Virus record (IMG/VR): IMGVR_UViG_3300049437_000042
Span: 1 to 41,682 of that record
Source: a virus
Length of the DNA: 41,682 nt
Strand: one strand, 5' to 3'
Shown: positions 1 through 41,682 of the stretch, one piece after another
How positions within the stretch are numbered: position 1 is the first letter of the stretch
Layout of the letters: each line of letters opens with the position of its first letter
The notes under the pieces: generated by a model
Seen by the model: only the letters and a program-made list of their open reading frames with translations
Told to the model about the DNA's origin: nothing
The model's database searches: none
Position numbers and translations under genes: made by a program

Positions 1-127
1 CACACCCCTGCGAGACTCGATCTCACCTGGACCAACAGCGGTGCCGCTGCCGATGCGGGTTGTAGGCACCTCTTCGTGTACCACGACAACCAAGACGTCA
101 CGCCCACGCAGTGATGGGACCGGTGTT
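1..127. repeat. Terminal direct repeat, copy 1 (identical to 41556..41682)
   Basis: Bases 1..127 (CACACCCCTGCGAGACTCGATC...GGGACCGGTGTT) recur exactly at the last 127 bases of the window. The repeat cuts through a small gene (its stop is at 112..114) and through the hairpin at 111..148, so it looks like an assembler overlap rather than a biological end. Confidence 0.9.
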
Positions 128-148
128 CTCCGTCACCGGTCCCATCAC
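111..148 (+). terminator. Hairpin after the small Zn-ribbon gene, upstream of the DNA polymerase gene
   Basis: Perfect 15-bp stem GTGATGGGACCGGTG / CACCGGTCCCATCAC with an 8-nt loop. There is no clear T-tract. The stem contains the GGGACCGG core that is also present in the 4684..4958 iterons. Confidence 0.4.
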
Positions 149-186
149 GTGACTCTCCGCAGACATATCGAAAGGCACCCACAGCC

Positions 187-2031
187 ATGGTACAGCCGGC
201 CGTGAACGGCACATTCCATCTACCCAATCTCAACGCGCACTACACCGCTGGATCTACAGCCACGGTGGCGGACGCGTTGAACGACCTGGTTGTGAGCGGG
301 TCGGACCTGGCCTGTGACATCGAGACGTTCGGACTCGGTCCGGACGCCCGCCGGATCAAGTGCGTTTCGTTCGCCACCCCCGACCGGGCTGTGGTGCTCA
401 ACCCCCGGGAACCTGATCAGGCCCGGCTCATCCGGTCAGCGATGGACCGGGCCCCCGCGCTCACCTTCCACAATTCGACGTTCGACGTGCCGAATCTGCA
501 TGTGAACAGCCTGTTCGACCGGGACAACTGCCGCAAGGTCACTGACACCCTGTTGTACGCCCGGTTGGCCTGGCCAGCACGTACGCTCCCCAAGACGCTG
601 GAAGCGACTGCGGAACGCTTGCTCGGACTGGTCGCCACCGAGACGATCGAGCGCGCGTTCAAGCGTCTCGGGATGTCCAAGGCAGAGGGGTACAAACGGG
701 TCGACATCGACTCACCGGTATACATCATGGGCGTTGCTGTCGACGCCCTGGTGACCGCCCGCCTGGTCGAGCCGGTCCGGCGCGCGGCGTACACCACCCT
801 GACCCGCGGGCACCCGTTCAACAACTTCGGGATCACCGGGGATGAGGCGCACCGGCTGGTCGAGCGTGAGCAGATCATCAACCGGTCCACACTCCGCCGG
901 GCCTGCAAGGGTCTGCGGGTTGACTTCGACGTGTTGGAGGCGTTTCGGGACACCACCCGGAAGGAACGGCACGCTGGTGAGGCTGAACTGACCGCAGCCG
1001 GTATCCGACCGGGCAACGCCGGAGACTTGATCAAGGTGCTTGAACAGGCCGGAGCGCTTCCTCACGACCACCCCCGGACGCCAACGGGTCTGGCGTCCAC
1101 CGTGGCAAAGGATCTTGAAGCACTGGAAGCCACCGACCCTACCGGACTGGCCGCGTTGTACGTGCAGACCAAACAGATCGCCAAGATTGAGGACGACTAC
1201 CTGGTCAAGGCGGTCGAGAACGCTGACTCCGATGGATGGATACACCCGACCATCAACCTGCTGGCAGCGACCACCGGACGCATGAGTATCGGGGGCACTC
1301 CCCTGCACCAGTTCCCCGGGGCCGCCCGCGGGTGCGTGCTGGCCGATCCGGGCGACCGCCTCACCTCGCTCGATTGGGCTCAGATCGAACCGGTCTTGAT
1401 CGCAAACGTGGCGGGAGATCTGAACGCCCTGGCCGGCTATGAGAACGGCACGTCTGACCTCTACACCGACGTGGCACAGTTCGCTGCCCTTCCTCGTAAG
1501 CGGGCAAAGCCCGTGCTGCTGGGGACGCTGTATGGCGAGGGGATCACCAAACTGGGCAGGGACATCGGGGTGGATCTGGACAGTGCCCGTGCCATCCGGG
1601 ACCGGGTGTTCCAGCCCCTGCCCCGTACCAACGCCCTGATCGGCAAGATCCGCTCCATCGGGAAGGAGCACCGCAAGATCTTCACCGTGTCCGGACGGAT
1701 CTTGACGATCCCGATGGGAAAGGGGTTTCCCGACCGGGTCACCGGGAAGATCCGTCCGCCCACGGTGGCCGTCCACAAGGCGGTCAACTACTTCGTCCAA
1801 GGCGGGGCATACGACGTGTTGGCCGAAGCGATGATCAAGGTCATCGAGGCAGGACTCGACGACGGCATGTACCTGGCGATGCACGACGAACTCGTGGTGA
1901 GCACCGAGATTGCCTCCGACGTTGAAAAGATCATGCAGACTCCGCCCGAACGGCTGTGCCTACTGGCACGACGCCGGCCGGTTCTGCGCACCGATCGTGC
2001 CGACCTCGGCGAGCGTTGGGCCGCAGCGTGA
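187..2031 (+). CDS. DNA polymerase I (family A) with 3'-5' exonuclease domain
   Basis: 614-aa ORF. Exo motifs: CDIETFGL and HNSTFDVPNL. Polymerase motifs: A DWAQIEPVLIA, B RKRAKPVLLGTLYGEG, C AMHDELVV. Confidence 0.95.
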   Translation: MVQPAVNGTFHLPNLNAHYTAGSTATVADALNDLVVSGSDLACDIETFGLGPDARRIKCVSFATPDRAVVLNPREPDQARLIRSAMDRAPALTFHNSTFDVPNLHVNSLFDRDNCRKVTDTLLYARLAWPARTLPKTLEATAERLLGLVATETIERAFKRLGMSKAEGYKRVDIDSPVYIMGVAVDALVTARLVEPVRRAAYTTLTRGHPFNNFGITGDEAHRLVEREQIINRSTLRRACKGLRVDFDVLEAFRDTTRKERHAGEAELTAAGIRPGNAGDLIKVLEQAGALPHDHPRTPTGLASTVAKDLEALEATDPTGLAALYVQTKQIAKIEDDYLVKAVENADSDGWIHPTINLLAATTGRMSIGGTPLHQFPGAARGCVLADPGDRLTSLDWAQIEPVLIANVAGDLNALAGYENGTSDLYTDVAQFAALPRKRAKPVLLGTLYGEGITKLGRDIGVDLDSARAIRDRVFQPLPRTNALIGKIRSIGKEHRKIFTVSGRILTIPMGKGFPDRVTGKIRPPTVAVHKAVNYFVQGGAYDVLAEAMIKVIEAGLDDGMYLAMHDELVVSTEIASDVEKIMQTPPERLCLLARRRPVLRTDRADLGERWAAA

Positions 2032-2073
2032 TCACATCATGTACACCTTGAGCAGGATCGGCACGGCGGAAGG

Positions 2074-4683
2074 GTGGTCGACATGATCGCAGGATCGGTC
2101 TTTACCAACATTTTCGGGATGATTCCGCCTGGTGACGACCGAGTGGTCCGGGTGGCCAAGGCTGCGGCGGCGGCCGGGTTCGCCGTGGTCGCCTGCAAAC
2201 CCGGGCAGAAAGTCCCGATGTGCACCCTGACCGCGCGCCAGGCGGTCACAGCCGACCGGCAGGCCAGTGAGGCAGCGGGCCGAAAGGTTCGGCATGCCTG
2301 CGGCATCGCTCACGCCACCACTGACCCCGCAGTGGCTGCTAGGGTGTTCGCCCGCCTGGTCGCGCAGAACGGCCCGGTGAACCTCGGGGTCGAGCTCGGG
2401 GCGTCCCGGATGGTCGTGGTGGACGTCGACACCAGGGAGGAGCGGGAGGCGTTTCTGGCGGACTGGTCGACCGCGAGCGGCACGGATCAGTCCGCTCGGA
2501 CGCCCACGGTGCTGTCCCCCGGTGCGCTCCGGGTCACCGATGGCACACCAGACCCGGTGTGGGTGCACAAGGATGGCGGACACTTCTGGTTCACGCTGCC
2601 CGATGGCGTCACGCTGCCCACCGGGTCGGGAGTGCTCAAGCACCCGTCCGGCTGGACCGTCATGTGGGCTGACCACCAGGTGTTGGTCCCGCCATCGGTA
2701 CGTCCAGAAGGTCCGTACCGGCTGACCGGGCAGGGGGAGCCTGCCCCCGCCTGGTTGACCGACTTGGTGATCATGGAGGCGGACGCCCGAAGTATCCGCA
2801 TGTCCGCCCGCGCTGACCGGGCGTTCGACTCCGGCGATCCACTGGAACGGTGGAGCGCGACCACACCCTGGTCGACCCTGCTCGAACCGGACGGGTGGAC
2901 CGACACCGGACTGGTCGACACCTGTTCATGTCCCATCTGGACGGCACCGGGAGCGCACGCCTCCCCCAAGTCGGCGACCGCTCACGACGTGGGCTGCACC
3001 CGGTTCGACGTCGAGACCGGTTGGGGACCACTGCACGTCTGGACCGACAACCCCCCGCCCTGGCTGGCCGGCCGGAACACCTGGACCAAAGTGGGGTACC
3101 TCTCGGCCCGGGACCACGACGGGAACCACCGGGACGCCATGGTGGCCGTGGGGATCATCGCTCCGGATGCCTCGTTCGACTTTGATCTTGACTTCGAGGT
3201 GCCGGAAGACCCTGCCCCGCAAGAACCGCCCCCGGAACCAGCGGGGGAGCGCTCCCCCGCTCCGACAACCGTGCTGGACCGGCCGGAGGTGGACGAGTTC
3301 GACCTACCGGGCGGCCCCGAACCGGCTCAGCCGGCCGCCCCCGCCTCCCACGCACCGGGTGGGCTGGCCAACCTGCCTGAAGACTTCTGGGCCGCCAGGG
3401 TGGCGCTCAAGCACATCAGAACCGCCAGCCTGGCGATGATGTGCAGCCCGGACGCGTTGCTCGTGGCGACCCTGGCCAGGCTGGCAGCGATGCGTCATCA
3501 CCGGATCGTGCTGGACATCGGACTCGGGGAGACCGGGCTGAACCTGATCGTGTGCCCGGTCGGCCCGTCGTCGTCCGGCAAGGGCATCGCCATGGCCGGA
3601 GCGGCACTGCTGATCCCGCGGGAACTGTGCGCCTCCGGTGCGCACGACGGAATCGGTATCGGGTCTGGTGAGGGCATCGCCGAGGCGTACATGGGCCGTG
3701 AGCAGGTTGACACCGGTGAGACGTACAAATCGGGGGACCGCAAAGGGCAGCCCAAGATGCGGGAGGTTCGCGCGCAGGTGCGACACAACGCCCTGTTCGC
3801 GATGGATGAGGGGCAGGCCCTTGGTCAGATGTCCGCCAGGGCAGGGACCACGATCGTCACGGCTCTGCGGTCGGCTTGGTCATGCGCCACGATCGGTCAG
3901 GCCAACGCCCGCGAGGACACCACCCGCTCCATCCCGGCCGGGACGTACTCGGCTGGGTTCGTGCTGGCCTTCCAACTGGACACCGCCGCTAGCGTGCTGG
4001 CGGACACCGATGGGTTGGCCCAACGTGCCCTCTGGGCGTCAGCCACCCATCCCGGGGTAACCGCGGACATGGTCGAGCACCCCGGGGCGTTGGCGGACGT
4101 CATCACCGGGTGCGACCCGTTCGACGGAGGCGGAGGCGGCATCACGATGACCTTCCCCCTGGAGATCCGGACGGCGTACCGGGAGCATCGGGCCGGCGTG
4201 CTGCGGGGCGAGATCGAACAGGACCCGCTGGACGGGCATGGTCCGCTGGTCCGTGCCAAGGTTGCCGCCCTGCTGGCTCTGCTGGACGGCCGGGTGACCC
4301 CCGCCCGTGAGGACGTCGAACTGGCCGGTGTGGTCTGGCGGACGTCGTGCCGGGTGCGCACCCACCTGGCGGAGCGTTCGCAAACGGTGGCGCAGGAAGC
4401 GGCACGGGCCCTGGCCGTGTCCCGTGCGCTCCCCATCGTCATCGCTCAGCAGAAGATCGAAGAGGGCACCGACAAGCGGGTCGAGCAGTCGGCGCGCACC
4501 CTGTCCCGCCACGTGCACGCTGCGGGCCCGGGGGGTCTGACGCACCGGGACGCCCGCAAGACGATGAAGTCGACCATGCGCGGGCAGTACGACGCCGTCC
4601 GGGACCACGCGGAAGCGATGGGGTGGATCGTGGTTGGCGAGGGGCCTACACCTGGACTGGCGCCAGGGTGTACCGCTCCGTAG
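2074..4683 (+). CDS. Prim-pol (bifunctional primase/polymerase) fused to a D5/DUF3987-like P-loop NTPase
   Basis: 869-aa ORF. N-terminal prim-pol-like signatures: MVVVDVDT, GGHFWF, VLVPPSVRPEGPYRL. A Pro/Glu-rich linker follows. The C-terminal part has P-loop GPSSSGKG and a Walker B-like LFAMDEG. Confidence 0.85.
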   Translation: MVDMIAGSVFTNIFGMIPPGDDRVVRVAKAAAAAGFAVVACKPGQKVPMCTLTARQAVTADRQASEAAGRKVRHACGIAHATTDPAVAARVFARLVAQNGPVNLGVELGASRMVVVDVDTREEREAFLADWSTASGTDQSARTPTVLSPGALRVTDGTPDPVWVHKDGGHFWFTLPDGVTLPTGSGVLKHPSGWTVMWADHQVLVPPSVRPEGPYRLTGQGEPAPAWLTDLVIMEADARSIRMSARADRAFDSGDPLERWSATTPWSTLLEPDGWTDTGLVDTCSCPIWTAPGAHASPKSATAHDVGCTRFDVETGWGPLHVWTDNPPPWLAGRNTWTKVGYLSARDHDGNHRDAMVAVGIIAPDASFDFDLDFEVPEDPAPQEPPPEPAGERSPAPTTVLDRPEVDEFDLPGGPEPAQPAAPASHAPGGLANLPEDFWAARVALKHIRTASLAMMCSPDALLVATLARLAAMRHHRIVLDIGLGETGLNLIVCPVGPSSSGKGIAMAGAALLIPRELCASGAHDGIGIGSGEGIAEAYMGREQVDTGETYKSGDRKGQPKMREVRAQVRHNALFAMDEGQALGQMSARAGTTIVTALRSAWSCATIGQANAREDTTRSIPAGTYSAGFVLAFQLDTAASVLADTDGLAQRALWASATHPGVTADMVEHPGALADVITGCDPFDGGGGGITMTFPLEIRTAYREHRAGVLRGEIEQDPLDGHGPLVRAKVAALLALLDGRVTPAREDVELAGVVWRTSCRVRTHLAERSQTVAQEAARALAVSRALPIVIAQQKIEEGTDKRVEQSARTLSRHVHAAGPGGLTHRDARKTMKSTMRGQYDAVRDHAEAMGWIVVGEGPTPGLAPGCTAP

Positions 4684-4958
4684 GGGGGACCGGCCCATGT
4701 CTCCGTGGGGGACCGGGGGGACCGGGGGGACCGGTCCCCCACACACACAAAAAAATTCGTGGGAGCGGTCCCAAATCCTTTAGAAATAAACTCTCTCTCT
4801 CTACTCTCTTATAATATAAAAGAGCAGGTCAGGGGCTGTGTGAGGTAAATGCACAGTATGGTTATCGATATAACTGAGAGTCACTGAGAGAGTCACTTTT
4901 AGTGTCGGAGGCAGATTTTCTCTCCGAGTCGTGGGGGACCGGTCCCCCACGGTCCCCC
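4684..4958. promoter_or_regulatory. Iteron cluster flanking an AT-rich segment (candidate replication origin)
   Basis: GGGGGACCGG-type repeats lie at 4684..4693 and in tandem with 9-bp period at 4707, 4716 and 4725. The last one completes the 16-bp palindrome GGGGGACCGGTCCCCC (4725..4740). The same palindrome recurs at 4933..4948, followed by GGTCCCCC at 4951..4958. Between them (4741..4930) the sequence is conspicuously AT-rich (AAAAAAATT, TTTAGAAATAAA, CTCTCTCTCT, TTATAATATAAAAG) in an otherwise GC-rich genome. No credible ORF is present. Confidence 0.45.
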
Positions 4959-4988
4959 ATGAAGGCGCTCACCACTCCTGGGGTGTAA

Positions 4989-5012
4989 ATTCGGTGTACA
5001 TGTACACCGAAT
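4989..5012. promoter_or_regulatory. 24-bp perfect palindrome, candidate operator
   Basis: ATTCGGTGTACA|TGTACACCGAAT is a perfect palindrome. It sits directly upstream of the SD-like GAGGGGAGGA and the GTG start at 5030. Confidence 0.5.
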
Positions 5013-5029
5013 GAGGGGAGGAACCCGCA

Positions 5030-5347
5030 GTGACCGGGACGATAGTTGCTCGAACTATCCTGTTTGACGGTGAATTGTGGGTGTCGGTAGCCGACATGGC
5101 ACGACAGACTCCGGTACCCGTCCACACACCGGGTGAGCTTGAGCGCATGGCGATGACCCTGACCAACCACGTACGCCGACGCGGGGGCTACATGTCCCAC
5201 GCCGACGCTCGGCGAACCCTCCGGGCGGACCGACGGAGCATGTACCCCGATGTCCGTTCTAGGGCGGAAGATCTGTGCTTAATCTGGTCAAAACCCTCTG
5301 ATAGAGGAATTCGTGCCGTAACGGATTCAGACCATGCCGATCGGTGA
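5030..5347 (+). CDS. Hypothetical protein
   Basis: 105-aa ORF with a GTG start preceded by GAGGGGAGGA. It is the first gene after the AT-rich region. Confidence 0.6.
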   Translation: MTGTIVARTILFDGELWVSVADMARQTPVPVHTPGELERMAMTLTNHVRRRGGYMSHADARRTLRADRRSMYPDVRSRAEDLCLIWSKPSDRGIRAVTDSDHADR

Positions 5348-5840
5348 ATCACGGGTCAAGATCTGCAAAGACTGCCCGACCGACCGGCGGGGGAAGCCTC
5401 GACCGGCCCCGTACCCGGGCCCCCGGTGCGCCACGTGTCACCGGGGGCACAAGCGGTCCTCACGTGAACGTGGACGGGACAACCGGGCCGCTCGGGTCTA
5501 CGGGATACCCCCGGGCACGTATGAGGCGCTACGGGCCGCTCAAGGGGGCGTGTGCGCGGGGTGCGGACCGCGGACCGGTCGCAACGGAACCGGGCGCCGG
5601 AGGATGGCGGTCGATCACGAGCACAACCGGCGGGGGTGCACCCATCCCCCGGAGACAGGCTGTCCGCAGTGCGTCCGGGGTCTGCTGTGTTCCACGTGCA
5701 ACCAGGCCATCGGCGACTTTCGGGACGATCCCCTTACGCTGCTCAGACTGGCGCTGTACCTGGTGAGACCCCCCGCACGTGCGGTGCTGACCAATGGCTC
5801 ATTATTCGATCAACGTGTACGATGCGAACATGATACGTAG
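5334..5840 (+). CDS. Endonuclease VII family (Holliday-junction resolvase-like) protein
   Basis: 168 aa with the family pattern YGIPPGTYEALRAAQGGVCAGCG ... VDHEH ... RGLLCSTCNQAIGDFRDD. Confidence 0.85.
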   Translation: MPIGESRVKICKDCPTDRRGKPRPAPYPGPRCATCHRGHKRSSRERGRDNRAARVYGIPPGTYEALRAAQGGVCAGCGPRTGRNGTGRRRMAVDHEHNRRGCTHPPETGCPQCVRGLLCSTCNQAIGDFRDDPLTLLRLALYLVRPPARAVLTNGSLFDQRVRCEHDT

Positions 5841-6093
5841 CAGAGGCAGGCAGGTGGGAGCGTTGCGGACAGAAACCCTGGCCGTGATCGGTGCGGACGG
5901 GGTACCCCGTCCGGTTGAGCCGATGGGCGTCCGGGAACTTGCCGAGGTGCACCGGGTGACCCGGACGGCCATCTGCAACTGGAAACGCCGGCATCCGGAC
6001 TTCCCGCAACCACTGTTCGTGCTGGCGTCCGGACCGGTGTACGACGGTTACGCCGTCCGGGACTGGCACGCCCGCGGGGCGGACAAGTCGTGA
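5794..6093 (+). CDS. Helix-turn-helix DNA-binding protein (MerR/excisionase-like HTH)
   Basis: Segment MGVRELAEVHRVTRTAICNWKRRHPDFPQP. The start is uncertain: 5794, ATG 5830 or ATG 5923. Starting at 5794 would overlap the previous gene by 47 nt. Confidence 0.7.
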   Translation: MAHYSINVYDANMIRSRGRQVGALRTETLAVIGADGVPRPVEPMGVRELAEVHRVTRTAICNWKRRHPDFPQPLFVLASGPVYDGYAVRDWHARGADKS

Positions 6094-6320
6094 TCCGGCT
6101 CCTGCCATGGGTGCTGGGCTTGGGCAGCCTCGCCTGTTTCTCGGTCGCCCTGGTGCTGAACCTGCGTGAACACCTGCGGGCCCCGTGGGTGGACCTGTCG
6201 GGACCTGGTCGAGACCGCTTGAACGGCACAATTAGTCAGCTTTGGCAGGTTATTCCACCATATCGGGCACTAGTGTTGAGGGTGTCTGACGTGTCTGACC
6301 AGGAAGTTGACCAATGGTGA
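6090..6320 (+). CDS. Small membrane protein (hypothetical)
   Basis: GTG start in a GTGA overlap with the previous stop. N-terminal hydrophobic segment LLPWVLGLGSLACFSVALVL. The 3' part is lower-GC and contains a tandem 9-mer, so its coding status there is doubtful. Confidence 0.45.
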   Translation: MIRLLPWVLGLGSLACFSVALVLNLREHLRAPWVDLSGPGRDRLNGTISQLWQVIPPYRALVLRVSDVSDQEVDQW

Positions 6321-6751
6321 GCCGGAATCCCGAGCGTGACCGGGAGATCTTCCGGGCGTTCTGTCTCGGTGAGCAGGTAGACGTCCTAGCAGAACGCCAT
6401 GCCCTGACGGTGAGCCGTATCCGCCAGGTGGTGGCAGTGCAGCGCGGTCGGCTTCCGGGCATGTCGGCAGCGGAGACCAGGGAAGAACTCAAGGTTCAGT
6501 TGGATGACCTACGCCGGCAGCTTCACGCCATCGTCGACTCCCCTCCGGCCATTGCCGAGAGGGAGTACGACGATGAAGGTCGGGTCACGGCCGTCAAGCT
6601 TGACCACTCCGGGCGGATCGCTGCCGCTCGCCAGATCGTGGCGGTGCAGAACCGGATGGCCAAGATGCTTGGGCTAGACAGTCCCGAGCAAGTGGAGGCG
6701 ACCACCACGGTCCGCTACGAACTGGTTGGGGTAGACCCGGAGGAACTGTGA
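6314..6751 (+). CDS. Terminase small subunit (candidate)
   Basis: 145 aa. It lies immediately upstream of the large terminase and overlaps it by 4 nt. It has an N-terminal HTH-like segment (LAERHALTVSRIRQVV) followed by a predicted helical region. Confidence 0.65.
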   Translation: MVSRNPERDREIFRAFCLGEQVDVLAERHALTVSRIRQVVAVQRGRLPGMSAAETREELKVQLDDLRRQLHAIVDSPPAIAEREYDDEGRVTAVKLDHSGRIAAARQIVAVQNRMAKMLGLDSPEQVEATTTVRYELVGVDPEEL

Positions 6752-8127
6752 CCGCCCGCACGCTGACGCACCGGTACGCCCCCCGCGGGGCGTGCCGGTC
6801 AGTCATGTCGGCCCGTGACGGGGAAGTGCTGCTCTCCGGCCCGGCGGGCACGGGCAAGAGCAGGGCAGCGTTGGAAAAGCTCCACTACCTGATGTTGAAG
6901 TACCCGCAGGCACGGGGGCTGATCCTGCGGAAGACACAGGTTTCGCTCGGGTCTACCGCCCTGGTCACCTGGCGCGAGCACGTGATCCCGGAGGCCCTGC
7001 TCTCCGGTGAAGTCTGGTTCTACGGCGGGTCGGGTGAGGAGCCTGCGCAGTACCGCTACCGCAACGGCTCACGCGTGATGATCGGAGGAATGGACAATCC
7101 AACAAAGATCATGTCATCGGAGTACGACGTGATCTATGTCCAGGAAGCGATAGAACTCACCGAGGCTGATTGGGATCATGCGTCGTCCCGTCTGCGCAAC
7201 GGGCGCATGCCCTACCAGCAGATGATTGCCGACACGAACCCGAGTACCCCGGTGCACTGGCTGAAGCAGCGAGGCAACCGAGGGGACGTCCGGATTCTGG
7301 AGTCCCGACACACGGACAATCCGGTGCTGTACCGCGACGACGGCAGCTTGACCCTGCGTGGTCAGGCGTACATGGCGATCCTGGACCGGCTGACCGGCCC
7401 CCGCCGGGCCCGGTTGCGTGACGGCAAGTGGGTGGCTGCGGAAGGCCAGATATGGGAGGGATGGGACGAATCGATACACCTGGTCGACCCGTTCCCAATC
7501 CCCGAGGATTGGCGCCGGGTATGGAGTGTCGACTTTGGATACACTCATCCGTTTGTGCTGCAAATGTGGGCACTCGATCCGGACGGTCGGCTCGTGCTGT
7601 ACCGCGAGATCTTCCGAACCAAGCGCCTGGTGGAGGAGCACGCGTACGACGTCATGGAATGCGTGAGCCGGCCCGATCCGGACTACGTGCACCAGGGCAG
7701 CGAACGGCAACGGGCCTACCAGGGCCGGATCTGGACGGAGCGCCGACCGGACTGGTTGGTGGCCGACCACGACGCAGAGGGGCGCGCCACCCTGGAACGG
7801 GAACTCGGCATGAGCACCCGGAAAGCCCACAAGGCAGTGGGGGACGGCCTGCAAGCGGTCGCCAGCCGGCTGAAGCCCGTGGGTGATGGCCGCCCCCGCC
7901 TCGTAATCCAGCGGGGGGCGACCGTACACCGGGATCAGGACCTACTCGACGCCATGAAGCCAGCCAGCACGGTGGAGGAGATTCCTGGGTACGTGTGGGC
8001 GGACGTGAAGCGCAAGGAAGAGCCGGTCAAGGTGGAAGACGATGGGTGCGACACCATGCGGTATGTGGTCATGGAGCTTGACCGGCCGTCCGGGTCGGGC
8101 ATCCGGGTGATGGGCGGGCGGAGGTAG
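6748..8127 (+). CDS. Terminase large subunit
   Basis: 459 aa. Walker A LLSGPAGTGKSRAA, followed by a C-terminal nuclease-like half. Position upstream of the head genes fits. Confidence 0.92.
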   Translation: MTARTLTHRYAPRGACRSVMSARDGEVLLSGPAGTGKSRAALEKLHYLMLKYPQARGLILRKTQVSLGSTALVTWREHVIPEALLSGEVWFYGGSGEEPAQYRYRNGSRVMIGGMDNPTKIMSSEYDVIYVQEAIELTEADWDHASSRLRNGRMPYQQMIADTNPSTPVHWLKQRGNRGDVRILESRHTDNPVLYRDDGSLTLRGQAYMAILDRLTGPRRARLRDGKWVAAEGQIWEGWDESIHLVDPFPIPEDWRRVWSVDFGYTHPFVLQMWALDPDGRLVLYREIFRTKRLVEEHAYDVMECVSRPDPDYVHQGSERQRAYQGRIWTERRPDWLVADHDAEGRATLERELGMSTRKAHKAVGDGLQAVASRLKPVGDGRPRLVIQRGATVHRDQDLLDAMKPASTVEEIPGYVWADVKRKEEPVKVEDDGCDTMRYVVMELDRPSGSGIRVMGGRR

Positions 8128-8148
8128 ACTGCTGCGTGGGTGATGGGA

Positions 8149-8200
8149 GCACAAAGAGAGGCCCGGTACCGCCGATCCGGTACCGGGCCTCTCTTTGTGC
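8149..8200. terminator. Bidirectional intrinsic terminator
   Basis: Perfect 22-bp stem GCACAAAGAGAGGCCCGGTACC / GGTACCGGGCCTCTCTTTGTGC with an 8-nt loop. It sits between the convergent terminase gene (+) and the reverse cassette (-). Confidence 0.8.
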
Positions 8201-8207
8201 CTACTGG

Positions 8208-8315
8208 TCAGTGACTTCGCGTGAGCAGGTAGACAAGGCTACCTGATGCGAACCCGGAAAAGAACGCTGAAAGGATGAGGCACGTCAACCAGAATCGGTG
8301 CTCGAACTGACTCAT
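8208..8315 (-). CDS. 35-aa membrane peptide (hypothetical)
   Basis: MSQFEHRFWLTCLILSAFFSGFASGSLVYLLTRSH. Its ATG forms an ATGA overlap with the upstream stop. The longer 106-aa reading is not protein-like. Confidence 0.45.
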   Translation of the reverse strand: MSQFEHRFWLTCLILSAFFSGFASGSLVYLLTRSH

Positions 8316-8500
8316 TCCGCGTTTCCTTCTGCCCGTTCGAGAGCGACCAGGCCGATAGGGGTAATGGTCCTGTCGGCACGAATCATGCCCCGGTCTTTGA
8401 AGATCCGCACGGTGTGCGGATGGGTGTCCCGTGGAATGGTGCTCCGGGGACTGCTCCGGGCCGCTTTCAGCGTTTCGATCTGATACGTGCTCAGCTCCAT
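8312..8500 (-). CDS. Small winged-helix-like protein (hypothetical)
   Basis: 62 aa, MELSTYQIETLKAARSS...TVRIFKDRGMI...ITPIGLVALERAE. The start overlaps the upstream stop (TGATG). It shares a sequence pattern with the 11301..11561 product. Confidence 0.55.
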   Translation of the reverse strand: MELSTYQIETLKAARSSPRSTIPRDTHPHTVRIFKDRGMIRADRTITPIGLVALERAEGNAE

Positions 8501-8976
8501 CACAGATTCCTTCCGTACTTCCGGACATACGCGATGTCCCGCTTGATAGTCACCTGTGACACCCCGTACAACGAGGCGCCTTCCGCCATGATGGTCACCG
8601 GTCGGGCACCGTTGCGGAGACTGGTCTCCACCCATTCCTGCCGGCTGGTCAGTACGTGCTCGTCGGGTTCAGCGGGCGGGGGGATAGGGGCGCGCCGTTT
8701 GGGCCGCCAGTTGACGTGCCAGTGCCCGGGTACCCCGTCCTCGGATGGGGTGACCTTGAACGTCCGGTCCCCCACTTCCCCGTCGGGGTCATCATCGGGA
8801 TCAGGATCAGGGTCAGGATCAGGATCACGATTGAGCAGGCGATTGATCCATGACCTGATCTGGACACCCGGGTCGGGGGAGTGGGGGTCATCACGCTGAG
8901 TGAGCCACCACTTACCCGTCAAGTAGATGATGGCGATCACGATCGGGGGCAGGATGAGCGCTTGAAAGTGAGTCAT
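8500..8976 (-). CDS. Membrane-anchored protein with (Asp-Pro)n linker and C-terminal HTH
   Basis: 158 aa from MTHFQALILPPIVIAIIYLTGKWW (one TM), then DPDPDPDPDPDDDPD, then a C-terminal HTH-like GASLYGVSQVTIKRDIAYVRKYG. Confidence 0.6.
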   Translation of the reverse strand: MTHFQALILPPIVIAIIYLTGKWWLTQRDDPHSPDPGVQIRSWINRLLNRDPDPDPDPDPDDDPDGEVGDRTFKVTPSEDGVPGHWHVNWRPKRRAPIPPPAEPDEHVLTSRQEWVETSLRNGARPVTIMAEGASLYGVSQVTIKRDIAYVRKYGRNL

Positions 8977-8981
8977 GGTCC

Positions 8982-9545
8982 TTATCCGAACAGGAAAGTC
9001 ATAAGCCAAACAACGGGCCACACGATGGTGTTCAGGACGATGTCGATCGAGGCACCGATAGCGCCCTGGGCGAGGTGCCCCGAGATACCGACTAGAAACG
9101 CGCTACCCCACAACCAGTAGTTGAGTCGTGGTCCACTCGATGCCCCTCCGTCATCCACGGTCAGGGAGTGCCGTCGACCGAACCGCATGCGTGCTGCCGG
9201 CCCCATGCGGCTAGCCCACGAGTCAGGGACCAACGCGCAGATAGTGAAGATCCAAATGCAGCCGATCACGGCACCGACGATCTTGTTCGCGTCGGCAGCG
9301 TGAATGTATGCGTCTCCGGTTTGCTTGAGACCAGCGGCAAGAGCGTCCGCCACTTTGCCAACCGTGTTGCGCTCGATATCCGACCCGGAGAATCCGTCCC
9401 GGATCGCCGTGACAGCGAACACCCATGCGACCCGATCCCGGATCGAGTTCGGCCCGACGCTCATCATGTCGATGAGCACGGCCAGCATGATGGTTACCGC
9501 CACCCCCGTAGGGGTCATAGCGTGCTGCCCGTGGATAGGGTCCAT
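8982..9545 (-). CDS. Polytopic membrane protein (hypothetical)
   Basis: 187 aa from the ATG at 9545, which is preceded by GAGGTG. It has several hydrophobic segments. Confidence 0.65.
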   Translation of the reverse strand: MDPIHGQHAMTPTGVAVTIMLAVLIDMMSVGPNSIRDRVAWVFAVTAIRDGFSGSDIERNTVGKVADALAAGLKQTGDAYIHAADANKIVGAVIGCIWIFTICALVPDSWASRMGPAARMRFGRRHSLTVDDGGASSGPRLNYWLWGSAFLVGISGHLAQGAIGASIDIVLNTIVWPVVWLMTFLFG

Positions 9546-9874
9546 CACTTGCACCTCGTGACCAGGTGGAACCATCCGTACCGTCCGGCGTCACGCCCGG
9601 TGACCTGCCTGCGCCATACCGACCGCTGCCCGCGGGGAGCCTTCCCCTTGGTCCAGTACCGCTTGCACACCTTCCGGTGGGCGGTCGGCCGCTTGGCGGA
9701 GGTGGTACCCGATCCTGCGGCCTGGTCCGGGCAGGCCGGTACGGTCACCGTGATGTCCGGGCGCCCGTTGGGGCTGAAGGTGGTGCCCCCGGGCAGGCAG
9801 GTGGCCACGCGGGGCGCCGAGCTGACCGCGGGGGTCAAGGCCAGGGACGCAGCCAGGGTGAGCTGAGCAATCAT
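9545..9874 (-). CDS. Secreted, Cys-containing basic protein (hypothetical)
   Basis: 109 aa with a signal-peptide-like N-terminus MIAQLTLAASLALTPAVSSA. It has 4 Cys and a very basic C-terminus. The stop overlaps the next start. Confidence 0.6.
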   Translation of the reverse strand: MIAQLTLAASLALTPAVSSAPRVATCLPGGTTFSPNGRPDITVTVPACPDQAAGSGTTSAKRPTAHRKVCKRYWTKGKAPRGQRSVWRRQVTGRDAGRYGWFHLVTRCK

Positions 9875-10080
9875 GATGGGTCCTTATCGCGATAAACGTA
9901 GTTGATTACACCGAATGGGATATAACAGAACACGAGGTACATTCCCCACGGTGCATGGTGCTGGTTGAGCAGATGTCCGAGGTACGTGACCCCGGCAACC
10001 CGCATGAGGAACCGCACGATTGGTATCCGGATCGTGAAGTACGCCAGGGCCCCGATGATGATCACGATGAACTCGATCAT
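9871..10080 (-). CDS. Small membrane protein (hypothetical)
   Basis: 69 aa with two hydrophobic segments. ATGA-type overlaps on both sides. Confidence 0.6.
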   Translation of the reverse strand: MIEFIVIIIGALAYFTIRIPIVRFLMRVAGVTYLGHLLNQHHAPWGMYLVFCYIPFGVINYVYRDKDPS

Positions 10081-10343
10081 GACGTGGTCTCCACCCGTGC
10101 ACCGAGTGCTTTTGCCACGTCGCGGACTGCCTGCTCTACCATGTCCAGTCCAGTCCAGGTGATATCCGGGTAGGCCCTGGCGAACACGGGGTCACCCTCG
10201 CCCATGGTGATCGTGATGCTGTAGTAGGCGGAGACGTCGATGGTCACCGTGGGGCAGAACTCAGAGATCAACTTGTCGATCTCAGCGGGAGACAGGCACG
10301 CTGCACGGCCCAGCGTGCGCAGCGTCAGCTCAAGTGGGCTCAC
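10077..10343 (-). CDS. Hypothetical protein
   Basis: 88 aa from the GTG at 10343, which is preceded by AAGGAAGAGG. The longer 141-aa reading has a non-protein-like N-terminus. Confidence 0.55.
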   Translation of the reverse strand: MSPLELTLRTLGRAACLSPAEIDKLISEFCPTVTIDVSAYYSITITMGEGDPVFARAYPDITWTGLDMVEQAVRDVAKALGARVETTS

Positions 10344-10345
10344 GA

Positions 10346-10606
10346 TTAGACCTCTTCCTTTGTGTCGACCTGGTGGGGAGCGTCGATCCGACAGGTGCGC
10401 CAGTGCCGACCCGGGAAGCACTGCGGGCACAGTTCCAGCTTGCGGGCGTTGCCAGCGCGCGAGAACGACGGATCGCCCACGATGGTCCCCGAGGTCCCGC
10501 ACTGCCCCCGCCAGGTAGTGGTCATCACGCGGTGCTCACTCTGTGCGGAGTGGAACCGCTCGACCGCATGGACCGGGTAGCCCGCAGTGGGCGTGTCGGC
10601 GCTCAC
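10346..10606 (-). CDS. Cys-rich small protein (possible Zn-ribbon)
   Basis: 86 aa. GTG start in a GTGA overlap with the methyltransferase stop. Contains CPQC plus further Cys residues. Confidence 0.5.
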   Translation of the reverse strand: MSADTPTAGYPVHAVERFHSAQSEHRVMTTTWRGQCGTSGTIVGDPSFSRAGNARKLELCPQCFPGRHWRTCRIDAPHQVDTKEEV

Positions 10607-11301
10607 CGGTCACGCTCCATGAACGCCGACCCGATGTACTGCGTGTACGCGGGAGGAATCGCTTCGCACACCGAGTTCAGGTTGTTCGCCAGCCAGTACG
10701 TGCCCATGGCGTTAGCAGCCGCGCGCACCCACGCTTTCGAGTGGTGACCGTTGCGCCCAGTGATGGTCATCATCGGACGATCCGCATCGGGTAGGTAGCC
10801 GTTCCGCATCGTGAGCCGCGAGTGCGGGCGGTGCTCCGGAGCGGGGGGCTTCACCCATCCGCCCCCGAACTCAAACCAACGGTGCCGGTACACGATCAAC
10901 CCGAACGACGCGCCGCACAGTGTGAGCGGGTCACGGAGTCCGGTTCGGTGGTAGGCCACGTTTTCGATCACGTAGGGAAGGCCGGTCGCGTCTAGTGCGT
11001 CACGGGTTGCCGGGATCAGGTTGACCGGATCGGCGGTGCTCGGGTTGCGCATGGTGTGTCGACGCCGGAACGCACTGGTTGGACTGCTGGCCTGGCACGG
11101 TGGGGACGCGTGGATGGCAACTGGCCGGTAGCGCTCGACCAGGTACGGCAGAATCTCCAGTGCGTCTGCCCGGTAGAACGCGAACGGGTACTCGGGGTGG
11201 TCGTCGAGATCGACCCCGACGACACTGAATCCGGCCGACGCGTAACCGACGCCCGCGCCGCCGCCGCCACAGAACAGATCTAACAGAACCGGCTGGTGCA
11301 T
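10603..11301 (-). CDS. DNA (cytosine-5)-methyltransferase, short form
   Basis: 232 aa from MHQPVLLDLFCGGGGAGVGY (motif I). Also ASPPCQ (motif IV, catalytic Cys), VIENV (motif VI) and C-terminal CEAIPPAY. The start overlaps the upstream stop (TGATG). Confidence 0.88.
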   Translation of the reverse strand: MHQPVLLDLFCGGGGAGVGYASAGFSVVGVDLDDHPEYPFAFYRADALEILPYLVERYRPVAIHASPPCQASSPTSAFRRRHTMRNPSTADPVNLIPATRDALDATGLPYVIENVAYHRTGLRDPLTLCGASFGLIVYRHRWFEFGGGWVKPPAPEHRPHSRLTMRNGYLPDADRPMMTITGRNGHHSKAWVRAAANAMGTYWLANNLNSVCEAIPPAYTQYIGSAFMERDR

Positions 11302-11561
11302 CACGCGTGGTGGAACTTGCAGGAGGGACCGTCCGCGCACACCGGCTGTGTTCCGATCAGGGCCGGAGCACCGATCAGCGCGCGTCCGTCCGAAGTGATG
11401 TACCGCATGGTGACAGTCGAGCCGGCCGGCCGGACCTCGGCGATCAGGTTGAGCGCCTTCAGGGACCTGACAGTCGCGCCCGGAACGTTGAAGATGAAGC
11501 CGTACCGGTTCGATGCTGCGCGGTTCAGTGTCTCGGTCTGTGAAGAGGTGAGCTTGATCAT
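11301..11561 (-). CDS. Small winged-helix-like protein (hypothetical)
   Basis: 86 aa, MIKLTSSQTETLNRAASN...ATVRSLKALNLI...ITSDGRALI. It is preceded by GGAGGCACCCG and is the first gene after promoter copy A. Confidence 0.6.
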   Translation of the reverse strand: MIKLTSSQTETLNRAASNRYGFIFNVPGATVRSLKALNLIAEVRPAGSTVTMRYITSDGRALIGAPALIGTQPVCADGPSCKFHHA

Positions 11562-11601
11562 CGGGTGCCTCCGGGTGGTTCAGGGTGTCGGACGAGTCTT
11601 C

Positions 11602-11631
11602 AGTCTAGTGCACGACGTACACGCCGTGCAA
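11602..11631 (-). promoter_or_regulatory. Sigma-70-like promoter (copy A of a duplicated ~43-bp module)
   Basis: Minus strand reads TTGCAC - 18 nt - TAGACT. The module 11598..11640 is nearly identical to 12156..12200. Confidence 0.6.
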
Positions 11632-11650
11632 GTCATACACTGCGTACTGA

Positions 11651-11842
11651 TCACCAGTCCACCGGCCGGTTGTGTCGGCAATCGATGTGACAAGCGATCC
11701 ACCACGGAACCAGGCGACGTAGGCGCCACTGGTAGATGACTCCGCCGTACGTGTGCTCCCGGCAAGGTCGGTCACCGACCTTGCCGCAGGCGAAGCACAC
11801 CAGGTGTCGGTGGTAGCACAGCCATGCGGCAACGCGCTTCAC
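11651..11842 (-). CDS. Cys/His-rich small protein (hypothetical)
   Basis: 63 aa from a GTG in a GTGA overlap with the upstream stop. It ends in ...NRPVDW, sharing its last 17 nt with the upstream gene. Confidence 0.45.
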   Translation of the reverse strand: MKRVAAWLCYHRHLVCFACGKVGDRPCREHTYGGVIYQWRLRRLVPWWIACHIDCRHNRPVDW

Positions 11843-12129
11843 CAGTCCACCGGCCGCGCGTAGTCTTCCGACGCATCGTTGAGCCGTTCCAACGCGCACC
11901 GCACGTGCCGCTTCCAGCACTCGTCATCGCACGGCTTGCCGGTCGGCGCCTTCACCTCCGGCAACATCTGGTCCAGCAGGGTCAGCACGGCGTCTGACAC
12001 GTCCAGTGACGCCTCACGTCCCTCGTGCTCGACCTCGACTGCATCGTCAGCCAGCCGGCCCAGCGCTTCTGCCGTGAAAAGTCGTCCGGCCTCGGCGCAC
12101 TCGGCTATCGCTCGATCAAGTCCACTCAT
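11839..12129 (-). CDS. Acidic hypothetical protein
   Basis: 96 aa from the ATG at 12129, which is preceded by GGAGGTAACGAC. It ends in ...ARPVDW. Confidence 0.6.
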   Translation of the reverse strand: MSGLDRAIAECAEAGRLFTAEALGRLADDAVEVEHEGREASLDVSDAVLTLLDQMLPEVKAPTGKPCDDECWKRHVRCALERLNDASEDYARPVDW

Positions 12130-12159
12130 GTCGTTACCTCCGGGTGTCAATGAGACTTC

Positions 12160-12189
12160 AGTCTAGTGCATAGCGTACACGCCGTGCAA
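12160..12189 (-). promoter_or_regulatory. Sigma-70-like promoter (copy B of the duplicated module)
   Basis: Minus strand reads TTGCAC - 18 nt - TAGACT, followed by TTGACACCCGGAGG and the ATG at 12129. Confidence 0.6.
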
Positions 12190-12203
12190 TTCATGCACAC
12201 TAC

Positions 12204-12479
12204 GTGACGGATATAGTGCACAACGTCATCAGGGGCTACGATCACGGCGTGACGGTTGCAGACCGGGTGTCCCGGTGGTATCAGGGTCGGTCGTTCCTGG
12301 CCGTCCTCGCGCGTGCCGCCGCACGGCTGGTCCGCCCCCGCCCCGGCTGGTTGTCCAGCGGGGCGGGGGCGATCGCTGTTCTGACCGCCTGGCAGCTTCA
12401 CCCGGTTGCCGCCGGAGCGGTCGCCGTGGTGGTCCTGTTGCTGGCTGAGTGGCGGGTAGCCGGTCGGGGCGTCCGGTGA
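12204..12479 (+). CDS. Hypothetical membrane protein
   Basis: 91 aa with a GTG start and no obvious SD. It has a hydrophobic C-terminal half, and its stop overlaps a candidate portal start (GTGA). Confidence 0.4.
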   Translation: MTDIVHNVIRGYDHGVTVADRVSRWYQGRSFLAVLARAAARLVRPRPGWLSSGAGAIAVLTAWQLHPVAAGAVAVVVLLLAEWRVAGRGVR

Positions 12480-14551
12480 CCAGCGTTGTCGGGCAAGCCC
12501 TGACTGCACTGCGGAGTATCCGCAACGAGGCGCCCGTGCCCCTCACCCGTCGATCAGGTCTCATGGGCCGGCTGGACGCCCTGATCAACACTGAGACCTA
12601 CCTGGCCACCATGGGCACGGTCGGCACGGTCAATGCCATCGTCAACGGGCTGGCTGAAGCGGTCAGCGCTGCCGAGTGGAAGTTGTACCGGACGGCCGCG
12701 AGCGGTAAGGAAGAGGATCGGGTCCAGGTCATGCGGCACGCTGCCTTGAAGGCGTGGCGCACACCGAACCCGTTCATGACCAACCTTGAGTTCGTACACG
12801 CGTTTCAACAGCATCTTGAACTTGTGGGGGAAACGGACTGGCTGGTTGGTCGGTCTGCGGGGTACGACGTCCCGCTGGAACTGTGGCCCATCCGTCCCGA
12901 CCGGATCGCCCCGGTGGAGCACCCGACCAAGTTCATGACCGAGTGGACTTACTCCGGCCCGGACGGGCAGACGATCCCGCTCCGGCTGGACCAGGTGATC
13001 CAAACCAAGTTGCCGAACCCATGCGACCCGTACCGGGGCATGGGCACGCTGCAATCCGTCATGCACGACGTCGACGCAGCCCGGTACTCCGCACGCTGGA
13101 ACCGGAATTTCTTCCTGAACGGGGCCATGCCGGGTGGTGTGATCGAGGTACCCGACAAGCTGTCAGACCCCGAGTGGAACGAGATGCAGGATCGGTGGGA
13201 GTCGTCCCACCGGGGAGTGGACAACGCCCACCGGGTAGCGATCATCGAACGTGGCAAGTGGGTTCCTGCCATGTTCTCGATGCGGGACATGCAGTTCGGC
13301 GAGTTGCGCGAGGTGTCCCGCGAGATCATCCGGGAAGCCTGGCGCTACCCCAAGGCCATGTTGGGCACGGCAGAGGACGTCAACCGGGCCAACGCGGAAG
13401 CGGCAGAGGTCATGCTCGCTCGCTGGCTCGTGCTCCCCCGCCTCCGGCGTATCCGGGACACCCTGAACTTCAAGTTCCTTCCCCTCTTTGGGCTCACGGC
13501 CACGGGCCTTGAGTTCGACTTCACGAGTCCCGTACCCGAGGACCAGGCAGCGGAGAACGCTGAGCGGGACAGCAAGGTAGCGGCGTACGTGGCCCTGGTT
13601 GGGGCAGGGGTTGAGCCGGACGACGCTTCGGAATACCTCGACATGCCCAAGATGTCGATCAAGGTAACGAGCACGGTCGGCCCGCCCGTGACCGACCCGG
13701 CGTTGCCGCCCGTTCCGCCTGAACCGGCACCTGAACCCGCTCCGGCAGCCCACGTGCATGAGCACCGGGTGTTGCCGATGCTGCCCATGATGCTGCTGGC
13801 CACCAACGCCACCCCGCGGGAGACCGACCCTGCATACCTCGCCTACCAGGCGGAGATCGACAAGTTGGTGGGGGACTGGTCCGGGATCACCGAAGCGCAG
13901 CGTGCAGAGATCCATGAGCAGGTCACGGCCGCTGTCGACACCGGAGACATCACCACCCTGGCCGCGCTCGTGGTCACCACGGCAGGAGCGGGGGCCCTCT
14001 TGACCGCGAGCATGATCTCTCTGTTCGGGGCGATCGCCGCTCTCACCGTGGCGGACGCCGCTGTCCAGGGTGTGACCATTACGCCGGCGGTCGCCGTTGC
14101 GTCGCAGGTAGCGGACGTGGCCAACGTCGTAGTTGCGCTCATGGCGTCCGGGCTGGCTGACGCGGCAGCCCGGGAAGCGCTCCGTTTGACCGTGCCAGGG
14201 GCTACCGGCAGCGCGGTAGCGGACCAGGTGGACGAACACCTCGCTGCGTTGTCCGATGACTTCCTGCATGGGCGTCTCGGTGGGGCACTGTGGCGGGCGG
14301 CGGCCGCCGGATGGGGCCAGACGGTCAGTGACGCCCTGGCTGCGGGGGAAGAGGCAGAGTTCTACGCCTCCGAACGGCTGGACCTGAACACCTGCGCACC
14401 GTGCCGTGAGGTGGACGGCAAGCACCTGGTGTCGTGGGAGGCTGTCGTGATCGCTGGGTACGCCAACAACGGCGGGTACCTCGATTGCCAGGGTGGCGAG
14501 CGTTGCCGTGGTCGGGTGCGAACCGTCTGGATCGGAGTACGTGATGCGTAA
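12476..14551 (+). CDS. Portal protein fused to a MuF-like C-terminal domain
   Basis: The ORF is open from 12449. The GTG at 12476 gives a GTGA coupling, so the start is ambiguous (12449, 12476 or ATG 12563). The N-terminal ~400 aa is portal-like. An Ala/Val-rich segment follows. The C-terminus LDLNTCAPCREVDGK...CQGGERCRGRV resembles the conserved MuF/SPP1 gp7 end. Confidence 0.85.
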   Translation: MTSVVGQALTALRSIRNEAPVPLTRRSGLMGRLDALINTETYLATMGTVGTVNAIVNGLAEAVSAAEWKLYRTAASGKEEDRVQVMRHAALKAWRTPNPFMTNLEFVHAFQQHLELVGETDWLVGRSAGYDVPLELWPIRPDRIAPVEHPTKFMTEWTYSGPDGQTIPLRLDQVIQTKLPNPCDPYRGMGTLQSVMHDVDAARYSARWNRNFFLNGAMPGGVIEVPDKLSDPEWNEMQDRWESSHRGVDNAHRVAIIERGKWVPAMFSMRDMQFGELREVSREIIREAWRYPKAMLGTAEDVNRANAEAAEVMLARWLVLPRLRRIRDTLNFKFLPLFGLTATGLEFDFTSPVPEDQAAENAERDSKVAAYVALVGAGVEPDDASEYLDMPKMSIKVTSTVGPPVTDPALPPVPPEPAPEPAPAAHVHEHRVLPMLPMMLLATNATPRETDPAYLAYQAEIDKLVGDWSGITEAQRAEIHEQVTAAVDTGDITTLAALVVTTAGAGALLTASMISLFGAIAALTVADAAVQGVTITPAVAVASQVADVANVVVALMASGLADAAAREALRLTVPGATGSAVADQVDEHLAALSDDFLHGRLGGALWRAAAAGWGQTVSDALAAGEEAEFYASERLDLNTCAPCREVDGKHLVSWEAVVIAGYANNGGYLDCQGGERCRGRVRTVWIGVRDA

Positions 14552-15350
14552 GTGGCCACGGATGGTCAACCAGGCAGAGGACCGGCCGGACTGGTGCGCC
14601 ATCCGGCCCAAGCTGGTTCACCCCGGCGGGGGGCCGACAGCTCAGCTCACGCCGGACGCCAACACGACCGAGGTATGGGTGTACGACGAAATCGGTTACT
14701 GGGGCACTACGGCCAGTGACTTTGTCGGGCAGCTCAGCGAGATCTCGACCCCGACCATTGATCTGCACATCAACTCTCCAGGTGGTGAGGTGTTCGACGG
14801 ACTCGCGATCTATGAATGCCTCCGGGTGCACCCTGCCAGCGTCACCACGTACGTGGATGGCCTGGCAGCGAGCATCGCGTCCGTGATCGCCATGGCCGGT
14901 GACAAGATCATCATGGGCCGGTCGGCGCAGATGATGATCCACGACGCGTCCGGCGGTTCGTGGGGCAACGCTCGCGACATGCGCGACACGGCCGACCTGC
15001 TGGACCGGCTGTCTGAGCAGATCGCGGGTGTCTACGCCGATCGATCCGGCAAGCCGTCCAAGACGTGGCGCCAGTGCATGCTGGACGAGACGTGGTTCTT
15101 CTCGGCGGAGGCGGTCACGGCTGGCCTGGCTGACGAACTGTCGCCTCTCCGGCGCAGCGATGGGGACCCGCAGGCGCCGACCGATCGGTGGGACCTGTCC
15201 GTGTTCCGCTACTCCGGCCGGACGTCTGCCCCTCCGCCTGTTGTGCCGACTCCTCCGCCTGTCGATGCCGTCCCGAGCGGCCTTCAGCCACTGTCCGATT
15301 CCGAATTGTCCGAAACAATCGCTCTCTTGAGGGAGGCGTTCACAGCATGA
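14544..15350 (+). CDS. ClpP-like (S14) capsid maturation protease
   Basis: HINSPGGEV and GLAASIASVIAMAGD match ClpP-family signatures. It lies between the portal and capsid genes. The Pro-rich C-terminus is scaffold-like. Confidence 0.85.
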   Translation: MRKWPRMVNQAEDRPDWCAIRPKLVHPGGGPTAQLTPDANTTEVWVYDEIGYWGTTASDFVGQLSEISTPTIDLHINSPGGEVFDGLAIYECLRVHPASVTTYVDGLAASIASVIAMAGDKIIMGRSAQMMIHDASGGSWGNARDMRDTADLLDRLSEQIAGVYADRSGKPSKTWRQCMLDETWFFSAEAVTAGLADELSPLRRSDGDPQAPTDRWDLSVFRYSGRTSAPPPVVPTPPPVDAVPSGLQPLSDSELSETIALLREAFTA

Positions 15351-16687
15351 CCAAGGTTGCAATCCCGACCTCTGCGAGCGAGCTTGAAGAACTGCTCAAT
15401 GATGGTCCGCGTGTCGGCGAACTGATCAAGAACAACCAGTTTGGCGAGTTCGTGGCGGCGTACTCCAAGACGATCCAGCGCACCGATCCCGACCTGATCC
15501 AGCAGATCAATGAGGGGATGCAGGCGGGCTTGCAGGACTTCCTGCGACGCAACGAGCAGACCCGCCCGGACATCCCGACCGAACTGGTCAAGCCCGGTGC
15601 CCACGTCGATCTGCGGATTCACCCGACCGCACTCGGGGCGCCGCTCAACAAGGAATTTCCCGGTGGGTTGCGAGAATTCCTCACGTCCACCATGCCGACC
15701 AACCGTCTGACCAGTTCGGACGTGGATCGGTGGCGTCGGATCAGGAACGACTACTCCTCCATCGACCCGAGCAAGGGCGGATTCCTGGTCCCGGAGACGA
15801 TCCGGTCGGGCCTCATGGCCAACGCCCTGGAGACGGCCATCATGCGCCCCCGGGCGACCGTGGTCACGATGGACGCTCCCCGGGTCGTCTTCCCGGCGAT
15901 CGACGAGACGACCCGCTCGGGCAGCGTGTTCGGAGGTATCTCGTGGGCGTGGGTGGCGGAGGGTGCCGCCATGCCGGAGTCGGAGGCGCGCTTCGGCCGC
16001 GTCGTGCTCGACGCGTCCAAGCTGGTCACCTACTGCGAGGTGCCGAGCGAACTGCCGCTGGACGCTCCGCAGGCGTTCGGTGACGTCATCGACCAGCGGA
16101 TGCCTGCGGCCCTGGCGTTCGGGCAGGACTACGCATACCTCGTGGGCACGGGTGTCGGTCAGCCTCTCGGGTACCTGAACGCGGCCAACAAGGCGCTGGT
16201 CAGCGTGGCCAAGGAAACCAACCAGCCCAACGACACGATCGTCGTGCAGAACATCAACAAGATGTTCAGCCGCATGACCCCATCGTCGCTGAAGTCGGCG
16301 GTGTGGGTGGCCACGATCGACACGTTCCCCCAGTTGGCCGAGATGAGTCTGGCCACGGGTACCGGCGGGTCGCCGGTGTGGCTCAACAACGGTGTGGTCG
16401 GCGCTCCCCCGATGACGATCTACGGGCGCCCGGTCGAGTTCACCGAGAAGACCCCGACGCTCGGGGACCTCGGGGACATTTCGTTCGTCGACCCCACTCA
16501 ATACCTGGTGGGCGACATGCGCCAGATGCGGGTCCAGTCGTCCGAACACTACAAATTCAATCAGGATCTGATCGTGTACCGGGTCATCGACCGGGGAGAC
16601 GGTCGGCCGTGGATGCTGTCGGCCGTGACTCCCGCCAACGGCGCGACCAACACGCTGAGCCCGTACGTCACGCTGGCCGCACGCTGA
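15347..16687 (+). CDS. Major capsid protein (HK97-like)
   Basis: 446 aa from an ATG in an ATGA overlap with the protease stop. The N-terminal delta-like helical region, the size and the position are typical. Confidence 0.85.
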   Translation: MTKVAIPTSASELEELLNDGPRVGELIKNNQFGEFVAAYSKTIQRTDPDLIQQINEGMQAGLQDFLRRNEQTRPDIPTELVKPGAHVDLRIHPTALGAPLNKEFPGGLREFLTSTMPTNRLTSSDVDRWRRIRNDYSSIDPSKGGFLVPETIRSGLMANALETAIMRPRATVVTMDAPRVVFPAIDETTRSGSVFGGISWAWVAEGAAMPESEARFGRVVLDASKLVTYCEVPSELPLDAPQAFGDVIDQRMPAALAFGQDYAYLVGTGVGQPLGYLNAANKALVSVAKETNQPNDTIVVQNINKMFSRMTPSSLKSAVWVATIDTFPQLAEMSLATGTGGSPVWLNNGVVGAPPMTIYGRPVEFTEKTPTLGDLGDISFVDPTQYLVGDMRQMRVQSSEHYKFNQDLIVYRVIDRGDGRPWMLSAVTPANGATNTLSPYVTLAAR

Positions 16688-16725
16688 GCCCATGCCTGAC
16701 AAGATCTTTTAGAGAGGAGTGATCC

Positions 16726-17265
16726 ATGAAAGGCTTGGGACGACTGTTCGACGTCGGCATTGCGTGGGCACCGGTCGATCTGGACGGTGCGGACGGCGCG
16801 ACCGGCAAGCGGATCAGCATGGTCGGGTGCAAGGGCATCACGTTCCTGATGGTGTGCGGTACCGGACCGGCCACGTTCTCGCTGGACGTCACACAGCACA
16901 CCGCGTACACCGGCGGCACCACGGCAGATCTGGACCCCACCGGGGCAAGCACGTGTCAGGGCATCACCGAGTACTGGTACAAGTCGGAAGCGGCTCTCGA
17001 CAACGATGAGACGTGGACGCTCGGGACGCAGACCGAGGCCAGTGAGATCACGCTGGACGCCATCGGCACGGTGCAGAAGATCGTGGCGGTGTACATCGAT
17101 GCCACCCAGCTTGCCGACGGGTACACGCACATCTCGGTCAATGCCGTGAGCGCCAACGGCACGGCGCACCTGTCGACCGGGCTGTACATCCGGCATGATC
17201 TGCTGGACCAGCGGGTTCCGAGCTTGCTCGGCAACCTGCTCAACCCCGGGGCGGCCAACGCCTGA
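16726..17265 (+). CDS. Head-module hypothetical protein (possible decoration or accessory)
   Basis: 179 aa with a strong SD (AGAGAGGAG). It sits directly after the capsid gene and before a terminator. Confidence 0.7.
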   Translation: MKGLGRLFDVGIAWAPVDLDGADGATGKRISMVGCKGITFLMVCGTGPATFSLDVTQHTAYTGGTTADLDPTGASTCQGITEYWYKSEAALDNDETWTLGTQTEASEITLDAIGTVQKIVAVYIDATQLADGYTHISVNAVSANGTAHLSTGLYIRHDLLDQRVPSLLGNLLNPGAANA

Positions 17266-17277
17266 TCGGGTGCAAGC

Positions 17278-17312
17278 GCGGGCGGGGGTGGAAGATGCCT
17301 CCGCCCGCTTTC
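17278..17312 (+). terminator. Intrinsic terminator after the capsid block
   Basis: Stem GCGGGCGGGGG / CCTCCGCCCGC (one mismatch) with a 9-nt loop, followed by TTTCC. Confidence 0.6.
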
Positions 17313-17381
17313 CACAACCGGTATCCACTGGCTGTGCACAAAATGTGGACACAACCACACTAAAAGAGTGGAAGTACTCAA

Positions 17382-17594
17382 ATGGCCATGGCAGGGGTAC
17401 GGAGCTACTTCGATTCGTCCGGCAACCTGGTGTTCACCAAGCTGGACGGTACGGCGATCTTCTCGATCAACACGGCCGGGACGATCTCGATCGCAGGGAT
17501 CGAGTACACCTTCCCGACCGACAACGGCGACGCCGGAGAACAGTTGCAGACGGACGGTTCCGGCGTCCTTACGTGGGAAGCGTCGGGGGTCTGA
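17382..17594 (+). CDS. Small fibre-motif protein (hypothetical)
   Basis: 70 aa. YTFPTDNGDAGEQLQTDGSGVLTWE resembles a motif I recall from phage fibre or head-fibre proteins (from memory, not checked). Confidence 0.55.
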   Translation: MAMAGVRSYFDSSGNLVFTKLDGTAIFSINTAGTISIAGIEYTFPTDNGDAGEQLQTDGSGVLTWEASGV

Positions 17595-17595
17595 C

Positions 17596-17772
17596 GTGGC
17601 AGCCCGGAAAGCTAAGGTCGAGCCGGACACGTCGATCATCGATGACGAACTTGAAGCACTGCAACGGGTACTCGATGGATCACCTTTGCAGGCGGGGGAC
17701 ATCCGGAAGGCGGTTCGTCGTCTGTACAACGATGTGCGGTACCTGACCGCTACTGTGGACGGTGCGCCGTGA
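17596..17772 (+). CDS. Hypothetical protein
   Basis: 58 aa from a GTG 1 nt after the previous stop. The rest of the longer ORF 17368..17772 overlaps the previous gene out of frame. Confidence 0.45.
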   Translation: MAARKAKVEPDTSIIDDELEALQRVLDGSPLQAGDIRKAVRRLYNDVRYLTATVDGAP

Positions 17773-18548
17773 CGGCGGTATCCAATGGTCTGGACGGCAA
17801 GCTCAACGCCATGCTGACCACGCTCGGGACCACCAACACGAGTCTGTGGCCCTTCTGGGAGGCCACGGGCACGCTGGTCACGGCCATCGGTCCGGTGGAC
17901 GGGACCAGCAGCAAGACGGCCGCTGCCGCCATCGCACTGGAGACCGAGTTTGCCCCGATCGCGCTGCCCGGCGGGACCCGGTCGTACCACTTCCACCCGA
18001 CGGGTGATCATCACATTGCCGTGGGGGACAACGCAGCGTTCACGTTCGGGGACGGCACGGTGGACTCCCCGGTCTCGTTCGGGGCATGGATCAGGCCCAG
18101 CGCCATCGCGTCCAATACGATCATGGCCAAGTACTCGACCACGGTGCGGGAGTGGCGATTCTGGATCGACGCCGCGGGCAAGCTCAATCTGGAACTCTAC
18201 GATGAGTCGGCCGACACGACTGAGATCGCAACCAGCACCTCGGCTGTGACCAAGGGGCAATGGCAGTTCGCGGTGGCCACGTACGACGGTGGTGAGACAG
18301 ACCCGGTGGTCCGGCTCTATATCAACGGGTCCCTGGTGAACGATGGGACCACGACGGAGACCGGGGCGTACGTGGCCATGGAAGACACTGCGACGCCCCT
18401 GACCATCGGGTGCTCCGGCGTCACGGCCACGCCCGTGAACGAGTTCCACGGCCGGATGGCCCTGCCGTTCATCGCGGGCAAGGAACTGTCGGCCTCCGAG
18501 GTGGCCGGTCTCTACACGCTCACATGTGGAATGGTCGGGATGTTCTGA
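17769..18548 (+). CDS. LamG / concanavalin-A-like lectin domain protein
   Basis: 259 aa. Pattern FTFGDGTVDSPVSFGAWIRP ... EWRFWIDAAGKLNLELYD ... GQWQFAVATYDG ... VRLYINGSLV ... EFHGRMALPFIAGKELSASEV is typical of Laminin_G_3-type domains. Confidence 0.75.
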   Translation: MTAVSNGLDGKLNAMLTTLGTTNTSLWPFWEATGTLVTAIGPVDGTSSKTAAAAIALETEFAPIALPGGTRSYHFHPTGDHHIAVGDNAAFTFGDGTVDSPVSFGAWIRPSAIASNTIMAKYSTTVREWRFWIDAAGKLNLELYDESADTTEIATSTSAVTKGQWQFAVATYDGGETDPVVRLYINGSLVNDGTTTETGAYVAMEDTATPLTIGCSGVTATPVNEFHGRMALPFIAGKELSASEVAGLYTLTCGMVGMF

Positions 18549-18817
18549 TGAAGGTAACAATCGGACGTATTGTCCATTATCGGGGCCGGCTGGGCATGCA
18601 GACCCCGCGGGCTGCCATCGTCACCACCACTACCGAATCACTGTCGCCGGACGCCCCTGCGGCGTACGCGCTGACCTCGGACACGCACGTGCACTTGTGG
18701 GTGTACGGACCGGGACCGTCCGGTGGTTTCACGGAACTGGACGCCCCGTTCAGTGACGCGTCCAACTGGGCCGACCTGCCTCCGGGTCACTGGTGTTGGC
18801 CCCCTCGGGTGTCCTGA
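18548..18817 (+). CDS. Hypothetical protein
   Basis: 89 aa. Its ATG overlaps the previous stop (TGATG). Confidence 0.6.
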   Translation: MKVTIGRIVHYRGRLGMQTPRAAIVTTTTESLSPDAPAAYALTSDTHVHLWVYGPGPSGGFTELDAPFSDASNWADLPPGHWCWPPRVS

Positions 18818-18975
18818 TGTCGTGGGAGCAACTGCAAGCCATCGTGCAGGACAACCGGGAAGAGCTGACCCGGGTCCAGCAAGAGCCGTTGGTCTGCTGC
18901 CCATACGACGGTGAACCGCTGGACACCGTGGGCGGCCTGCAACACTGCCAGTTCTGCGGCCGCCAGTTCGACTGA
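18817..18975 (+). CDS. Small Cys-containing protein (possible Zn-ribbon)
   Basis: 52 aa, MSWEQLQ...CCPYDGEPL...CQFCGRQFD. The start overlaps the previous stop. Confidence 0.5.
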   Translation: MSWEQLQAIVQDNREELTRVQQEPLVCCPYDGEPLDTVGGLQHCQFCGRQFD

Positions 18976-19086
18976 CCGCGCGTACCCTGATCACCAGGGC
19001 CACAACTGAAGATCTCTCCTATCACCTGGACCGGCGGGAGTCTCCCCCGCTCCCGCCGGTCCTAGGCCAGAAAGCAAGGCAGAGGT

Positions 19087-20136
19087 ATGGGAATCCCTTG
19101 GTACACCACGCGGGAGCGGGTCGCTTCCGCCATGTCTGCGGCCAGCACCGCCGTTGTGGCAACAGAGATCGACGACGCCATCGGTGCCGCCACGGACTCG
19201 ATCAACCGGCTGTGCCAGCGTGACGACTTCGCGCCCTGGATCGGCACCCGGTACTTCCCGGAGGGTTCGCCCGGTCGTCGCCGAACTCGTGCGCTCTACT
19301 TCGATCAGTACTCCCTGACTGCGGTACCCACGGCGGTCACGGTGGACGGCACGGCCGTTACCGTCTCGGATCTGATCTTCCTTCCCGTCAACGGGCCGCC
19401 CTTCACGGCCATGGAGCCGGACGAAACCGGGTCGGCGAGCATCCACGGCACCGAACGAGGGTCTGTCGCCGTCACGGGCACGTGGGGGCACTGCACGGAC
19501 GTTCAGGCGACAGCCGGTATCACCGTCGGGGCCGTCAACGCCAGCGTGACTACCCTCGTGGTCGACGGGGCCGCTGCATCCCGGATCGGGGTCGGAACCA
19601 TCTTGACGGCGGGTACCGAACGGCTCACGGTGACCGGGCGGGGGGCGATCACCACGAGCCAGACCGTACAGACCCCGATGACCGCCAGTGCGTCCAACAC
19701 GAGCCTGGCCGTCACCACGGGGTCTGCGTTCGATGTCGGGGAACGCCTGCTCGTGGACACCGAGTTCATGATCGTGGTCGGCATCGGGGGCAACACCCTC
19801 GTGGTCGACCGGGCCATGGACGGGTCGGTGCTGGCCAGCCACACCGGGTCGACGATCTACGCGTACCGGTCCCTGACCGTTGTCCGGGGGGACCGCGGAT
19901 CGACAGCGGCCAGCCACACGGACGGCACGGCGCTCACCCGGTGGGTCCCCCCGCCCGGTATCGGGGCCCTGGCACGGGCGGAGGCGATCAACACGGTGCT
20001 GAGTGAGCCCGCGGGCTACGCCCGGACGGTCGGCAGCGGGGAAGCGATCCGCAACGCGAGCGGAGCGGGTCTGAAGGCGTTGCGGGACCAGGTGCAGGCC
20101 ACCTACGGCCGCATGATGCGGCACCGGGCGGTGTGA
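19087..20136 (+). CDS. Head-to-tail connector/adaptor candidate (hypothetical structural protein)
   Basis: 349-aa ORF with an SD (GGCAGAGG). It lies between the head genes and a gp10-like gene. Function is inferred from position only. Confidence 0.55.
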   Translation: MGIPWYTTRERVASAMSAASTAVVATEIDDAIGAATDSINRLCQRDDFAPWIGTRYFPEGSPGRRRTRALYFDQYSLTAVPTAVTVDGTAVTVSDLIFLPVNGPPFTAMEPDETGSASIHGTERGSVAVTGTWGHCTDVQATAGITVGAVNASVTTLVVDGAAASRIGVGTILTAGTERLTVTGRGAITTSQTVQTPMTASASNTSLAVTTGSAFDVGERLLVDTEFMIVVGIGGNTLVVDRAMDGSVLASHTGSTIYAYRSLTVVRGDRGSTAASHTDGTALTRWVPPPGIGALARAEAINTVLSEPAGYARTVGSGEAIRNASGAGLKALRDQVQATYGRMMRHRAV

Positions 20137-20137
20137 C

Positions 20138-20533
20138 GTGGCGCTCCGCTTCCGGGTTCGCACCCGCGGGCCGCTGTTCAACGGCCGGGCCCTGGTCGCC
20201 GTGGACGCCTTCCTGGACAAGTCCAAGGCCACGATCGCTGACCGGGGAGTCGTGATCGTGCGGGAAGAGCTCGGAAAGGTACTACAGCACCCGACCGGGT
20301 ACTACGAATCGCAGATCGTCTCCGGACAGATGCTGTCCAGTGCGTATGAGGTGAACGACTCCGCCGTGATCTACGGTCCGTGGCTGGCCGGTGTGGGTTC
20401 CCGCAACTACCCGGTGACCCGGTTCAAGGGGTACGCCCACTGGCGCCGTGCGGCCAGCCGTCTTCAGGGGGAGGCGGTAGCCATCGCCGAGCGGGTACTC
20501 CCGCGCTTCCTGCGAAGGATGAACGGATCATGA
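20138..20533 (+). CDS. HK97 gp10-like head-tail joining protein
   Basis: 131 aa. HPTGYYESQI ... YGPWLAGVGSRNYPVTRFKGY resembles the gp10 family pattern. Confidence 0.65.
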   Translation: MALRFRVRTRGPLFNGRALVAVDAFLDKSKATIADRGVVIVREELGKVLQHPTGYYESQIVSGQMLSSAYEVNDSAVIYGPWLAGVGSRNYPVTRFKGYAHWRRAASRLQGEAVAIAERVLPRFLRRMNGS

Positions 20534-20994
20534 CTGGACTCAACACCGCCGCTGTCCTGTCCGCCCTGGTCAGCCACGGACAGTCGCTCGGGGTGTTCGA
20601 TGCGGTGTACCCCGGTGAACCCAAGAGCAAGCCGACGGACAAGGGCCTGCATCTCACGATCTTCTTCAACCGTTGGCAGCAGTGCGCTACCCGCTCCGGG
20701 CTGTCAGTGACGTCCATCGTCGCGGTGTGGAACCTGCGCGTGGGTCTGCCCATGCTGGCTCAGTCGGTGGGCGAGGTGGAGCGCCAGGTGGTGACAGGTA
20801 CGGATCGAGTGGTGGAGAGCTTGAACGGGGATTTCACACTGGGCGGGCTTGTCGCGGGAGTGGACATTTTTGGCATGTCCGGCATCGGGATGTCCGGGCG
20901 GGCGGGGTACCTCAACCACGACGGGACCCTCTTCCGAGTGATCAACACCGAGGTACCTCTGTTGTTCGATGACGTGTGGGAGCAGACGCCATGA
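20530..20994 (+). CDS. Tail terminator/completion candidate
   Basis: 154 aa with ATGA coupling. It lies directly upstream of the tail-tube-like gene. Confidence 0.55.
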   Translation: MTGLNTAAVLSALVSHGQSLGVFDAVYPGEPKSKPTDKGLHLTIFFNRWQQCATRSGLSVTSIVAVWNLRVGLPMLAQSVGEVERQVVTGTDRVVESLNGDFTLGGLVAGVDIFGMSGIGMSGRAGYLNHDGTLFRVINTEVPLLFDDVWEQTP

Positions 20995-21734
20995 CCAAGG
21001 CCACTGGACTTGCAGCCAATCTGTACGTGGGCGGGTACAACGTGAGCGGGTCCACCGCGTCGTTGTCGGACATCGGAGGCGGCCCCAAGCCGATCGTGCA
21101 GACGGACATCACACAGTCCGCGCAGGCACGGGTGGGGGGCGTCCGGGACGGCCGGATCAACGCCGTGGCGTACCTGAACGCGGACACCGACGCGGGACAT
21201 GACGCACTCTCACCTCTGCCGCGTACTGACACCCTGGTGAGCTACCACCACGCTGCCGCTACGGCTGGTAATCCCGTGGCCGTAGCGGTGGCGAAGCAAC
21301 TCGGGTACGACCTGACCAGGGGAGCGGACGGTTCCCTCACCCTGGCAGTCAACACCCTGGCCAACCACTACGGCATGGAGTGGGGGGTTCAGGTCACACC
21401 CGGAGTACGGACGGACACTGCGGGGTCAAACGGTACCTCGATCGACCTGACCACGGTGTCGACGTCGTTCGGGTGGCAGGCACACGTGCACGTGTTCGCG
21501 CTGACCGGGACCAACGTGGTGGTGACGTTGCAGGACTCGGCCAATGACTCGGCCTTCACCAACCTGGCCGGGGGCGCGTTCACCTCGGTCACCTCGGCGC
21601 ACCAGTGGCAACGGTTGGAGGGCGGCCGGACGGACACGGTGCGGCGGTACCTGCGAGCGGTGTCCAGCGGGACGTTCACGTCGGCATCGTTTGCTGTCAT
21701 ATTCACCCGAAATGACACGGCTGTTACGTTCTGA
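20991..21734 (+). CDS. Tail tube-like protein with C-terminal extension (major tail protein candidate 1)
   Basis: 247 aa with ATGA coupling. It shares the segments DITQSAQARVGG and YDLTRGADGSLTLAVNTL with the 22216..22626 product (GDITNMEIATPRG, YALTRGTDGSFTWTVPGVL). Confidence 0.6.
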   Translation: MTKATGLAANLYVGGYNVSGSTASLSDIGGGPKPIVQTDITQSAQARVGGVRDGRINAVAYLNADTDAGHDALSPLPRTDTLVSYHHAAATAGNPVAVAVAKQLGYDLTRGADGSLTLAVNTLANHYGMEWGVQVTPGVRTDTAGSNGTSIDLTTVSTSFGWQAHVHVFALTGTNVVVTLQDSANDSAFTNLAGGAFTSVTSAHQWQRLEGGRTDTVRRYLRAVSSGTFTSASFAVIFTRNDTAVTF

Positions 21735-21744
21735 TCGGAGAGCG

Positions 21745-22206
21745 ATGTTCGCGCAGGGTATCAACCGAATTCCGAGCAAACTCGGTGCTGCTGATCTGGT
21801 CACGTTCCAAATCCGGCAGCCCATCGACACGCACTGGCGCGAGGCTACCTGTCGGGAGGTGGAGTGCTCGGCATGGGCGTACGGGTGGAGCACGTACATC
21901 GACACCACCACACCGATCGGCCGCAACCAGGCCGACTACATCCGGGCCCGGTCCGGGCGGGCGTTCACCGAGGTTACCGGGGAACGTGCTGGCATGATCG
22001 AGTTCATGTTCCCGCAGGGGCAACGGTGCTTTGCCGCCCCTCACCGGATGCCGCTGGACCGGCCGGCTCTGTATGTGGTCCGTGGTGGCGACTGGCGAGG
22101 TAACCCCCGCCGGGTGCCCCTCATCCGGCACGCCGGCCCGGTCGACTGGCGCGACCACTTCGGCGAACATCAGGAGCGGCTTGCCGCTCGTGCACAGCAA
22201 GGGTAG
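21745..22206 (+). CDS. Hypothetical protein inserted between the two tube-like genes
   Basis: 153 aa from an ATG preceded by GGAGAG. Contains CREVECSAWAYGW. Confidence 0.6.
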   Translation: MFAQGINRIPSKLGAADLVTFQIRQPIDTHWREATCREVECSAWAYGWSTYIDTTTPIGRNQADYIRARSGRAFTEVTGERAGMIEFMFPQGQRCFAAPHRMPLDRPALYVVRGGDWRGNPRRVPLIRHAGPVDWRDHFGEHQERLAARAQQG

Positions 22207-22215
22207 GGAGAGATC

Positions 22216-22626
22216 ATGGCAGGCAAAGAGACCGGACTCGGCTGGACCACGTGCTCGGTCGATGACTCGGCGGGCAGCGCACAGGCGATCAAGGGCGACA
22301 TCACCAACATGGAGATCGCGACGCCCCGAGGTGTCCAGGTGGTGACCGGACTGGACGCCTACGCCGAGGAGCGGCTGTTGCTGCTGGCGGACGCGTCGAT
22401 CACGTTCAACGGCACCGCCAACTTCGACGCCAACCGGGCACACGCCGTCTTCAAGACCGTTCCGTCGACCAGCGTCGCCCGGACCGTCACCAACGTGGTC
22501 GCGTCACAGACCCTGGCCATGGAGATGTTGCTGACCGACTACGCCCTGACCCGCGGTACGGACGGCTCGTTCACCTGGACCGTGCCCGGTGTGCTGGCGT
22601 CGGGCCTGGTCCCGACATGGTCATGA
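22216..22626 (+). CDS. Tail tube-like protein (major tail protein candidate 2)
   Basis: 136 aa with an SD (GGGAGAG). It lies immediately upstream of the tail assembly chaperones. Confidence 0.65.
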   Translation: MAGKETGLGWTTCSVDDSAGSAQAIKGDITNMEIATPRGVQVVTGLDAYAEERLLLLADASITFNGTANFDANRAHAVFKTVPSTSVARTVTNVVASQTLAMEMLLTDYALTRGTDGSFTWTVPGVLASGLVPTWS

Positions 22627-23057
22627 CCGGCTACCAGCGTCCCACGCTCCGGTTGGAGTGGCCCGAGGACAGCGAGTTTCACGGACTGGTAGTCCGCATG
22701 ACCCGGATGTCCGTCGGGGAATACCTCGACTCCCCCGTGCTGAATTCCACCGTGCTGCGAATGCTGGCCAGCGATGACCGGGCGTCCATCAACGACCTGG
22801 CGGGACTGATCCGCACGCACACGCTGGAGTGGAACCTGCTCGATCAGGCCGGCGTCCCGGTCGAACTCACCATGAACAGCCTGATCGGTCAAGATCCTCT
22901 TCTGCTGGACGCGATCGCACGGGCCTGGCTGAATGCGAGTACGGGGGTTTCCGCCCCTTTGTCTCCGCCATCGGCAGATGGGGAGCCGTTCCCGGAGGAG
23001 TCTCTGCCGATGGAGATCGCGTTACCGAACCCTGGGAACTCTCCCGGGCCCGAGTGA
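22617..23057 (+). CDS. Tail assembly chaperone (G-like, unshifted product)
   Basis: 146 aa (the ATG at 22623 gives an ATGA coupling as an alternative start). It lies between the tube and tape measure genes. Confidence 0.75.
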   Translation: MVMTGYQRPTLRLEWPEDSEFHGLVVRMTRMSVGEYLDSPVLNSTVLRMLASDDRASINDLAGLIRTHTLEWNLLDQAGVPVELTMNSLIGQDPLLLDAIARAWLNASTGVSAPLSPPSADGEPFPEESLPMEIALPNPGNSPGPE

Positions 23058-23173
23058 TCTTGCAGTTGTGCAGACAGTTTCACTGCCTGCCGTCCGCCCT
23101 GCTGGCGGAGGATTCCGAGTTGATCCAGATGTTGGCGATCGAACACGAGGCAGGGGGACCGGATGACCAATGA
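22617..23173 (+). CDS. Tail assembly chaperone, -1 frameshift (G-T-like) product
   Basis: The -1 frame is open from 22829 to 23173 and ends 11 nt into the tape measure gene. See the slippery site at 22955..22961. Confidence 0.55.
22955..23013 (+). promoter_or_regulatory. Programmed -1 frameshift signal (candidate)
   Basis: The heptamer C_CCT_TTG is in the correct X_XXY_YYZ register with the zero frame (gcC CCT TTG). After a 6-nt spacer comes an 11-bp perfect stem CCATCGGCAGA (22968..22978) / TCTGCCGATGG (23003..23013). Confidence 0.55.
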
Positions 23174-25292
23174 TGTCCGGATCGTCGTCACGTCGGACAA
23201 CCAGGTAGCCAAGGGATTTGCTGCCTCGCTCGCCAGCGTCAAGGCGTTCACGGAGGCGGTCGACCGGGCCGGTAGTGAGGGCGCGGAGGCGGTCGACCGG
23301 ATCGCCGCATCGGTGCAGCGGGCGGGGGGTGACTTCCGCACGCTGACCGGTGAGGTCAAGACGGCCGGCTCGACCGCGCGCCAGGCCGGCCAGGAAGGCG
23401 CCAAGGGCGTCCGGGGCATGCGAGACGAGGTGCAGGACACCACCCGCTCGACCCTGGATCTCACGGCCGCGCTGAAACGGGCGCAAGCCGAGTACGACGA
23501 CATGGTGAAGCGAGCGGCCGCCGCAGGCGGAGGAGACAACGACTCCAACAATGCAGTGAAGAGTGCCCGTGCCAGCCTGAACGCCCTGAAATCGCTGTCC
23601 AAAGAGGCGGAGGAGGTAGGTAAGCGCGCTGGTCAGACGTTCGTGTCTGGCACGCACCAGGCGATTGAAGGGGGCATCGGTGCGCTTCCCCCCGGCGCCA
23701 AGGCTGCCGTAGTAGGGGCCATCGCCCAACTGGCGGTAGCGTCCGCTCCGGTGCTCGGATCAGCGATCAGCGCCGCAGTGCTGTCCGGTATCGGGGGTGG
23801 CGCACTGGCCGCCGGGGTGGCCGCGGCGGTCACTGATCCGGCGGTGTCCGCCTCGTTCACCTTGTTGGGCAACCAGGCCCAAGCGCAGTTCAAGGCCGCG
23901 GGGGCGTCGTTCCGGCAACCGTTGATCGATGCGGCTAAGTCGTTCGCGGACACGCTGAAAGGGCTAGACCTCGGTGGGGTGCTCGCACCGATGGCCGCAG
24001 AGATCAAGCCGTTGTCGGACGGACTGAGCGGCCTGGTACGAAACGCGCTGCCCGGAATCAAGTCGGCCGTTGCTGCTGCCGCTCCCCTGATCGACACGAT
24101 CGCCAACGAACTGCCGGACATCGGGGAAGCCATTGGGTCGTTTGCCCAATCAATGGGGGAGGCTAGCGACGGCGCAAAACGTCTGACGTCGGATGTGCTC
24201 AACTTCGCTGAGCATGCGATTGTGTCTATTGGGAAAGTAATTTCTTGGCTAAGTCAGTGGTACGAATTTAGCCGAGATGTGTCAGACAAACTCGGGGACA
24301 TCCATCCCTTTGTCGGCTGGGTTGAGGACTTGCTCGGGATGAATCGTGAGCTGGAAGGCACCCTCACTCCGCTCAACAACGCCACGGACGCTTCCGGGGC
24401 GTATGCGATGACACAGGAGCAAGCGGCGGCTGCCGCCAAGACAGCCGCCGACGCGTTCAATCAGGAGCGGGACGCGGCCGATTCATTGAGTCAGACGTTC
24501 CGTACCCAATTCGATTCGTCGATCGCACTTGAGCAAGCGATCGACGACATGACCAAGTCGGTGCAGGATCACGGTAAGACCCTAGACATCACTTCGCAGT
24601 CCGGTAGGGACAACGTCCGGGTAGTCGAGAGCGGCATCGACGCCGCTCTCCGAGCGGCCAAGGCTGAGCAGGACCGGGCAGTTGCAGAGGGAGATCTCGC
24701 GGGAGCCACCACCCGATCCAACGCCGTGCGCGATGCGGCGATCGACAAACTACGTCGGCACGCTGCTGAATTGGGTCTCAACAAAGCCGCAGTAGACCGC
24801 CTGATCGATTCTATTCTGGCGCTTCCCACCGGTGAACGCTCCCTGGAATATAAGATCCATGTGGCAACCTACGGGGATGGATCAGGTAACCTGACCGCCG
24901 CCCAACAGAACAACATCAACCGGCTGATTGCCAAGTCCACATTCAGCGAGGGTGGACCGGTGGAGGGTGGATCGGGCATCCGGGATGACGTGAACGCTGC
25001 CCTCATGGGTGGTGAGCACGTACTGACCAAGGCTGAGGTGTCGGCCATGGGTGGTCAGGATGCTGTGACCCGCTGGCGGAAGTCCCTCATGGGCGGGGGG
25101 CAGGGAGCGCCGATGGCCGCAGGGACCGGCAGCGACAAGTTCACCCTTGGCCGTGGTCCGTCGGGGGCTGCCACGTACACGATCGGGTCGGACGGTTCGG
25201 CGGTAGGTGATGCACTCGTGGCCCTGATCGCCAGCACGGTACGCAGCCAGGGTGGAGATCCGGGAGCACTCGGCATCAAGGTCAAGGATTAG
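23163..25292 (+). CDS. Tape measure protein
   Basis: 709 aa, Ala/Gly-rich with hydrophobic central segments. It is the largest gene after the chaperones. Confidence 0.9.
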   Translation: MTNDVRIVVTSDNQVAKGFAASLASVKAFTEAVDRAGSEGAEAVDRIAASVQRAGGDFRTLTGEVKTAGSTARQAGQEGAKGVRGMRDEVQDTTRSTLDLTAALKRAQAEYDDMVKRAAAAGGGDNDSNNAVKSARASLNALKSLSKEAEEVGKRAGQTFVSGTHQAIEGGIGALPPGAKAAVVGAIAQLAVASAPVLGSAISAAVLSGIGGGALAAGVAAAVTDPAVSASFTLLGNQAQAQFKAAGASFRQPLIDAAKSFADTLKGLDLGGVLAPMAAEIKPLSDGLSGLVRNALPGIKSAVAAAAPLIDTIANELPDIGEAIGSFAQSMGEASDGAKRLTSDVLNFAEHAIVSIGKVISWLSQWYEFSRDVSDKLGDIHPFVGWVEDLLGMNRELEGTLTPLNNATDASGAYAMTQEQAAAAAKTAADAFNQERDAADSLSQTFRTQFDSSIALEQAIDDMTKSVQDHGKTLDITSQSGRDNVRVVESGIDAALRAAKAEQDRAVAEGDLAGATTRSNAVRDAAIDKLRRHAAELGLNKAAVDRLIDSILALPTGERSLEYKIHVATYGDGSGNLTAAQQNNINRLIAKSTFSEGGPVEGGSGIRDDVNAALMGGEHVLTKAEVSAMGGQDAVTRWRKSLMGGGQGAPMAAGTGSDKFTLGRGPSGAATYTIGSDGSAVGDALVALIASTVRSQGGDPGALGIKVKD

Positions 25293-25301
25293 GAGTCAGG
25301 C

Positions 25302-25805
25302 ATGCCGCAGTTCAAGGCATTCAACGGACCGATGGTCACCACAGCGGCACAGGCGGCCGTCACGACCGGTACCGCCATCAAGACCATGTTGCAGATCGCC
25401 ACCCCATCCACCTGCCGACTGACCATCATCAGTTGGGGGTTCACCCTGGACTCGAACCCGGCCGGGATCGGCACGGTGGAGCTTCTGCAAACGGACGTGG
25501 CGGCCACCGTGACGGCGCACGTCGCGGCGGGAGTGCAGCCGATCGATCCCGGGTCCCCCGCGTCTCTGATGACGCTGGGCACAAGCGCCACGGGGTACAC
25601 CGGCACGGCGGAAGGCTCCACCACGGCGACCCGCATGTTCGACGTGAAAAAGATCTGCAACGCCAACACCGGGGACTCGGTCACCTACTCCTATCAGTTC
25701 ATGCCCGATGAGCGTCCGACGGTGCCCGTCAGCAAGTTTCTGCGGGTCAGGGCCACGTTCGCCACTGCCTCGAACATGATCGCGTGGGTGGTGTGGGACG
25801 AGTGA
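25302..25805 (+). CDS. Minor tail protein (distal tail protein candidate)
   Basis: 167 aa, directly after the tape measure gene. Function is inferred from position only. Confidence 0.55.
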   Translation: MPQFKAFNGPMVTTAAQAAVTTGTAIKTMLQIATPSTCRLTIISWGFTLDSNPAGIGTVELLQTDVAATVTAHVAAGVQPIDPGSPASLMTLGTSATGYTGTAEGSTTATRMFDVKKICNANTGDSVTYSYQFMPDERPTVPVSKFLRVRATFATASNMIAWVVWDE

Positions 25806-28003
25806 GCACCGCTTCCCGGTGGGCCGGTTGGTCCCGCAGACGGCGAGGGGGACCGGCCCACCGCCTGGCGTCCACAGACCGGTCCCCCGCTGCCTGGCTG
25901 GCCGACGGGAAGGTGAACCTGCTGGTCGAGCTTCACGTGACCGGGATCGGATGGGTGGACATCACCTCGAAGGTCCGATCCGCGCAGGGGATCACGATCA
26001 AGCGTGGCCAGCAGGAAGGACAGACCAAGGTCCCGCCGTCCACCATGCGCTTCACCCTGAACAACGCGAACGGCACGTTCAGTAACAGAAACCCATACTC
26101 GCCCTACTTTGGGCGTATCGGACGTAACACCTCGATACGGTGCAGCGTTGGCGATGATGTGCGATTTGTCGGGCAGATCGCCGAGTTCCCGCAACGGTGG
26201 GACACGACTGGCACCGACGTGTGGGTACCGGTTGAGGCCGCGGGTTCCCTCCGGCAGTACGGCCAGGGCTTCCCGGTGCTGCGCAGCCCGATGTACCGGG
26301 CTGTCGCGGGTTCTCCCGGGCTGTTGCAGTACTGGCCGTTGGATGACGGGTCGGAGGCGACACAGGGTCTCTCAACGGTCGACTCGTTCCCGCTAACCGT
26401 GGTCGAAAACGTGGTGACGTTCGGATCAGTCACGGGACCCGCCGGTTCTACGGCACTGGCAGATTTGAGCTCGGGCGGAAGGATGACCGGAGCGGTAGCT
26501 TTCAGTTCGGCGCTGTCCTACCGCATTGAATTGGTGACCAAATGGAAGCCTATTGCTGCTACAGAGTTCAGCACACCGTTGGGGTGGTACACCGGAGGTG
26601 GTGTCGATCTGTGGAAACTCACAGCCTCACCGGTAGCTGACGGAGGTTTGTACCTCCAATACGTCACTCCATCCGGAACGGTTGGAGGCCCGTTCGATTC
26701 CAATATTGCCGTCGATGACACTACGTGGAAACATATCAGGATTGAAGGGGCGTACATTTCTCCGACGTCCATGTCTATGCGCGTTACGGTAAATGGAGCA
26801 CTGGTTATAAGCCAAACGGTGGCATTAGCGTTCGGCCCAGTGAAATCCGTGTCCATAAACCACGACCGTAATACGAATACCGCAGTGCCGTCCATGGGCC
26901 ATATCGCGGTGTGGGCGCCCATCCCAAGTCAGGCGACCAGCTTGACCGCCATGAACGGGTACTCCAGTGAGACCGCCGTGGATCGGATTGTCCGAGTCGC
27001 CGCAGAGGAACATCTGCCCGTCGCCATCGCAGGTGACCCGGCGCAGTCCGCCCTGGTGGGAGCACAGCGCACGGTCAGTGCCTTGACCCTGCTGCAAGAC
27101 GCCGCGGGGGTAGACCGGGGGACGCTGTATGAGCCCCGGACGTCCCTTGGTCTGCGCTACCGCACGTTGTACGACATGTACAACCAGACGGGCCCGACCC
27201 TGGACTACGCGTCCAAGCATCTCTCGGACCAGCTTGAACCGAACGATGATGATTCTGTGCTGGTCAACGATATGACCGTGACCCGGACCAGCGGATCGTC
27301 CCGACAATACGTCAAGACTACGGGGCCACTCAACATCAACGACCCGGACCAGGATCGGCACGGTGCTGGTCGAGTCAGTTCCGCGCTGACCCTGCCGTGC
27401 GAGAACGACGCCCAACTTCAGCACATCGCTGGTTGGGAGGTTCATCGGGGAACGGTAGACGAGTCCAGGTACCCGTCGGTCCAGGTGGAACTGCACCGCG
27501 AGGTGTTCCGCAACGACCCGACACTATCCGCACAGATAGCGGCCTTGGACGTAACCGGGCATCTCACGCTGACCAATCTTCCCGTGTGGCTGCCACCCGA
27601 CCCGGTAGGGCTGCACATCGAGGGATACCAGGAAGTCATACGGACGTTTACTCGCACACTGACGTTCAACACCTCGCCCGGCGAGGGATTCCACGTGGCG
27701 GTATACGACCAGGATCGCTACAGCAGCGACGGGACCACCCTGGCGGAAACCAGCAACGGCGGGGGAGTGGACACCACGGCAACGTTGTGGAATATCTACA
27801 CTCCGTCGGGACCGGTGTGGTCCACCACTGAAGAACCCTATGATTGGATGGTTGAGGGTGAACGGGTCACGGTCACCGAGATGACTCCAGACACCAACGG
27901 ATTCCAGTCGGCTACTGTAGTCCGGTCGGTGAATGGAGTGGTGAAGAGCCACGATATCGGCGCCGAGATTGAACTGTACCGACCCGGTGTCTACGCACTG
28001 TAG
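25802..28003 (+). CDS. Minor tail protein (large, baseplate/tip candidate)
   Basis: The ORF is open from 25784, and the GTG at 25802 gives GTGA coupling. The first ~35 codons are Arg-rich and overlap an inverted GGGGGACCGG pair, so the true start may be near 25900. The body shows the pattern ITIKRGQQEGQTKVPPSTMRFTLNNANGTFSNRNPYSPYFG, which I recall as typical of actinophage minor tail proteins (from memory, not checked). Confidence 0.75.
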   Translation: MSTASRWAGWSRRRRGGPAHRLASTDRSPAAWLADGKVNLLVELHVTGIGWVDITSKVRSAQGITIKRGQQEGQTKVPPSTMRFTLNNANGTFSNRNPYSPYFGRIGRNTSIRCSVGDDVRFVGQIAEFPQRWDTTGTDVWVPVEAAGSLRQYGQGFPVLRSPMYRAVAGSPGLLQYWPLDDGSEATQGLSTVDSFPLTVVENVVTFGSVTGPAGSTALADLSSGGRMTGAVAFSSALSYRIELVTKWKPIAATEFSTPLGWYTGGGVDLWKLTASPVADGGLYLQYVTPSGTVGGPFDSNIAVDDTTWKHIRIEGAYISPTSMSMRVTVNGALVISQTVALAFGPVKSVSINHDRNTNTAVPSMGHIAVWAPIPSQATSLTAMNGYSSETAVDRIVRVAAEEHLPVAIAGDPAQSALVGAQRTVSALTLLQDAAGVDRGTLYEPRTSLGLRYRTLYDMYNQTGPTLDYASKHLSDQLEPNDDDSVLVNDMTVTRTSGSSRQYVKTTGPLNINDPDQDRHGAGRVSSALTLPCENDAQLQHIAGWEVHRGTVDESRYPSVQVELHREVFRNDPTLSAQIAALDVTGHLTLTNLPVWLPPDPVGLHIEGYQEVIRTFTRTLTFNTSPGEGFHVAVYDQDRYSSDGTTLAETSNGGGVDTTATLWNIYTPSGPVWSTTEEPYDWMVEGERVTVTEMTPDTNGFQSATVVRSVNGVVKSHDIGAEIELYRPGVYAL

Positions 28004-28017
28004 AAAGGACCACGATC

Positions 28018-28566
28018 ATGGCGGCTACGGCGGGTCAGCCTGTCCGGGCGAGTGACACGTCCGGGTTTGAGGACCGTATTTTCGCGCTAGAAGAGGGCCC
28101 GATCATTGCCGCCAAGGCATTTTCGGGGGGGCCTTCCGCCTCAACATCGACCCCCGTACCACTTGCAGCATGGAACAGCGGACCTACTGCCATTCATTTT
28201 CGCGACCAGCAGATCTACAAAATAGAGATTTCGATCGACAACTACAGCTCTACCGGTGCTGACAACATGTACGACAACCAGATATTCGTGTACGCGGAGA
28301 TCAACAACACAAGCTCGCAACAACTGGGGTCGTGCCGCATGCCCGCAGCAGGAGGAGCTAGCAGTGTCAACCGGGGGTTCGCAACGTTCTACGTGCACAA
28401 CATCTCAGGGGCCGCACTCGACAAAACCATGGGCCTTGGAGTAGCCAAGCTGACCGGCACCACCGCAGTGATGTCCAGCGGGTTGCTGGTGGTCTACTGG
28501 GTGGCCCCCATCACCGGACTGGAGTCGACCAGCCTCACGGCGCTCAGCTCAGTGTCGCTGACCTAA
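28018..28566 (+). CDS. Minor tail / receptor-binding candidate
   Basis: 182 aa with an SD (GAAAGGA). It is visibly lower-GC than its neighbours and is the last tail gene before the lysis cassette. Confidence 0.55.
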   Translation: MAATAGQPVRASDTSGFEDRIFALEEGPIIAAKAFSGGPSASTSTPVPLAAWNSGPTAIHFRDQQIYKIEISIDNYSSTGADNMYDNQIFVYAEINNTSSQQLGSCRMPAAGGASSVNRGFATFYVHNISGAALDKTMGLGVAKLTGTTAVMSSGLLVVYWVAPITGLESTSLTALSSVSLT

Positions 28567-28769
28567 ACCAGACGTGCCACTGCGGCAGCTACGGCCAGGG
28601 GTACGAGCAACGTCAGCGCAAACACGGCGGTCAGCACTCCCCATCGGTCCACTGTTCGGGCGAATGCCCGCAGAGTGGCCCATGGGCGGAGACCTACCCG
28701 GTAGGTGGTCCCCACGTACTCGGTGCCCCGTACGGTCCTGACTCGGCGAACCACGGTGACCACCTCCAT
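28563..28769 (-). CDS. Reverse-oriented small tail-anchored membrane protein (hypothetical)
   Basis: 68 aa with a C-terminal hydrophobic segment VLTAVFALTLLVPLAVAAAVA. Its stop TAG overlaps the TAA of the convergent + gene. The SD is weak. Confidence 0.35.
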   Translation of the reverse strand: MEVVTVVRRVRTVRGTEYVGTTYRVGLRPWATLRAFARTVDRWGVLTAVFALTLLVPLAVAAAVARLV

Positions 28770-28828
28770 GTGTGAACATCATTACCATACCGCAGAGGTA
28801 ATATCATGTACACCGATCGGAGGGCCAC

Positions 28829-29863
28829 ATGGGACGAACCACGACCGCTATGCAGCGGTTCATCACACAATTGGTGAATGATCATCCCGGTACGGAGAAC
28901 AGCGGCACGTACGCGCTCAAGCGGGGGTACCACTCGACCCGGGCCGACAATCAGAACCGGTGGCCCGGGGACTACTCGATCCGGTACGTCCCGGACCAGT
29001 GGGGACCGTCCGACGCCGCAGGAGCCGCGGACTGGACGTTCCACAACGCGCAGGGTGGCAACTACGCGTCGATCGCCGCGTACTCCGGCCGGCTGCTGGC
29101 CGCGAGGTACGACCCGCGGTGCACCGGATGGCGCGAGTTCTACGGTCAGGCAGACACCGACTCCGCCGTGGAAGGGTGGGACTGGTATCTGGATCAGGCG
29201 GTCACCTCCGACTCGTCCCATCTCTGGCACATCCACGTCAGCGAGCACCGGTGCTGGGCGGAGTCTTGGTACAACAAGGCTGCCCTGATCAGCGTGGTGC
29301 AGGGTGAGACGTTCGAAACGTTCCGGGCGCGAGGCTGGCCGGGGTGGTCGGACGTCGTCGAGCCGATCCGCCAGGGACTGCGGGGCATGGCCGTCTGGCA
29401 AGTCCAGCGGATCGCCGGAGCGGTCACGGATGGAGATTTCGGGCCCGCTACCGCCTCCGCCGTACGGGCCTGGCAGACCGGTCACGGGCTGGACCCGGAC
29501 GGCGTTGTCGGGCCGGCCACGTGGTCTGAGATGGGAGCCGGACAACCGGCATACACAGAGGGAGACATCATGGCACTTACCCCCGATGAGCGGGCAATCC
29601 TGGACAGCCTGTCCCGCAGGGTCAGCAACATCGACGCGCAGGTGAACGCACTGATCGAGAACCGGCTGTCCGCTCCGGGGATCGTCGGCACCGACGGGAC
29701 CACCTTCACGGTGTCCAACACCCTGGCGGCACACGTGCAGATGATCCGGCAACTTCTGGAAGCCGCCGGAGGGGACCCGAACCTCGCGCCCGTGCTGGAC
29801 TCGTTGAACATGCTGACGTCACGGCTGACCGCCGCGGGGGAAGAGCTGGCAGGGCGTCCGTGA
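28829..29863 (+). CDS. Endolysin with PG_binding_1 domain
   Basis: 344 aa. The central segment VWQVQRIAGAVTDGDFGPATASAVRAWQTGHGLDPDGVVGPATWSEM matches the peptidoglycan-binding repeat. The N-terminal catalytic domain is His-rich (GYHSTRAD, HLWHIHVSEH), family not assigned. A ~95-aa helical C-terminal extension follows. Confidence 0.8.
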   Translation: MGRTTTAMQRFITQLVNDHPGTENSGTYALKRGYHSTRADNQNRWPGDYSIRYVPDQWGPSDAAGAADWTFHNAQGGNYASIAAYSGRLLAARYDPRCTGWREFYGQADTDSAVEGWDWYLDQAVTSDSSHLWHIHVSEHRCWAESWYNKAALISVVQGETFETFRARGWPGWSDVVEPIRQGLRGMAVWQVQRIAGAVTDGDFGPATASAVRAWQTGHGLDPDGVVGPATWSEMGAGQPAYTEGDIMALTPDERAILDSLSRRVSNIDAQVNALIENRLSAPGIVGTDGTTFTVSNTLAAHVQMIRQLLEAAGGDPNLAPVLDSLNMLTSRLTAAGEELAGRP

Positions 29864-30138
29864 ACCTCACTGAGAAGATCCTGGCAGCGTGCGGGGGGTT
29901 CCTGGTCCTCGGAGCCACCCTAACGATGATCATGAAAAGCTTGGTGTGGATCAACCGAACACTGACCAAGGCCAACATGTTTCTTGATCAGTGGTTCGGA
30001 CATCCCGCCGTCGACGGAGAACCGGCGGCTCCCAGCTTTCCCGCACAGATGCGTACCGTGGTCGCCACGCAGGCTGACCACGGTGCGCGCTTGGCCGCTA
30101 TCGAGCAAGGTATGGGTTCGCGAGTGGAGGTGCGCTGA
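29860..30138 (+). CDS. Single-TM lysis-cassette membrane protein (holin-like)
   Basis: 92 aa with GTGA coupling. TM segment ILAACGGFLVLGATLTMIM. Confidence 0.55.
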   Translation: MNLTEKILAACGGFLVLGATLTMIMKSLVWINRTLTKANMFLDQWFGHPAVDGEPAAPSFPAQMRTVVATQADHGARLAAIEQGMGSRVEVR

Positions 30139-30139
30139 C

Positions 30140-30373
30140 ATGATCACGTACACATGGTGGAAGGACGTAGGGGAACGCCTGCTGTCCACGGCGGTGCAGG
30201 CTGGCCTGGCCGTGGTGGTGGTGGAGATCGCACGCAAGGGCACCCTGCTCGACCTGGACTGGCTGACCCTGGCTGACACGGCCGGTGTCGCGGCGGTGCT
30301 GGCACTGTGGAAGGGATGGGTCGCCCGGTCGGTGGGGGATCGGAACTCGGCCAGTCTGGTGGACACCCAATGA
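30140..30373 (+). CDS. Holin (r1t-like pattern)
   Basis: 77 aa. WWKDVGERLLSTAVQAGLAVVVV ... AGVAAVLALWKGW resembles the r1t holin family. Confidence 0.65.
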   Translation: MITYTWWKDVGERLLSTAVQAGLAVVVVEIARKGTLLDLDWLTLADTAGVAAVLALWKGWVARSVGDRNSASLVDTQ

Positions 30374-31083
30374 CACTCCCCACTCCCCGGACGCCGCTAC
30401 CGCTGCCACACGCGACGACGCTACCCGCACAACGGGGACCGCAGGCAGCGGCGCCCCTACCCGTGGGGGTATATCCGATGTTCGTAGGTGACTCGATCAC
30501 AGCGGGCACGGGGACGTGGCGACCGGACCGGGACGCGTTCCCGGTCCGGTGGACTGATCGAGCCTGCGGGCAGGATCAGGCTCTCCGGTCGCAGGTGTTG
30601 CGGTCAGGGATCGGAGGCGCGTGCCTCACCGTGCCTCACGGCACCACCCCCGCTCTCACCGACATGTGGGCGACGGTTGTCCTCGGGGCTACCCCAGCCC
30701 CCACAACCGTGATCGTTGAGATAGGAGTGAATGATCTTTTTGAAGACGTCGCGCTCGATCAGATGGCCATGGCGTATCGGTACCTGATGACTAGCGGAAA
30801 CAGCGCCGGGGTACGGGTTCTGTTCATGACGATTCCACCGTCAACCACCCAATGGCCCTGGCACACAGCGCACAATCCGCGTCGGCAGGCCATCAACGGA
30901 TGGCTACGGGACTACTTCGGGATGGGCAACCTGATCGACATCGACGCGGGCTTACGGATCGGCACCTCCGGGGAGGCCGATCCCTGCTACTTCGAGATCA
31001 ACGGAGTGGGGGATGGGCTGCACCCGAACACGCTGGGGGCCCTGTCCATCGCTGACTGGATCGGGATTGAGAGGGTGACATGA
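30370..31083 (+). CDS. SGNH/GDSL hydrolase (esterase) in the lysis cassette
   Basis: 237 aa with ATGA coupling. Block I FVGDSITAG, block III EIGVNDL, block V GDGLHPN. Confidence 0.8.
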   Translation: MTLPTPRTPLPLPHATTLPAQRGPQAAAPLPVGVYPMFVGDSITAGTGTWRPDRDAFPVRWTDRACGQDQALRSQVLRSGIGGACLTVPHGTTPALTDMWATVVLGATPAPTTVIVEIGVNDLFEDVALDQMAMAYRYLMTSGNSAGVRVLFMTIPPSTTQWPWHTAHNPRRQAINGWLRDYFGMGNLIDIDAGLRIGTSGEADPCYFEINGVGDGLHPNTLGALSIADWIGIERVT

Positions 31084-31316
31084 CCGGGTGGGGGCTGTTC
31101 TGGTCAGCGTTCGCTGCCCTTGGGCTGACCGCCGAGTTCATCGCGCTGTTCAACCGGAGCGCGGGGGACACCGCATCGGAGAACGTGTGGAAGGTGCTCC
31201 GGATCGCTGACCCCCGCCCCTCGTGGCTGTTCTGGCCTCTGCGGGCGGGGGTGGCCCTGGCCTGCATCTGGTTGGCCGGTCACTTCTCGATGGGGTGGTG
31301 GACCACCGGGGGCTGA
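31080..31316 (+). CDS. Two-TM membrane protein (hypothetical, lysis-associated)
   Basis: 78 aa with ATGA coupling and two hydrophobic segments. Confidence 0.6.
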   Translation: MTGWGLFWSAFAALGLTAEFIALFNRSAGDTASENVWKVLRIADPRPSWLFWPLRAGVALACIWLAGHFSMGWWTTGG

Positions 31317-31330
31317 GCTGCCCGACAAGA

Positions 31331-31363
31331 AACGGCCCCGGTGCGAGGTGCACCGGGGCCGTT
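31331..31363. terminator. Bidirectional intrinsic terminator at the convergence of late (+) and early (-) arms
   Basis: Perfect 14-bp stem AACGGCCCCGGTGC / GCACCGGGGCCGTT with a 5-nt loop. Confidence 0.75.
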
Positions 31364-31375
31364 CGTGTGTGATCG

Positions 31376-31474
31376 CTACCGTCGCGAGTCGTACCGGATG
31401 ATCGCGTACCCGATCAAGGCCGCTACCACGAGGCTGAGCACCGCCGACCCCGGAGTCAGCATGCGGGAGAGCAT
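31376..31474 (-). CDS. 32-aa membrane peptide (hypothetical)
   Basis: MLSRMLTPGSAVLSLVVAALIGYAIIRYDSRR. It starts 5 nt after the upstream stop. Confidence 0.3.
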   Translation of the reverse strand: MLSRMLTPGSAVLSLVVAALIGYAIIRYDSRR

Positions 31475-31479
31475 GAGGC

Positions 31480-31707
31480 TCACCGGGGGCTCACCCCGAA
31501 CAGCCGGACACACGAGGTATACCCGGGGCAAGCAATCAACCACCCCCACTCCGACAGGTCCGACCTGATCCATCCGTGTTGGTGGGCGTACGTGGTGAAC
31601 TCGAACGTGCCGGTGCCGTTGCTGGACGCATGCACAACGGGTTGCCCGGTGCGCCGCTCAATCGTGACCAACCACCGGGGCGGAAGCGGCTCTCTGGTGA
31701 GGGTCAT
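31480..31707 (-). CDS. Hypothetical protein
   Basis: 75 aa from the ATG at 31707 (ATGA overlap with the upstream ORF). An alternative ATG is at 31719. Confidence 0.5.
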   Translation of the reverse strand: MTLTREPLPPRWLVTIERRTGQPVVHASSNGTGTFEFTTYAHQHGWIRSDLSEWGWLIACPGYTSCVRLFGVSPR

Positions 31708-31913
31708 CGGCTGGTCCATCCTTTTGGGTGGCCGTAGTTGGGATCGGTGCGCGACCCACCGGAGAAGTCATCGGGTACCGCCTGCCTGCTCGTGTCGGTC
31801 GCCTGCTGCCCGCTCGACCCCTGCGCGGTACCCGCCCGGTGCCTGCCGTCGCGGGCAGTTGCTGCCCGCTCGATCCGGGTGCGGTCACCGTACGGTGCGT
31901 GGTGCTTGCCCAT
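31704..31913 (-). CDS. Basic, low-complexity 69-aa ORF (uncertain)
   Basis: Strong SD (GGAGGGGATC) before the ATG at 31913, and an ATGA overlap with the next gene. However, it is encoded over DNA-level repeats (TCGAGCGGGCAGCA is read in two different frames). Confidence 0.35.
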   Translation of the reverse strand: MGKHHAPYGDRTRIERAATARDGRHRAGTAQGSSGQQATDTSRQAVPDDFSGGSRTDPNYGHPKGWTSR

Positions 31914-31968
31914 GATCCCCTCCGGGTGCTGTGTAGAACGTACACAGCGTACCACTGCCTGTCCACGA

Positions 31969-32092
31969 GCGGGTACCCGCTCACTGCCCGCCGACCTACT
32001 ACGGGTACCCGCTCGCTGTCCACACTGAGCGGGTACCCGCTTTGTACATGCTCCGAACAAAGCGGGTACCCGCTCAGTGCCCGGGTACCCGC
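31969..32092. repeat. Array of five GCGGGTACCCGC palindromes (intergenic part of a larger cluster)
   Basis: Perfect 12-mers at 31969, 32029 and 32062. 11/12 copies at 32001 and 32081. Flanks extend several copies to GAGCGGGTACCCGCTC. The copies at 32029 and 32062 are the arms of a 17-bp inverted repeat with an 11-nt spacer. Confidence 0.9.
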
Positions 32093-32108
32093 TCGTGTCT
32101 GACGTAGG

Positions 32109-33236
32109 TCAGGGGTTCACCACCTCGCGCGCACGGCGCTCACCGAGTCCGGTCACGCGGGCGCAGTGCTCGCCGTCCATCTGCATGATGTACCCCCGGC
32201 GCTCCATTGCGCGGGTAATCCGGGGCCTCACGGCACTCTCCTGCACGACCCCGTCATGCTCGTTCACCCAGGTCAGGATGTGTTCAGCCCATCGGGTCGG
32301 CATGGTCAGGGAGCCGTACGCGGGCAGCGGGCGGGCGGGTACCCGCTCCTGCCGCATGTCCGCGAGCGTGCGCGGGCGGGGTCCCTTCGCTGAGCGGGTA
32401 TGCATGGGCTGCCCGCTCGCTGCCCGCTCGGATACCTCTTCCCGGGAAGCTGCCCGCCACTCGATGCCCGCTCCCGAGGTGTGCACCCGGGCATGATCGA
32501 TGCCGTGAGACATCCGGAGCACCGACCGGTCGATGCGAGCACCGTGCATGCCCGCATCGCCGTCACAGAAGTACGCGCCGATGTCCGGCGACTTCACGAC
32601 GTGCTCCGGGTGCGCGGGCACGATGTTGCAGTGCCCGCGCGGGTGCTCGCGCATGGCGTCGACCACCGCTGCCTGCCTGCCCGACAGGCGGGTACCCGCC
32701 CGGAGGGGAGCGGGTACCCGCTCGCTTGCGCGCGCACTGAGATCGTCATCGATACCCGCTTCGCGCGCACGCTCGGAAAGGATGATGGCCTTGGCCAGCC
32801 CCCGTGCCTCTGCCCGTGCCTCTTCCTGCGTCGCGAACGGGCGGGGGCTGGACACCTGGTAGGTGCCGCGCCGTACCTCGACCGTGAAGACCCTCTCCAG
32901 TCGGGTCACGATGACCTCATACCGCCAAGGACTCGGGAAGGTCCAGGACATCTGACTGCCCACGAGGGGGAAGTCGTCCAGCCAATGCGACTCCCGCTCC
33001 GGGGCGGGGGCGGACAACTGGCAGGACCAGGCGAACCAGCCGATCGTCTCGCCGGTCTCTTCCACGTCCCACCGGAAGCACGCGGGAGCGGCAGCACACC
33101 GAGCATGGGCCGGCACCGTGACCCGGCTGTTGAGACCCACGAGCTTGACTTGCGCCCCCCTGTACTCGTTGTGTACACCAACGGCGTTGAATGTGGCCAT
33201 CTGGCCGAGTTCGGGAAGCCAGGGTGTTTGTGTCAT
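32109..33236 (-). CDS. 375-aa putative DNA-binding protein (ORFan regulator candidate), leaderless
   Basis: The ATG at 33236 lies 6 nt after a -10 hexamer and has no SD. wHTH-like segments: LSGRQAAVVDAMREHP and C-terminal ILTWVNEHDGVVQESAVRPRITRAMERRGYI. Three perfect GCGGGTACCCGC copies lie inside the gene in two different reading frames. Confidence 0.65.
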   Translation of the reverse strand: MTQTPWLPELGQMATFNAVGVHNEYRGAQVKLVGLNSRVTVPAHARCAAAPACFRWDVEETGETIGWFAWSCQLSAPAPERESHWLDDFPLVGSQMSWTFPSPWRYEVIVTRLERVFTVEVRRGTYQVSSPRPFATQEEARAEARGLAKAIILSERAREAGIDDDLSARASERVPAPLRAGTRLSGRQAAVVDAMREHPRGHCNIVPAHPEHVVKSPDIGAYFCDGDAGMHGARIDRSVLRMSHGIDHARVHTSGAGIEWRAASREEVSERAASGQPMHTRSAKGPRPRTLADMRQERVPARPLPAYGSLTMPTRWAEHILTWVNEHDGVVQESAVRPRITRAMERRGYIMQMDGEHCARVTGLGERRAREVVNP

Positions 33237-33242
33237 GGGGTA

Positions 33243-33272
33243 AGTGTACGTTGTGCACACTCGGGAGCGCAA
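33243..33272 (-). promoter_or_regulatory. Sigma-70-like promoter giving a leaderless transcript
   Basis: Minus strand reads TTGCGC - 18 nt - TACACT - 6 nt - ATG. Confidence 0.55.
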
Positions 33273-33278
33273 ACGCAG

Positions 33279-33312
33279 AACACCCCCGCCTGGTTGACCG
33301 GGCGGGGGTGTT
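33279..33312 (-). terminator. Intrinsic terminator after the 33315..33614 gene
   Basis: Perfect 12-bp stem AACACCCCCGCC / GGCGGGGGTGTT with a 10-nt loop. Confidence 0.6.
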
Positions 33313-33314
33313 GA

Positions 33315-33614
33315 TCAGAAGTGTCTGCGGGCGGTGTCGACCAGGTCCGTCAACCACGAGGGGGATTCGGGACCGTTCTCGCTGAAGAACAACCACGAGC
33401 GAGGCGCCTGTCCGGTCTGCCCGTTCCGTTTCACGGCGAAACCCCTCACCTCAATTTGCGCGAGGGACGGCAGTTCGCCGTTGCGAGATCCGATCGTGAC
33501 GACAGCTTTGGTCGGGGAGAACTGCGCCGTGCCTCGGTACACCACCACCGGGTACCCGACCAAGTGGAACGTCACCTCAACCTTACGGGTGTGCTCGTGT
33601 ACAACAGCTTCCAT
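33315..33614 (-). CDS. Hypothetical protein
   Basis: 99 aa from an ATG preceded by GGAAGGA. Confidence 0.6.
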   Translation of the reverse strand: MEAVVHEHTRKVEVTFHLVGYPVVVYRGTAQFSPTKAVVTIGSRNGELPSLAQIEVRGFAVKRNGQTGQAPRSWLFFSENGPESPSWLTDLVDTARRHF

Positions 33615-33677
33615 GGGGGTGTCCTTCCAAACAGACCAGGGCCGGCACACCGTGTGCCGGCCCTGATTCAGAGGGGT

Positions 33678-34145
33678 CTATCCGAACAGAGAATCCGAGC
33701 TCTCAGCCTGCCGCGCCTTGTACTCGGCGACGGCCATCCTGCCAAGTCGCTTGGCTTCGTCCATGCCGCCGCGGACGTTGTTGTCGTCCGGCTCGATGAA
33801 CTTGAACGCCGTGTTCCGCTTGTTGAACTTGGACGGCCGGCCGTCCAGCACCGCCAGCAGCATCTTGCCTTTCCGGAGCTTCTGCACCAGCAGATTGGAG
33901 AGCTGTTCTCCGGAGAACATCACGTTCTCCAACCAAACGGGAACCTCGGTGATGTTCTCCGTGGTCTCTCCGGTGAGTACACACACCTCGCCGAACACGG
34001 CGGTGTACGGTCCGGTGTTGCCCGTCATCTCCTTCTTATTCGTGGGAACCACGAGCAAGAGGTGATCCTTCAGTTCGTCACAGGAAACGAACGTGTTGGT
34101 AGCGGTGTCGAACTCGTCCTCAAACTCTTCGGTCTGGTCGACCAT
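33678..34145 (-). CDS. Hypothetical protein (acidic N-terminus, lower GC)
   Basis: 155 aa with an SD (GGGAAG). Confidence 0.7.
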   Translation of the reverse strand: MVDQTEEFEDEFDTATNTFVSCDELKDHLLLVVPTNKKEMTGNTGPYTAVFGEVCVLTGETTENITEVPVWLENVMFSGEQLSNLLVQKLRKGKMLLAVLDGRPSKFNKRNTAFKFIEPDDNNVRGGMDEAKRLGRMAVAEYKARQAESSDSLFG

Positions 34146-34193
34146 GTTCTTCCCGTCTGTGCTCTGCTGTTCTGTACTCTGCCTGAATCGTGC

Positions 34194-34289
34194 TTACGCC
34201 TGGTTGAACCGGTTGGGGTTGATGGAGCCTCCGATCAGACTCGGACGCCGCTTGACGGGACCACCCATGGTCGCGTCTCCGCCCTTCAT
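34194..34289 (-). CDS. 31-aa ORF with strong SD (uncertain)
   Basis: GGGAGGTGAGTAC precedes an ATG. Peptide MKGGDATMGGPVKRRPSLIGGSINPNRFNQA. It is not in the supplied ORF track because it is short. Confidence 0.35.
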   Translation of the reverse strand: MKGGDATMGGPVKRRPSLIGGSINPNRFNQA

Positions 34290-34395
34290 GTACTCACCTC
34301 CCGTCGTGTAGACGCTGGCCTAACCCCTCACCAGCACATCGAGGCGCACAGTACTCTGACGCACTTGCGCGTGTGCATCACCCCGATTTCCCGCG

Positions 34396-34474
34396 TGGGA
34401 TGGACAGGATTTGAACCTGTGACCTCGGAACATCTAGCCCGGGTGTCCGTGCTCTGCCACTGAGCTACCATCCC
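34396..34474 (-). tRNA. tRNA-like gene 1 (canonical acceptor, D and T arms; expanded anticodon arm)
   Basis: Minus strand reads GGGATGG TA GCTCAGTGGCAGAGC A [CGGACACCCGGGCTAGATGTTCCG] AGGTC ACAGGTTCAAATCCTGT CCATCCC A. The bracketed arm is 24 nt where 17 are expected. No CCA is encoded. Confidence 0.5.
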
Positions 34475-34556
34475 TTGGGTACTCGGGATCGGCAACCCCC
34501 GAGTACCTTCATCCGGTCCTGTGTACTTCGCCATACCGGGAGGCGCCATTGCCCCG

Positions 34557-34694
34557 TGCCCGCTGAAGGGTTCGAACCCCCAACCATGCTCGGTACCGCC
34601 GTATCGGCGGTACTTCCCGTGTCGACCCGGTACTTGACGGGCGATACGACGGTGTTGTTCCGAGCATTGCTCTGCCACATTGAGCTAAACGGGC
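34557..34694 (-). ncRNA. tRNA-like gene 2 with ~66-nt insertion in place of the anticodon loop
   Basis: Acceptor GCCCGTT / AGCGGGC, D arm TAGCTCAATGTGGCAGAGCA, T arm GGGGGTTCGAACCCTTC. The perfect 8-bp stem ATGCTCGG / CCGAGCAT encloses a structured insert that includes the hairpin GTACCGCC-GATAC-GGCGGTAC. Confidence 0.5.
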
Positions 34695-34700
34695 TTAGTA

Positions 34701-34759
34701 GTACCGGGTGGTGGTTGCAGGGCAGCTATCACAATGGAAAGTGCGCCACCACCCGGTAC
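34701..34759 (-). ncRNA. Long perfect hairpin in the non-coding locus
   Basis: 14-bp stem GTACCGGGTGGTGG (34701..34714) / CCACCACCCGGTAC (34746..34759) with a 31-nt loop. Confidence 0.5.
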
Positions 34760-34883
34760 CGTGCCGTCTTTCCGGCTGTCATCGGTTTATGCTCGACAGC
34801 GACCTTTCACCCCTCCGTTCGTTCCGCTAGTACCCCTCTGGGGCCCGGAGCGTTACCTACTTCGGTAAGGGCTACTCATGTCG

Positions 34884-34978
34884 CGGGTATCAGAGGATTC
34901 GAACCTCTGCTCTTCAGTTCCGTTCCCCTCTCGCCAGAGGAGAGTCAGGAACCGTGTGCGCCAATACACCAACTACCC
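34884..34978 (-). ncRNA. tRNA-like gene 3 (95 nt; anticodon-type hairpin on an extended helix)
   Basis: Acceptor GGGTAGT / GATACCC (one mismatch), D arm GTGTATTGGCGCAC, T arm AGAGGTTCGAATCCTCT. The hairpin CTCTC-CTCTGGC-GAGAG would present CUG, but it is stacked on an extra GTTCC / GGAAC helix with a TGA bulge. Confidence 0.45.
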
Positions 34979-35021
34979 TGTTGCCCGGACTCGGGAGAGC
35001 GACCAACCTATCCGTATTTCG

Positions 35022-35090
35022 CTTCCTGGTGAGGATTCGAACCTCACAGGCCCGTAAACGGACTCCCCTGGTAGGTACCTACCCTAGGAA
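35022..35090 (-). ncRNA. tRNA-like element 4 (weak)
   Basis: T arm TGAGGTTCGAATCCTCA, acceptor TTCCTAG / CCAGGAA (one mismatch), atypical D hairpin GTAG-GTAC-CTAC, and a GTCCG-TTTA-CGGGC hairpin instead of a 7-nt anticodon loop. Confidence 0.3.
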
Positions 35091-35246
35091 ACCGGCTCTC
35101 TTACGCCCAACCGTGCATGACGTCTGTGTCAGAGCCGGACACGCACCGGATCGCCAGTTACGACCTGGTGACACCAGCTGACCGGGACACCCTGAACCGG
35201 CCTACCAATGGAGAACCCACTCCGTCGCGAATGGTTCTCTCCGGCG

Positions 35247-35287
35247 GGAAGGGATCGGGTGGACGGGTTGAACACCCGATCCCTTCC
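35247..35287 (-). ncRNA. Long perfect hairpin in the non-coding locus
   Basis: 15-bp stem GGAAGGGATCGGGTG / CACCCGATCCCTTCC with an 11-nt loop. Confidence 0.5.
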
Positions 35288-35445
35288 GGGGGAAGACCTT
35301 ACGGTGATCACGAGGTGCGGGTAGCTACCGAGATGGTCTCTCGGCTTCAACATCTCATCTCACGATCACCGTATGGAATTCTCAAAATCCGTGTGTACCG
35401 GTCGCCTCCGGCCCTTGTGGGGCCCTTGCCTTCCGAACAAGGGGA

Positions 35446-35474
35446 ACGCTACCAGGTGCCCCCGAATGCGTCAA
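35446..35474 (-). promoter_or_regulatory. Candidate promoter for the structured-RNA locus
   Basis: Minus strand reads TTGACG - 17 nt - TAGCGT, directly after the exonuclease stop. Confidence 0.4.
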
Positions 35475-35488
35475 GTCACTTACAGATG

Positions 35489-37555
35489 CTAGTTTTCGAT
35501 CTCGCGCAACCGAGCCTTGGATGCGTCCCCGTGCTGGTCAGCCGACCACAGACCCCGAGCCTTCATCACCTTCCAGATCTGGATCAGCCGATCCTTGGTC
35601 CCTGCCTCCAGGATGTGCCGCAGGATGTCGCACCGGATGCACCGGTCACCGAACTCGTACACCGGTGACCCGCACGGACACCGCACGATGACCTCTCCGG
35701 GCAGAACGTAGGTTCCTAGACCGTCCGCCCACACCTCGCCGGTATCTGGGCTCAGAGGACCGTACAGACCCATGACCGCAGGTACCCGCTCTTCCACGTG
35801 GGGGTCCCACGGTGAGGCGGGCTCCTCCACCGCGGGGGGCTCGACCACGGTCGGGTCAACCGGCCACTCCGGCGCCTTCCGGGACTCGTGCTCGACCCGT
35901 TCCGCGGCCAGCCGGGTGAAGACCTCCTCCCTAGCCGGTTCGGGGGTGACGACCGGAGCGGCGACCGCCTTGAGGTGAGCGACGATGGGACGCCCCCGCT
36001 CCTCAATCTCGGCCGGCGTGACCACCCGATGCTGCTGGACGCACACGTCAGCCCCCGACGCAGTGACCCCGTTTGAGTTGATGATCGGTTTGGTGCACGC
36101 CAGGCACCAGATCTGCGTCTTACCTTCCTGGTCCGGTTCCGGTCGGTGCGTCGGATCGAGCGCGAAGAAGCGTGCCACGGGAGCCGGGTCTGGCGTGACC
36201 ACGACCGGTTCCTCTTCACTGACCGAGGTGAGTTCCGGCTCGACCCGGGTACGCCGGCCCCGGGGCGGGGCGCCGATGCACCCGCGCTTGTGCGTGACCT
36301 TCCCGTTCCGGCATGGTCGCTCACACACCGGGCACGGTTCGCCGTCCGGTACGTGGACCCACTCCGACCCGATGCCGCTCCGGTGCAACGCATGCTCCCC
36401 CTCCACCACGCACGGAGTGTGGTACGACGGGTGTCGAGCGGGACAGGTGGGCGCCGGTTCGTCCGGTGCGGTCAAGACCATCGTCACCGGTTCGTCCACG
36501 ATCAATGACCCCTCGATCGTGAGGGTGCCGGCCACGGAGACTGGTTCAGCCGGCCGGGAGAACCGGACCGGGGCGTTCGGGAGATCGAGTTCATCCGGGC
36601 CGAACGCCCCGGTCACCTGGTCCAGCGGCACCGATACGGCCACGTCCTTCCGGCTCCTCCACTCCCGCACCGTGCAGGCCAGTGCCAGCGAGGCTCGACC
36701 CGCGGTCAGGTCGACCGCATGCAGGGTGGCCGTGACATGATCTTCCGGGTCCTTCCGGATGGGGATGTGCGCGATCAGGGCCACGTCCTTGCGGAGGCGT
36801 TCGGGCAGCGGTTCGTACGTCCGGGTGCCCGGAACCCACATACCCATGGCGTCCACGTAGCAGGCTTGCTGACCCGCTATCTCCTGCCAGCCGTACCCGA
36901 GTTCGTCTCCGGTCTTGATGTCCAGATCGACGTACTGACCAGGGTGCAGCGTCACCAGGTGGCCGGTACCCATCCGGATCGTCAGTGCCCGGGTCACCCT
37001 GGCCAACCGGTCGAACGTGCCCGCCACGTTCCATTGGGGTACCGCCACCACCCGTTCGATGAACTCGGGGGACATGCGCAGTCCGGAGCGGGACATCAAC
37101 TCGGAGTACGCCCGCACCTCCGGCGCCCACAACTCGGGGACCGAGATGTCGTGCCCGCGGTCTCCCTGCTCGCAGAACGCGTGGATGGCCGACCCGAGCA
37201 GGGCCCGTGCCTTGGCTCCCGCAGCAGTCTGCGCCTCCCGGACCAGTTGGTTCAGGGCGTTCCGGTCGGTCGGGTCGGTCGCTGCGATCATCGCGTACAA
37301 CGATGGGTTGCTGACCAAGCCCAGCACGGTCATCCGAAGGTCCCACAAGTGCAGGAGGTGATCCCCGGAAGCGGCCTTGACCAGCGTGGTGACCCGGGTG
37401 AACACCCGGTCGAAGCGCTCCGGGTCGTCCGGGTCGGGCAGGATGTACCGGCCGTAGTGGTCGCGCCGGATGGCCCGGGGGTCAGCCTCGATCCGGGGCC
37501 GTGCGGGGGTAGGCCCGGGGTCGGGAAGATCAAACATGTCATCAATCTCAGCCAT
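35489..37555 (-). CDS. PD-(D/E)XK (RecB/Cas4-like) exonuclease fused to a Cys-rich C-terminal domain
   Basis: 688 aa from an ATG preceded by GAGAGG. Nuclease motifs: GSAIH, GTFD, VDLDIKTG, QQACY. The C-terminal ~350 aa carries several CxxC-type clusters (CPVCERPC, CLAC, CPCG...CIRC). Confidence 0.75.
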   Translation of the reverse strand: MAEIDDMFDLPDPGPTPARPRIEADPRAIRRDHYGRYILPDPDDPERFDRVFTRVTTLVKAASGDHLLHLWDLRMTVLGLVSNPSLYAMIAATDPTDRNALNQLVREAQTAAGAKARALLGSAIHAFCEQGDRGHDISVPELWAPEVRAYSELMSRSGLRMSPEFIERVVAVPQWNVAGTFDRLARVTRALTIRMGTGHLVTLHPGQYVDLDIKTGDELGYGWQEIAGQQACYVDAMGMWVPGTRTYEPLPERLRKDVALIAHIPIRKDPEDHVTATLHAVDLTAGRASLALACTVREWRSRKDVAVSVPLDQVTGAFGPDELDLPNAPVRFSRPAEPVSVAGTLTIEGSLIVDEPVTMVLTAPDEPAPTCPARHPSYHTPCVVEGEHALHRSGIGSEWVHVPDGEPCPVCERPCRNGKVTHKRGCIGAPPRGRRTRVEPELTSVSEEEPVVVTPDPAPVARFFALDPTHRPEPDQEGKTQIWCLACTKPIINSNGVTASGADVCVQQHRVVTPAEIEERGRPIVAHLKAVAAPVVTPEPAREEVFTRLAAERVEHESRKAPEWPVDPTVVEPPAVEEPASPWDPHVEERVPAVMGLYGPLSPDTGEVWADGLGTYVLPGEVIVRCPCGSPVYEFGDRCIRCDILRHILEAGTKDRLIQIWKVMKARGLWSADQHGDASKARLREIEN

Positions 37556-37577
37556 GGGTACCTCTCGTTCAGTGTGA

Positions 37578-37611
37578 CCTGGTCCGGGCCCCGATCGAGG
37601 CCCGGACCAGG
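37578..37611 (-). terminator. Hairpin between the helicase and exonuclease genes (attenuator/terminator candidate)
   Basis: Perfect 13-bp stem CCTGGTCCGGGCC / GGCCCGGACCAGG with an 8-nt loop. Confidence 0.5.
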
Positions 37612-37617
37612 CGTTCC

Positions 37618-39342
37618 TCACTTGCTACGGATGTCCAGAAGCCGGCTGGCGAAGTGGATCGAGATCCTGTCCCCGACGTCGCCCCGGCTCATGCCTTCCT
37701 TGATCTTCAGTCCTTCCCTGGCGCACAGACTGGTCTGCGCTTCCGATGGCTTGCGGTACTTCTTACGCCAGGCTGACGACCGTTCCGAGACGGAGGCGTC
37801 CAGCCCTGTGGCGATCGCCTCCGCAATGGCCATGGCGTATTCCTGCGGAAGACCCCCTCGCAGCCACCCCCACATGGGCGAGTTCGGCCACAGCCTCTTG
37901 TCAGAGTCGATCTTGATACGCATCGCTGCCACACCGGTCCGGCGGTACTGCGTCGCCGTCTTGCCGATCAACCAGGTGTCCGGCGCCGCATCGGCCCGGG
38001 TGTCCGGGGACAAGAAGATGTACCCCGATTTGGTCGGGATGAACCAGACCCCGCCGTCCGTGCGCAGCCACGCCGACTTGGACGATTTGAACAGGTCAAC
38101 CACCTGACTGGTGATCTCACCGGTCACCCGGGCATTGACCGCAGGGGGAGTCTGCCCGTCCGACTCCAGCCGGGTCAAGGCATCGGTCAGGCTCTCTCCG
38201 TCTTCCACGGTCAGACCCTCACGGGAGACTAGGTCGGCGGGACACGCCAACCGGAGCCGTCCGGCCACCCCGACGATGTCCAGCACCATGGCTGAGATCT
38301 TCCCGGGCCACGTCCGCAGCACCCGGCCCACCATCTGGACGTACAACCCGACGTTGGTCGTGGGTCGCCCGATGATGGCCAGGCTCAGCTGTGGAAGATC
38401 GAACCCCTCCGTCAGCACCATGCAGTTGGAGATCATCATCGTCTCACCGGACCGAACGCGAGCGTAGATGTCCGCGCGCACGTCCAGCGGGGTGTCCCCG
38501 GTGATGACCTCGGTGGGAATGCCGGCGGCGTTGGCTGCCTGGTAGAACCCGAGTGCGGCAGCGACGGACGGCCAGAACGCGATGCCCTGCCGCAGGTTGC
38601 CTGCCTCGTCCTTGCCGTGTTCCAGGTACGCCTGCATGGTTACGCCGAATACGTCGGACGCCACCATGGCGTCCCCGAGTGCCCCCGCCTGGTAGTCACC
38701 CGCGGTCCGGGCGACGTCGGACAGGTCCAGCCCATCGACCATCACGGTACGACCGGTGACGTCCACCAGGTGACCACCGAAGATGCCGAACTCGATGCCG
38801 CGCTCGATCGCTACGGTCTGCCAGACGTCACCGAGTACCTTGTCGTCACCCCGGACCAGAGTGGCTGTGAAGCCGATAGCGCGTGATTCGGTCTCCGGGG
38901 TGAAGCACCCGAAGTACTCCATGGTCTCGACATAGGTACGGGCGGCAGCGTGATGGCACTCGTCCACGATCACCCGATCGAACCGGTCGGGGTGGATCTG
39001 GCTGCGACGCGACTCCCGCCCAACGGTCTGCACGCTGGCCACCACGGCGTCGAACTCGGGACCGAACTCGTTGCGTTCTGCTTTGACGACACCGACCCGC
39101 AAGTGGGGGGCGATGGCATGCAGTTTGGCAACGGCTTGCTGCACCAGTTCGTCCCGGTGCACAAGCACGAGGGGTGCCCGACCGGCATCAACAGCAGAGA
39201 TGATGAAGTTACTGAAAATGACCGTTTTGCCGAGTCCCGTTGCCATCACCACAGCAGTGCGCCGGACGCCCCGATCAAACTCGGCATCGATCGCGCTCAA
39301 CGCTTCTGTCTGGTAGGGCCGGAGCGGAAACGTCGTCTGCAT
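37618..39342 (-). CDS. SF2 DEAD/DEAH-box DNA helicase
   Basis: 574 aa. Motifs: MATGLGKT (I), VDECHH (II), FTATL (III), QMVGRVLR (VI). A C-terminal extension of ~190 aa follows. Confidence 0.92.
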   Translation of the reverse strand: MQTTFPLRPYQTEALSAIDAEFDRGVRRTAVVMATGLGKTVIFSNFIISAVDAGRAPLVLVHRDELVQQAVAKLHAIAPHLRVGVVKAERNEFGPEFDAVVASVQTVGRESRRSQIHPDRFDRVIVDECHHAAARTYVETMEYFGCFTPETESRAIGFTATLVRGDDKVLGDVWQTVAIERGIEFGIFGGHLVDVTGRTVMVDGLDLSDVARTAGDYQAGALGDAMVASDVFGVTMQAYLEHGKDEAGNLRQGIAFWPSVAAALGFYQAANAAGIPTEVITGDTPLDVRADIYARVRSGETMMISNCMVLTEGFDLPQLSLAIIGRPTTNVGLYVQMVGRVLRTWPGKISAMVLDIVGVAGRLRLACPADLVSREGLTVEDGESLTDALTRLESDGQTPPAVNARVTGEITSQVVDLFKSSKSAWLRTDGGVWFIPTKSGYIFLSPDTRADAAPDTWLIGKTATQYRRTGVAAMRIKIDSDKRLWPNSPMWGWLRGGLPQEYAMAIAEAIATGLDASVSERSSAWRKKYRKPSEAQTSLCAREGLKIKEGMSRGDVGDRISIHFASRLLDIRSK

Positions 39343-39380
39343 GGTGGTCCTCTCGGGTCAGGGTGTCGGATACAGCAAGC

Positions 39381-39419
39381 GGAGAGATGAGCATAGCGTG
39401 CACGCTCATCTCTCCGCAA
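39381..39419 (-). promoter_or_regulatory. Promoter of the helicase operon overlapped by a 12-bp inverted repeat
   Basis: Minus strand reads TTGCGG - 18 nt - TATGCT. The spacer is formed by the inverted repeat GGAGAGATGAGC / GCTCATCTCTCC (39381..39415). The upstream element GATGCCCAGAG is shared with the 40841..40851 copy. Confidence 0.55.
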
Positions 39420-39432
39420 CTCTGGGCATCTG

Positions 39433-39789
39433 TTAGCAGGGAGGGTCCCCGTACAGGGCCGCCAGACCCGTCAGCCTCGCTCGATCATCGTCCGTGATCG
39501 TGTCGCCGCAGTCAGGGCAGTAGTCCATCTGAAGGTTCCCGAGCACGTTCAGGTGCTCACAGATGGTCGGGTTCAGTCCGTGCTCGGTCAGGTCACGCCG
39601 GGCCCGTCCATCCACCTTGACCCGAATGCCTCCGGACTCGTGTACGGACAGCCCGGTCACGGCGCAGTACTCGACCAGGTGCCCCCGAGCTTCGGCGTAG
39701 CTGACCGCCTCCGTCAGGGCGTAGGCCATGGCCTTCCCGATCGGTGTGGTGACGTCCACCGTGACAATGGTCGTCCACGGGATGGTCAC
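39433..39789 (-). CDS. Hypothetical protein
   Basis: 118 aa from a GTG overlapping the upstream stop (TAGTG). The longer reading has a non-protein-like N-terminus. Contains a C-terminal CPDCGD. Confidence 0.55.
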   Translation of the reverse strand: MTIPWTTIVTVDVTTPIGKAMAYALTEAVSYAEARGHLVEYCAVTGLSVHESGGIRVKVDGRARRDLTEHGLNPTICEHLNVLGNLQMDYCPDCGDTITDDDRARLTGLAALYGDPPC

Positions 39790-39995
39790 TACTCTGCCGA
39801 CTTCTGCCTGCGCGAGACCGTCACGGTCACCGGGCGCATGCTGGTCGACACCAGGCCCGCGACGCCCATGAGGGTGAACACTCCCACCGTGGTCCACGAT
39901 CCCTGTACCACGGTTAGGGTTGCAGCGCTGCCCATCATGGCGAGGTACAGCGCGTGCAGGATCAGGTTCGTCCAACTGGACGCAGAAAACTTCAC
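39789..39995 (-). CDS. Two-TM membrane protein (hypothetical)
   Basis: 68 aa from a GTG start preceded by the strong SD AAGGAGAG. Confidence 0.65.
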   Translation of the reverse strand: MKFSASSWTNLILHALYLAMMGSAATLTVVQGSWTTVGVFTLMGVAGLVSTSMRPVTVTVSRRQKSAE

Positions 39996-40004
39996 GATCT
40001 CTCC

Positions 40005-40229
40005 TTAGTGTGGTAGAACGAAATGAATGAAGGTACCCCGGTTGTACCCTTTGGTGTGCTCCACCTCCGTGGTCAGTTCGTCCCGGTCCAGCAGGCGCCG
40101 GACGGCATTGTGCATGTCCACCCGTCCGAACCCGTGGCGCCCCGCCTCCACTTCGAGCATGGAGCGTGAGGTACGGCGGCAGCGACCGACGTACTTGATC
40201 AGGATGTCGTCGAGGGGGTGGCGGGTCAT
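40005..40229 (-). CDS. Small winged-helix-like protein (hypothetical)
   Basis: 74 aa from an ATG in an ATGA overlap. MTRHPLDDILIKYVGRCRRTSRSMLEVE...HNAVRRLLDRDEL. Confidence 0.55.
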   Translation of the reverse strand: MTRHPLDDILIKYVGRCRRTSRSMLEVEAGRHGFGRVDMHNAVRRLLDRDELTTEVEHTKGYNRGTFIHFVLPH

Positions 40230-40369
40230 ATCTTGCCCGCCACGTACAGGATCACTCCGACACCGAACGGGGGCAGGGCCAACCAGGTCGGTCCTCCCGC
40301 GCACCCGATCAGCGCGCCGGAGCCTGCGAGCGTGATACCCCACGCTCGCAGGCGGTAGGCGAACGTCAC
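40226..40369 (-). CDS. 47-aa two-TM membrane peptide (hypothetical)
   Basis: GTG in a GTGA overlap with the upstream stop. VTFAYRLRAWGITLAGSGALIGCAGGPTWLALPPFGVGVILYVAGKI. Confidence 0.45.
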   Translation of the reverse strand: MTFAYRLRAWGITLAGSGALIGCAGGPTWLALPPFGVGVILYVAGKI

Positions 40370-40782
40370 GTCAGGATCTCCCTTGCTTCCTGCGTCCGGC
40401 GCGCCAGGCACGCGGGACAGATGTACTGGTAGATCGTGTCGCCGTAAGCGGCCTGGAAGTAGGGCTCCAACGCCACGTGCCCCAACCCCTCGCACCCTTC
40501 CGCCCGGACGGAGCAGGGACCCATCGGGGTGGCGGCCGGCCCGTCCACGGGCATCCCGCGTGCCACCCGGTGTGCCCGGAGCGCCTGCGCCATGCGCCAC
40601 GAGTACACCGCTTCTGCGGCCGCTACGGCGGTATCCCGCTCCCGCTTGGCCTCGCTGATCGCCTGGTCGTACTGCTGGCGGGCTGCCTCCTGCACCCCCG
40701 ACCACGTACTGATCGGTGGGAGGGCGTCGTCGCTCACCCGGTTCTGCATTCCGCGTGTCGTGGGCCTGTAGGTGTCGCTCAT
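40366..40782 (-). CDS. Hypothetical protein (first gene of the leftward early operon)
   Basis: 138 aa from an ATG preceded by GGAGGCACCG. The C-terminus contains CPAC. Confidence 0.6.
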   Translation of the reverse strand: MSDTYRPTTRGMQNRVSDDALPPISTWSGVQEAARQQYDQAISEAKRERDTAVAAAEAVYSWRMAQALRAHRVARGMPVDGPAATPMGPCSVRAEGCEGLGHVALEPYFQAAYGDTIYQYICPACLARRTQEAREILT

Positions 40783-40811
40783 CGGTGCCTCCGGGTGTCG
40801 GTCGAGCCTTG

Positions 40812-40840
40812 AGTATGTCATGCACAGCGTCTGTCCGCAA
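40812..40840 (-). promoter_or_regulatory. Leftward early promoter (proximal)
   Basis: Minus strand reads GATGCCCAGAG TTGCGG - 17 nt - CATACT, then CGACACCCGGAGG and the ATG at 40782. Confidence 0.5.
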
Positions 40841-40877
40841 CTCTGGGCATCCGTAGGTGCACGAACGGCCCGGACCG

Positions 40878-40906
40878 AGTACATCAGGCACGCGCGTTGC
40901 CCACAA
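40878..40906 (-). promoter_or_regulatory. Leftward early promoter (distal, tandem)
   Basis: Minus strand reads GATACCAACAG TTGTGG - 17 nt - TGTACT. Its -35 overlaps the -35 of the rightward promoter. Confidence 0.4.
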
Positions 40907-40926
40907 CTGTTGGTATCCGTTAGTAT
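40897..40926 (+). promoter_or_regulatory. Rightward promoter giving a leaderless transcript
   Basis: TTGCCC - 18 nt - TAGTAT - 7 nt - ATG (40934). There is no SD. Confidence 0.5.
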
Positions 40927-40933
40927 CTGGCGC

Positions 40934-41476
40934 ATGACCACACCGACTCAGCTTGAACCACTCGCGCGTCGATGGCTGACCCGCACCGACGCGGCCGAGT
41001 ACATGTCCGTCTCCCCCTGGACCCTGGACCGGTGGGTGGCGGAGGGGCGCCTCACCAGGCGACACATCGCCGACGCGGACGGGAACACCACCCGGGCCGT
41101 TCGGTTCGCCGTGAGCGATCTGGACGCACTCGTGGTGACCTCGGAAGAGGTGGAGGCGTCCAGCGGGCAGATTCCCCCGCTTCCGCTGTCCCCGATGGCA
41201 CGTGCTCTGCTGACCGAGGTGACCGATCACCCGTTCCACTCCCACAAGCTGTACCGCGCCAGCCTCGCCGGGATGGCGGAGGCGACCGGCGCCCCGTTCG
41301 ACGGTCCCGACTTCGAGTGGGCGTGGGCGTTCCTGACCTACTCCGGACTCATCGTCTCGCGGCCCGCGCTGGACTGCGGCCCCCCGGTCTGGCACGTGCG
41401 GTCCCTGCCCGCCGATGTGCTGGCTGACCGGATGGCGGAAGAGGCCCGGGTGCGGGCTGGGGTGTCCGGTGAGTGA
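40934..41476 (+). CDS. HTH DNA-binding protein (MerR/excisionase-type N-terminal HTH)
   Basis: 180 aa. RWLTRTDAAEYMSVSPWTLDRWVAEGRLT. The longer ORF starting at 40772 runs through the promoter region. Confidence 0.7.
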   Translation: MTTPTQLEPLARRWLTRTDAAEYMSVSPWTLDRWVAEGRLTRRHIADADGNTTRAVRFAVSDLDALVVTSEEVEASSGQIPPLPLSPMARALLTEVTDHPFHSHKLYRASLAGMAEATGAPFDGPDFEWAWAFLTYSGLIVSRPALDCGPPVWHVRSLPADVLADRMAEEARVRAGVSGE

Positions 41477-41669
41477 GGCACGTGAGCGCTGGATCAGGGT
41501 CTACCCGGACCGACGGTGGCCTAGGGAGTGGACCTACCAGTGCCGGATCTGCGGGCACACCCCTGCGAGACTCGATCTCACCTGGACCAACAGCGGTGCC
41601 GCTGCCGATGCGGGTTGTAGGCACCTCTTCGTGTACCACGACAACCAAGACGTCACGCCCACGCAGTGA
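41469..41669 (+). CDS. Small Cys-containing protein (possible Zn-ribbon)
   Basis: 66 aa from a GTG that overlaps the previous gene by 8 nt. YQCRICGH ... GCRH. Its 3' end is duplicated at 1..114 by the terminal overlap. Confidence 0.5.
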   Translation: MSEARERWIRVYPDRRWPREWTYQCRICGHTPARLDLTWTNSGAAADAGCRHLFVYHDNQDVTPTQ

Positions 41670-41682
41670 TGGGACCGGTGTT
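41556..41682. repeat. Terminal direct repeat, copy 2 (identical to 1..127)
   Basis: Exact 127-bp identity with the first 127 bases of the window. Confidence 0.9.

What the first reader, a model, noticed from the sequence alone, without database searches (positions are those of the whole stretch)
8208..12200. 4-kb reverse-oriented, own-promoter cassette inserted between the large terminase and the portal gene
Terminase large subunit and portal genes are normally adjacent. Here they are separated by twelve minus-strand genes. The cassette is bounded by a strong bidirectional terminator (8149..8200) and by two near-identical promoter modules (TTGCAC-18-TAGACT at 11602..11631 and 12160..12189).
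Most genes are translationally coupled through ATGA, GTGA or TGATG overlaps, which supports a real operon. The products are:
- two paralogous small wHTH-like proteins,
- a short orphan C5 methyltransferase,
- a Cys-rich protein,
- four membrane proteins or peptides,
- a secreted basic Cys protein,
- a membrane-anchored protein with a C-terminal HTH,
- two small proteins that share a C-terminal RPVDW.
The mix of envelope-targeted proteins with small DNA binders and a methylase, driven by consensus-like host-type promoters inside the late region, resembles a moron, superinfection-exclusion or counter-defence island rather than a morphogenesis module. None of the non-methylase proteins is recognisable to me.
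Basis: partly seen in the sequence, partly recalled or inferred. Interest (0 to 1): 0.65.

Follow-up and report, generated by a model that had tools for sequence, protein, structure and literature searches.

The report
Reverse accessory operon between terminase and portal
A phage from bioreactor metagenomes carries a real, separately controlled block of twelve small non-structural genes pointing backwards between its DNA-packaging and portal genes; blocks like this are known in phages of this group, but this one holds a widespread, uncharacterised gene pair that probably ties DNA to the cell membrane.

Summary
Window 8208-12150 carries twelve minus-strand genes between TerL and portal. They end at a 24-bp hairpin (8149-8200) and are driven by two copies of a 47-nt promoter module. 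Independent gene callers found 11 of the 12; the twelfth (gK) has homologues in 7 protein clusters. Nine genes shared with a sister phage have dN/dS 0.06-0.60.

The window is a circularly closed 41.6-kb actinophage genome with no integrase or repressor detected. More distant relatives (TerL 47-60% identical) have 0.2-2.6 kb of unrelated genes at this junction, so it is a hot spot. The sister phage (structural genes 92-95% identical) has the same reverse operon but lacks gK, promoter P2, gJ and the methyltransferase.

Every cassette family with relatives elsewhere sits in non-structural regions there. gD (membrane protein, confident model, no fold match) is followed by gC (TM helix plus C-terminal HTH) in 8 of 8 contexts.

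Best reading: an accessory, probably early, non-morphogenetic operon with an orphan cytosine methylase and a DNA-to-membrane module. A defence or exclusion role is not shown. The gJ/gB paralogy is not supported. Such interruptions are already documented in actinophages: a new member of a known kind, of moderate interest.

The parts
6748..8127 (+). Large terminase (left flank; convergent with the cassette)
   Evidence: Pfam Terminase_3 and Terminase_6N. 93% identical to the sister phage's TerL.
8149..8200 (.). Perfect 24-bp GC-rich hairpin with loop GGATCGGC; shared putative bidirectional factor-independent terminator without a U-tract
   Evidence: -52.9 kcal/mol, z = -8.4. In sister phages the loop is invariant and the stem changes are compensatory. 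RNA-run X4 contigs break at 8148|8198 (weak evidence).
8208..8315 (-). gA: 35-aa single-TM peptide, last gene of the operon
   Evidence: Called by independent gene callers. TM segment at residues 10-28. Sister homologue 43-68% identical, dN/dS 0.35.
8312..8500 (-). gB: 62-aa basic protein (pI 9.7), possible small DNA binder
   Evidence: Sister homologue 78-80% identical, dN/dS 0.17. No family hit. No other homologue.
8500..8976 (-). gC: 158 aa with an N-terminal TM helix, invariant SP motif, (D/E)P acidic repeat, small beta-meander, and C-terminal three-helix HTH
   Evidence: Family of about 28 clusters. AF2 pLDDT 86, with 98 in the HTH. Local Foldseek matches to Mu transposase I-beta, AsnC, DeoR and sigma region 4. 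dN/dS 0.19.
8982..9545 (-). gD: 187-aa all-helical polytopic membrane protein, always followed by a gC-type gene
   Evidence: Family of about 47 clusters. AF2 pLDDT 88, pTM 0.83. No fold match in PDB or BFVD. dN/dS 0.06. gD followed by gC in 8 of 8 contexts.
9545..9874 (-). gE: 109 aa, N-terminal hydrophobic segment, very basic (pI 11.4), 4 Cys; probably exported
   Evidence: Sister homologue 89% identical, dN/dS 0.14. Weak syntenic homologue upstream of gD in L031. Export was not tested.
9871..10080 (-). gF: 69-aa membrane protein (1-2 TM)
   Evidence: Sister homologue 61% identical, dN/dS 0.45.
10077..10343 (-). gG: 88-aa acidic soluble protein
   Evidence: Sister homologue 61% identical, dN/dS 0.60.
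10346..10606 (-). gH: 86-aa protein with invariant His13, Cys60 and Cys63 and near-invariant Cys36 (putative zinc site)
   Evidence: Family of about 35 clusters. Homologue on Saccharothrix plasmid CP091383. Sister homologue 83% identical, dN/dS 0.29.
10603..11304 (-). gI: short orphan C5-cytosine DNA methyltransferase (232-233 aa); absent from the sister phage
   Evidence: PHROG 363 at 1.2e-29. Motifs FCGGGG, PPCQ and ENV seen in the sequence. DNA similarity to methylase genes of Gordonia, Mycobacterium and Arthrobacter phages. No Pfam PF00145 hit.
11301..11561 (-). gJ: 86-aa basic ORFan with a C-terminal C-x5-C-x2-HH motif; first gene after P2; absent from the sister phage
   Evidence: GC3 0.82. 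GGAGG ribosome-binding site 7 nt upstream of the ATG. Called independently. Matches only itself in 1.84 billion representatives.
11594..11640 (-). Promoter module P2: TTGCAC-18-TAGACT (11631-11602) with two GTGCA-N5-TGCAC-like inverted repeats
11651..11842 (-). gK: 63-aa Cys/His-rich protein (CxxC...CxxH); GTGA-coupled to gL; not called by the automatic gene callers; absent from the sister phage
   Evidence: Homologues in 7 clusters sharing CFACG...PC.GHEYGG. Frame-consistent GC3. Flanked by the 18-nt repeat CGGCCGGTGGACTGGTGA.
11839..12129 (-). gL: 96-aa acidic protein with a conserved C-x3-C-x3-H-x2-C motif; first gene after P1
   Evidence: Sister homologue 56% identical, dN/dS 0.47. A distant relative lies beside a lysis cassette in L042.
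12152..12198 (-). Promoter module P1: TTGCAC-18-TAGACT (12189-12160) with two inverted repeats, one of them a perfect GTGCA-N5-TGCAC; back-to-back with the start of the late operon
   Evidence: The module, 5'UTR and ribosome-binding site are nearly unchanged in the sister phage, although the gL gene beside it is only 66% identical at the nucleotide level.
12216..12479 (+). Small TM protein conserved immediately upstream of portal in this lineage (right flank, first late-operon gene)
   Evidence: Counterparts in L007, L009, L011 and L013-L016. 89% identical in the sister phage.
12449..14551 (+). Portal protein (right flank)
   Evidence: Pfam Phage_portal at 4e-54.
33243..33272 (-). Third promoter of the same type (TTGCGC-18-TACACT) in front of a leaderless ORFan in the right arm
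   Evidence: 3 matches against 0.38 expected.

Best explanation
The region is a genuine, self-contained, leftward-transcribed accessory operon. It sits at a recombination hot spot, the TerL-portal junction, in an apparently lytic actinobacteriophage.

Two tandem host-type (SigA-like) promoters drive it, and each carries a pair of inverted-repeat operators. P1 drives gL and gK. P2 drives gJ, gI, gH, gG, gF, gE, gD, gC, gB and gA. Transcription stops at a hairpin shared with the convergent TerL gene. Genes are translated by start/stop coupling.

The content is a mosaic of the small genes that other actinophages keep in their early or non-structural regions:
- four small Cys/His (probably zinc-binding) proteins;
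- an orphan C5 cytosine methyltransferase, which most likely pre-empts host restriction of phage DNA;
- a conserved, mobile envelope module, gE-gD-gC.

In that module, gC is anchored in the membrane by its N-terminal helix and presents a cytoplasmic HTH. Together with the polytopic partner gD, it most likely holds DNA at the membrane. This is the same design as phage phi29 p16.7, which organises phage DNA replication at the membrane.

Genes are gained and lost one at a time by recombination at the short repeats formed by the coupling junctions.

Shown: gene reality, operon anatomy, hot-spot behaviour, module conservation, protein architectures.
Inferred: promoter and terminator activity, early timing, methylase role, DNA tethering.
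For: Gene reality:
- GC3 phase fits each ORF.
- Independent gene callers found 11 of 12.
- dN/dS is 0.06-0.60 for the 9 shared genes.
- gK has 7 homologous clusters.

Operon anatomy:
- The promoter duplicates occur twice against 0.00 expected and form a 47-nt repeat.
- P1, its UTR and its ribosome-binding site are conserved in the sister phage next to a gene only 66% identical at the nucleotide level.
- The operator motif is enriched, 9 matches against 2.06 expected, with two copies per module.
- A third promoter of the same type lies in the right arm.
- The hairpin has z = -8.4 and compensatory changes in the sister phages.
- The coupling junctions are visible in the sequence.

Hot spot:
- The TerL-portal gap is 0.2-2.6 kb with unrelated contents in 13 IMG/VR relatives and in Dagobah.
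- The sister phage has the operon in the same place, minus gK, P2, gJ and gI, plus a 61-aa gene and, in one variant, a 70-aa gene.
- Mosaic identity ranges from 60% to 96%.

Non-structural nature:
- gD-gC lies next to a helicase in L036.
- It lies next to lysis genes and an XRE regulator in pMLP1, L031 and L039.
- gK lies in a long string of small co-oriented genes in L037.
- A gL relative lies beside a lysis cassette in L042.
- gH has a homologue on a plasmid.
- Methylase homologues lie in the right arms of Gordonia and Mycobacterium phages.

Other points:
- gC architecture comes from the alignment, the AF2 model and HTH fold matches.
- No integrase or repressor was found.
- The p16.7 design is described in PMC4974454.
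Against: - There are no transcription-start or strand-specific RNA data. The metatranscriptome runs hold the cassette at the same depth as the rest of the phage, and their contigs cross the divergent promoter region. DNA carry-over therefore cannot be excluded.
- The -35 element TTGCAC matches TTGACA at only 3 of 6 positions, and the generic promoter scan did not flag it.
- The hairpin has no U-tract.
- In temperate relatives (pMLP1, L031, L039) gD-gC sits where prophage-expressed genes usually sit. That fits an exclusion or defence role at least as well as replication anchoring.
- gC shows no sequence or ranked fold similarity to p16.7 itself.
- The methylase target is unknown.
- gE, gJ, gB, gG, gF and gA have no functional clue at all.
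Confidence: 0.6

Rival explanations
1. Superinfection-exclusion or anti-phage island. The envelope proteins (gA, gF, gE, gD, gC) are made early and block DNA entry or development of competing phages, as T4 Imm/Sp do in a lytic phage, or as prophage membrane proteins such as Charlie's and CarolAnn gp43/44 do in actinobacteria.
For: - Five of the twelve products are membrane or exported proteins.
- In pMLP1, L031 and L039 the gD-gC pair lies in the accessory region next to lysis genes and an XRE regulator, in opposite orientation to the late genes.
- A neighbour in pMLP1 gives a sub-threshold Pycsar-effector hit, and L031 carries a GGDEF gene nearby.
- gL, gG, gF and gA diverge much faster than the flanking genes.
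- Precedents in actinophages are described in PMC6426606.
Against: - No PADLOC model matches.
- There is no sequence relation to CarolAnn or Sbash genes: the phage-collection tblastn found only pMLP1.
- gE, gD and gC are under strong purifying selection, like the structural genes.
- An HTH domain is not a feature of known exclusion proteins.
- In L036 the pair is embedded beside the replicative helicase.
Confidence: 0.22
2. Regulatory switch module. One or more of the small DNA binders (gB, gJ, or the gC HTH) act on the paired GTGCA-N5-TGCAC operators. These overlap P1 and P2 and lie back-to-back with the start of the portal operon. The cassette would then time the early-to-late transition or shut itself off.
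For: - Each module has two operators 18 bp apart, and the motif is enriched genome-wide.
- P1 abuts the 5' end of the late operon, and the whole divergent region is conserved in the sister phage.
- A related promoter and operator precede a right-arm gene.
- The cassette encodes at least one confident HTH.
Against: - More distant relatives have the same late genes without the cassette, so it cannot be essential for late expression.
- The sister phage keeps P1 but lacks gJ.
- No binding data exist.
- gB and gJ have no recognised DNA-binding domain.
Confidence: 0.12
3. Morphogenesis or packaging accessory. Because of its position, the cassette might encode assembly or packaging helpers.
For: Only its position between TerL and portal supports this.
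Against: - It lies on the opposite strand, with its own promoters and terminator.
- It is absent from relatives that have homologous TerL, portal, protease and capsid genes.
- Homologues elsewhere lie in non-structural regions.
- There are no structural-protein family hits.
Confidence: 0.03
4. Passive passenger DNA: a fragment captured from a pMLP1-like temperate phage or plasmid, with no current function.
For: - gE-gD-gC and gH have relatives in temperate phages and plasmids.
- The cassette lacks the coding-strand purine excess of the other operons: GC3 skew is -0.08 against about 0.
Against: - All nine comparable genes are under purifying selection.
- Promoter, UTR, coupling junctions and hairpin are conserved between species.
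- GC and GC3 match the genome.
Confidence: 0.04

Closest known systems
Gene insertions in the structural operon of actinobacteriophages (Microbacterium Cluster EC, Cluster EF and singleton Hendrix between terminase and portal; Cluster EJ with four leftward genes inside the structural operon; PMC7302621)
   Same: Extra genes of unknown function interrupt the canonical terminase-portal order. Some sets are transcribed leftward, and some carry repeated intergenic motifs. The phages are lytic.
   Different: There is no sequence relation to those phages. Here the block is a single 12-gene operon with duplicated operator-bearing promoters and a shared hairpin terminator. Its turnover can be traced gene by gene against a sister species.
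Morons (extra transcription units inserted between conserved phage genes, with their own promoter and terminator; from my own knowledge of the Hendrix/Juhala concept)
   Same: The block is present in one lineage and absent from relatives at the same junction. It is bracketed by a promoter and a terminator-like hairpin.
   Different: Classical morons are one or a few genes expressed from a prophage, and they often differ in base composition. This is a 12-gene operon in a phage with no lysogeny genes, and its GC and GC3 match the genome.
Phage phi29 p16.7 (early integral membrane protein that organises phage DNA replication at the membrane; PMC4974454)
   Same: gC has the same design: a short N-terminal TM anchor, a linker, a small C-terminal helical DNA-binding-type domain, and a small size. 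It lies outside the structural genes, and in L036 it lies next to the helicase.
   Different: No sequence or profile similarity was found. p16.7 is not among the top 50 fold matches. gC always comes with the polytopic partner gD, which phi29 lacks. This phage shows no sign of protein-primed replication.
RexAB-like two-gene defences of actinophages (Gordonia phage CarolAnn gp43/gp44, Mycobacterium phage Sbash gp30/gp31; PMC6426606)
   Same: A multi-pass membrane protein of about 170-190 aa is paired with a second protein. It is encoded as an accessory unit with its own promoter.
   Different: There is no sequence similarity. The partner here is a 158-aa TM-anchored HTH, not a 370-aa DUF4747 protein. 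Those systems are prophage-expressed.
Orphan DNA methyltransferases of actinobacteriophages (PHROG 363; for example Gordonia phage PhorbesPhlower gp62 and Mycobacterium phage Jasper gp82)
   Same: gI matches the family profile at 1e-29 and shares 67-68% DNA identity over 190-380 nt. It has C5 motifs I, IV and VI and no partner nuclease.
   Different: In those phages the gene lies in the right-arm non-structural region. Here it is part of a block (gK-P2-gJ-gI) inserted into the cassette and missing from the sister phage.

Membership tests
Moron / accessory transcription unit | Present at a junction where related phages lack it | tested here: met
   13 IMG/VR relatives and Dagobah have other contents or nothing at this junction. 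Only the sister species shares the cassette.
Moron / accessory transcription unit | Own promoter upstream and terminator downstream | tested here: inconclusive
   The sequence features are present and conserved. No transcript-end data exist, because the RNA runs are unstranded contigs.
Moron / accessory transcription unit | Expressed from the prophage, independently of lytic genes | not testable with these tools
   No integrase, repressor or partition gene was detected, so the phage is probably not temperate.
Moron / accessory transcription unit | Base composition distinct from the surrounding genome | tested here: not met
   GC is 0.633 and GC3 0.776, against 0.647-0.668 and 0.78-0.81 elsewhere. 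Only a mild difference in strand skew was found.
C5 cytosine DNA methyltransferase | Motif I (FxGxG, SAM binding), motif IV (PCQ, catalytic Cys), motif VI (ENV) | tested here: met
   LFCGGGG, SPPCQAS and VIENVAY are present in gI.
C5 cytosine DNA methyltransferase | Match to a curated family profile | tested here: inconclusive
   PHROG 363 'DNA methyltransferase' matches at 1.2e-29. There is no Pfam PF00145 hit at E<=1, no NCBIfam hit and no PDB sequence hit.
C5 cytosine DNA methyltransferase | Methylation activity and target sequence | not testable with these tools
   This needs methylome sequencing of phage DNA.
phi29 p16.7-like membrane DNA organiser | N-terminal TM anchor plus C-terminal small helical DNA-binding domain | tested here: met
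   TM helix at residues 3-27 and a three-helix bundle at 111-154 with pLDDT 98. HTH fold matches with rmsd 1.6-2.1 A over 45-47 residues.
phi29 p16.7-like membrane DNA organiser | Sequence or fold homology to p16.7 | tested here: not met
   The gC family profile against PDB sequences gave no p16.7 hit at E<=10. p16.7 is not in the Foldseek top 50.
phi29 p16.7-like membrane DNA organiser | Binds DNA and localises replication to the membrane | not testable with these tools
   This requires experiment.
RexAB-like defence (CarolAnn gp43/44, Sbash gp30/31) | Homology of the membrane protein and a DUF4747 partner | tested here: not met
   tblastn of all cassette products against 50,697 phage records hit only pMLP1. 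No DUF4747 hit in Pfam.
Known anti-phage defence systems (PADLOC-DB) | Any component model matched | tested here: not met
   No hits at E<=0.1 for the ten products scanned; gI and gA were not included.
Intrinsic (factor-independent) terminator | Stable GC-rich hairpin | tested here: met
   24-bp stem, -52.9 kcal/mol, z = -8.4, with covariation in the sister phages.
Intrinsic (factor-independent) terminator | U-tract after the stem | tested here: not met
   No T-run follows the stem on either strand. Tail-less hairpin terminators are reported for high-GC actinobacteria (my own knowledge, not tested here).
Restriction-modification controller (C protein) plus methylase unit | Small HTH_3-type controller and a cognate nuclease | tested here: not met
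   gJ has no HTH family hit, and no nuclease-like product is present in the cassette.

The most novel reading that the evidence does not exclude
gD-gC, with gE in some lineages, would be a previously unrecognised and widespread actinophage/prophage system. A polytopic membrane protein of novel fold would work with a membrane-anchored HTH protein to hold or gate DNA at the cytoplasmic membrane. It would either organise the phage's own genome there or capture incoming foreign DNA. It would move as a cassette between early, lysis-adjacent and structural-operon locations.
Probability: 0.3. Interest if true: 0.7.

Novelty: new member of a known kind. Interest (0 to 1): 0.45.

Why it matters
Taken alone, the cassette is one more example of accessory genes breaking the canonical terminase-portal order in actinophages. 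Three things make it useful.

1. It is a clean case where gene-by-gene turnover can be read against a sister species. All three indels sit on start/stop coupling junctions flanked by 8-18 nt repeats. That suggests how small phage genes are shuffled without breaking operon translation.

2. It flags a strictly paired, strongly conserved gene couple, gD-gC. The families span about 47 and 28 clusters at 50% identity. The gD model is confident and has no fold match. No database names either family. This makes the pair a good target for functional work on how actinophages use the membrane.

3. It gives a compact set of candidate regulatory elements: two tandem promoters with paired 15-bp inverted repeats, plus a third copy elsewhere. 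These could be tested directly.

Tried and rejected
- megablast and blastn of the region against 50,697 phage records: no near relative. Only short methylase matches and one pMLP1 match.
- GTDB genome scan with TerL: no prophage relatives.
- Word-indexed search of 5.8 billion proteins: one hit for gD+gC and none for the other nine products. The exhaustive HMMER search was needed.
- IMG/VR scan with gD: nothing.
- PDB sequence searches, NCBIfam, PADLOC, and Pfam on every member of the gC and gH families: nothing above threshold.
- Fold searches for gD in PDB and BFVD: no match.
- RNA evidence: only unstranded assembled contigs with even depth across the phage, so this does not prove minus-strand transcription.
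- gJ/gB paralogy: rejected as unsupported.
- gL/gK relationship: only the last five residues, caused by an 18-nt DNA repeat.
- Host inference from 'LysB': rejected. The GDSL esterase beside the lysin is unrelated to known actinophage LysB.
- Rfam: only sub-threshold miRNA-hairpin matches to the terminator stem.
- GTGCAC as a possible over- or under-represented methylase target: 24 sites against 22 expected, so no signal.
- Literature search for pMLP1 gene functions: nothing held.

Full report
**What the window is.** The first and last 127 nt are identical, so the window is a circular assembly of 41,555 bp. GC content is 65%. It encodes DNA polymerase A, a primase-polymerase, endonuclease VII, a small terminase with a Mor-like HTH, TerL, portal, a ClpP-type protease, the major capsid protein, tail genes, a lysin with a peptidoglycan-binding domain and a GDSL esterase. 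A minus-strand right arm carries an exonuclease and a helicase. No integrase, repressor or partition gene was detected. The same genome occurs in several bioreactor metagenomes and in two metatranscriptome runs. It has no near relative among 50,697 deposited phages, and no prophage relative in one genome per GTDB species. The closest cultured relatives are Thermobifida phage P1312 (TerL 57%) and Streptomyces phage Dagobah (TerL 49%, portal 46%). The host is therefore an unidentified high-GC actinobacterium.

**Checking the observation.** Twelve minus-strand ORFs fill 8208-12150. I call them gL, gK, gJ, gI, gH, gG, gF, gE, gD, gC, gB and gA, in order of transcription.
- The position of highest GC3 switches phase exactly where each ORF begins.
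- Gene callers used for the Logan and JGI records called eleven of them with identical lengths.
- They missed only gK, which has homologues in seven protein clusters sharing CFACG...PC.GHEYGG.
- Eight of eleven junctions are 1-4 nt start/stop overlaps.
- The element at 8149-8200 is a perfect 24-bp stem: -52.9 kcal/mol, z = -8.4.
They extend to a 47-nt repeat at 87% identity, found nowhere else in the genome.

**The decisive comparison.** A sister phage was recovered through the gL homologue. It comprises 16 contigs of up to 40.6 kb from another study. Its TerL, portal, protease and capsid are 92-95% identical to the window's, and it has a reverse operon at the same junction. It shares gL, gH, gG, gF, gE, gD, gC, gB and gA in the same order. 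For these nine genes dN/dS is 0.06-0.60, against 0.07-0.11 for TerL, portal and capsid.

Divergence is strongly mosaic:
- gE, gD and gC are about 90% identical at the protein level.
- gH is 83% identical and gB 79%.
- gL, gG and gF are 56-61% identical, and gA 43-68%.

The sister phage lacks gK, P2, gJ and the methyltransferase gI. It has an extra 61-aa TM gene between P1 and gL, and one variant has an extra 70-aa gene after gA.

Each of the three indels is bounded by short direct repeats that lie on the coupling junctions:
- GACATGAG around the 61-aa gene;
- the 18-nt CGGCCGGTGGACTGGTGA around gK, which is why gL and gK both end in RPVDW;
- GGTGA(A)GCGC around the gK-P2-gJ-gI block.

Regulatory elements are conserved. 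P1 with its -35, its -10, both inverted repeats, the 5'UTR and the ribosome-binding site is almost unchanged in the sister phage, although the adjacent gL is only 66% identical at the nucleotide level. The hairpin is retained with an invariant loop and a differently sequenced but perfectly paired stem.

**The junction is a hot spot.** In 13 IMG/VR relatives with TerL 47-60% identical, the TerL-portal distance ranges from about 0.24 to 2.6 kb. Three or four have only a small conserved TM gene before portal. Others carry one to six unrelated forward genes. L007, L009 and L011 each carry a single reverse gene; in L007 and L011 it is an HTH gene. Dagobah has two forward genes there. None has any cassette gene, except that L015 has a methylase homologue between TerS and TerL. 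That condition is not met.

**Where the genes come from.** An exhaustive HMMER search of 1.84 billion cluster representatives gave the following:
- about 47 clusters for gD, 28 for gC, 35 for gH and 7 for gK;
- one or two clusters for gL, gG, gF and gA, mostly from the sister phage;
- only self matches for gE, gJ and gB.

A gD gene is followed by a gC-type gene in every context examined:
- the window and the sister phage;
- the temperate Micromonospora phage pMLP1;
- ENA contig L031, where a weak gE homologue precedes them;
- L036, directly after a helicase 47% identical to this phage's helicase;
- L039, L040 and L041.

In pMLP1, L031 and L039 the pair lies in an operon convergent with the lysis genes and near XRE- or MerR-type regulators. 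One pMLP1 neighbour gives a sub-threshold Pycsar-effector hit (25.7 bits against a 27.2 cut-off). A gK relative lies in a long run of small co-oriented genes. A gL relative lies beside a lysis cassette. A gH relative lies on a Saccharothrix plasmid among nucleotide-metabolism genes. Methylase relatives lie in the right arms of Gordonia and Mycobacterium phages. All of these are non-structural settings.

**The products.**
- gI matches PHROG 363 (DNA methyltransferase) at 1.2e-29 and has C5 motifs I, IV and VI. It misses Pfam PF00145, NCBIfam and PDB sequences. No nuclease accompanies it.
- gC family members share an N-terminal TM helix, an invariant SP motif, a (D/E)P repeat, a variable middle and a conserved C-terminal WV..SL..GAR..DIV.EG...FG.SE.T.KRAIR.VR. 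AlphaFold2 gives pLDDT 86 overall and 98 in a C-terminal three-helix bundle. That bundle superposes on the Mu transposase I-beta, AsnC, DeoR, sigma region 4 and homeodomain HTHs at 1.6-2.1 A over about 45 residues. E-values are non-significant, as expected for so small a domain.
- gD is modelled confidently (pLDDT 88, pTM 0.83) as an all-helical membrane protein. It has no match in PDB or BFVD.
- gH has invariant His13, Cys60 and Cys63 and near-invariant Cys36.
- gK (CxxC...CxxH), gL (C-x3-C-x3-H-x2-C) and gJ (C-x5-C-x2-HH) also look like small metal-binding proteins.
- gE is very basic, has four Cys and an N-terminal hydrophobic stretch without a charged n-region. Export is plausible but unverified.
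- gA and gF are small membrane proteins, and gG is acidic and soluble.
- The claimed gJ/gB paralogy fails both BLASTP and a shuffle test.
- None of the ten products scanned matched a PADLOC model; gI and gA were not included in that scan.

**Regulation.**
- The pattern TTGC[AG]C-N18-TA[GC]ACT occurs three times, all on the minus strand, against 0.38 expected: P1, P2, and a site at 33243-33272 lying 6 nt before a leaderless ATG.
- The 15-bp inverted repeat GTGCA-N5-TGCAC, allowing one mismatch, occurs 9 times against 2.06 expected. Two copies 18 bp apart overlap the -35 and the spacer of each cassette promoter.
- P1 lies back-to-back with the 5' end of the late operon.
- A 12-nt leader element, CCGACACCCTGA, is shared by the gJ UTR and the helicase upstream region. 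The cassette therefore uses the phage's own regulatory vocabulary.

These are sequence-level inferences. The RNA runs are unstranded contigs at the same depth as the rest of the genome. Their contigs break at the hairpin in one run but also cross the divergent promoter region.

**Interpretation.** The best-supported reading is an accessory, independently transcribed, non-morphogenetic operon of early-type genes parked at a recombination hot spot. The methylase most plausibly protects phage DNA from restriction. The gE-gD-gC module places a DNA-binding domain at the inner face of the membrane. The nearest functional analogue is phi29 p16.7, a TM-anchored early protein that recruits replicating phage DNA to the membrane (PMC4974454). 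It is an analogue in design only, because homology was tested and not found.

A role in excluding other phages remains a serious rival, given the module's position in temperate relatives and precedents such as CarolAnn gp43/44 (PMC6426606). Against that rival stand the strong purifying selection on gE, gD and gC, the helicase-adjacent context in L036, and the absence of any defence-model hit. A purely regulatory role, a morphogenetic role and a functionless passenger are each less likely, for the reasons given under the rival explanations.

**Novelty.** Gene sets between terminase and portal, and leftward gene groups inside structural operons, are already documented for Microbacterium phages: Cluster EC, Cluster EF, singleton Hendrix and Cluster EJ (PMC7302621). 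The finding is therefore a new member of a known kind. The more original content is the strictly paired gD-gC family and the junction-repeat mechanism of gene turnover.

Noticed in passing
window 1-127 and 41556-41682: The two ends are identical over 127 nt, so the window is a circularly closed assembly of 41,555 bp, that is, a complete phage genome.
   Followed up: partly
window 31791-32731: There are five copies of a palindrome-containing 23-nt repeat (core AGCGGGTACCCGCTC) and a 55-nt tandem pair. They lie between the end of the late operon and the start of the right arm and partly inside the 375-aa ORFan. They could be replication-origin iterons or a regulator array.
   Followed up: no
window 33236-33272 (-): A third promoter of the cassette type (TTGCGC-18-TACACT, with a GTGCAC-containing repeat) lies just after a terminator-like hairpin and 6 nt before an ATG. 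This implies a leaderless mRNA for a 375-aa protein with no family match.
   Followed up: partly
window 34395-34474 (-): The genome's single tRNA, tRNA-Ala(GGC), lies in a stretch of lower GC (about 59%) at 33.5-35.5 kb.
   Followed up: no
window 11580-11591 and 39358-39369 (-): The 12-nt element CCGACACCCTGA is shared by the gJ 5'UTR and the region just upstream of the helicase start. Counting a one-mismatch copy at 40790-40801, there are 3 matches against 0.56 expected. It may be a common leader element.
   Followed up: partly
window 11839-11856, 11651-11668, 10603-10612; L033 9990-10010: All three gene indels between this phage and its sister are flanked by short direct repeats that coincide with start/stop coupling junctions (8, 18 and about 9 nt). 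This suggests microhomology-mediated gain and loss of single genes.
   Followed up: partly
L015 820-1563: A relative with 50% TerL identity carries a homologue of the cassette methyltransferase (35% identity) between its small and large terminase genes. This is another unusual location inside the packaging module.
   Followed up: no
L029 (pMLP1) 5343-5786; L031 998-1981: Next to the gD-gC pair, pMLP1 encodes a protein with a sub-threshold Pycsar-effector (PycTM) match. The L031 prophage-like contig carries a GGDEF-domain gene nearby. Both hint that the module travels with defence or signalling cargo in temperate elements.
   Followed up: no
window 8208-12129 versus the rest of the genome: The cassette matches the genome in GC and GC3 but lacks the coding-strand G and A excess of the other three gene blocks (GC3 skew -0.08 against about 0). 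The effect is strongest in the window-specific genes gK, gJ and gI (-0.12).
   Followed up: partly
window 30307-31083 (+): The GDSL-family esterase beside the lysin occupies the LysB position. It has no relative among deposited actinophage LysB genes; its only hits are in Acinetobacter phage MD-2021a records at 25% identity.
   Followed up: partly
window 12449-14551 (+): The portal ORF is 700 aa. Its C-terminal part of about 250 residues aligns as a separate segment in relatives L005 and L010, and it is absent from the 445-aa Dagobah portal. This suggests a fused extra domain.
   Followed up: no
window 8148 | 8198 in RNA run X4: Metatranscriptome contigs stop and restart exactly at the two feet of the hairpin, whereas the DNA assembly reads through. 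This is compatible with termination in both directions, but also with assembly or reverse-transcription drop-out at a strong inverted repeat.
   Followed up: partly

Follow-up and report, generated by a model that had tools for sequence, protein, structure and literature searches.

What does a dense group of palindromes do at the end of one transcription arm of a phage genome, and which protein might read it? The locus in question lies in the window, that is, the whole stretch of 41,682 nt analyzed here (IMG/VR record IMGVR_UViG_3300049437_000042), whose ends share a 127-bp terminal direct repeat and which is therefore a circular assembly, giving a circular genome of 41.55 kb.

A palindrome cluster restricted to one locus

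Searching the whole window for the 12-nt palindrome GCGGGTACCCGC returned six exact copies (31969, 32029, 32062, 32335, 32688, and 32710) and, among them, two copies with one mismatch (32001 and 32081), which reproduces the cluster described in an earlier note on this DNA. These eight span 31969–32721, and a further one-mismatch copy was found outside the cluster at 35778. The resulting nine copies at up to one mismatch compare with 0.32 expected, and none of 100 shuffles reached nine, so the cluster is non-random. The degenerate copies that the same note had placed near 31771 and 31824 are also present, with three mismatches each. Its claim of confinement to one locus held as well, given that the 10-bp core CGGGTACCCG occurs nine times in the window, eight times in the cluster and only once outside it (33549). 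Copies of the 16-mer at up to two mismatches all fall within 31967–32723, and the core scan gave one array locus per genome.

The palindromic unit measures 12–16 nt, with spacings of 19–33 nt. The half-site motif CTGCCCGCTC was found four times (31806, 31862, 32409, and 32420), in a single orientation and only in the array region, and the inverted repeats formed by half-sites have differing spacers of 0, 3, and 13 nt. Five palindromes make up an intergenic array (31964..32097) with nested dyad symmetry, in which the inner arms (32023–32045 and 32057–32079) match perfectly over 23 nt around an 11-nt centre, and the outer arms (31964–31986 and 32075–32097) are 91% complementary. The hairpin with perfect 23-nt arms begins 30 nt past the stop codon, and the minus-strand RNA of 31900–32125 folds with a computed dG of -128 kcal/mol (z -7.9). 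No T tracts were found at the array by the terminator scan. Regarding helical phasing, the peaks at 11, 22, 33, and 44 nt vanish without the tandem repeats of one contig, L018 (0.29 observed vs 0.27 expected).

Organization of the locus

The array occupies the final genes of the leftward arm. The earlier note had placed it at the junction of early and late arms, and the junction stands, although more exactly it is the point where the 3' ends of both arms converge. Upstream of the array, 3' of a 99/111-aa gene, lies a GC-rich, terminator-like hairpin (33279..33312, minus strand) that had been taken for a terminator: the hairpin is real, with 16-nt arms that are 94% complementary, but it lacks a T run and went uncalled in the terminator scan. 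A candidate promoter, TTGCGC-18-TACACT (33243..33272, minus strand), follows as previously read, ending 6 nt before the ATG of a leaderless start that has no Shine-Dalgarno sequence; no palindrome site is found in this promoter. It precedes a 375-aa orphan gene (32109..33236, minus strand), within which lie a palindrome pair (32686..32736; GGCGGGTACCCGCC at 32687–32700 and GAGCGGGTACCCGCTC at 32708–32723, then TGCGCGCGCA at 32727–32736), a cluster of half-sites (32392..32473; GAGCGGGTA at 32392, the two CTGCCCGCTC copies at 32409 and 32420, CTGCCCGC at 32450, and CCCGCTC at 32467), and a third palindrome (32333..32348; GCGGGTACCCGC at 32335–32346).

Beyond the intergenic array, the inverted repeat CTGTGTA-5 nt-TACACAG (31928..31948), noted earlier as an 8-bp repeat, is real and lies in the leader or promoter of a small operon, and the proximal palindrome (31967–31982) adjoins the candidate promoter of this operon. 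The sequence TGGACA-17-TACGTT previously proposed as that promoter is not kept in the phage's close relative L008, which reads TGGGCG and TAGAAC there; a conserved TACGCT (31946–31951) is present as an alternative. The Shine-Dalgarno-led gene that opens the operon (31704..31913, minus strand) encodes a 69-aa basic protein and holds the two degenerate palindromes (31771 and 31824), two CTGCCCGCTC copies (31806 and 31862), and the inverted repeat GCGGGCAG-3 nt-CTGCCCGC (31851–31869); a 55-nt duplication lies at 31791–31901. The end genes of the arm (31376..31719, minus strand) encode a 79-aa phrog_8324 protein (31480–31719) and an overlapping membrane-like peptide of ~35 aa (31376–31483), both conserved in L008. 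Where the two arms converge, a hairpin with perfect 14-nt arms (31331..31363) is likely a bidirectional terminator.

Conservation and turnover in the closest relative

No close relatives by DNA or protein were found among 50,697 GenBank phages, and L008, at 80% protein identity, is the only close relative. It carries nine copies of GCGGGTACCCGC at up to one mismatch, eight in the matching region (four intragenic and four intergenic) and one at 3986. Compared with the window, L008 lacks one intergenic unit and has acquired one additional intragenic site, a turnover that is expected of a selected array and not of a fixed structure. The palindrome pair at 32686..32736 lies within a block 100% identical between the two genomes, and the three intragenic palindromes show no changes in 18 codons vs 18% synonymous differences in the gene (P about 0.03). 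Two of these copies encode ERVPA and one encodes AGTR, with two frames in use, and all three sit in coil-like linkers modeled with low confidence (pLDDT below 50 for aa 163–263 and 275–322). Because two reading frames and low-confidence linkers are involved, selection acts on the DNA of the intragenic copies, which bears out the earlier claim of conservation at the DNA rather than the protein level.

The unit of hairpin, promoter, and leaderless gene recognized in the earlier note is likewise conserved in L008 although the upstream gene differs there; the promoter reads TTGCGT-18-TACACT-6-ATG, and a different hairpin stands in place of 33279..33312. Additionally, L008 and the window differ in the orientation of two hairpin loops, and the short inverted repeat at 31928..31948 has its loop inverted in L008. 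The two flipped loops show that the array repeats do form or recombine as hairpins in vivo, and they offer a clear-cut natural case of micro-inversion mediated by hairpins in the DNA of phages.

The adjacent 375-aa protein

The 375-aa product had been proposed as a dedicated DNA-binding regulator of the array with wHTH-like segments, which our database and structure searches did not substantiate. Searches with the single sequence and with a profile gave no match in Pfam, PHROGs, NCBIfam, PADLOC, or PDB sequences, and these revealed no HTH or other DNA-binding family and no similarity to Rep or ParB families. The predicted layout comprises a beta-rich region (aa 1–160), long low-confidence linkers flanking a His/Cys-rich insert, and a C-terminal segment predicted as helix-helix-beta-hairpin-helix (model pLDDT about 40–60). 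Two AlphaFold runs reached pLDDT 39 and 54, in which only the N-terminal domain is moderately confident, and Foldseek found no PDB match with an E value under 0.38.

An exhaustive HMMER search recovered only seven relatives, all unannotated, which also begin with MTQT and keep a similar C-terminal "RRGYV" segment; the IMG/VR search added no further relatives of the N-terminal domain. No palindrome array was found at the loci of these seven (including L012 and L016), an absence whose weight is limited by their 28–33% identity to the 375-aa protein, since their specificity could differ. The separation runs both ways, the gene occurring without palindromes in its distant relatives and the palindromes without the gene in other lineages, which is the outcome that the earlier note had named as counting against the link. 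Hence, the array as a private operator of its neighbor is not supported, given that the same palindrome clusters occur in unrelated phages lacking the gene, and a shared factor is probably involved instead.

The same core in other phage lineages

Other phage lineages of high GC, at least three in number (B, C, and D), also carry arrays of the invariant core, and none has a homologue of the 375-aa protein. Across IMG/VR, paired occurrences of the palindrome numbered seven vs 0, 1, and 0 for composition-matched control palindromes. In 12 array regions from at least four lineages, all perfect palindromes of the family retain CGGGTACCCG and their flanks vary; a core of CGCGTACGCG in its place would still be a palindrome. 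This invariance without covariation favors sequence recognition over a generic hairpin.

In lineage C the array begins at the stop of the gene for the large terminase, and its first palindrome 3' of that gene is invariant while the spacers diverge; in lineage B, nine perfect copies lie inside a MuF-like gene near portal and terminase genes. Arrays of lineages C and D stand directly past a stop codon or at convergent junctions, the L077 array adjoins an HNH gene, and L018 and L022 carry tandem unit repeats of 27 and 33 nt. The 16-mer was also found singly, as terminator-like hairpins in unrelated contigs. Neither BLASTP (E below 1e-4) nor permissive phmmer detected any protein common to the window and lineages B or D, and by the same searches lineages A and C had only structural proteins in common.

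Binding array, hairpins, or neighboring regulator

We tentatively favor a locus-restricted, sequence-specific protein-binding array that, at the 3' terminus of the leftward arm, would serve as operator or as roadblock, its binder being possibly host-encoded. The region 31770–32725 (~0.95 kb) would comprise cis-acting sites for a sequence-specific DNA-binding factor recognizing the invariant core CGGGTACCCG, with GAGCGGG(T/C)A as half-site, and their occupation would cover the end of the arm with a large nucleoprotein block. Because the proximal site directly adjoins the promoter region of the final small operon (the 69-aa, 79-aa, and membrane-peptide genes), such a block could act as its operator, and the intragenic together with the intergenic copies could form a roadblock or insulator just ahead of the convergent junction with the late/lysis arm. 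We infer the binding of protein to the array, the consequence for transcription, and who the binder may be. The 375-aa orphan is the only local candidate; a common factor, the simplest being a host protein, is no less likely, since core arrays occur in unrelated lineages without the 375-aa protein. Observations that favor the binding-array reading are the enrichment, the restriction to one locus, the conservation and turnover seen with L008, the use of two frames, the invariant core, the invariant first palindrome of lineage C, the near absence of paired control palindromes, and the half-sites in one orientation. Observations that weigh against it are that no binder was found, the 375-aa protein having no detectable DNA-binding family or fold and no protein being common to the window and lineages B or D; that the variable half-site spacers suit hairpins better than a rigid dimer; that helical phasing is unsupported; that hairpin loops are flipped and single 16-mers resemble terminator hairpins elsewhere; and that the 375-aa gene's own promoter has no site.

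That the 375-aa protein is a dedicated dimeric regulator, binding the palindromes for roadblock autoregulation and repression of the small operon from its own leaderless promoter, we consider rather doubtful. Gene and array are adjacent and kept together in L008, the gene is autonomous (hairpin, conserved promoter, and leaderless ATG), its C-terminus has the predicted fold and the "RRGYV" segment described above, and flexible linkers could permit variable half-site spacing, but this proposal has to contend with the absence of an HTH or DNA-binding family match, the low confidence of the C-terminal model, the distant-homologue loci L012 and L016 without such an array, the arrays of lineages B, C, and D without the homologue, and a promoter without a site. 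The 375-aa protein shows no recognizable sequence-specific repressor of the kind known in temperate actinophages, and no operator copies were found at early promoters or intergenic regions genome-wide, the 16-mer (up to two mismatches) being confined to 31967–32723. Still less probable is a purely structural element, in which the palindromes would serve as DNA or RNA hairpins and cruciforms (a multi-hairpin terminator, insulator, or 3' mRNA stabilizer at operon ends) with no dedicated protein, spreading by local tandem duplication and being tolerated in disordered coding linkers. It would account for the very strong fold, the 23-nt-arm hairpin just past the stop codon, the two loop inversions as hairpin-mediated events, the placement of arrays in lineages C and D, the tandem duplications (27/33-nt repeats in L018 and L022, and the 55-nt duplication here), and the terminator-like single copies of the 16-mer. 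It fits poorly with stems that never covary and a 10-bp core invariant over all sites and lineages, with the lack of T tracts, with half-sites in one orientation that are unable to pair, with control palindromes of the same composition that form no such arrays, and with perfect copies inside ORFs (three to four here, nine in the MuF-like gene), where terminators would be harmful.

A broader proposal, which we regard as doubtful, is that a trans-acting factor common to several otherwise unrelated high-GC (actino)phage lineages recognizes CGGGTACCCG, with one array per phage, often where an operon ends or at a convergent junction, recruiting or titrating this factor; a host protein is the simplest candidate because no phage protein is common to the lineages. 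The array could then be a barrier to replication forks or transcription at the meeting point of the arms, or a sponge for a host regulator, and it would be a cis element spanning lineages, a kind that has yet to be described in actinophages. Clustered binding sites in phages are usually origins, packaging sites, centromeres, or immunity operators, normally private to a single group and the protein which that group encodes. In the present case an invariant 10-bp core, in a single array per genome that can be intragenic, recurs in at least four lineages without a detectable common DNA-binding protein. Should a common, possibly host-encoded, factor bind it, the array would mark a shared dependency or manipulation point among phages of high-GC bacteria and supply a short, portable piece of DNA with which that factor could be pulled down; should the adjacent orphan bind it instead, a new DNA-binding family would be at hand.

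Origin, partition, and packaging

A maintenance module appears very unlikely. It would consist of a RepA-like initiator or centromere-binding protein with iterons or a centromere in and beside its own gene, and would allow a phage that lacks integrase to replicate or partition as an extrachromosomal prophage. Consistent with it, the layout resembles that of cluster A mycobacteriophages without integrase, no integrase was found among the ORFs scanned, sites lie inside a gene as the lambda origin does in gene O, and repeats occur in and next to the candidate gene (three intragenic and five downstream palindromes). Against it, neither a Rep-related initiator nor a ParB family was recognized, no ParA was found among the ORFs scanned, and lineages B, C, and D have the array without the gene. 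No AT-rich stretch accompanies the array (across 31300–33400, GC over 40 nt reaches a minimum of 50%), and conserved DnaA boxes are lacking, the one good match (32016) being absent from L008. A much more origin-like locus at 4683–4960, an AT-rich spacer flanked by repeats different from those of the array, argues against the array as lytic origin. A ParABS locus was rejected as well, with no ParA- or ParB-type family in the 375-aa protein or its neighbors.

A terminase recognition site (pac or cosB-like) is improbable in the extreme. Arrays do lie at the large terminase stop codon in lineage C, by portal and terminase genes in lineage B, and beside an HNH gene in L077, but the candidate small and large terminase genes of the window (6314–8127) are ~24 kb from the array (31.8–32.7 kb) within the window and ~16 kb away on the circular map, and for the window this reading was rejected; moreover, the small terminases of lineages A and C come from different families (Mor-like HTH vs Terminase_6), so these lineages should not share a terminase site. 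Two further candidates were set aside, a protelomerase target (telRL, N15-like), given the adjacent protein without Pfam match and the asymmetric 11-nt loop at the inverted-repeat centre, and a CRISPR-like mini-array, which needs repeats of at least 23 nt and unique spacers of ~30 nt, as opposed to the 12–16-nt unit and 19–33-nt spacings found, with no Rfam match.

Comparison with known systems

The repA gene of phage P1 is flanked by iteron arrays. Cluster A mycobacteriophages such as Miko, Rachaly, and Jeeves carry RepA-type extrachromosomal prophage replicons (PMC7157519). Like these replicons, the present locus has a central gene of ~350 codons past the virion and lysis genes, transcribed oppositely as an autonomous unit, with repeated sites in and immediately downstream of it in a genome without integrase; unlike them, it shows no RepA sequence or fold similarity, no ParAB, and no AT-rich element, and its sites are palindromes rather than direct iterons, sites which other phages carry without the gene. 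The lambda origin lies inside gene O and has four regularly spaced iterons by an AT-rich stretch and a recognizable initiator. Dyad-symmetric sites inside coding sequence, in a tolerant part of the protein, are common to both, but the spacing here is irregular, no AT-rich stretch is present, and the origin-like locus lies elsewhere (4683–4960).

The inverted repeats (CIR) of the phiC31 repressor c and the stoperators of cluster A phages are distributed across the early region or genome-wide and are specific to one immunity group. They share with the array a conserved short site present many times per actinophage, some copies lying in or at gene ends where they can block elongation; here, however, a single 0.95-kb locus holds all strong copies, and unrelated lineages have the core in common. 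Tus-Ter, RTP-Ter, and repressor arrays are protein-bound barriers to replication forks or transcription, and a cluster of putative tight-binding sites similarly lies where transcription arms, and possibly two forks, converge, although Tus or RTP homology is lacking and theta replication and fork arrest are hypothetical here. Cumulative GC skew peaks at 31–32 kb, a position confounded by gene orientation.

REP/BIME elements lie outside genes, are scattered over the genome, and are associated with RAYT transposases (PMC3733652, REP families). The array resembles them in its short GC-rich, hairpin-capable palindromes of alternating orientation past stops and at convergent junctions, and differs in having one locus per genome, several intragenic copies, and no transposase. 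The array does not match REP/BIME elements or intrinsic-terminator hairpins, the core being invariant, without a T tract, with three perfect intragenic copies and one locus per genome. The 12-mer and 16-mer had no match in the literature searched. As a possible sign of a host-wide repeat, paired palindromes were sought in a genome scan, which returned 43 stretches; most of the ~30 inspected are coding Gly/Tyr/Pro tandem repeats or single-hairpin arms, and a few, from a Nocardioides genome and a Planctomycetota genome, are REP-like elements. No inspected stretch is linked to the phage. Many metagenome matches were likewise discarded as tandem repeats or as GC clusters in contigs of 18–31% GC resembling fungal mitochondrial DNA. 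Finally, AGCGG is the Bacillus Chi sequence. The half-site contains AGCGG, and a Chi-like site does not explain the invariant GTAC centre.

Genome layout and position of the palindrome array

The window (65% GC; JGI metagenome 3300048564, Ga0496022_0000422) is a phage-like contig whose bases 1-127 are identical to 41556-41682, and this 127-bp terminal direct repeat, a k-mer overlap signature, therefore marks it as a circular or concatemeric assembly of a genome of ~41.55 kb (about 41,555 bp). The rightward arm encodes an HTH_17 protein, DNA polymerase I, a primase-polymerase and endonuclease VII as well as terminase, portal, capsid, tail, tape-measure, endolysin, holin and GDSL esterase genes, and ends near 31316. 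The leftward arm starts near 40821 with small genes, helicase, exonuclease, tRNA-Ala, a 155-aa gene and a 99/111-aa gene, and its distal part comprises the 375-aa gene (32109-33236, minus strand), the array and, up to the end of the arm at 31376, three small genes. This gene order places the array at the 3′ end of the leftward arm, immediately ahead of the convergent junction, which a hairpin (31331-31363) marks. The nearest described phage proteins, from Streptomyces phage Dagobah (portal) and mycobacteriophages (polymerase), reach 40-46% identity. Between tRNA-Ala (34395-34474), the one tRNA called in the window, and the exonuclease gene lies ~1 kb (34475-35480) without a convincing ORF, the counterpart of which in the related Logan contig L008 (1-540) appears tRNA-like by eye.

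Within 31969-32721, GCGGGTACCCGC occurs in six exact and two one-mismatch copies against 0.32 expected, so that the cluster reported in the earlier note is real, and the observation applies more widely than was recognized there. Scanning the window for the extended 16-mer GAGCGGGTACCCGCTC with up to two mismatches returned copies in the array region only, as did the related one-orientation motif CTGCCCGCTC (n = 4), and the 10-bp core has a single extra copy beyond the cluster, at 33549. This stray copy sits within the region of the 99/111-aa gene (33315-33650), which is upstream of the 375-aa unit and missing from L008, where the 155-aa gene lies directly ahead of the hairpin and promoter. Between the genes, five copies are arranged as a nested dyad centered on an inverted repeat with perfect 23-nt arms; the three intragenic copies are all read, as had been noted, in two reading frames, and encode segments left unstructured by AlphaFold. 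A second palindrome, TGCGCGCGCA, is found once in the window (32727-32736; 0.11 expected), 5 nt from an array palindrome, and also at L008 1734 and 1767 and in two further loci (L020 7204 and L076 3195). It is likewise paired with the array palindrome in the unrelated phage lineage D, and its alternating CG run could form Z-DNA.

Conservation of the locus and the 375-aa protein

Among 5.8 billion clustered proteins, the 375-aa protein has one close relative (80% identity), on L008. The hairpin, the promoter with its leaderless ATG, the 375-aa gene, the array and the small operon are all kept there despite a different upstream gene; the TGGACA-17-TACGTT promoter proposed earlier for the small operon is not conserved. 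The L008 palindromes occupy corresponding intragenic and intergenic places, with one intergenic unit fewer and one intragenic site more, and none of the codons under the three intragenic palindromes differ, against gene-wide synonymous differences of 18% (P about 0.03).

Library and structure searches yielded no identity for the 375-aa protein, and its possible DNA binding is suggested by a low-confidence prediction of a helix-helix-beta-hairpin. Searching 1.84 billion representatives exhaustively with HMMER recovered seven distant relatives (130-264 aa), which share its N-terminal domain plus a short segment at the C-terminus. At the two readable loci of these relatives (L012 and L016), the gene comes first in an operon that diverges from a small HTH-like gene; neither locus carries an array comparable to that of the window.

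The same palindrome in other phages and genomes

Scanning IMG/VR for pairs of the 12-mer separated by 5-35 nt identified seven contigs, against 0, 1 and 0 for three composition-matched control palindromes. Grouping these with the matches of a metagenome scan gave at least three further high-GC lineages beside that of the window (lineage A). In lineage B, the array lies in a MuF-like gene that follows the portal gene, within its N-terminal part; in lineage C (contigs of ~16 kb), the stop codon of the gene for the large terminase marks the start of the array, whose spacers diverge around an invariant first palindrome; in lineage D (units of ~17 kb), the array occupies a convergent junction next to the gene for an 82-aa HTH-like protein. 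No homologues of the 375-aa protein or its neighbors were found in the array contigs of these lineages, and the window shares with lineage C only distant structural genes. The examined loci of each lineage have one cluster of strong copies per phage, except for a stray core copy in L123, and the core CGGGTACCCG is kept in every perfect palindrome of the array family, with zero compensatory variants.

Lineages C and D, found in the same metagenome, have one 208-aa protein in common (55-58% identity between the ~16-kb contigs L119, Ga0209293_10000049, lineage C, and L115, Ga0209293_10000040, lineage D); these phages may have a common host or form a helper-satellite pair. Two copies of the same array lie 17,132 bp apart on the 19,130-bp contig WSSedA2C3DRAFT_1000032 (L067 and L103), which is therefore a concatemer-type assembly of a ~17.1-kb phage-like unit; the products of this unit include a 259-aa terminase-like ATPase and tail proteins.

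The 43 bacterial-genome matches (~30 inspected) were mostly coding tandem repeats or single-hairpin arms. Four Streptomyces genomes (L025 3895, L032 7457, L048 2294 and L053 813) harbor a conserved non-coding hairpin, CACCGG-GCGGGTACCCGC-15 nt-GCGGGTACCCGC-C(C/T)GGTG, in near-identical context, which may be a conserved RNA or terminator element. In four contigs of 18-46% GC (L069, L070, L075 and L098), the 12-mer pairs lie inside GC clusters in very AT-rich DNA; these are unrelated to the phage arrays and look like the mobile GC clusters of fungal mitochondrial genomes.

Proposed role of the array

The invariant core, the restriction to one locus, the conservation amid diverging spacers and the tolerance of coding positions together point to a sequence-specific cis element, a predicted clustered palindromic binding array. 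We tentatively favor, at somewhat less than an even chance, an array that, when bound by its factor, would be the operator of the last small operon and would also form a roadblock or insulator where the leftward arm ends. The earlier interpretation is supported in part, as regards the cis element; its other part, in which the adjacent 375-aa orphan is the dedicated binder and regulator, is rather unlikely in full, since the arrays recur in phages without this protein and, conversely, L012 and L016 have distant relatives of the gene without a comparable array. The recurrence without this protein makes a shared, possibly host-encoded binder at least as likely as the adjacent orphan.

A purely structural hairpin role would agree with the strong fold of the array, with the placement of arrays at operon ends and with two loops that are flipped between the window and L008: an 11-nt loop (32046-32056 versus L008 2467-2477) matches at 10/11 positions as reverse complement and at 2/11 directly, and a 5-nt loop (31936-31940 versus L008 2552-2556) at 5/5 as reverse complement. 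These are hairpin-mediated micro-inversions ("flip-flop"), so the repeats do form or recombine as hairpins; the palindrome stems show no covariation, however, and with the intragenic copies this leaves an exclusively structural function doubtful. The layout also fits that of the RepA modules of cluster A mycobacteriophages (PMC7157519), but the locus lacks every other defining feature of such a maintenance module and a textbook origin-like locus lies elsewhere (4683-4960), making this reading improbable. A packaging site in this phage is unlikely, given that ~16 kb of the circular map (~24 kb within the window) separate the array from the terminase genes and that lineages A and C have small terminase proteins of different families.

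The sequence at 4683-4960, non-coding and directly after the primase-polymerase gene, includes the lowest GC of the window (25% in 40 nt near 4779). Repeats of GGGGGACCGG(TCCCCC) lie on either side of its AT-rich spacer, as GGGGGACCG units in tandem (4683-4742) and as GGGGGACCGGTCCCCC copies in inverted orientation (4930-4960), an anatomy that is classically origin-like and is built on a repeat different from that of the array.

What the first reader, a model, noticed from the sequence alone, without database searches (positions are those of the whole stretch)
34330..35488. 1.15-kb non-coding locus with four tRNA-like modules whose anticodon arms are expanded, interrupted or missing
No credible ORF on the transcribed (minus) strand lies between the exonuclease stop (35489) and the next SD-led ORF (34289). 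Only + strand shadow ORFs occur there (33321..34463, 34475..35032, 35117..35668). Four T-arm signatures are present: GGTTCAAATCC, GGTTCGAACCC and GGTTCGAATCC twice. Each has flanks that pair as a 7-bp acceptor stem. Elements 1-3 also have textbook D arms (for example TAGCTCAGTGGCAGAGCA). When folded by hand, however, none has a standard 5-bp/7-nt anticodon arm in the expected position.
- Element 1 has 24 nt instead of 17, best read as a 6-bp stem with one bulge closing the 11-nt loop CCCGGGCTAGA.
- Element 2 (138 nt) has a perfect 8-bp stem enclosing a ~66-nt structured insert.
- Element 3 (95 nt) stacks a CUG-presenting hairpin on an extra 5-bp helix.
- Element 4 has a tetraloop hairpin.
The same locus contains two long perfect hairpins (14 and 15 bp) and a candidate promoter. 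Possible explanations are tRNAs with unusual insertions that need processing, tRNA mimics or decoys (for instance against host anticodon nucleases or tRNA-dependent defences), or modules of a larger structured RNA. I cannot tell these apart by eye.
Basis: partly seen in the sequence, partly recalled or inferred. Interest (0 to 1): 0.8.

Follow-up and report, generated by a model that had tools for sequence, protein, structure and literature searches.

The report
Phage tRNA-like RNAs lacking anticodon loops
Just after its exonuclease gene, this actinobacterial phage carries a conserved 1.15-kb non-coding RNA locus with four tRNA-shaped modules whose anticodon arms are replaced by other structures, so they cannot decode; similar unrecognised modules occur at the same position in distant relatives.

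Summary
Window 34396-35474 (minus strand) is non-coding and has its own conserved promoter. It contains four tRNA-like modules: E4 35092-35021, E3 34978-34884, E2 34694-34557 and E1 34474-34396. Long hairpins and multi-branched domains lie between them. None has a 5-bp/7-nt anticodon arm. ARAGORN and Rfam accept only E1, and its loop region is 7 nt too long.

A sister phage (L009, exonuclease 82% identical) keeps the locus. It shows 9-11 double compensatory changes, 71- and 76-nt invariant blocks, and gain or loss of whole modules. With the intron option, ARAGORN gives different anticodons for orthologous E1 and E3 copies. The E3 arm is a conserved rod capped by a GGCG tetraloop. They are therefore not decoders, intron-containing tRNAs or decaying pseudogenes.

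Similar modules, a tRNA shell plus a covarying long arm, follow the homologous exonuclease in about 95-kb Streptomyces phage-plasmids. An E1-type relative is annotated "tRNA-Pro" in Microbacterium phage PrincePhergus.

Best reading: a promoter-driven array or leader of tRNA-scaffolded non-coding RNAs, probably cut out by RNase P and RNase Z. The cargo arms would be the functional parts. Function is unproven. No Rfam family matches. I rate it a new variant of tRNA-like ncRNA.

The parts
35446..35474 (-). Promoter-like site directly after the exonuclease stop (35489). -35 TTGACG 35474-35469, 17-nt spacer, -10 TAGCGT 35451-35446.
   Evidence: Sequence. Both hexamers are identical in L009 while 3 spacer positions and the bases after -10 differ. 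An equivalent GGTTTAAx-16/17-TAnnnT motif follows the exonuclease stop in L012, L021, L022 and L026-L030. Not flagged by the strict sigma-70 scan.
35373..35445 (-). 5' leader with small G+C-rich hairpins (GGGCCCC...GGGGCC, CCGG..CCGG).
   Evidence: RNAfold and RNAalifold. 85% identical to L009.
35301..35372 (-). Hairpin A. A 14-bp closing stem ACGGTGATCGTGAG/CTCGTGATCACCGT around a variable interior.
   Evidence: I2. L009 keeps the stem, with two G.U pairs becoming G-C and U-A, but carries about 170 nt more inside it.
35247..35287 (-). Hairpin B. A perfect 15-bp stem GGAAGGGATCGGGTG/CACCCGATCCCTTCC with an 11-nt loop.
   Evidence: I1; spurious miRNA-model hits on the hairpin. Conserved in L009, with two changes that turn Watson-Crick pairs into G.U.
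35143..35246 (-). Four-way-junction domain (closing helix GCCGGA/TCCGGT, three hairpins). It overlaps the 76-nt block 35257-35182, which is invariant between the two phages.
   Evidence: RNAalifold structure and compensatory pair 35168/35154 C-G to U-A. Invariant block read from A1.
35093..35142 (-). Stem-loop (CCGGCTCT/AGAGCCGG) with a variable interior, abutting E4.
   Evidence: L009 has 38 extra nt inside the loop.
35021..35092 (-). E4. The least tRNA-like module: acceptor-like helix, 5-bp hairpin with a GUAC loop instead of a D arm, a short variable middle arm, and T arm GAGGTTCGAATCCTC.
   Evidence: Rfam gives only tRNA-Sec at 15.8 bits, E=7.2. In L009 the acceptor helix is 9 bp perfect, the middle arm is replaced by a longer and different hairpin, and two base pairs of the D-like hairpin show compensatory changes.
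34979..35020 (-). Spacer between E4 and E3 with a small hairpin.
   Evidence: About 88% identical to L009.
34884..34978 (-). E3. A tRNA shell (7-position acceptor with one G.A, canonical D arm GTGT/ACAC with A14 and G18G19, T arm) whose anticodon arm is a rod about 40 nt long: 5-7-bp outer helix, internal loop, 8-bp helix, GGCG tetraloop.
   Evidence: Rfam tRNA 26.7 bits, below the threshold of 29, with 26 nt in place of the 7-nt loop. MFE z-score -3.0. L009 keeps the GGCG tetraloop, has a 9-bp inner helix and a U-A to C-G compensatory change in the outer helix.
34761..34883 (-). Inter-module domain. A long irregular hairpin closed by GCGAC/GTCGC, then two small hairpins with invariant A-rich loops (AGCATAAACCGA, GAAAGA). 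It overlaps the 71-nt invariant block 34804-34734.
   Evidence: Compensatory changes at 34869/34812 (C-G to U-A), 34849/34828 (U-A to C-G) and 34841/34836. Invariant block from A1.
34701..34759 (-). Hairpin I3. A perfect 14-bp stem GGTACCGGGTGGTG(G)/CCACCACCCGGTAC, ending 6 nt before E2.
   Evidence: I3. Conserved in L009 with one U-A to U.G change.
34557..34694 (-). E2. A 138-nt tRNA shell (7-bp acceptor, D arm GCTC/GAGC with a 9-nt loop, T arm) with an 8-bp 'anticodon' stem enclosing a 66-nt three-way-junction cargo (34659-34594).
   Evidence: z-score -2.8. Not found by Rfam at E<=10. 94% identical to L009, with A-U to G.U and G.U to A-U changes inside helices. ARAGORN with introns calls 'Tyr-GTA i63', but the loop it implies has no U33/R37.
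34475..34556 (-). Spacer with hairpin I6 (34507-34478, GGTACTCGGG/CCCGAGTACC), ending 3 nt before E1.
   Evidence: I6. Conserved in L009, where it lies directly upstream of the micro-ORF instead.
34396..34474 (-). E1. A near-canonical tRNA shell with a 24-nt anticodon arm: CGGA/TCCG plus CA/TG with a bulged T, closing the 11-nt loop CCCGGGCTAGA (34443-34433), which begins with a GC-only palindrome.
   Evidence: ARAGORN 'Ala-GGC', 80 nt. Rfam tRNA 57.1 bits with 16 nt where 9 are expected. Absent from this position in L009, which has a 70%-identical E1-type cassette directly 3' of E2 (L009 7196-7275, Rfam 51.3 bits). Full-length relative in Microbacterium phage PrincePhergus.
34290..34395 (-). 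Leader between E1 and the Shine-Dalgarno sequence and ATG of the 31-aa micro-ORF (34289-34194). It is lost together with E1 in L009.
   Evidence: 142-nt gap in L009.

Best explanation
The locus is a transcription unit that starts at a conserved promoter immediately after the Cas4-like exonuclease gene. It runs through about 1.15 kb of structured, non-coding RNA towards the next genes.

Embedded in it are four tRNA-derived 'shells': an acceptor helix plus a T arm, and in E1-E3 also a canonical D arm. These should fold into the L shape. In each shell the anticodon arm has been replaced by a non-decoding 'cargo':
- a 6-bp bulged stem with an 11-nt loop (E1);
- an 8-bp stem with a 66-nt three-way junction (E2);
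- a tetraloop-capped rod (E3);
- a short variable hairpin (E4).

The most likely mechanism is that the shells serve as built-in processing and stability scaffolds. RNase P would cut at their 5' ends and RNase Z or exonucleases at their 3' ends. This would release (i) stable tRNA-sized or oversized RNAs that display their cargo arm at the tip of the L, and (ii) the highly conserved inter-module RNAs, each ending in a strong hairpin. The released RNAs do not decode. They would act through their cargo loops or by occupying tRNA-binding host factors.

Shown:
- the locus is non-coding;
- structure is conserved through compensatory change;
- the shells are tRNA-like;
- anticodon loops are absent;
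- modules behave as separable units;
- the position is conserved across distant relatives.

Inferred:
- transcription from the promoter;
- RNase P/Z processing;
- the scaffold role;
- any target.
For: Non-coding. There is no frame-specific GC bias and substitutions have no 3-periodicity.

Structure under selection.
- RNAalifold on window against L009 gives 283 gap-free pairs: 253 invariant, 19 one-sided changes, 11 double compensatory, 0 broken.
- The substitution rate is 19% at unpaired positions and 7% at paired positions.
- With the structure predicted from the window alone there are 9 double-compensatory pairs. The null gives a mean of 1.7 and a maximum of 6 in 2000 trials, and slid partners give 0-3. 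Changed pairs that stay paired number 30 of 58, against 21.2 +/- 3.8 under the null.
- Blocks of 71 and 76 nt are invariant, although flanking genes are only 81-86% identical in DNA.

tRNA-like shells. Rfam tRNA scores are 57.1 bits for E1, 51.3 for E1' and 26.7 for E3. D and T loops are canonical, and the whole deviation lies in the anticodon-loop region.

Not decoders.
- ARAGORN with introns allowed gives inconsistent anticodons between orthologous E1 and E3 copies.
- The E3 rod and its GGCG tetraloop are conserved.
- The E1-type arm keeps the same form in three phages through compensatory changes: CGGA-CA/TG-T-TCCG, CCGA-CA/TG-T-TCGG and CGG-AGT/ACT-CTTGA-CCG.

Separable modules. E1 is an indel cassette that sits at different places in the two sister phages. 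Hairpin A, the pre-E4 stem and the E4 arm act as closing stems around variable interiors.

Hairpin placement. Hairpins I3 and I6 end 6 and 3 nt before the 5' ends of E2 and E1. RNase P cleavage would therefore leave them as 3'-terminal protective stems (sequence).

Positional conservation.
- Exonuclease homologues only 34-35% identical (L021, L022), and further members of their family (L026-L028), are followed by a promoter-like motif, about 250 nt of structured RNA and one tRNA-like module.
- That module has a 5-8-bp 'anticodon' stem that covaries (8 of 16 predicted pairs show compensatory changes) and encloses a hairpin with an invariant CCCC loop.

Same architecture elsewhere. Bacillus phage 0305phi8-36 has a 9-bp stem enclosing 39 nt inside a 1.1-kb non-coding gap.
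Against: - There are no expression or end-mapping data. Transcription and processing are inferred.
- Close comparative evidence for the window's own modules rests on one sister genome. All pattern scans of the viral, metagenome and genome collections found no further copy.
- A pure punctuation role would not need conserved cargo, and no cargo target was identified. The only match to the reverse complement of the E1 loop in the window is the E1 loop site itself, read on the opposite strand.
- E4 lacks a D loop and elbow, so RNase P recognition is uncertain.
- None of the four encodes CCA.
- The phage proteins scanned include no tRNA-handling enzyme that would hint at a pathway.
- Long-range pairings in the alifold model (35434/34515, 35399/34548) leave open that it folds as one large RNA.
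Confidence: 0.5

Rival explanations
1. The structured RNA is mainly a very long cis-acting 5' leader of the downstream operon (31-aa micro-ORF, 155-aa gene and so on). The tRNA-like modules and hairpins would control mRNA stability, processing or read-through rather than acting in trans.
For: - A promoter-like motif follows the exonuclease stop in all related lineages. This includes L012, L029 and L030, which have only 120-180-nt leaders and no tRNA-like module, so there the promoter appears to serve the downstream gene.
- No intrinsic terminator with a U-tract is detected in the locus.
- The micro-ORF is 30/31 identical in L009.
Against: - The segment next to the Shine-Dalgarno sequence differs between the two sister phages: E1 plus 105 nt in the window, hairpin I6 in L009. 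No fixed leader-SD structure is therefore conserved.
- The 71-76-nt invariant blocks and the conserved cargo lie far from the ORF.
- tRNA shells are expected to be excised.
Confidence: 0.2
2. The whole 1.15 kb folds as one giant ornate RNA, analogous to GOLLD or ROOL, with tRNA-like domains as integral parts. It might multimerise through self-complementary loops.
For: - The locus is large and densely structured, with extreme sequence conservation outside the tRNA-like parts.
- Candidate long-range helices link the 5' region to the post-E2 spacer.
- Expanded loops of all three E1-type RNAs start with GC-only palindromic hexamers: CCCGGG, GCCGGC and CGGCCG.
- GOLLD and ROOL are phage RNAs found near tRNA islands. 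[quoted passage not shown]
Against: - No GOLLD, ROOL or other large-RNA model matches, even at E<=10.
- Modules are inserted, deleted or moved between sister phages (about 170-nt and 38-nt inserts, E1 cassette). This is hard to reconcile with one rigid fold.
- GC palindromic hexamers are common in this genome, about 6 per kb, so the palindrome pattern is only suggestive.
- The long-range helices show only one-sided changes.
Confidence: 0.12
3. They are genuine decoding tRNAs interrupted by novel short introns or inserts that are removed after transcription.
For: - E1 scores 57 bits as tRNA, and ARAGORN calls it and intron-containing versions of E2 and E3.
- Similar elements are annotated as tRNAs in GenBank: PrincePhergus 'tRNA-Pro', Bustleton 'tRNA-Phe'.
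Against: - Predicted isotypes and anticodons differ between orthologous copies and between near-identical cultured phages (CGG against AAA; PMC6856279).
- The implied loops lack U33/R37.
- No group I intron or other intron model is hit.
- Selection preserves the expanded arms themselves: the GGCG-capped rod in E3 and the covarying long stems in L021-L028.
- The phage's long ORFs are read with the standard code (table 11).
Confidence: 0.05
4. They are decaying tRNA pseudogenes or remnants of a former tRNA cluster with no function.
For: - Anticodon arms are disrupted.
- E4 has lost its D loop.
- The T loop of E1' is UACAAGU, with A at position 55.
Against: - Excluding indels, the aligned locus is about 87% identical, with 71-76-nt invariant blocks. 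This is at least as conserved as the flanking genes, at 81-86%.
- Paired positions evolve 2.6-fold more slowly than unpaired ones.
- There are 9-11 compensatory double changes.
- The same architecture recurs after the homologous exonuclease in distant lineages.
Confidence: 0.03
5. The feature acts at the DNA level, for example as a replication origin, a recombination or att site derived from tRNA genes, or a protein-binding array in the replication module.
For: - It lies in the replication gene block (helicase, exonuclease).
- GC is lower than the genome average (59% against 65%).
- It has many inverted repeats and palindromes.
- tRNA genes are classical integration sites (general knowledge).
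Against: - Several stem changes are G.U-compatible only on the minus-strand transcript, for example hairpin A.
- More changed pairs stay paired on the minus strand than on the plus strand: 30 kept and 28 broken, against 23 and 36.
- Canonical D- and T-loop sequences only make sense in RNA.
- No integrase was found among the proteins scanned.
Confidence: 0.05

Closest known systems
Ordinary phage tRNA genes and tRNA clusters (e.g. tRNA-Asn/Trp/Gln of cluster A mycobacteriophages)
   Same: Acceptor, D and T arms match. E1' aligns at 74% to mycobacteriophage tRNA-Asn outside the anticodon arm. They are clustered and lie on the transcribed strand of the neighbouring genes.
   Different: No 5-bp/7-nt anticodon arm in any module, and no consistent anticodon. 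Only E1 passes the Rfam threshold.
Annotated oddities in cultured phages: 'tRNA-Pro(CGG)' of Microbacterium phage PrincePhergus, 'tRNA-Phe(AAA)' of Bustleton and Pherbot, and the 'intron-containing tRNA-like element' of Bacillus phage 0305phi8-36
   Same: - PrincePhergus RNA aligns with E1 over its full length (76% identity). It has the same bulged 6-bp stem and an 11-nt loop starting with a GC palindrome, and it lies in the replication module.
- 0305phi8-36 has a tRNA shell with a 9-bp stem around a 39-nt insert in a 1.1-kb non-coding gap, like E2.
   Different: - These are single modules, not four.
- The PrincePhergus and Bustleton alleles have G3:U70 and A73, and PrincePhergus also an encoded CCA, so they might be charged with alanine. 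None of E1-E4 has G3:U70 or CCA.
- None has been studied. They are filed as tRNAs.
Post-exonuclease tRNA-like modules of about 95-kb Streptomyces phage-plasmids (L021, L022, L026-L028; plasmid NZ_CP041606.1).
   Same: Same position (directly after the homologous exonuclease, behind a promoter-like motif) and same design (tRNA shell, long covarying 'anticodon' stem, structured cargo). ARAGORN calls are inconsistent.
   Different: One module instead of four. The cargo is a hairpin with an invariant CCCC loop, which is not seen in the window. There is no detectable sequence similarity outside the generic tRNA parts.
MHV68 TMERs (viral tRNA-like elements fused to hairpins) and mascRNA/MALAT1 (own knowledge; mascRNA: PMC11693755, listed)
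   Same: Non-aminoacylated or non-decoding tRNA-like folds serve as RNase P/Z processing signals next to stable hairpins, and several units are arrayed in a viral genome.
   Different: Those are eukaryotic systems (pol III promoter function, miRNA output). Here the hairpins precede the tRNA-like units, and the anticodon arm itself carries cargo.
Engineered 'tRNA scaffold' for recombinant RNA expression in E. coli (own knowledge; a related paper, PMC3753655, is listed)
   Same: The design is identical. A foreign structured RNA is grafted onto the anticodon stem of a tRNA so that the chimera is processed and stabilised like a tRNA.
   Different: The scaffold is man-made. A natural counterpart in phages has not been described, to my knowledge.
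YrlA / bacterial Y RNAs (PMC4201824)
   Same: ncRNAs with tRNA-like D, T and acceptor parts that lack an anticodon. M. smegmatis YrlA is cut by RNase P and receives CCA. They also occur in phages.
   Different: YrlA is circularly permuted (T arm, then acceptor loop, then D arm), with its ends in a Ro-binding helix, and it lies next to an Rsr/TROVE gene. Here the order is D then T with normal ends. No TROVE protein was found and Rfam gives no hit.
GOLLD and ROOL large phage RNAs (PMC12286853)
   Same: Large, conserved, phage-borne structured RNAs associated with tRNAs. Function unknown.
   Different: No covariance-model match. The locus here has modular indels between close relatives.
tmRNA
   Same: A tRNA-like domain joined to a long helix in place of the anticodon arm.
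   Different: No G3:U70, no tag reading frame, and the ARAGORN tmRNA search is negative.
T4 'species 1 and 2' stable RNAs in the T4 tRNA cluster (own knowledge, not checked here)
   Same: Phage-encoded stable RNAs of unknown function, co-transcribed and co-processed with tRNAs.
   Different: T4 also has real tRNAs in the cluster, and this phage has none.

Membership tests
Canonical decoding tRNA (Rfam RF00005) | Score at or above the curated threshold (29 bits). | tested here: inconclusive
   E1 57.1 bits (pass). E3 26.7 (fail). E4 only tRNA-Sec at 15.8, E=7.2 (fail). E2 no hit at E<=10.
Canonical decoding tRNA (Rfam RF00005) | 5-bp anticodon stem closing a 7-nt loop with U33 and a purine at 37. 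| tested here: not met
   E1 has a 24-nt arm with an 11-nt loop. E2 has an 8-bp stem plus 66 nt. E3 has a rod about 40 nt long with a GGCG tetraloop. E4 has a UUUA tetraloop hairpin.
Canonical decoding tRNA (Rfam RF00005) | The same anticodon and isotype in orthologues. | tested here: not met
   ARAGORN -i gives E1 Ser-AGA against E1' Ile-GAT, and E3 Phe-GAA against Leu-AAG. L021-L028 give Val, none, Arg, none, Arg.
Canonical decoding tRNA (Rfam RF00005) | Acceptor, D arm (A14, G18G19) and T arm (GTTCRA) able to form the L-shape. | tested here: met
   Met for E1, E2 and E3. Not met for E4, which has no D loop. The T loop of E1' is UACAAGU.
Canonical decoding tRNA (Rfam RF00005) | Aminoacylation and use on the ribosome. 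| not testable with these tools
   Needs acid-gel northern blots or tRNA-seq.
Intron-containing tRNA (group I intron or bulge-helix-bulge intron) | A recognisable intron (group I core, or a BHB motif at 37/38) whose removal restores a 7-nt loop. | tested here: not met
   No intron family in Rfam at E<=10. Inserts are 7-66 nt, too short for group I. Loops restored by ARAGORN lack U33/R37 and differ between orthologues. The inserts themselves are conserved by compensatory change.
tmRNA | tRNA-like domain with G3:U70, plus a tag-peptide reading frame. | tested here: not met
   ARAGORN -m finds none in the window locus or in L009. Position 3:70 is G-C, C-G, G-C and U-A in E1-E4.
YrlA / Y RNA | Permuted tRNA-like domain (T arm, acceptor loop, D arm) between the strands of a Ro-binding helix, with an adjacent Rsr (TROVE) gene. 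| tested here: not met
   The order is D then T with open acceptor ends. No TROVE domain in the roughly 30 phage proteins scanned. No Rfam hit. Definition taken from PMC4201824.
GOLLD / ROOL / other Rfam large RNAs | Match to the family covariance model. | tested here: not met
   No match at the gathering threshold on the whole window, nor at E<=10 on 34200-35600.
tRNA-punctuated / tRNA-scaffolded ncRNA array (TMER-like, mascRNA-like) | tRNA-like fold that is not a decoder. | tested here: met
   See the rows above.
tRNA-punctuated / tRNA-scaffolded ncRNA array (TMER-like, mascRNA-like) | Cleavage by RNase P and RNase Z at the module ends, releasing stable RNAs. | not testable with these tools
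   Needs in-vitro cleavage assays and end mapping. Hairpins I3 and I6 ending 6 and 3 nt upstream of E2 and E1 are compatible with it.
Post-exonuclease tRNA-like RNA locus of actinobacterial phages (group defined here) | Lies directly downstream of the Cas4-like exonuclease gene, behind a promoter-like motif. | tested here: met
   Window and L009. L021, L022 and L026-L028.
Post-exonuclease tRNA-like RNA locus of actinobacterial phages (group defined here) | tRNA shell whose anticodon arm is a longer stem with compensatory changes, enclosing a structured insert. | tested here: met
   E2 and E3. L021-L028: 8 of 16 predicted pairs show compensatory changes.
Post-exonuclease tRNA-like RNA locus of actinobacterial phages (group defined here) | Common descent of the RNA modules across lineages, as opposed to convergence. 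| tested here: inconclusive
   Only generic tRNA parts (TAGCTCA..GG.AGAGC, GGTTCGA) are shared. The downstream proteins are not detectably homologous.

The most novel reading that the evidence does not exclude
Actinobacterial phages and phage-plasmids carry a so far unrecognised class of natural 'tRNA-scaffolded' RNAs. A tRNA shell hijacks host RNase P, RNase Z and tRNA-stabilising machinery to produce and protect a cargo arm that replaces the anticodon arm, and the cargo performs the actual task.

Cargo seen so far:
- C-rich seed loops in the Streptomyces elements;
- self-complementary GC hexamer loops in the E1 type, which could mediate kissing dimers;
- a three-way junction in E2.

The modules behave as exchangeable cassettes in the replication-gene block. 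Many are currently mis-annotated as tRNAs with arbitrary anticodons.
Probability: 0.35. Interest if true: 0.85.

Novelty: new variant of a known kind. Interest (0 to 1): 0.68.

Why it matters
- tRNA-like non-coding RNAs (tmRNA, YrlA, mascRNA, viral TMERs) are few, and each has revealed new biology.
- This would be a natural bacterial-virus counterpart of the engineered tRNA scaffold. It is conserved by compensatory evolution and sits at a fixed place in the replication module of several actinophage lineages, yet it is absent from Rfam.
- It warns that 'tRNA' calls in phage genomes with odd lengths or unstable anticodon assignments may be something else. Examples are PrincePhergus CGG against Bustleton AAA in phages reported as 96-99% identical. 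Such calls distort analyses of phage tRNA repertoires and codon usage.
- Cultured systems exist for direct tests: Microbacterium phage PrincePhergus on M. foliorum, and Streptomyces sp. S1D4-14 with its 98.8-kb plasmid.

Tried and rejected
1. Looking for more copies.
- blastn of the whole locus against 50,697 phage records found no match.
- Exact or degenerate pattern scans for the E3 and E2 D arms, the E1-type arm and the loops of the invariant blocks found nothing in the viral, metagenome and genome collections.
- One hit (L014) proved to be a chance match in coding DNA.
- The metagenome collection does not hold the window's own contig.
- The search for related loci with single proteins found nothing.
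- The 155-aa neighbour has only two clusters in the protein database.
- All six contigs carrying that exact 155-aa protein are 100% identical across the locus, so they give no comparative information.

2. The closest cultured relative by portal protein, Streptomyces phage Dagobah, has no comparable gap. Mischief19 and KYD2 have none after their exonuclease.

3. YrlA/Ro idea: no TROVE, RtcB, CCA-adding or other tRNA-handling protein in the roughly 30 proteins scanned.

4. Antisense target of the E1 loop: the only match to its reverse complement in the window is the E1 loop site itself on the opposite strand.

5. DNA-level meaning of the loop palindromes: the eight GC-only palindromic hexamers are neither avoided nor rare, at 18-54 copies each. 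The palindrome pattern is therefore only suggestive.

6. GTAC enrichment in the locus is only 1.7-fold.

7. Homology of the downstream genes between lineages was not detected.

8. The MAFFT alignment of the Streptomyces modules is out of register in places, so I relied on per-sequence folds and RNAalifold rather than on pair counts from a hand-written structure.

9. Literature searches found no description of such a locus.

Full report
**Context.** The window is a complete phage genome from a JGI metagenome (contig Ga0496022_0000422). It has a 127-nt terminal direct repeat and about 65% G+C. It encodes a portal protein, capsid, terminase, family A DNA polymerase, primase-polymerase, a helicase and a Cas4-like exonuclease. 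It also encodes a GDSL lipase next to the lysis genes. Its proteins resemble those of actinobacterial phages only distantly. The finding lies on the minus strand, between the exonuclease stop (35489) and a 31-aa micro-ORF (34289-34194).

- The four T-arm motifs are at the stated places (family D1).
- The module limits are E4 35092-35021, E3 34978-34884, E2 34694-34557 and E1 34474-34396.
- ARAGORN finds only E1, as an 80-nt 'tRNA-Ala(GGC)'.
- Rfam's tRNA model passes only E1 (57.1 bits), and its alignment shows 16 nt where the model expects 9, in the anticodon loop.
- At a permissive threshold E3 scores 26.7 bits (cut-off 29) with 26 nt in place of the 7-nt loop. E4 gives a noise-level tRNA-Sec match. 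E2 is not seen at all.
- Each element nevertheless folds as a cloverleaf, with z-scores of -2.0 to -3.0.
- The 14-bp and 15-bp perfect hairpins are real.
- The region is non-coding. The codon-position GC bias that marks the flanking genes (0.23-0.47) collapses to 0.02-0.25 inside it. Substitutions relative to the sister phage fall 44/36/33 by phase.

**A sister genome.** The exonuclease has one close homologue (82% identity, P0002), on a 40.5-kb Logan contig (L009). That contig has the same 1.36-kb gap.
- The two loci align. Aligned columns are about 87% identical overall, with blocks of 92-97%. Two stretches of 76 nt (35257-35182) and 71 nt (34804-34734) have no change at all. The flanking genes are 81-86% identical in DNA.
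- RNAalifold on the pair gives 283 gap-free base pairs: 253 invariant, 19 changed on one side but still paired, 11 changed on both sides and still paired, none broken. Unpaired positions changed in 19% of cases and paired ones in 7%.
- That structure was fitted to both sequences, so I repeated the test with a structure predicted from the window alone. There, 9 pairs show double compensatory change. A null that redistributes the same number of substitutions gives a mean of 1.7 and a maximum of 6 in 2000 trials. Sliding the 3' partner by 1-3 columns gives 0-3.
- The minus strand fares better than the plus strand: 30 kept and 28 broken, against 23 and 36. Several changes are G.U-compatible only on the minus-strand transcript, for example in hairpin A.
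- The locus is therefore a structured RNA under selection, read from the minus strand.

**Promoter.** TTGACG-17-TAGCGT (35474-35446) sits 15 nt after the exonuclease stop. Its hexamers are conserved in L009 while the spacer varies. The strict consensus scan did not list it, so it remains a candidate supported by conservation.

**Are the modules tRNAs?** The shells are tRNA-like but the anticodon arms are not.
- E1-E3 have U8, A14, G18G19, the GTTCRA T loop and a 7-position acceptor helix.
- With introns allowed, ARAGORN makes calls that disagree between orthologues. E1 is 'Ser-AGA, 7-nt intron' and E1' is 'Ile-GAT, 10-nt intron'. E3 is 'Phe-GAA' and its orthologue 'Leu-AAG'. E2 is 'Tyr-GTA, 63-nt intron' in both, but the loop this implies has neither U33 nor a purine at 37.
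The comparison shows instead an 8-bp (window) or 9-bp (L009) helix capped by an invariant GGCG tetraloop. The outer helix has a U-A to C-G compensatory change.
- The middle arm of E4 is replaced by a different and longer hairpin in L009, while its acceptor and T arm are kept.
- No intron, tmRNA, Y-RNA, GOLLD or ROOL model matches.
- Decoding tRNAs, intron-containing tRNAs and decaying pseudogenes are thus all poor explanations.

**Modularity.** Whole units differ between the sister phages.
- L009 has about 170 extra nt inside hairpin A and 38 extra nt inside the stem-loop before E4.
- L009 lacks E1 and its 3' leader.
- L009 has a 70%-identical E1-type cassette inserted precisely 2 nt after E2.
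- Stems thus act as closing helices for exchangeable interiors, and tRNA-like units behave as cassettes.

**Relatives elsewhere: cultured phages.**
- A blastn search with E1 alone found a full-length relative in cultured Microbacterium phage PrincePhergus. It is annotated 'tRNA-Pro', is 86 nt long and scores 52.3 bits in Rfam, with 22 nt where 11 are expected. It lies between the helicase and DNA polymerase I genes.
- Its arm has the same form as E1 and E1': a 6-bp stem with a 3'-side bulge closing an 11-12-nt loop. Two inner pairs are changed in a compensatory way.
- In all three, the loop begins with a GC-only palindromic hexamer: CCCGGG, GCCGGC or CGGCCG. This hints at loop-loop dimerisation. 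Such hexamers are frequent in these genomes, so I treat it as a lead only.
- Sister phages Bustleton and Pherbot carry a different tRNA-like allele in the same slot, between identical flanks. It is annotated 'tRNA-Phe(AAA)' and is not recognised by Rfam. The published table lists anticodons AAA and CGG for these three genomes, which it reports as 96-99% identical (PMC6856279).
- Both alleles have G3:U70 and A73. None of E1-E4 does.
- Bacillus phage 0305phi8-36 has, in a 1.1-kb non-coding gap, a 'pseudo-tRNA' and a tRNA shell with a 9-bp stem around a 39-nt insert. This is the E2 design.

**Relatives elsewhere: the same genomic position.**
- Distant exonuclease homologues (34-35% identity) on Streptomyces-type contigs of about 34-102 kb, one matching plasmid NZ_CP041606.1, are followed by a 415-483-nt gap.
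- The gap holds a promoter-like motif, about 250 nt of conserved structured RNA and one tRNA-like module.
- In five such sequences the 'anticodon' stem is 5-8 bp and covaries: CCCGG/CCGGG, CCAGG/TCTGG, CCGAGG/CCTCGG, CAAGG/CCTTG and TCGGTG/CGCCGA. It encloses a hairpin whose loop always contains CCCC.
- RNAalifold finds compensatory changes in 8 of 16 predicted pairs.
- ARAGORN calls are again inconsistent: Val, none, Arg, none, Arg.
- Other homologues (L012, L024, L025, L029, L030) have no tRNA-like module at that position. L012, L029 and L030 still have the promoter-like motif after the exonuclease stop. The RNA therefore appears to occupy the leader of the downstream operon.

**Mechanism.** The best-supported model is a promoter-driven array or leader of tRNA-scaffolded non-coding RNAs.
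- The shells would recruit RNase P and RNase Z (established for tRNA-like RNAs such as M. smegmatis YrlA; PMC4201824). This would give defined ends and stability.
- The hairpins that end 3-6 nt before E2 and E1 would then become protective 3' stems of the upstream fragments.
- The cargo arms and the invariant inter-module RNAs would be the functional parts.
- By analogy with actinobacterial sRNAs that use C-rich loops (own knowledge), the CCCC-loop cargo of the Streptomyces elements could be an antisense seed. For the window's own cargo no target was found.
- Rivals that remain open are a mainly cis-acting giant leader (0.2) and a single ornate RNA (0.12).
- Transcription, processing and function are all inferred.

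**Novelty.** tRNA-like ncRNAs are known, so this is not a categorically new kind. However, I found no Rfam family or paper covering this design: a tRNA shell with normal ends and cargo in place of the anticodon arm, arrayed and positionally conserved in phage replication modules. I rate it a new variant of a known kind, with interest of about 0.68.

Noticed in passing
window 34194-34289 (-): A 31-aa micro-ORF with a strong Shine-Dalgarno sequence lies directly after the RNA locus. It is 30/31 identical in L009 although the sequence upstream of it differs completely. It is probably a real small gene.
   Followed up: partly
window 8148-8201: A long, nearly perfect hairpin (GCACAAAGAGAGGCCCGGTACCG...CGGTACCGGGCCTCTCTTTGTGC) lies just after the terminase gene. 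It was picked up on both strands by a miRNA model. It is likely a terminator. It shares the CCGGTACCGG motif with hairpins of the RNA locus.
   Followed up: no
window 35489-37621 (-): The Cas4-like exonuclease carries a C-terminal extension of about 370 aa with several Cys pairs and no Pfam match. Homologues on the Streptomyces-type contigs reach 900-1270 aa (59 proteins in the P0005 search).
   Followed up: partly
L024 2440-2790 (+): In a related JGI phage contig, three tandem repeats of about 103-123 nt lie upstream of the helicase gene. Each contains ...GCAGAGCA... and a T-arm-like hairpin CTGAGGTTCGAGCCCTCAG. The Rfam tRNA model does not recognise them. They may be another tRNA-derived repeat RNA.
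   Followed up: no
L015 2501-2586; L019 540-618 (-); L020 526-605 (-): Subcluster EA4 Microbacterium phages have two different non-canonical tRNA-like alleles in one slot between identical flanks. They are annotated tRNA-Pro(CGG) and tRNA-Phe(AAA). Both have G3:U70 and A73, the alanine identity set.
   Followed up: partly
L017 788-1878 (Bacillus phage 0305phi8-36): A 1.1-kb non-coding gap holds a pseudo-tRNA (36 bits) and a tRNA shell with a 9-bp stem enclosing 39 nt (30.5 bits). No other Rfam family matches.
   Followed up: partly
L027 5632-5649: One Streptomyces-element module carries an extra 18-nt insert inside its D loop. Cargo is therefore not restricted to the anticodon arm.
   Followed up: no
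window 34625-34634 and 34700-34709: A 10-nt segment of the E2 cargo (AGUACCGGGU) is perfectly complementary to the 3' strand of the upstream 14-bp hairpin I3. It could compete with that hairpin. The complementarity is conserved in L009, with one G.U.
   Followed up: no
window 1-127 and 41556-41682: A 127-nt terminal direct repeat shows that the contig is a complete, circularly assembled genome of 41,555 bp. ARAGORN finds no tRNA-like gene in it other than E1.
   Followed up: yes
window 34396-35445: GTAC is 1.7-fold enriched in the locus (11 copies). It recurs in loops (E4 D-like loop, E2 cargo loop) and at hairpin bases (GGTACC). The statistical support is weak.
   Followed up: partly
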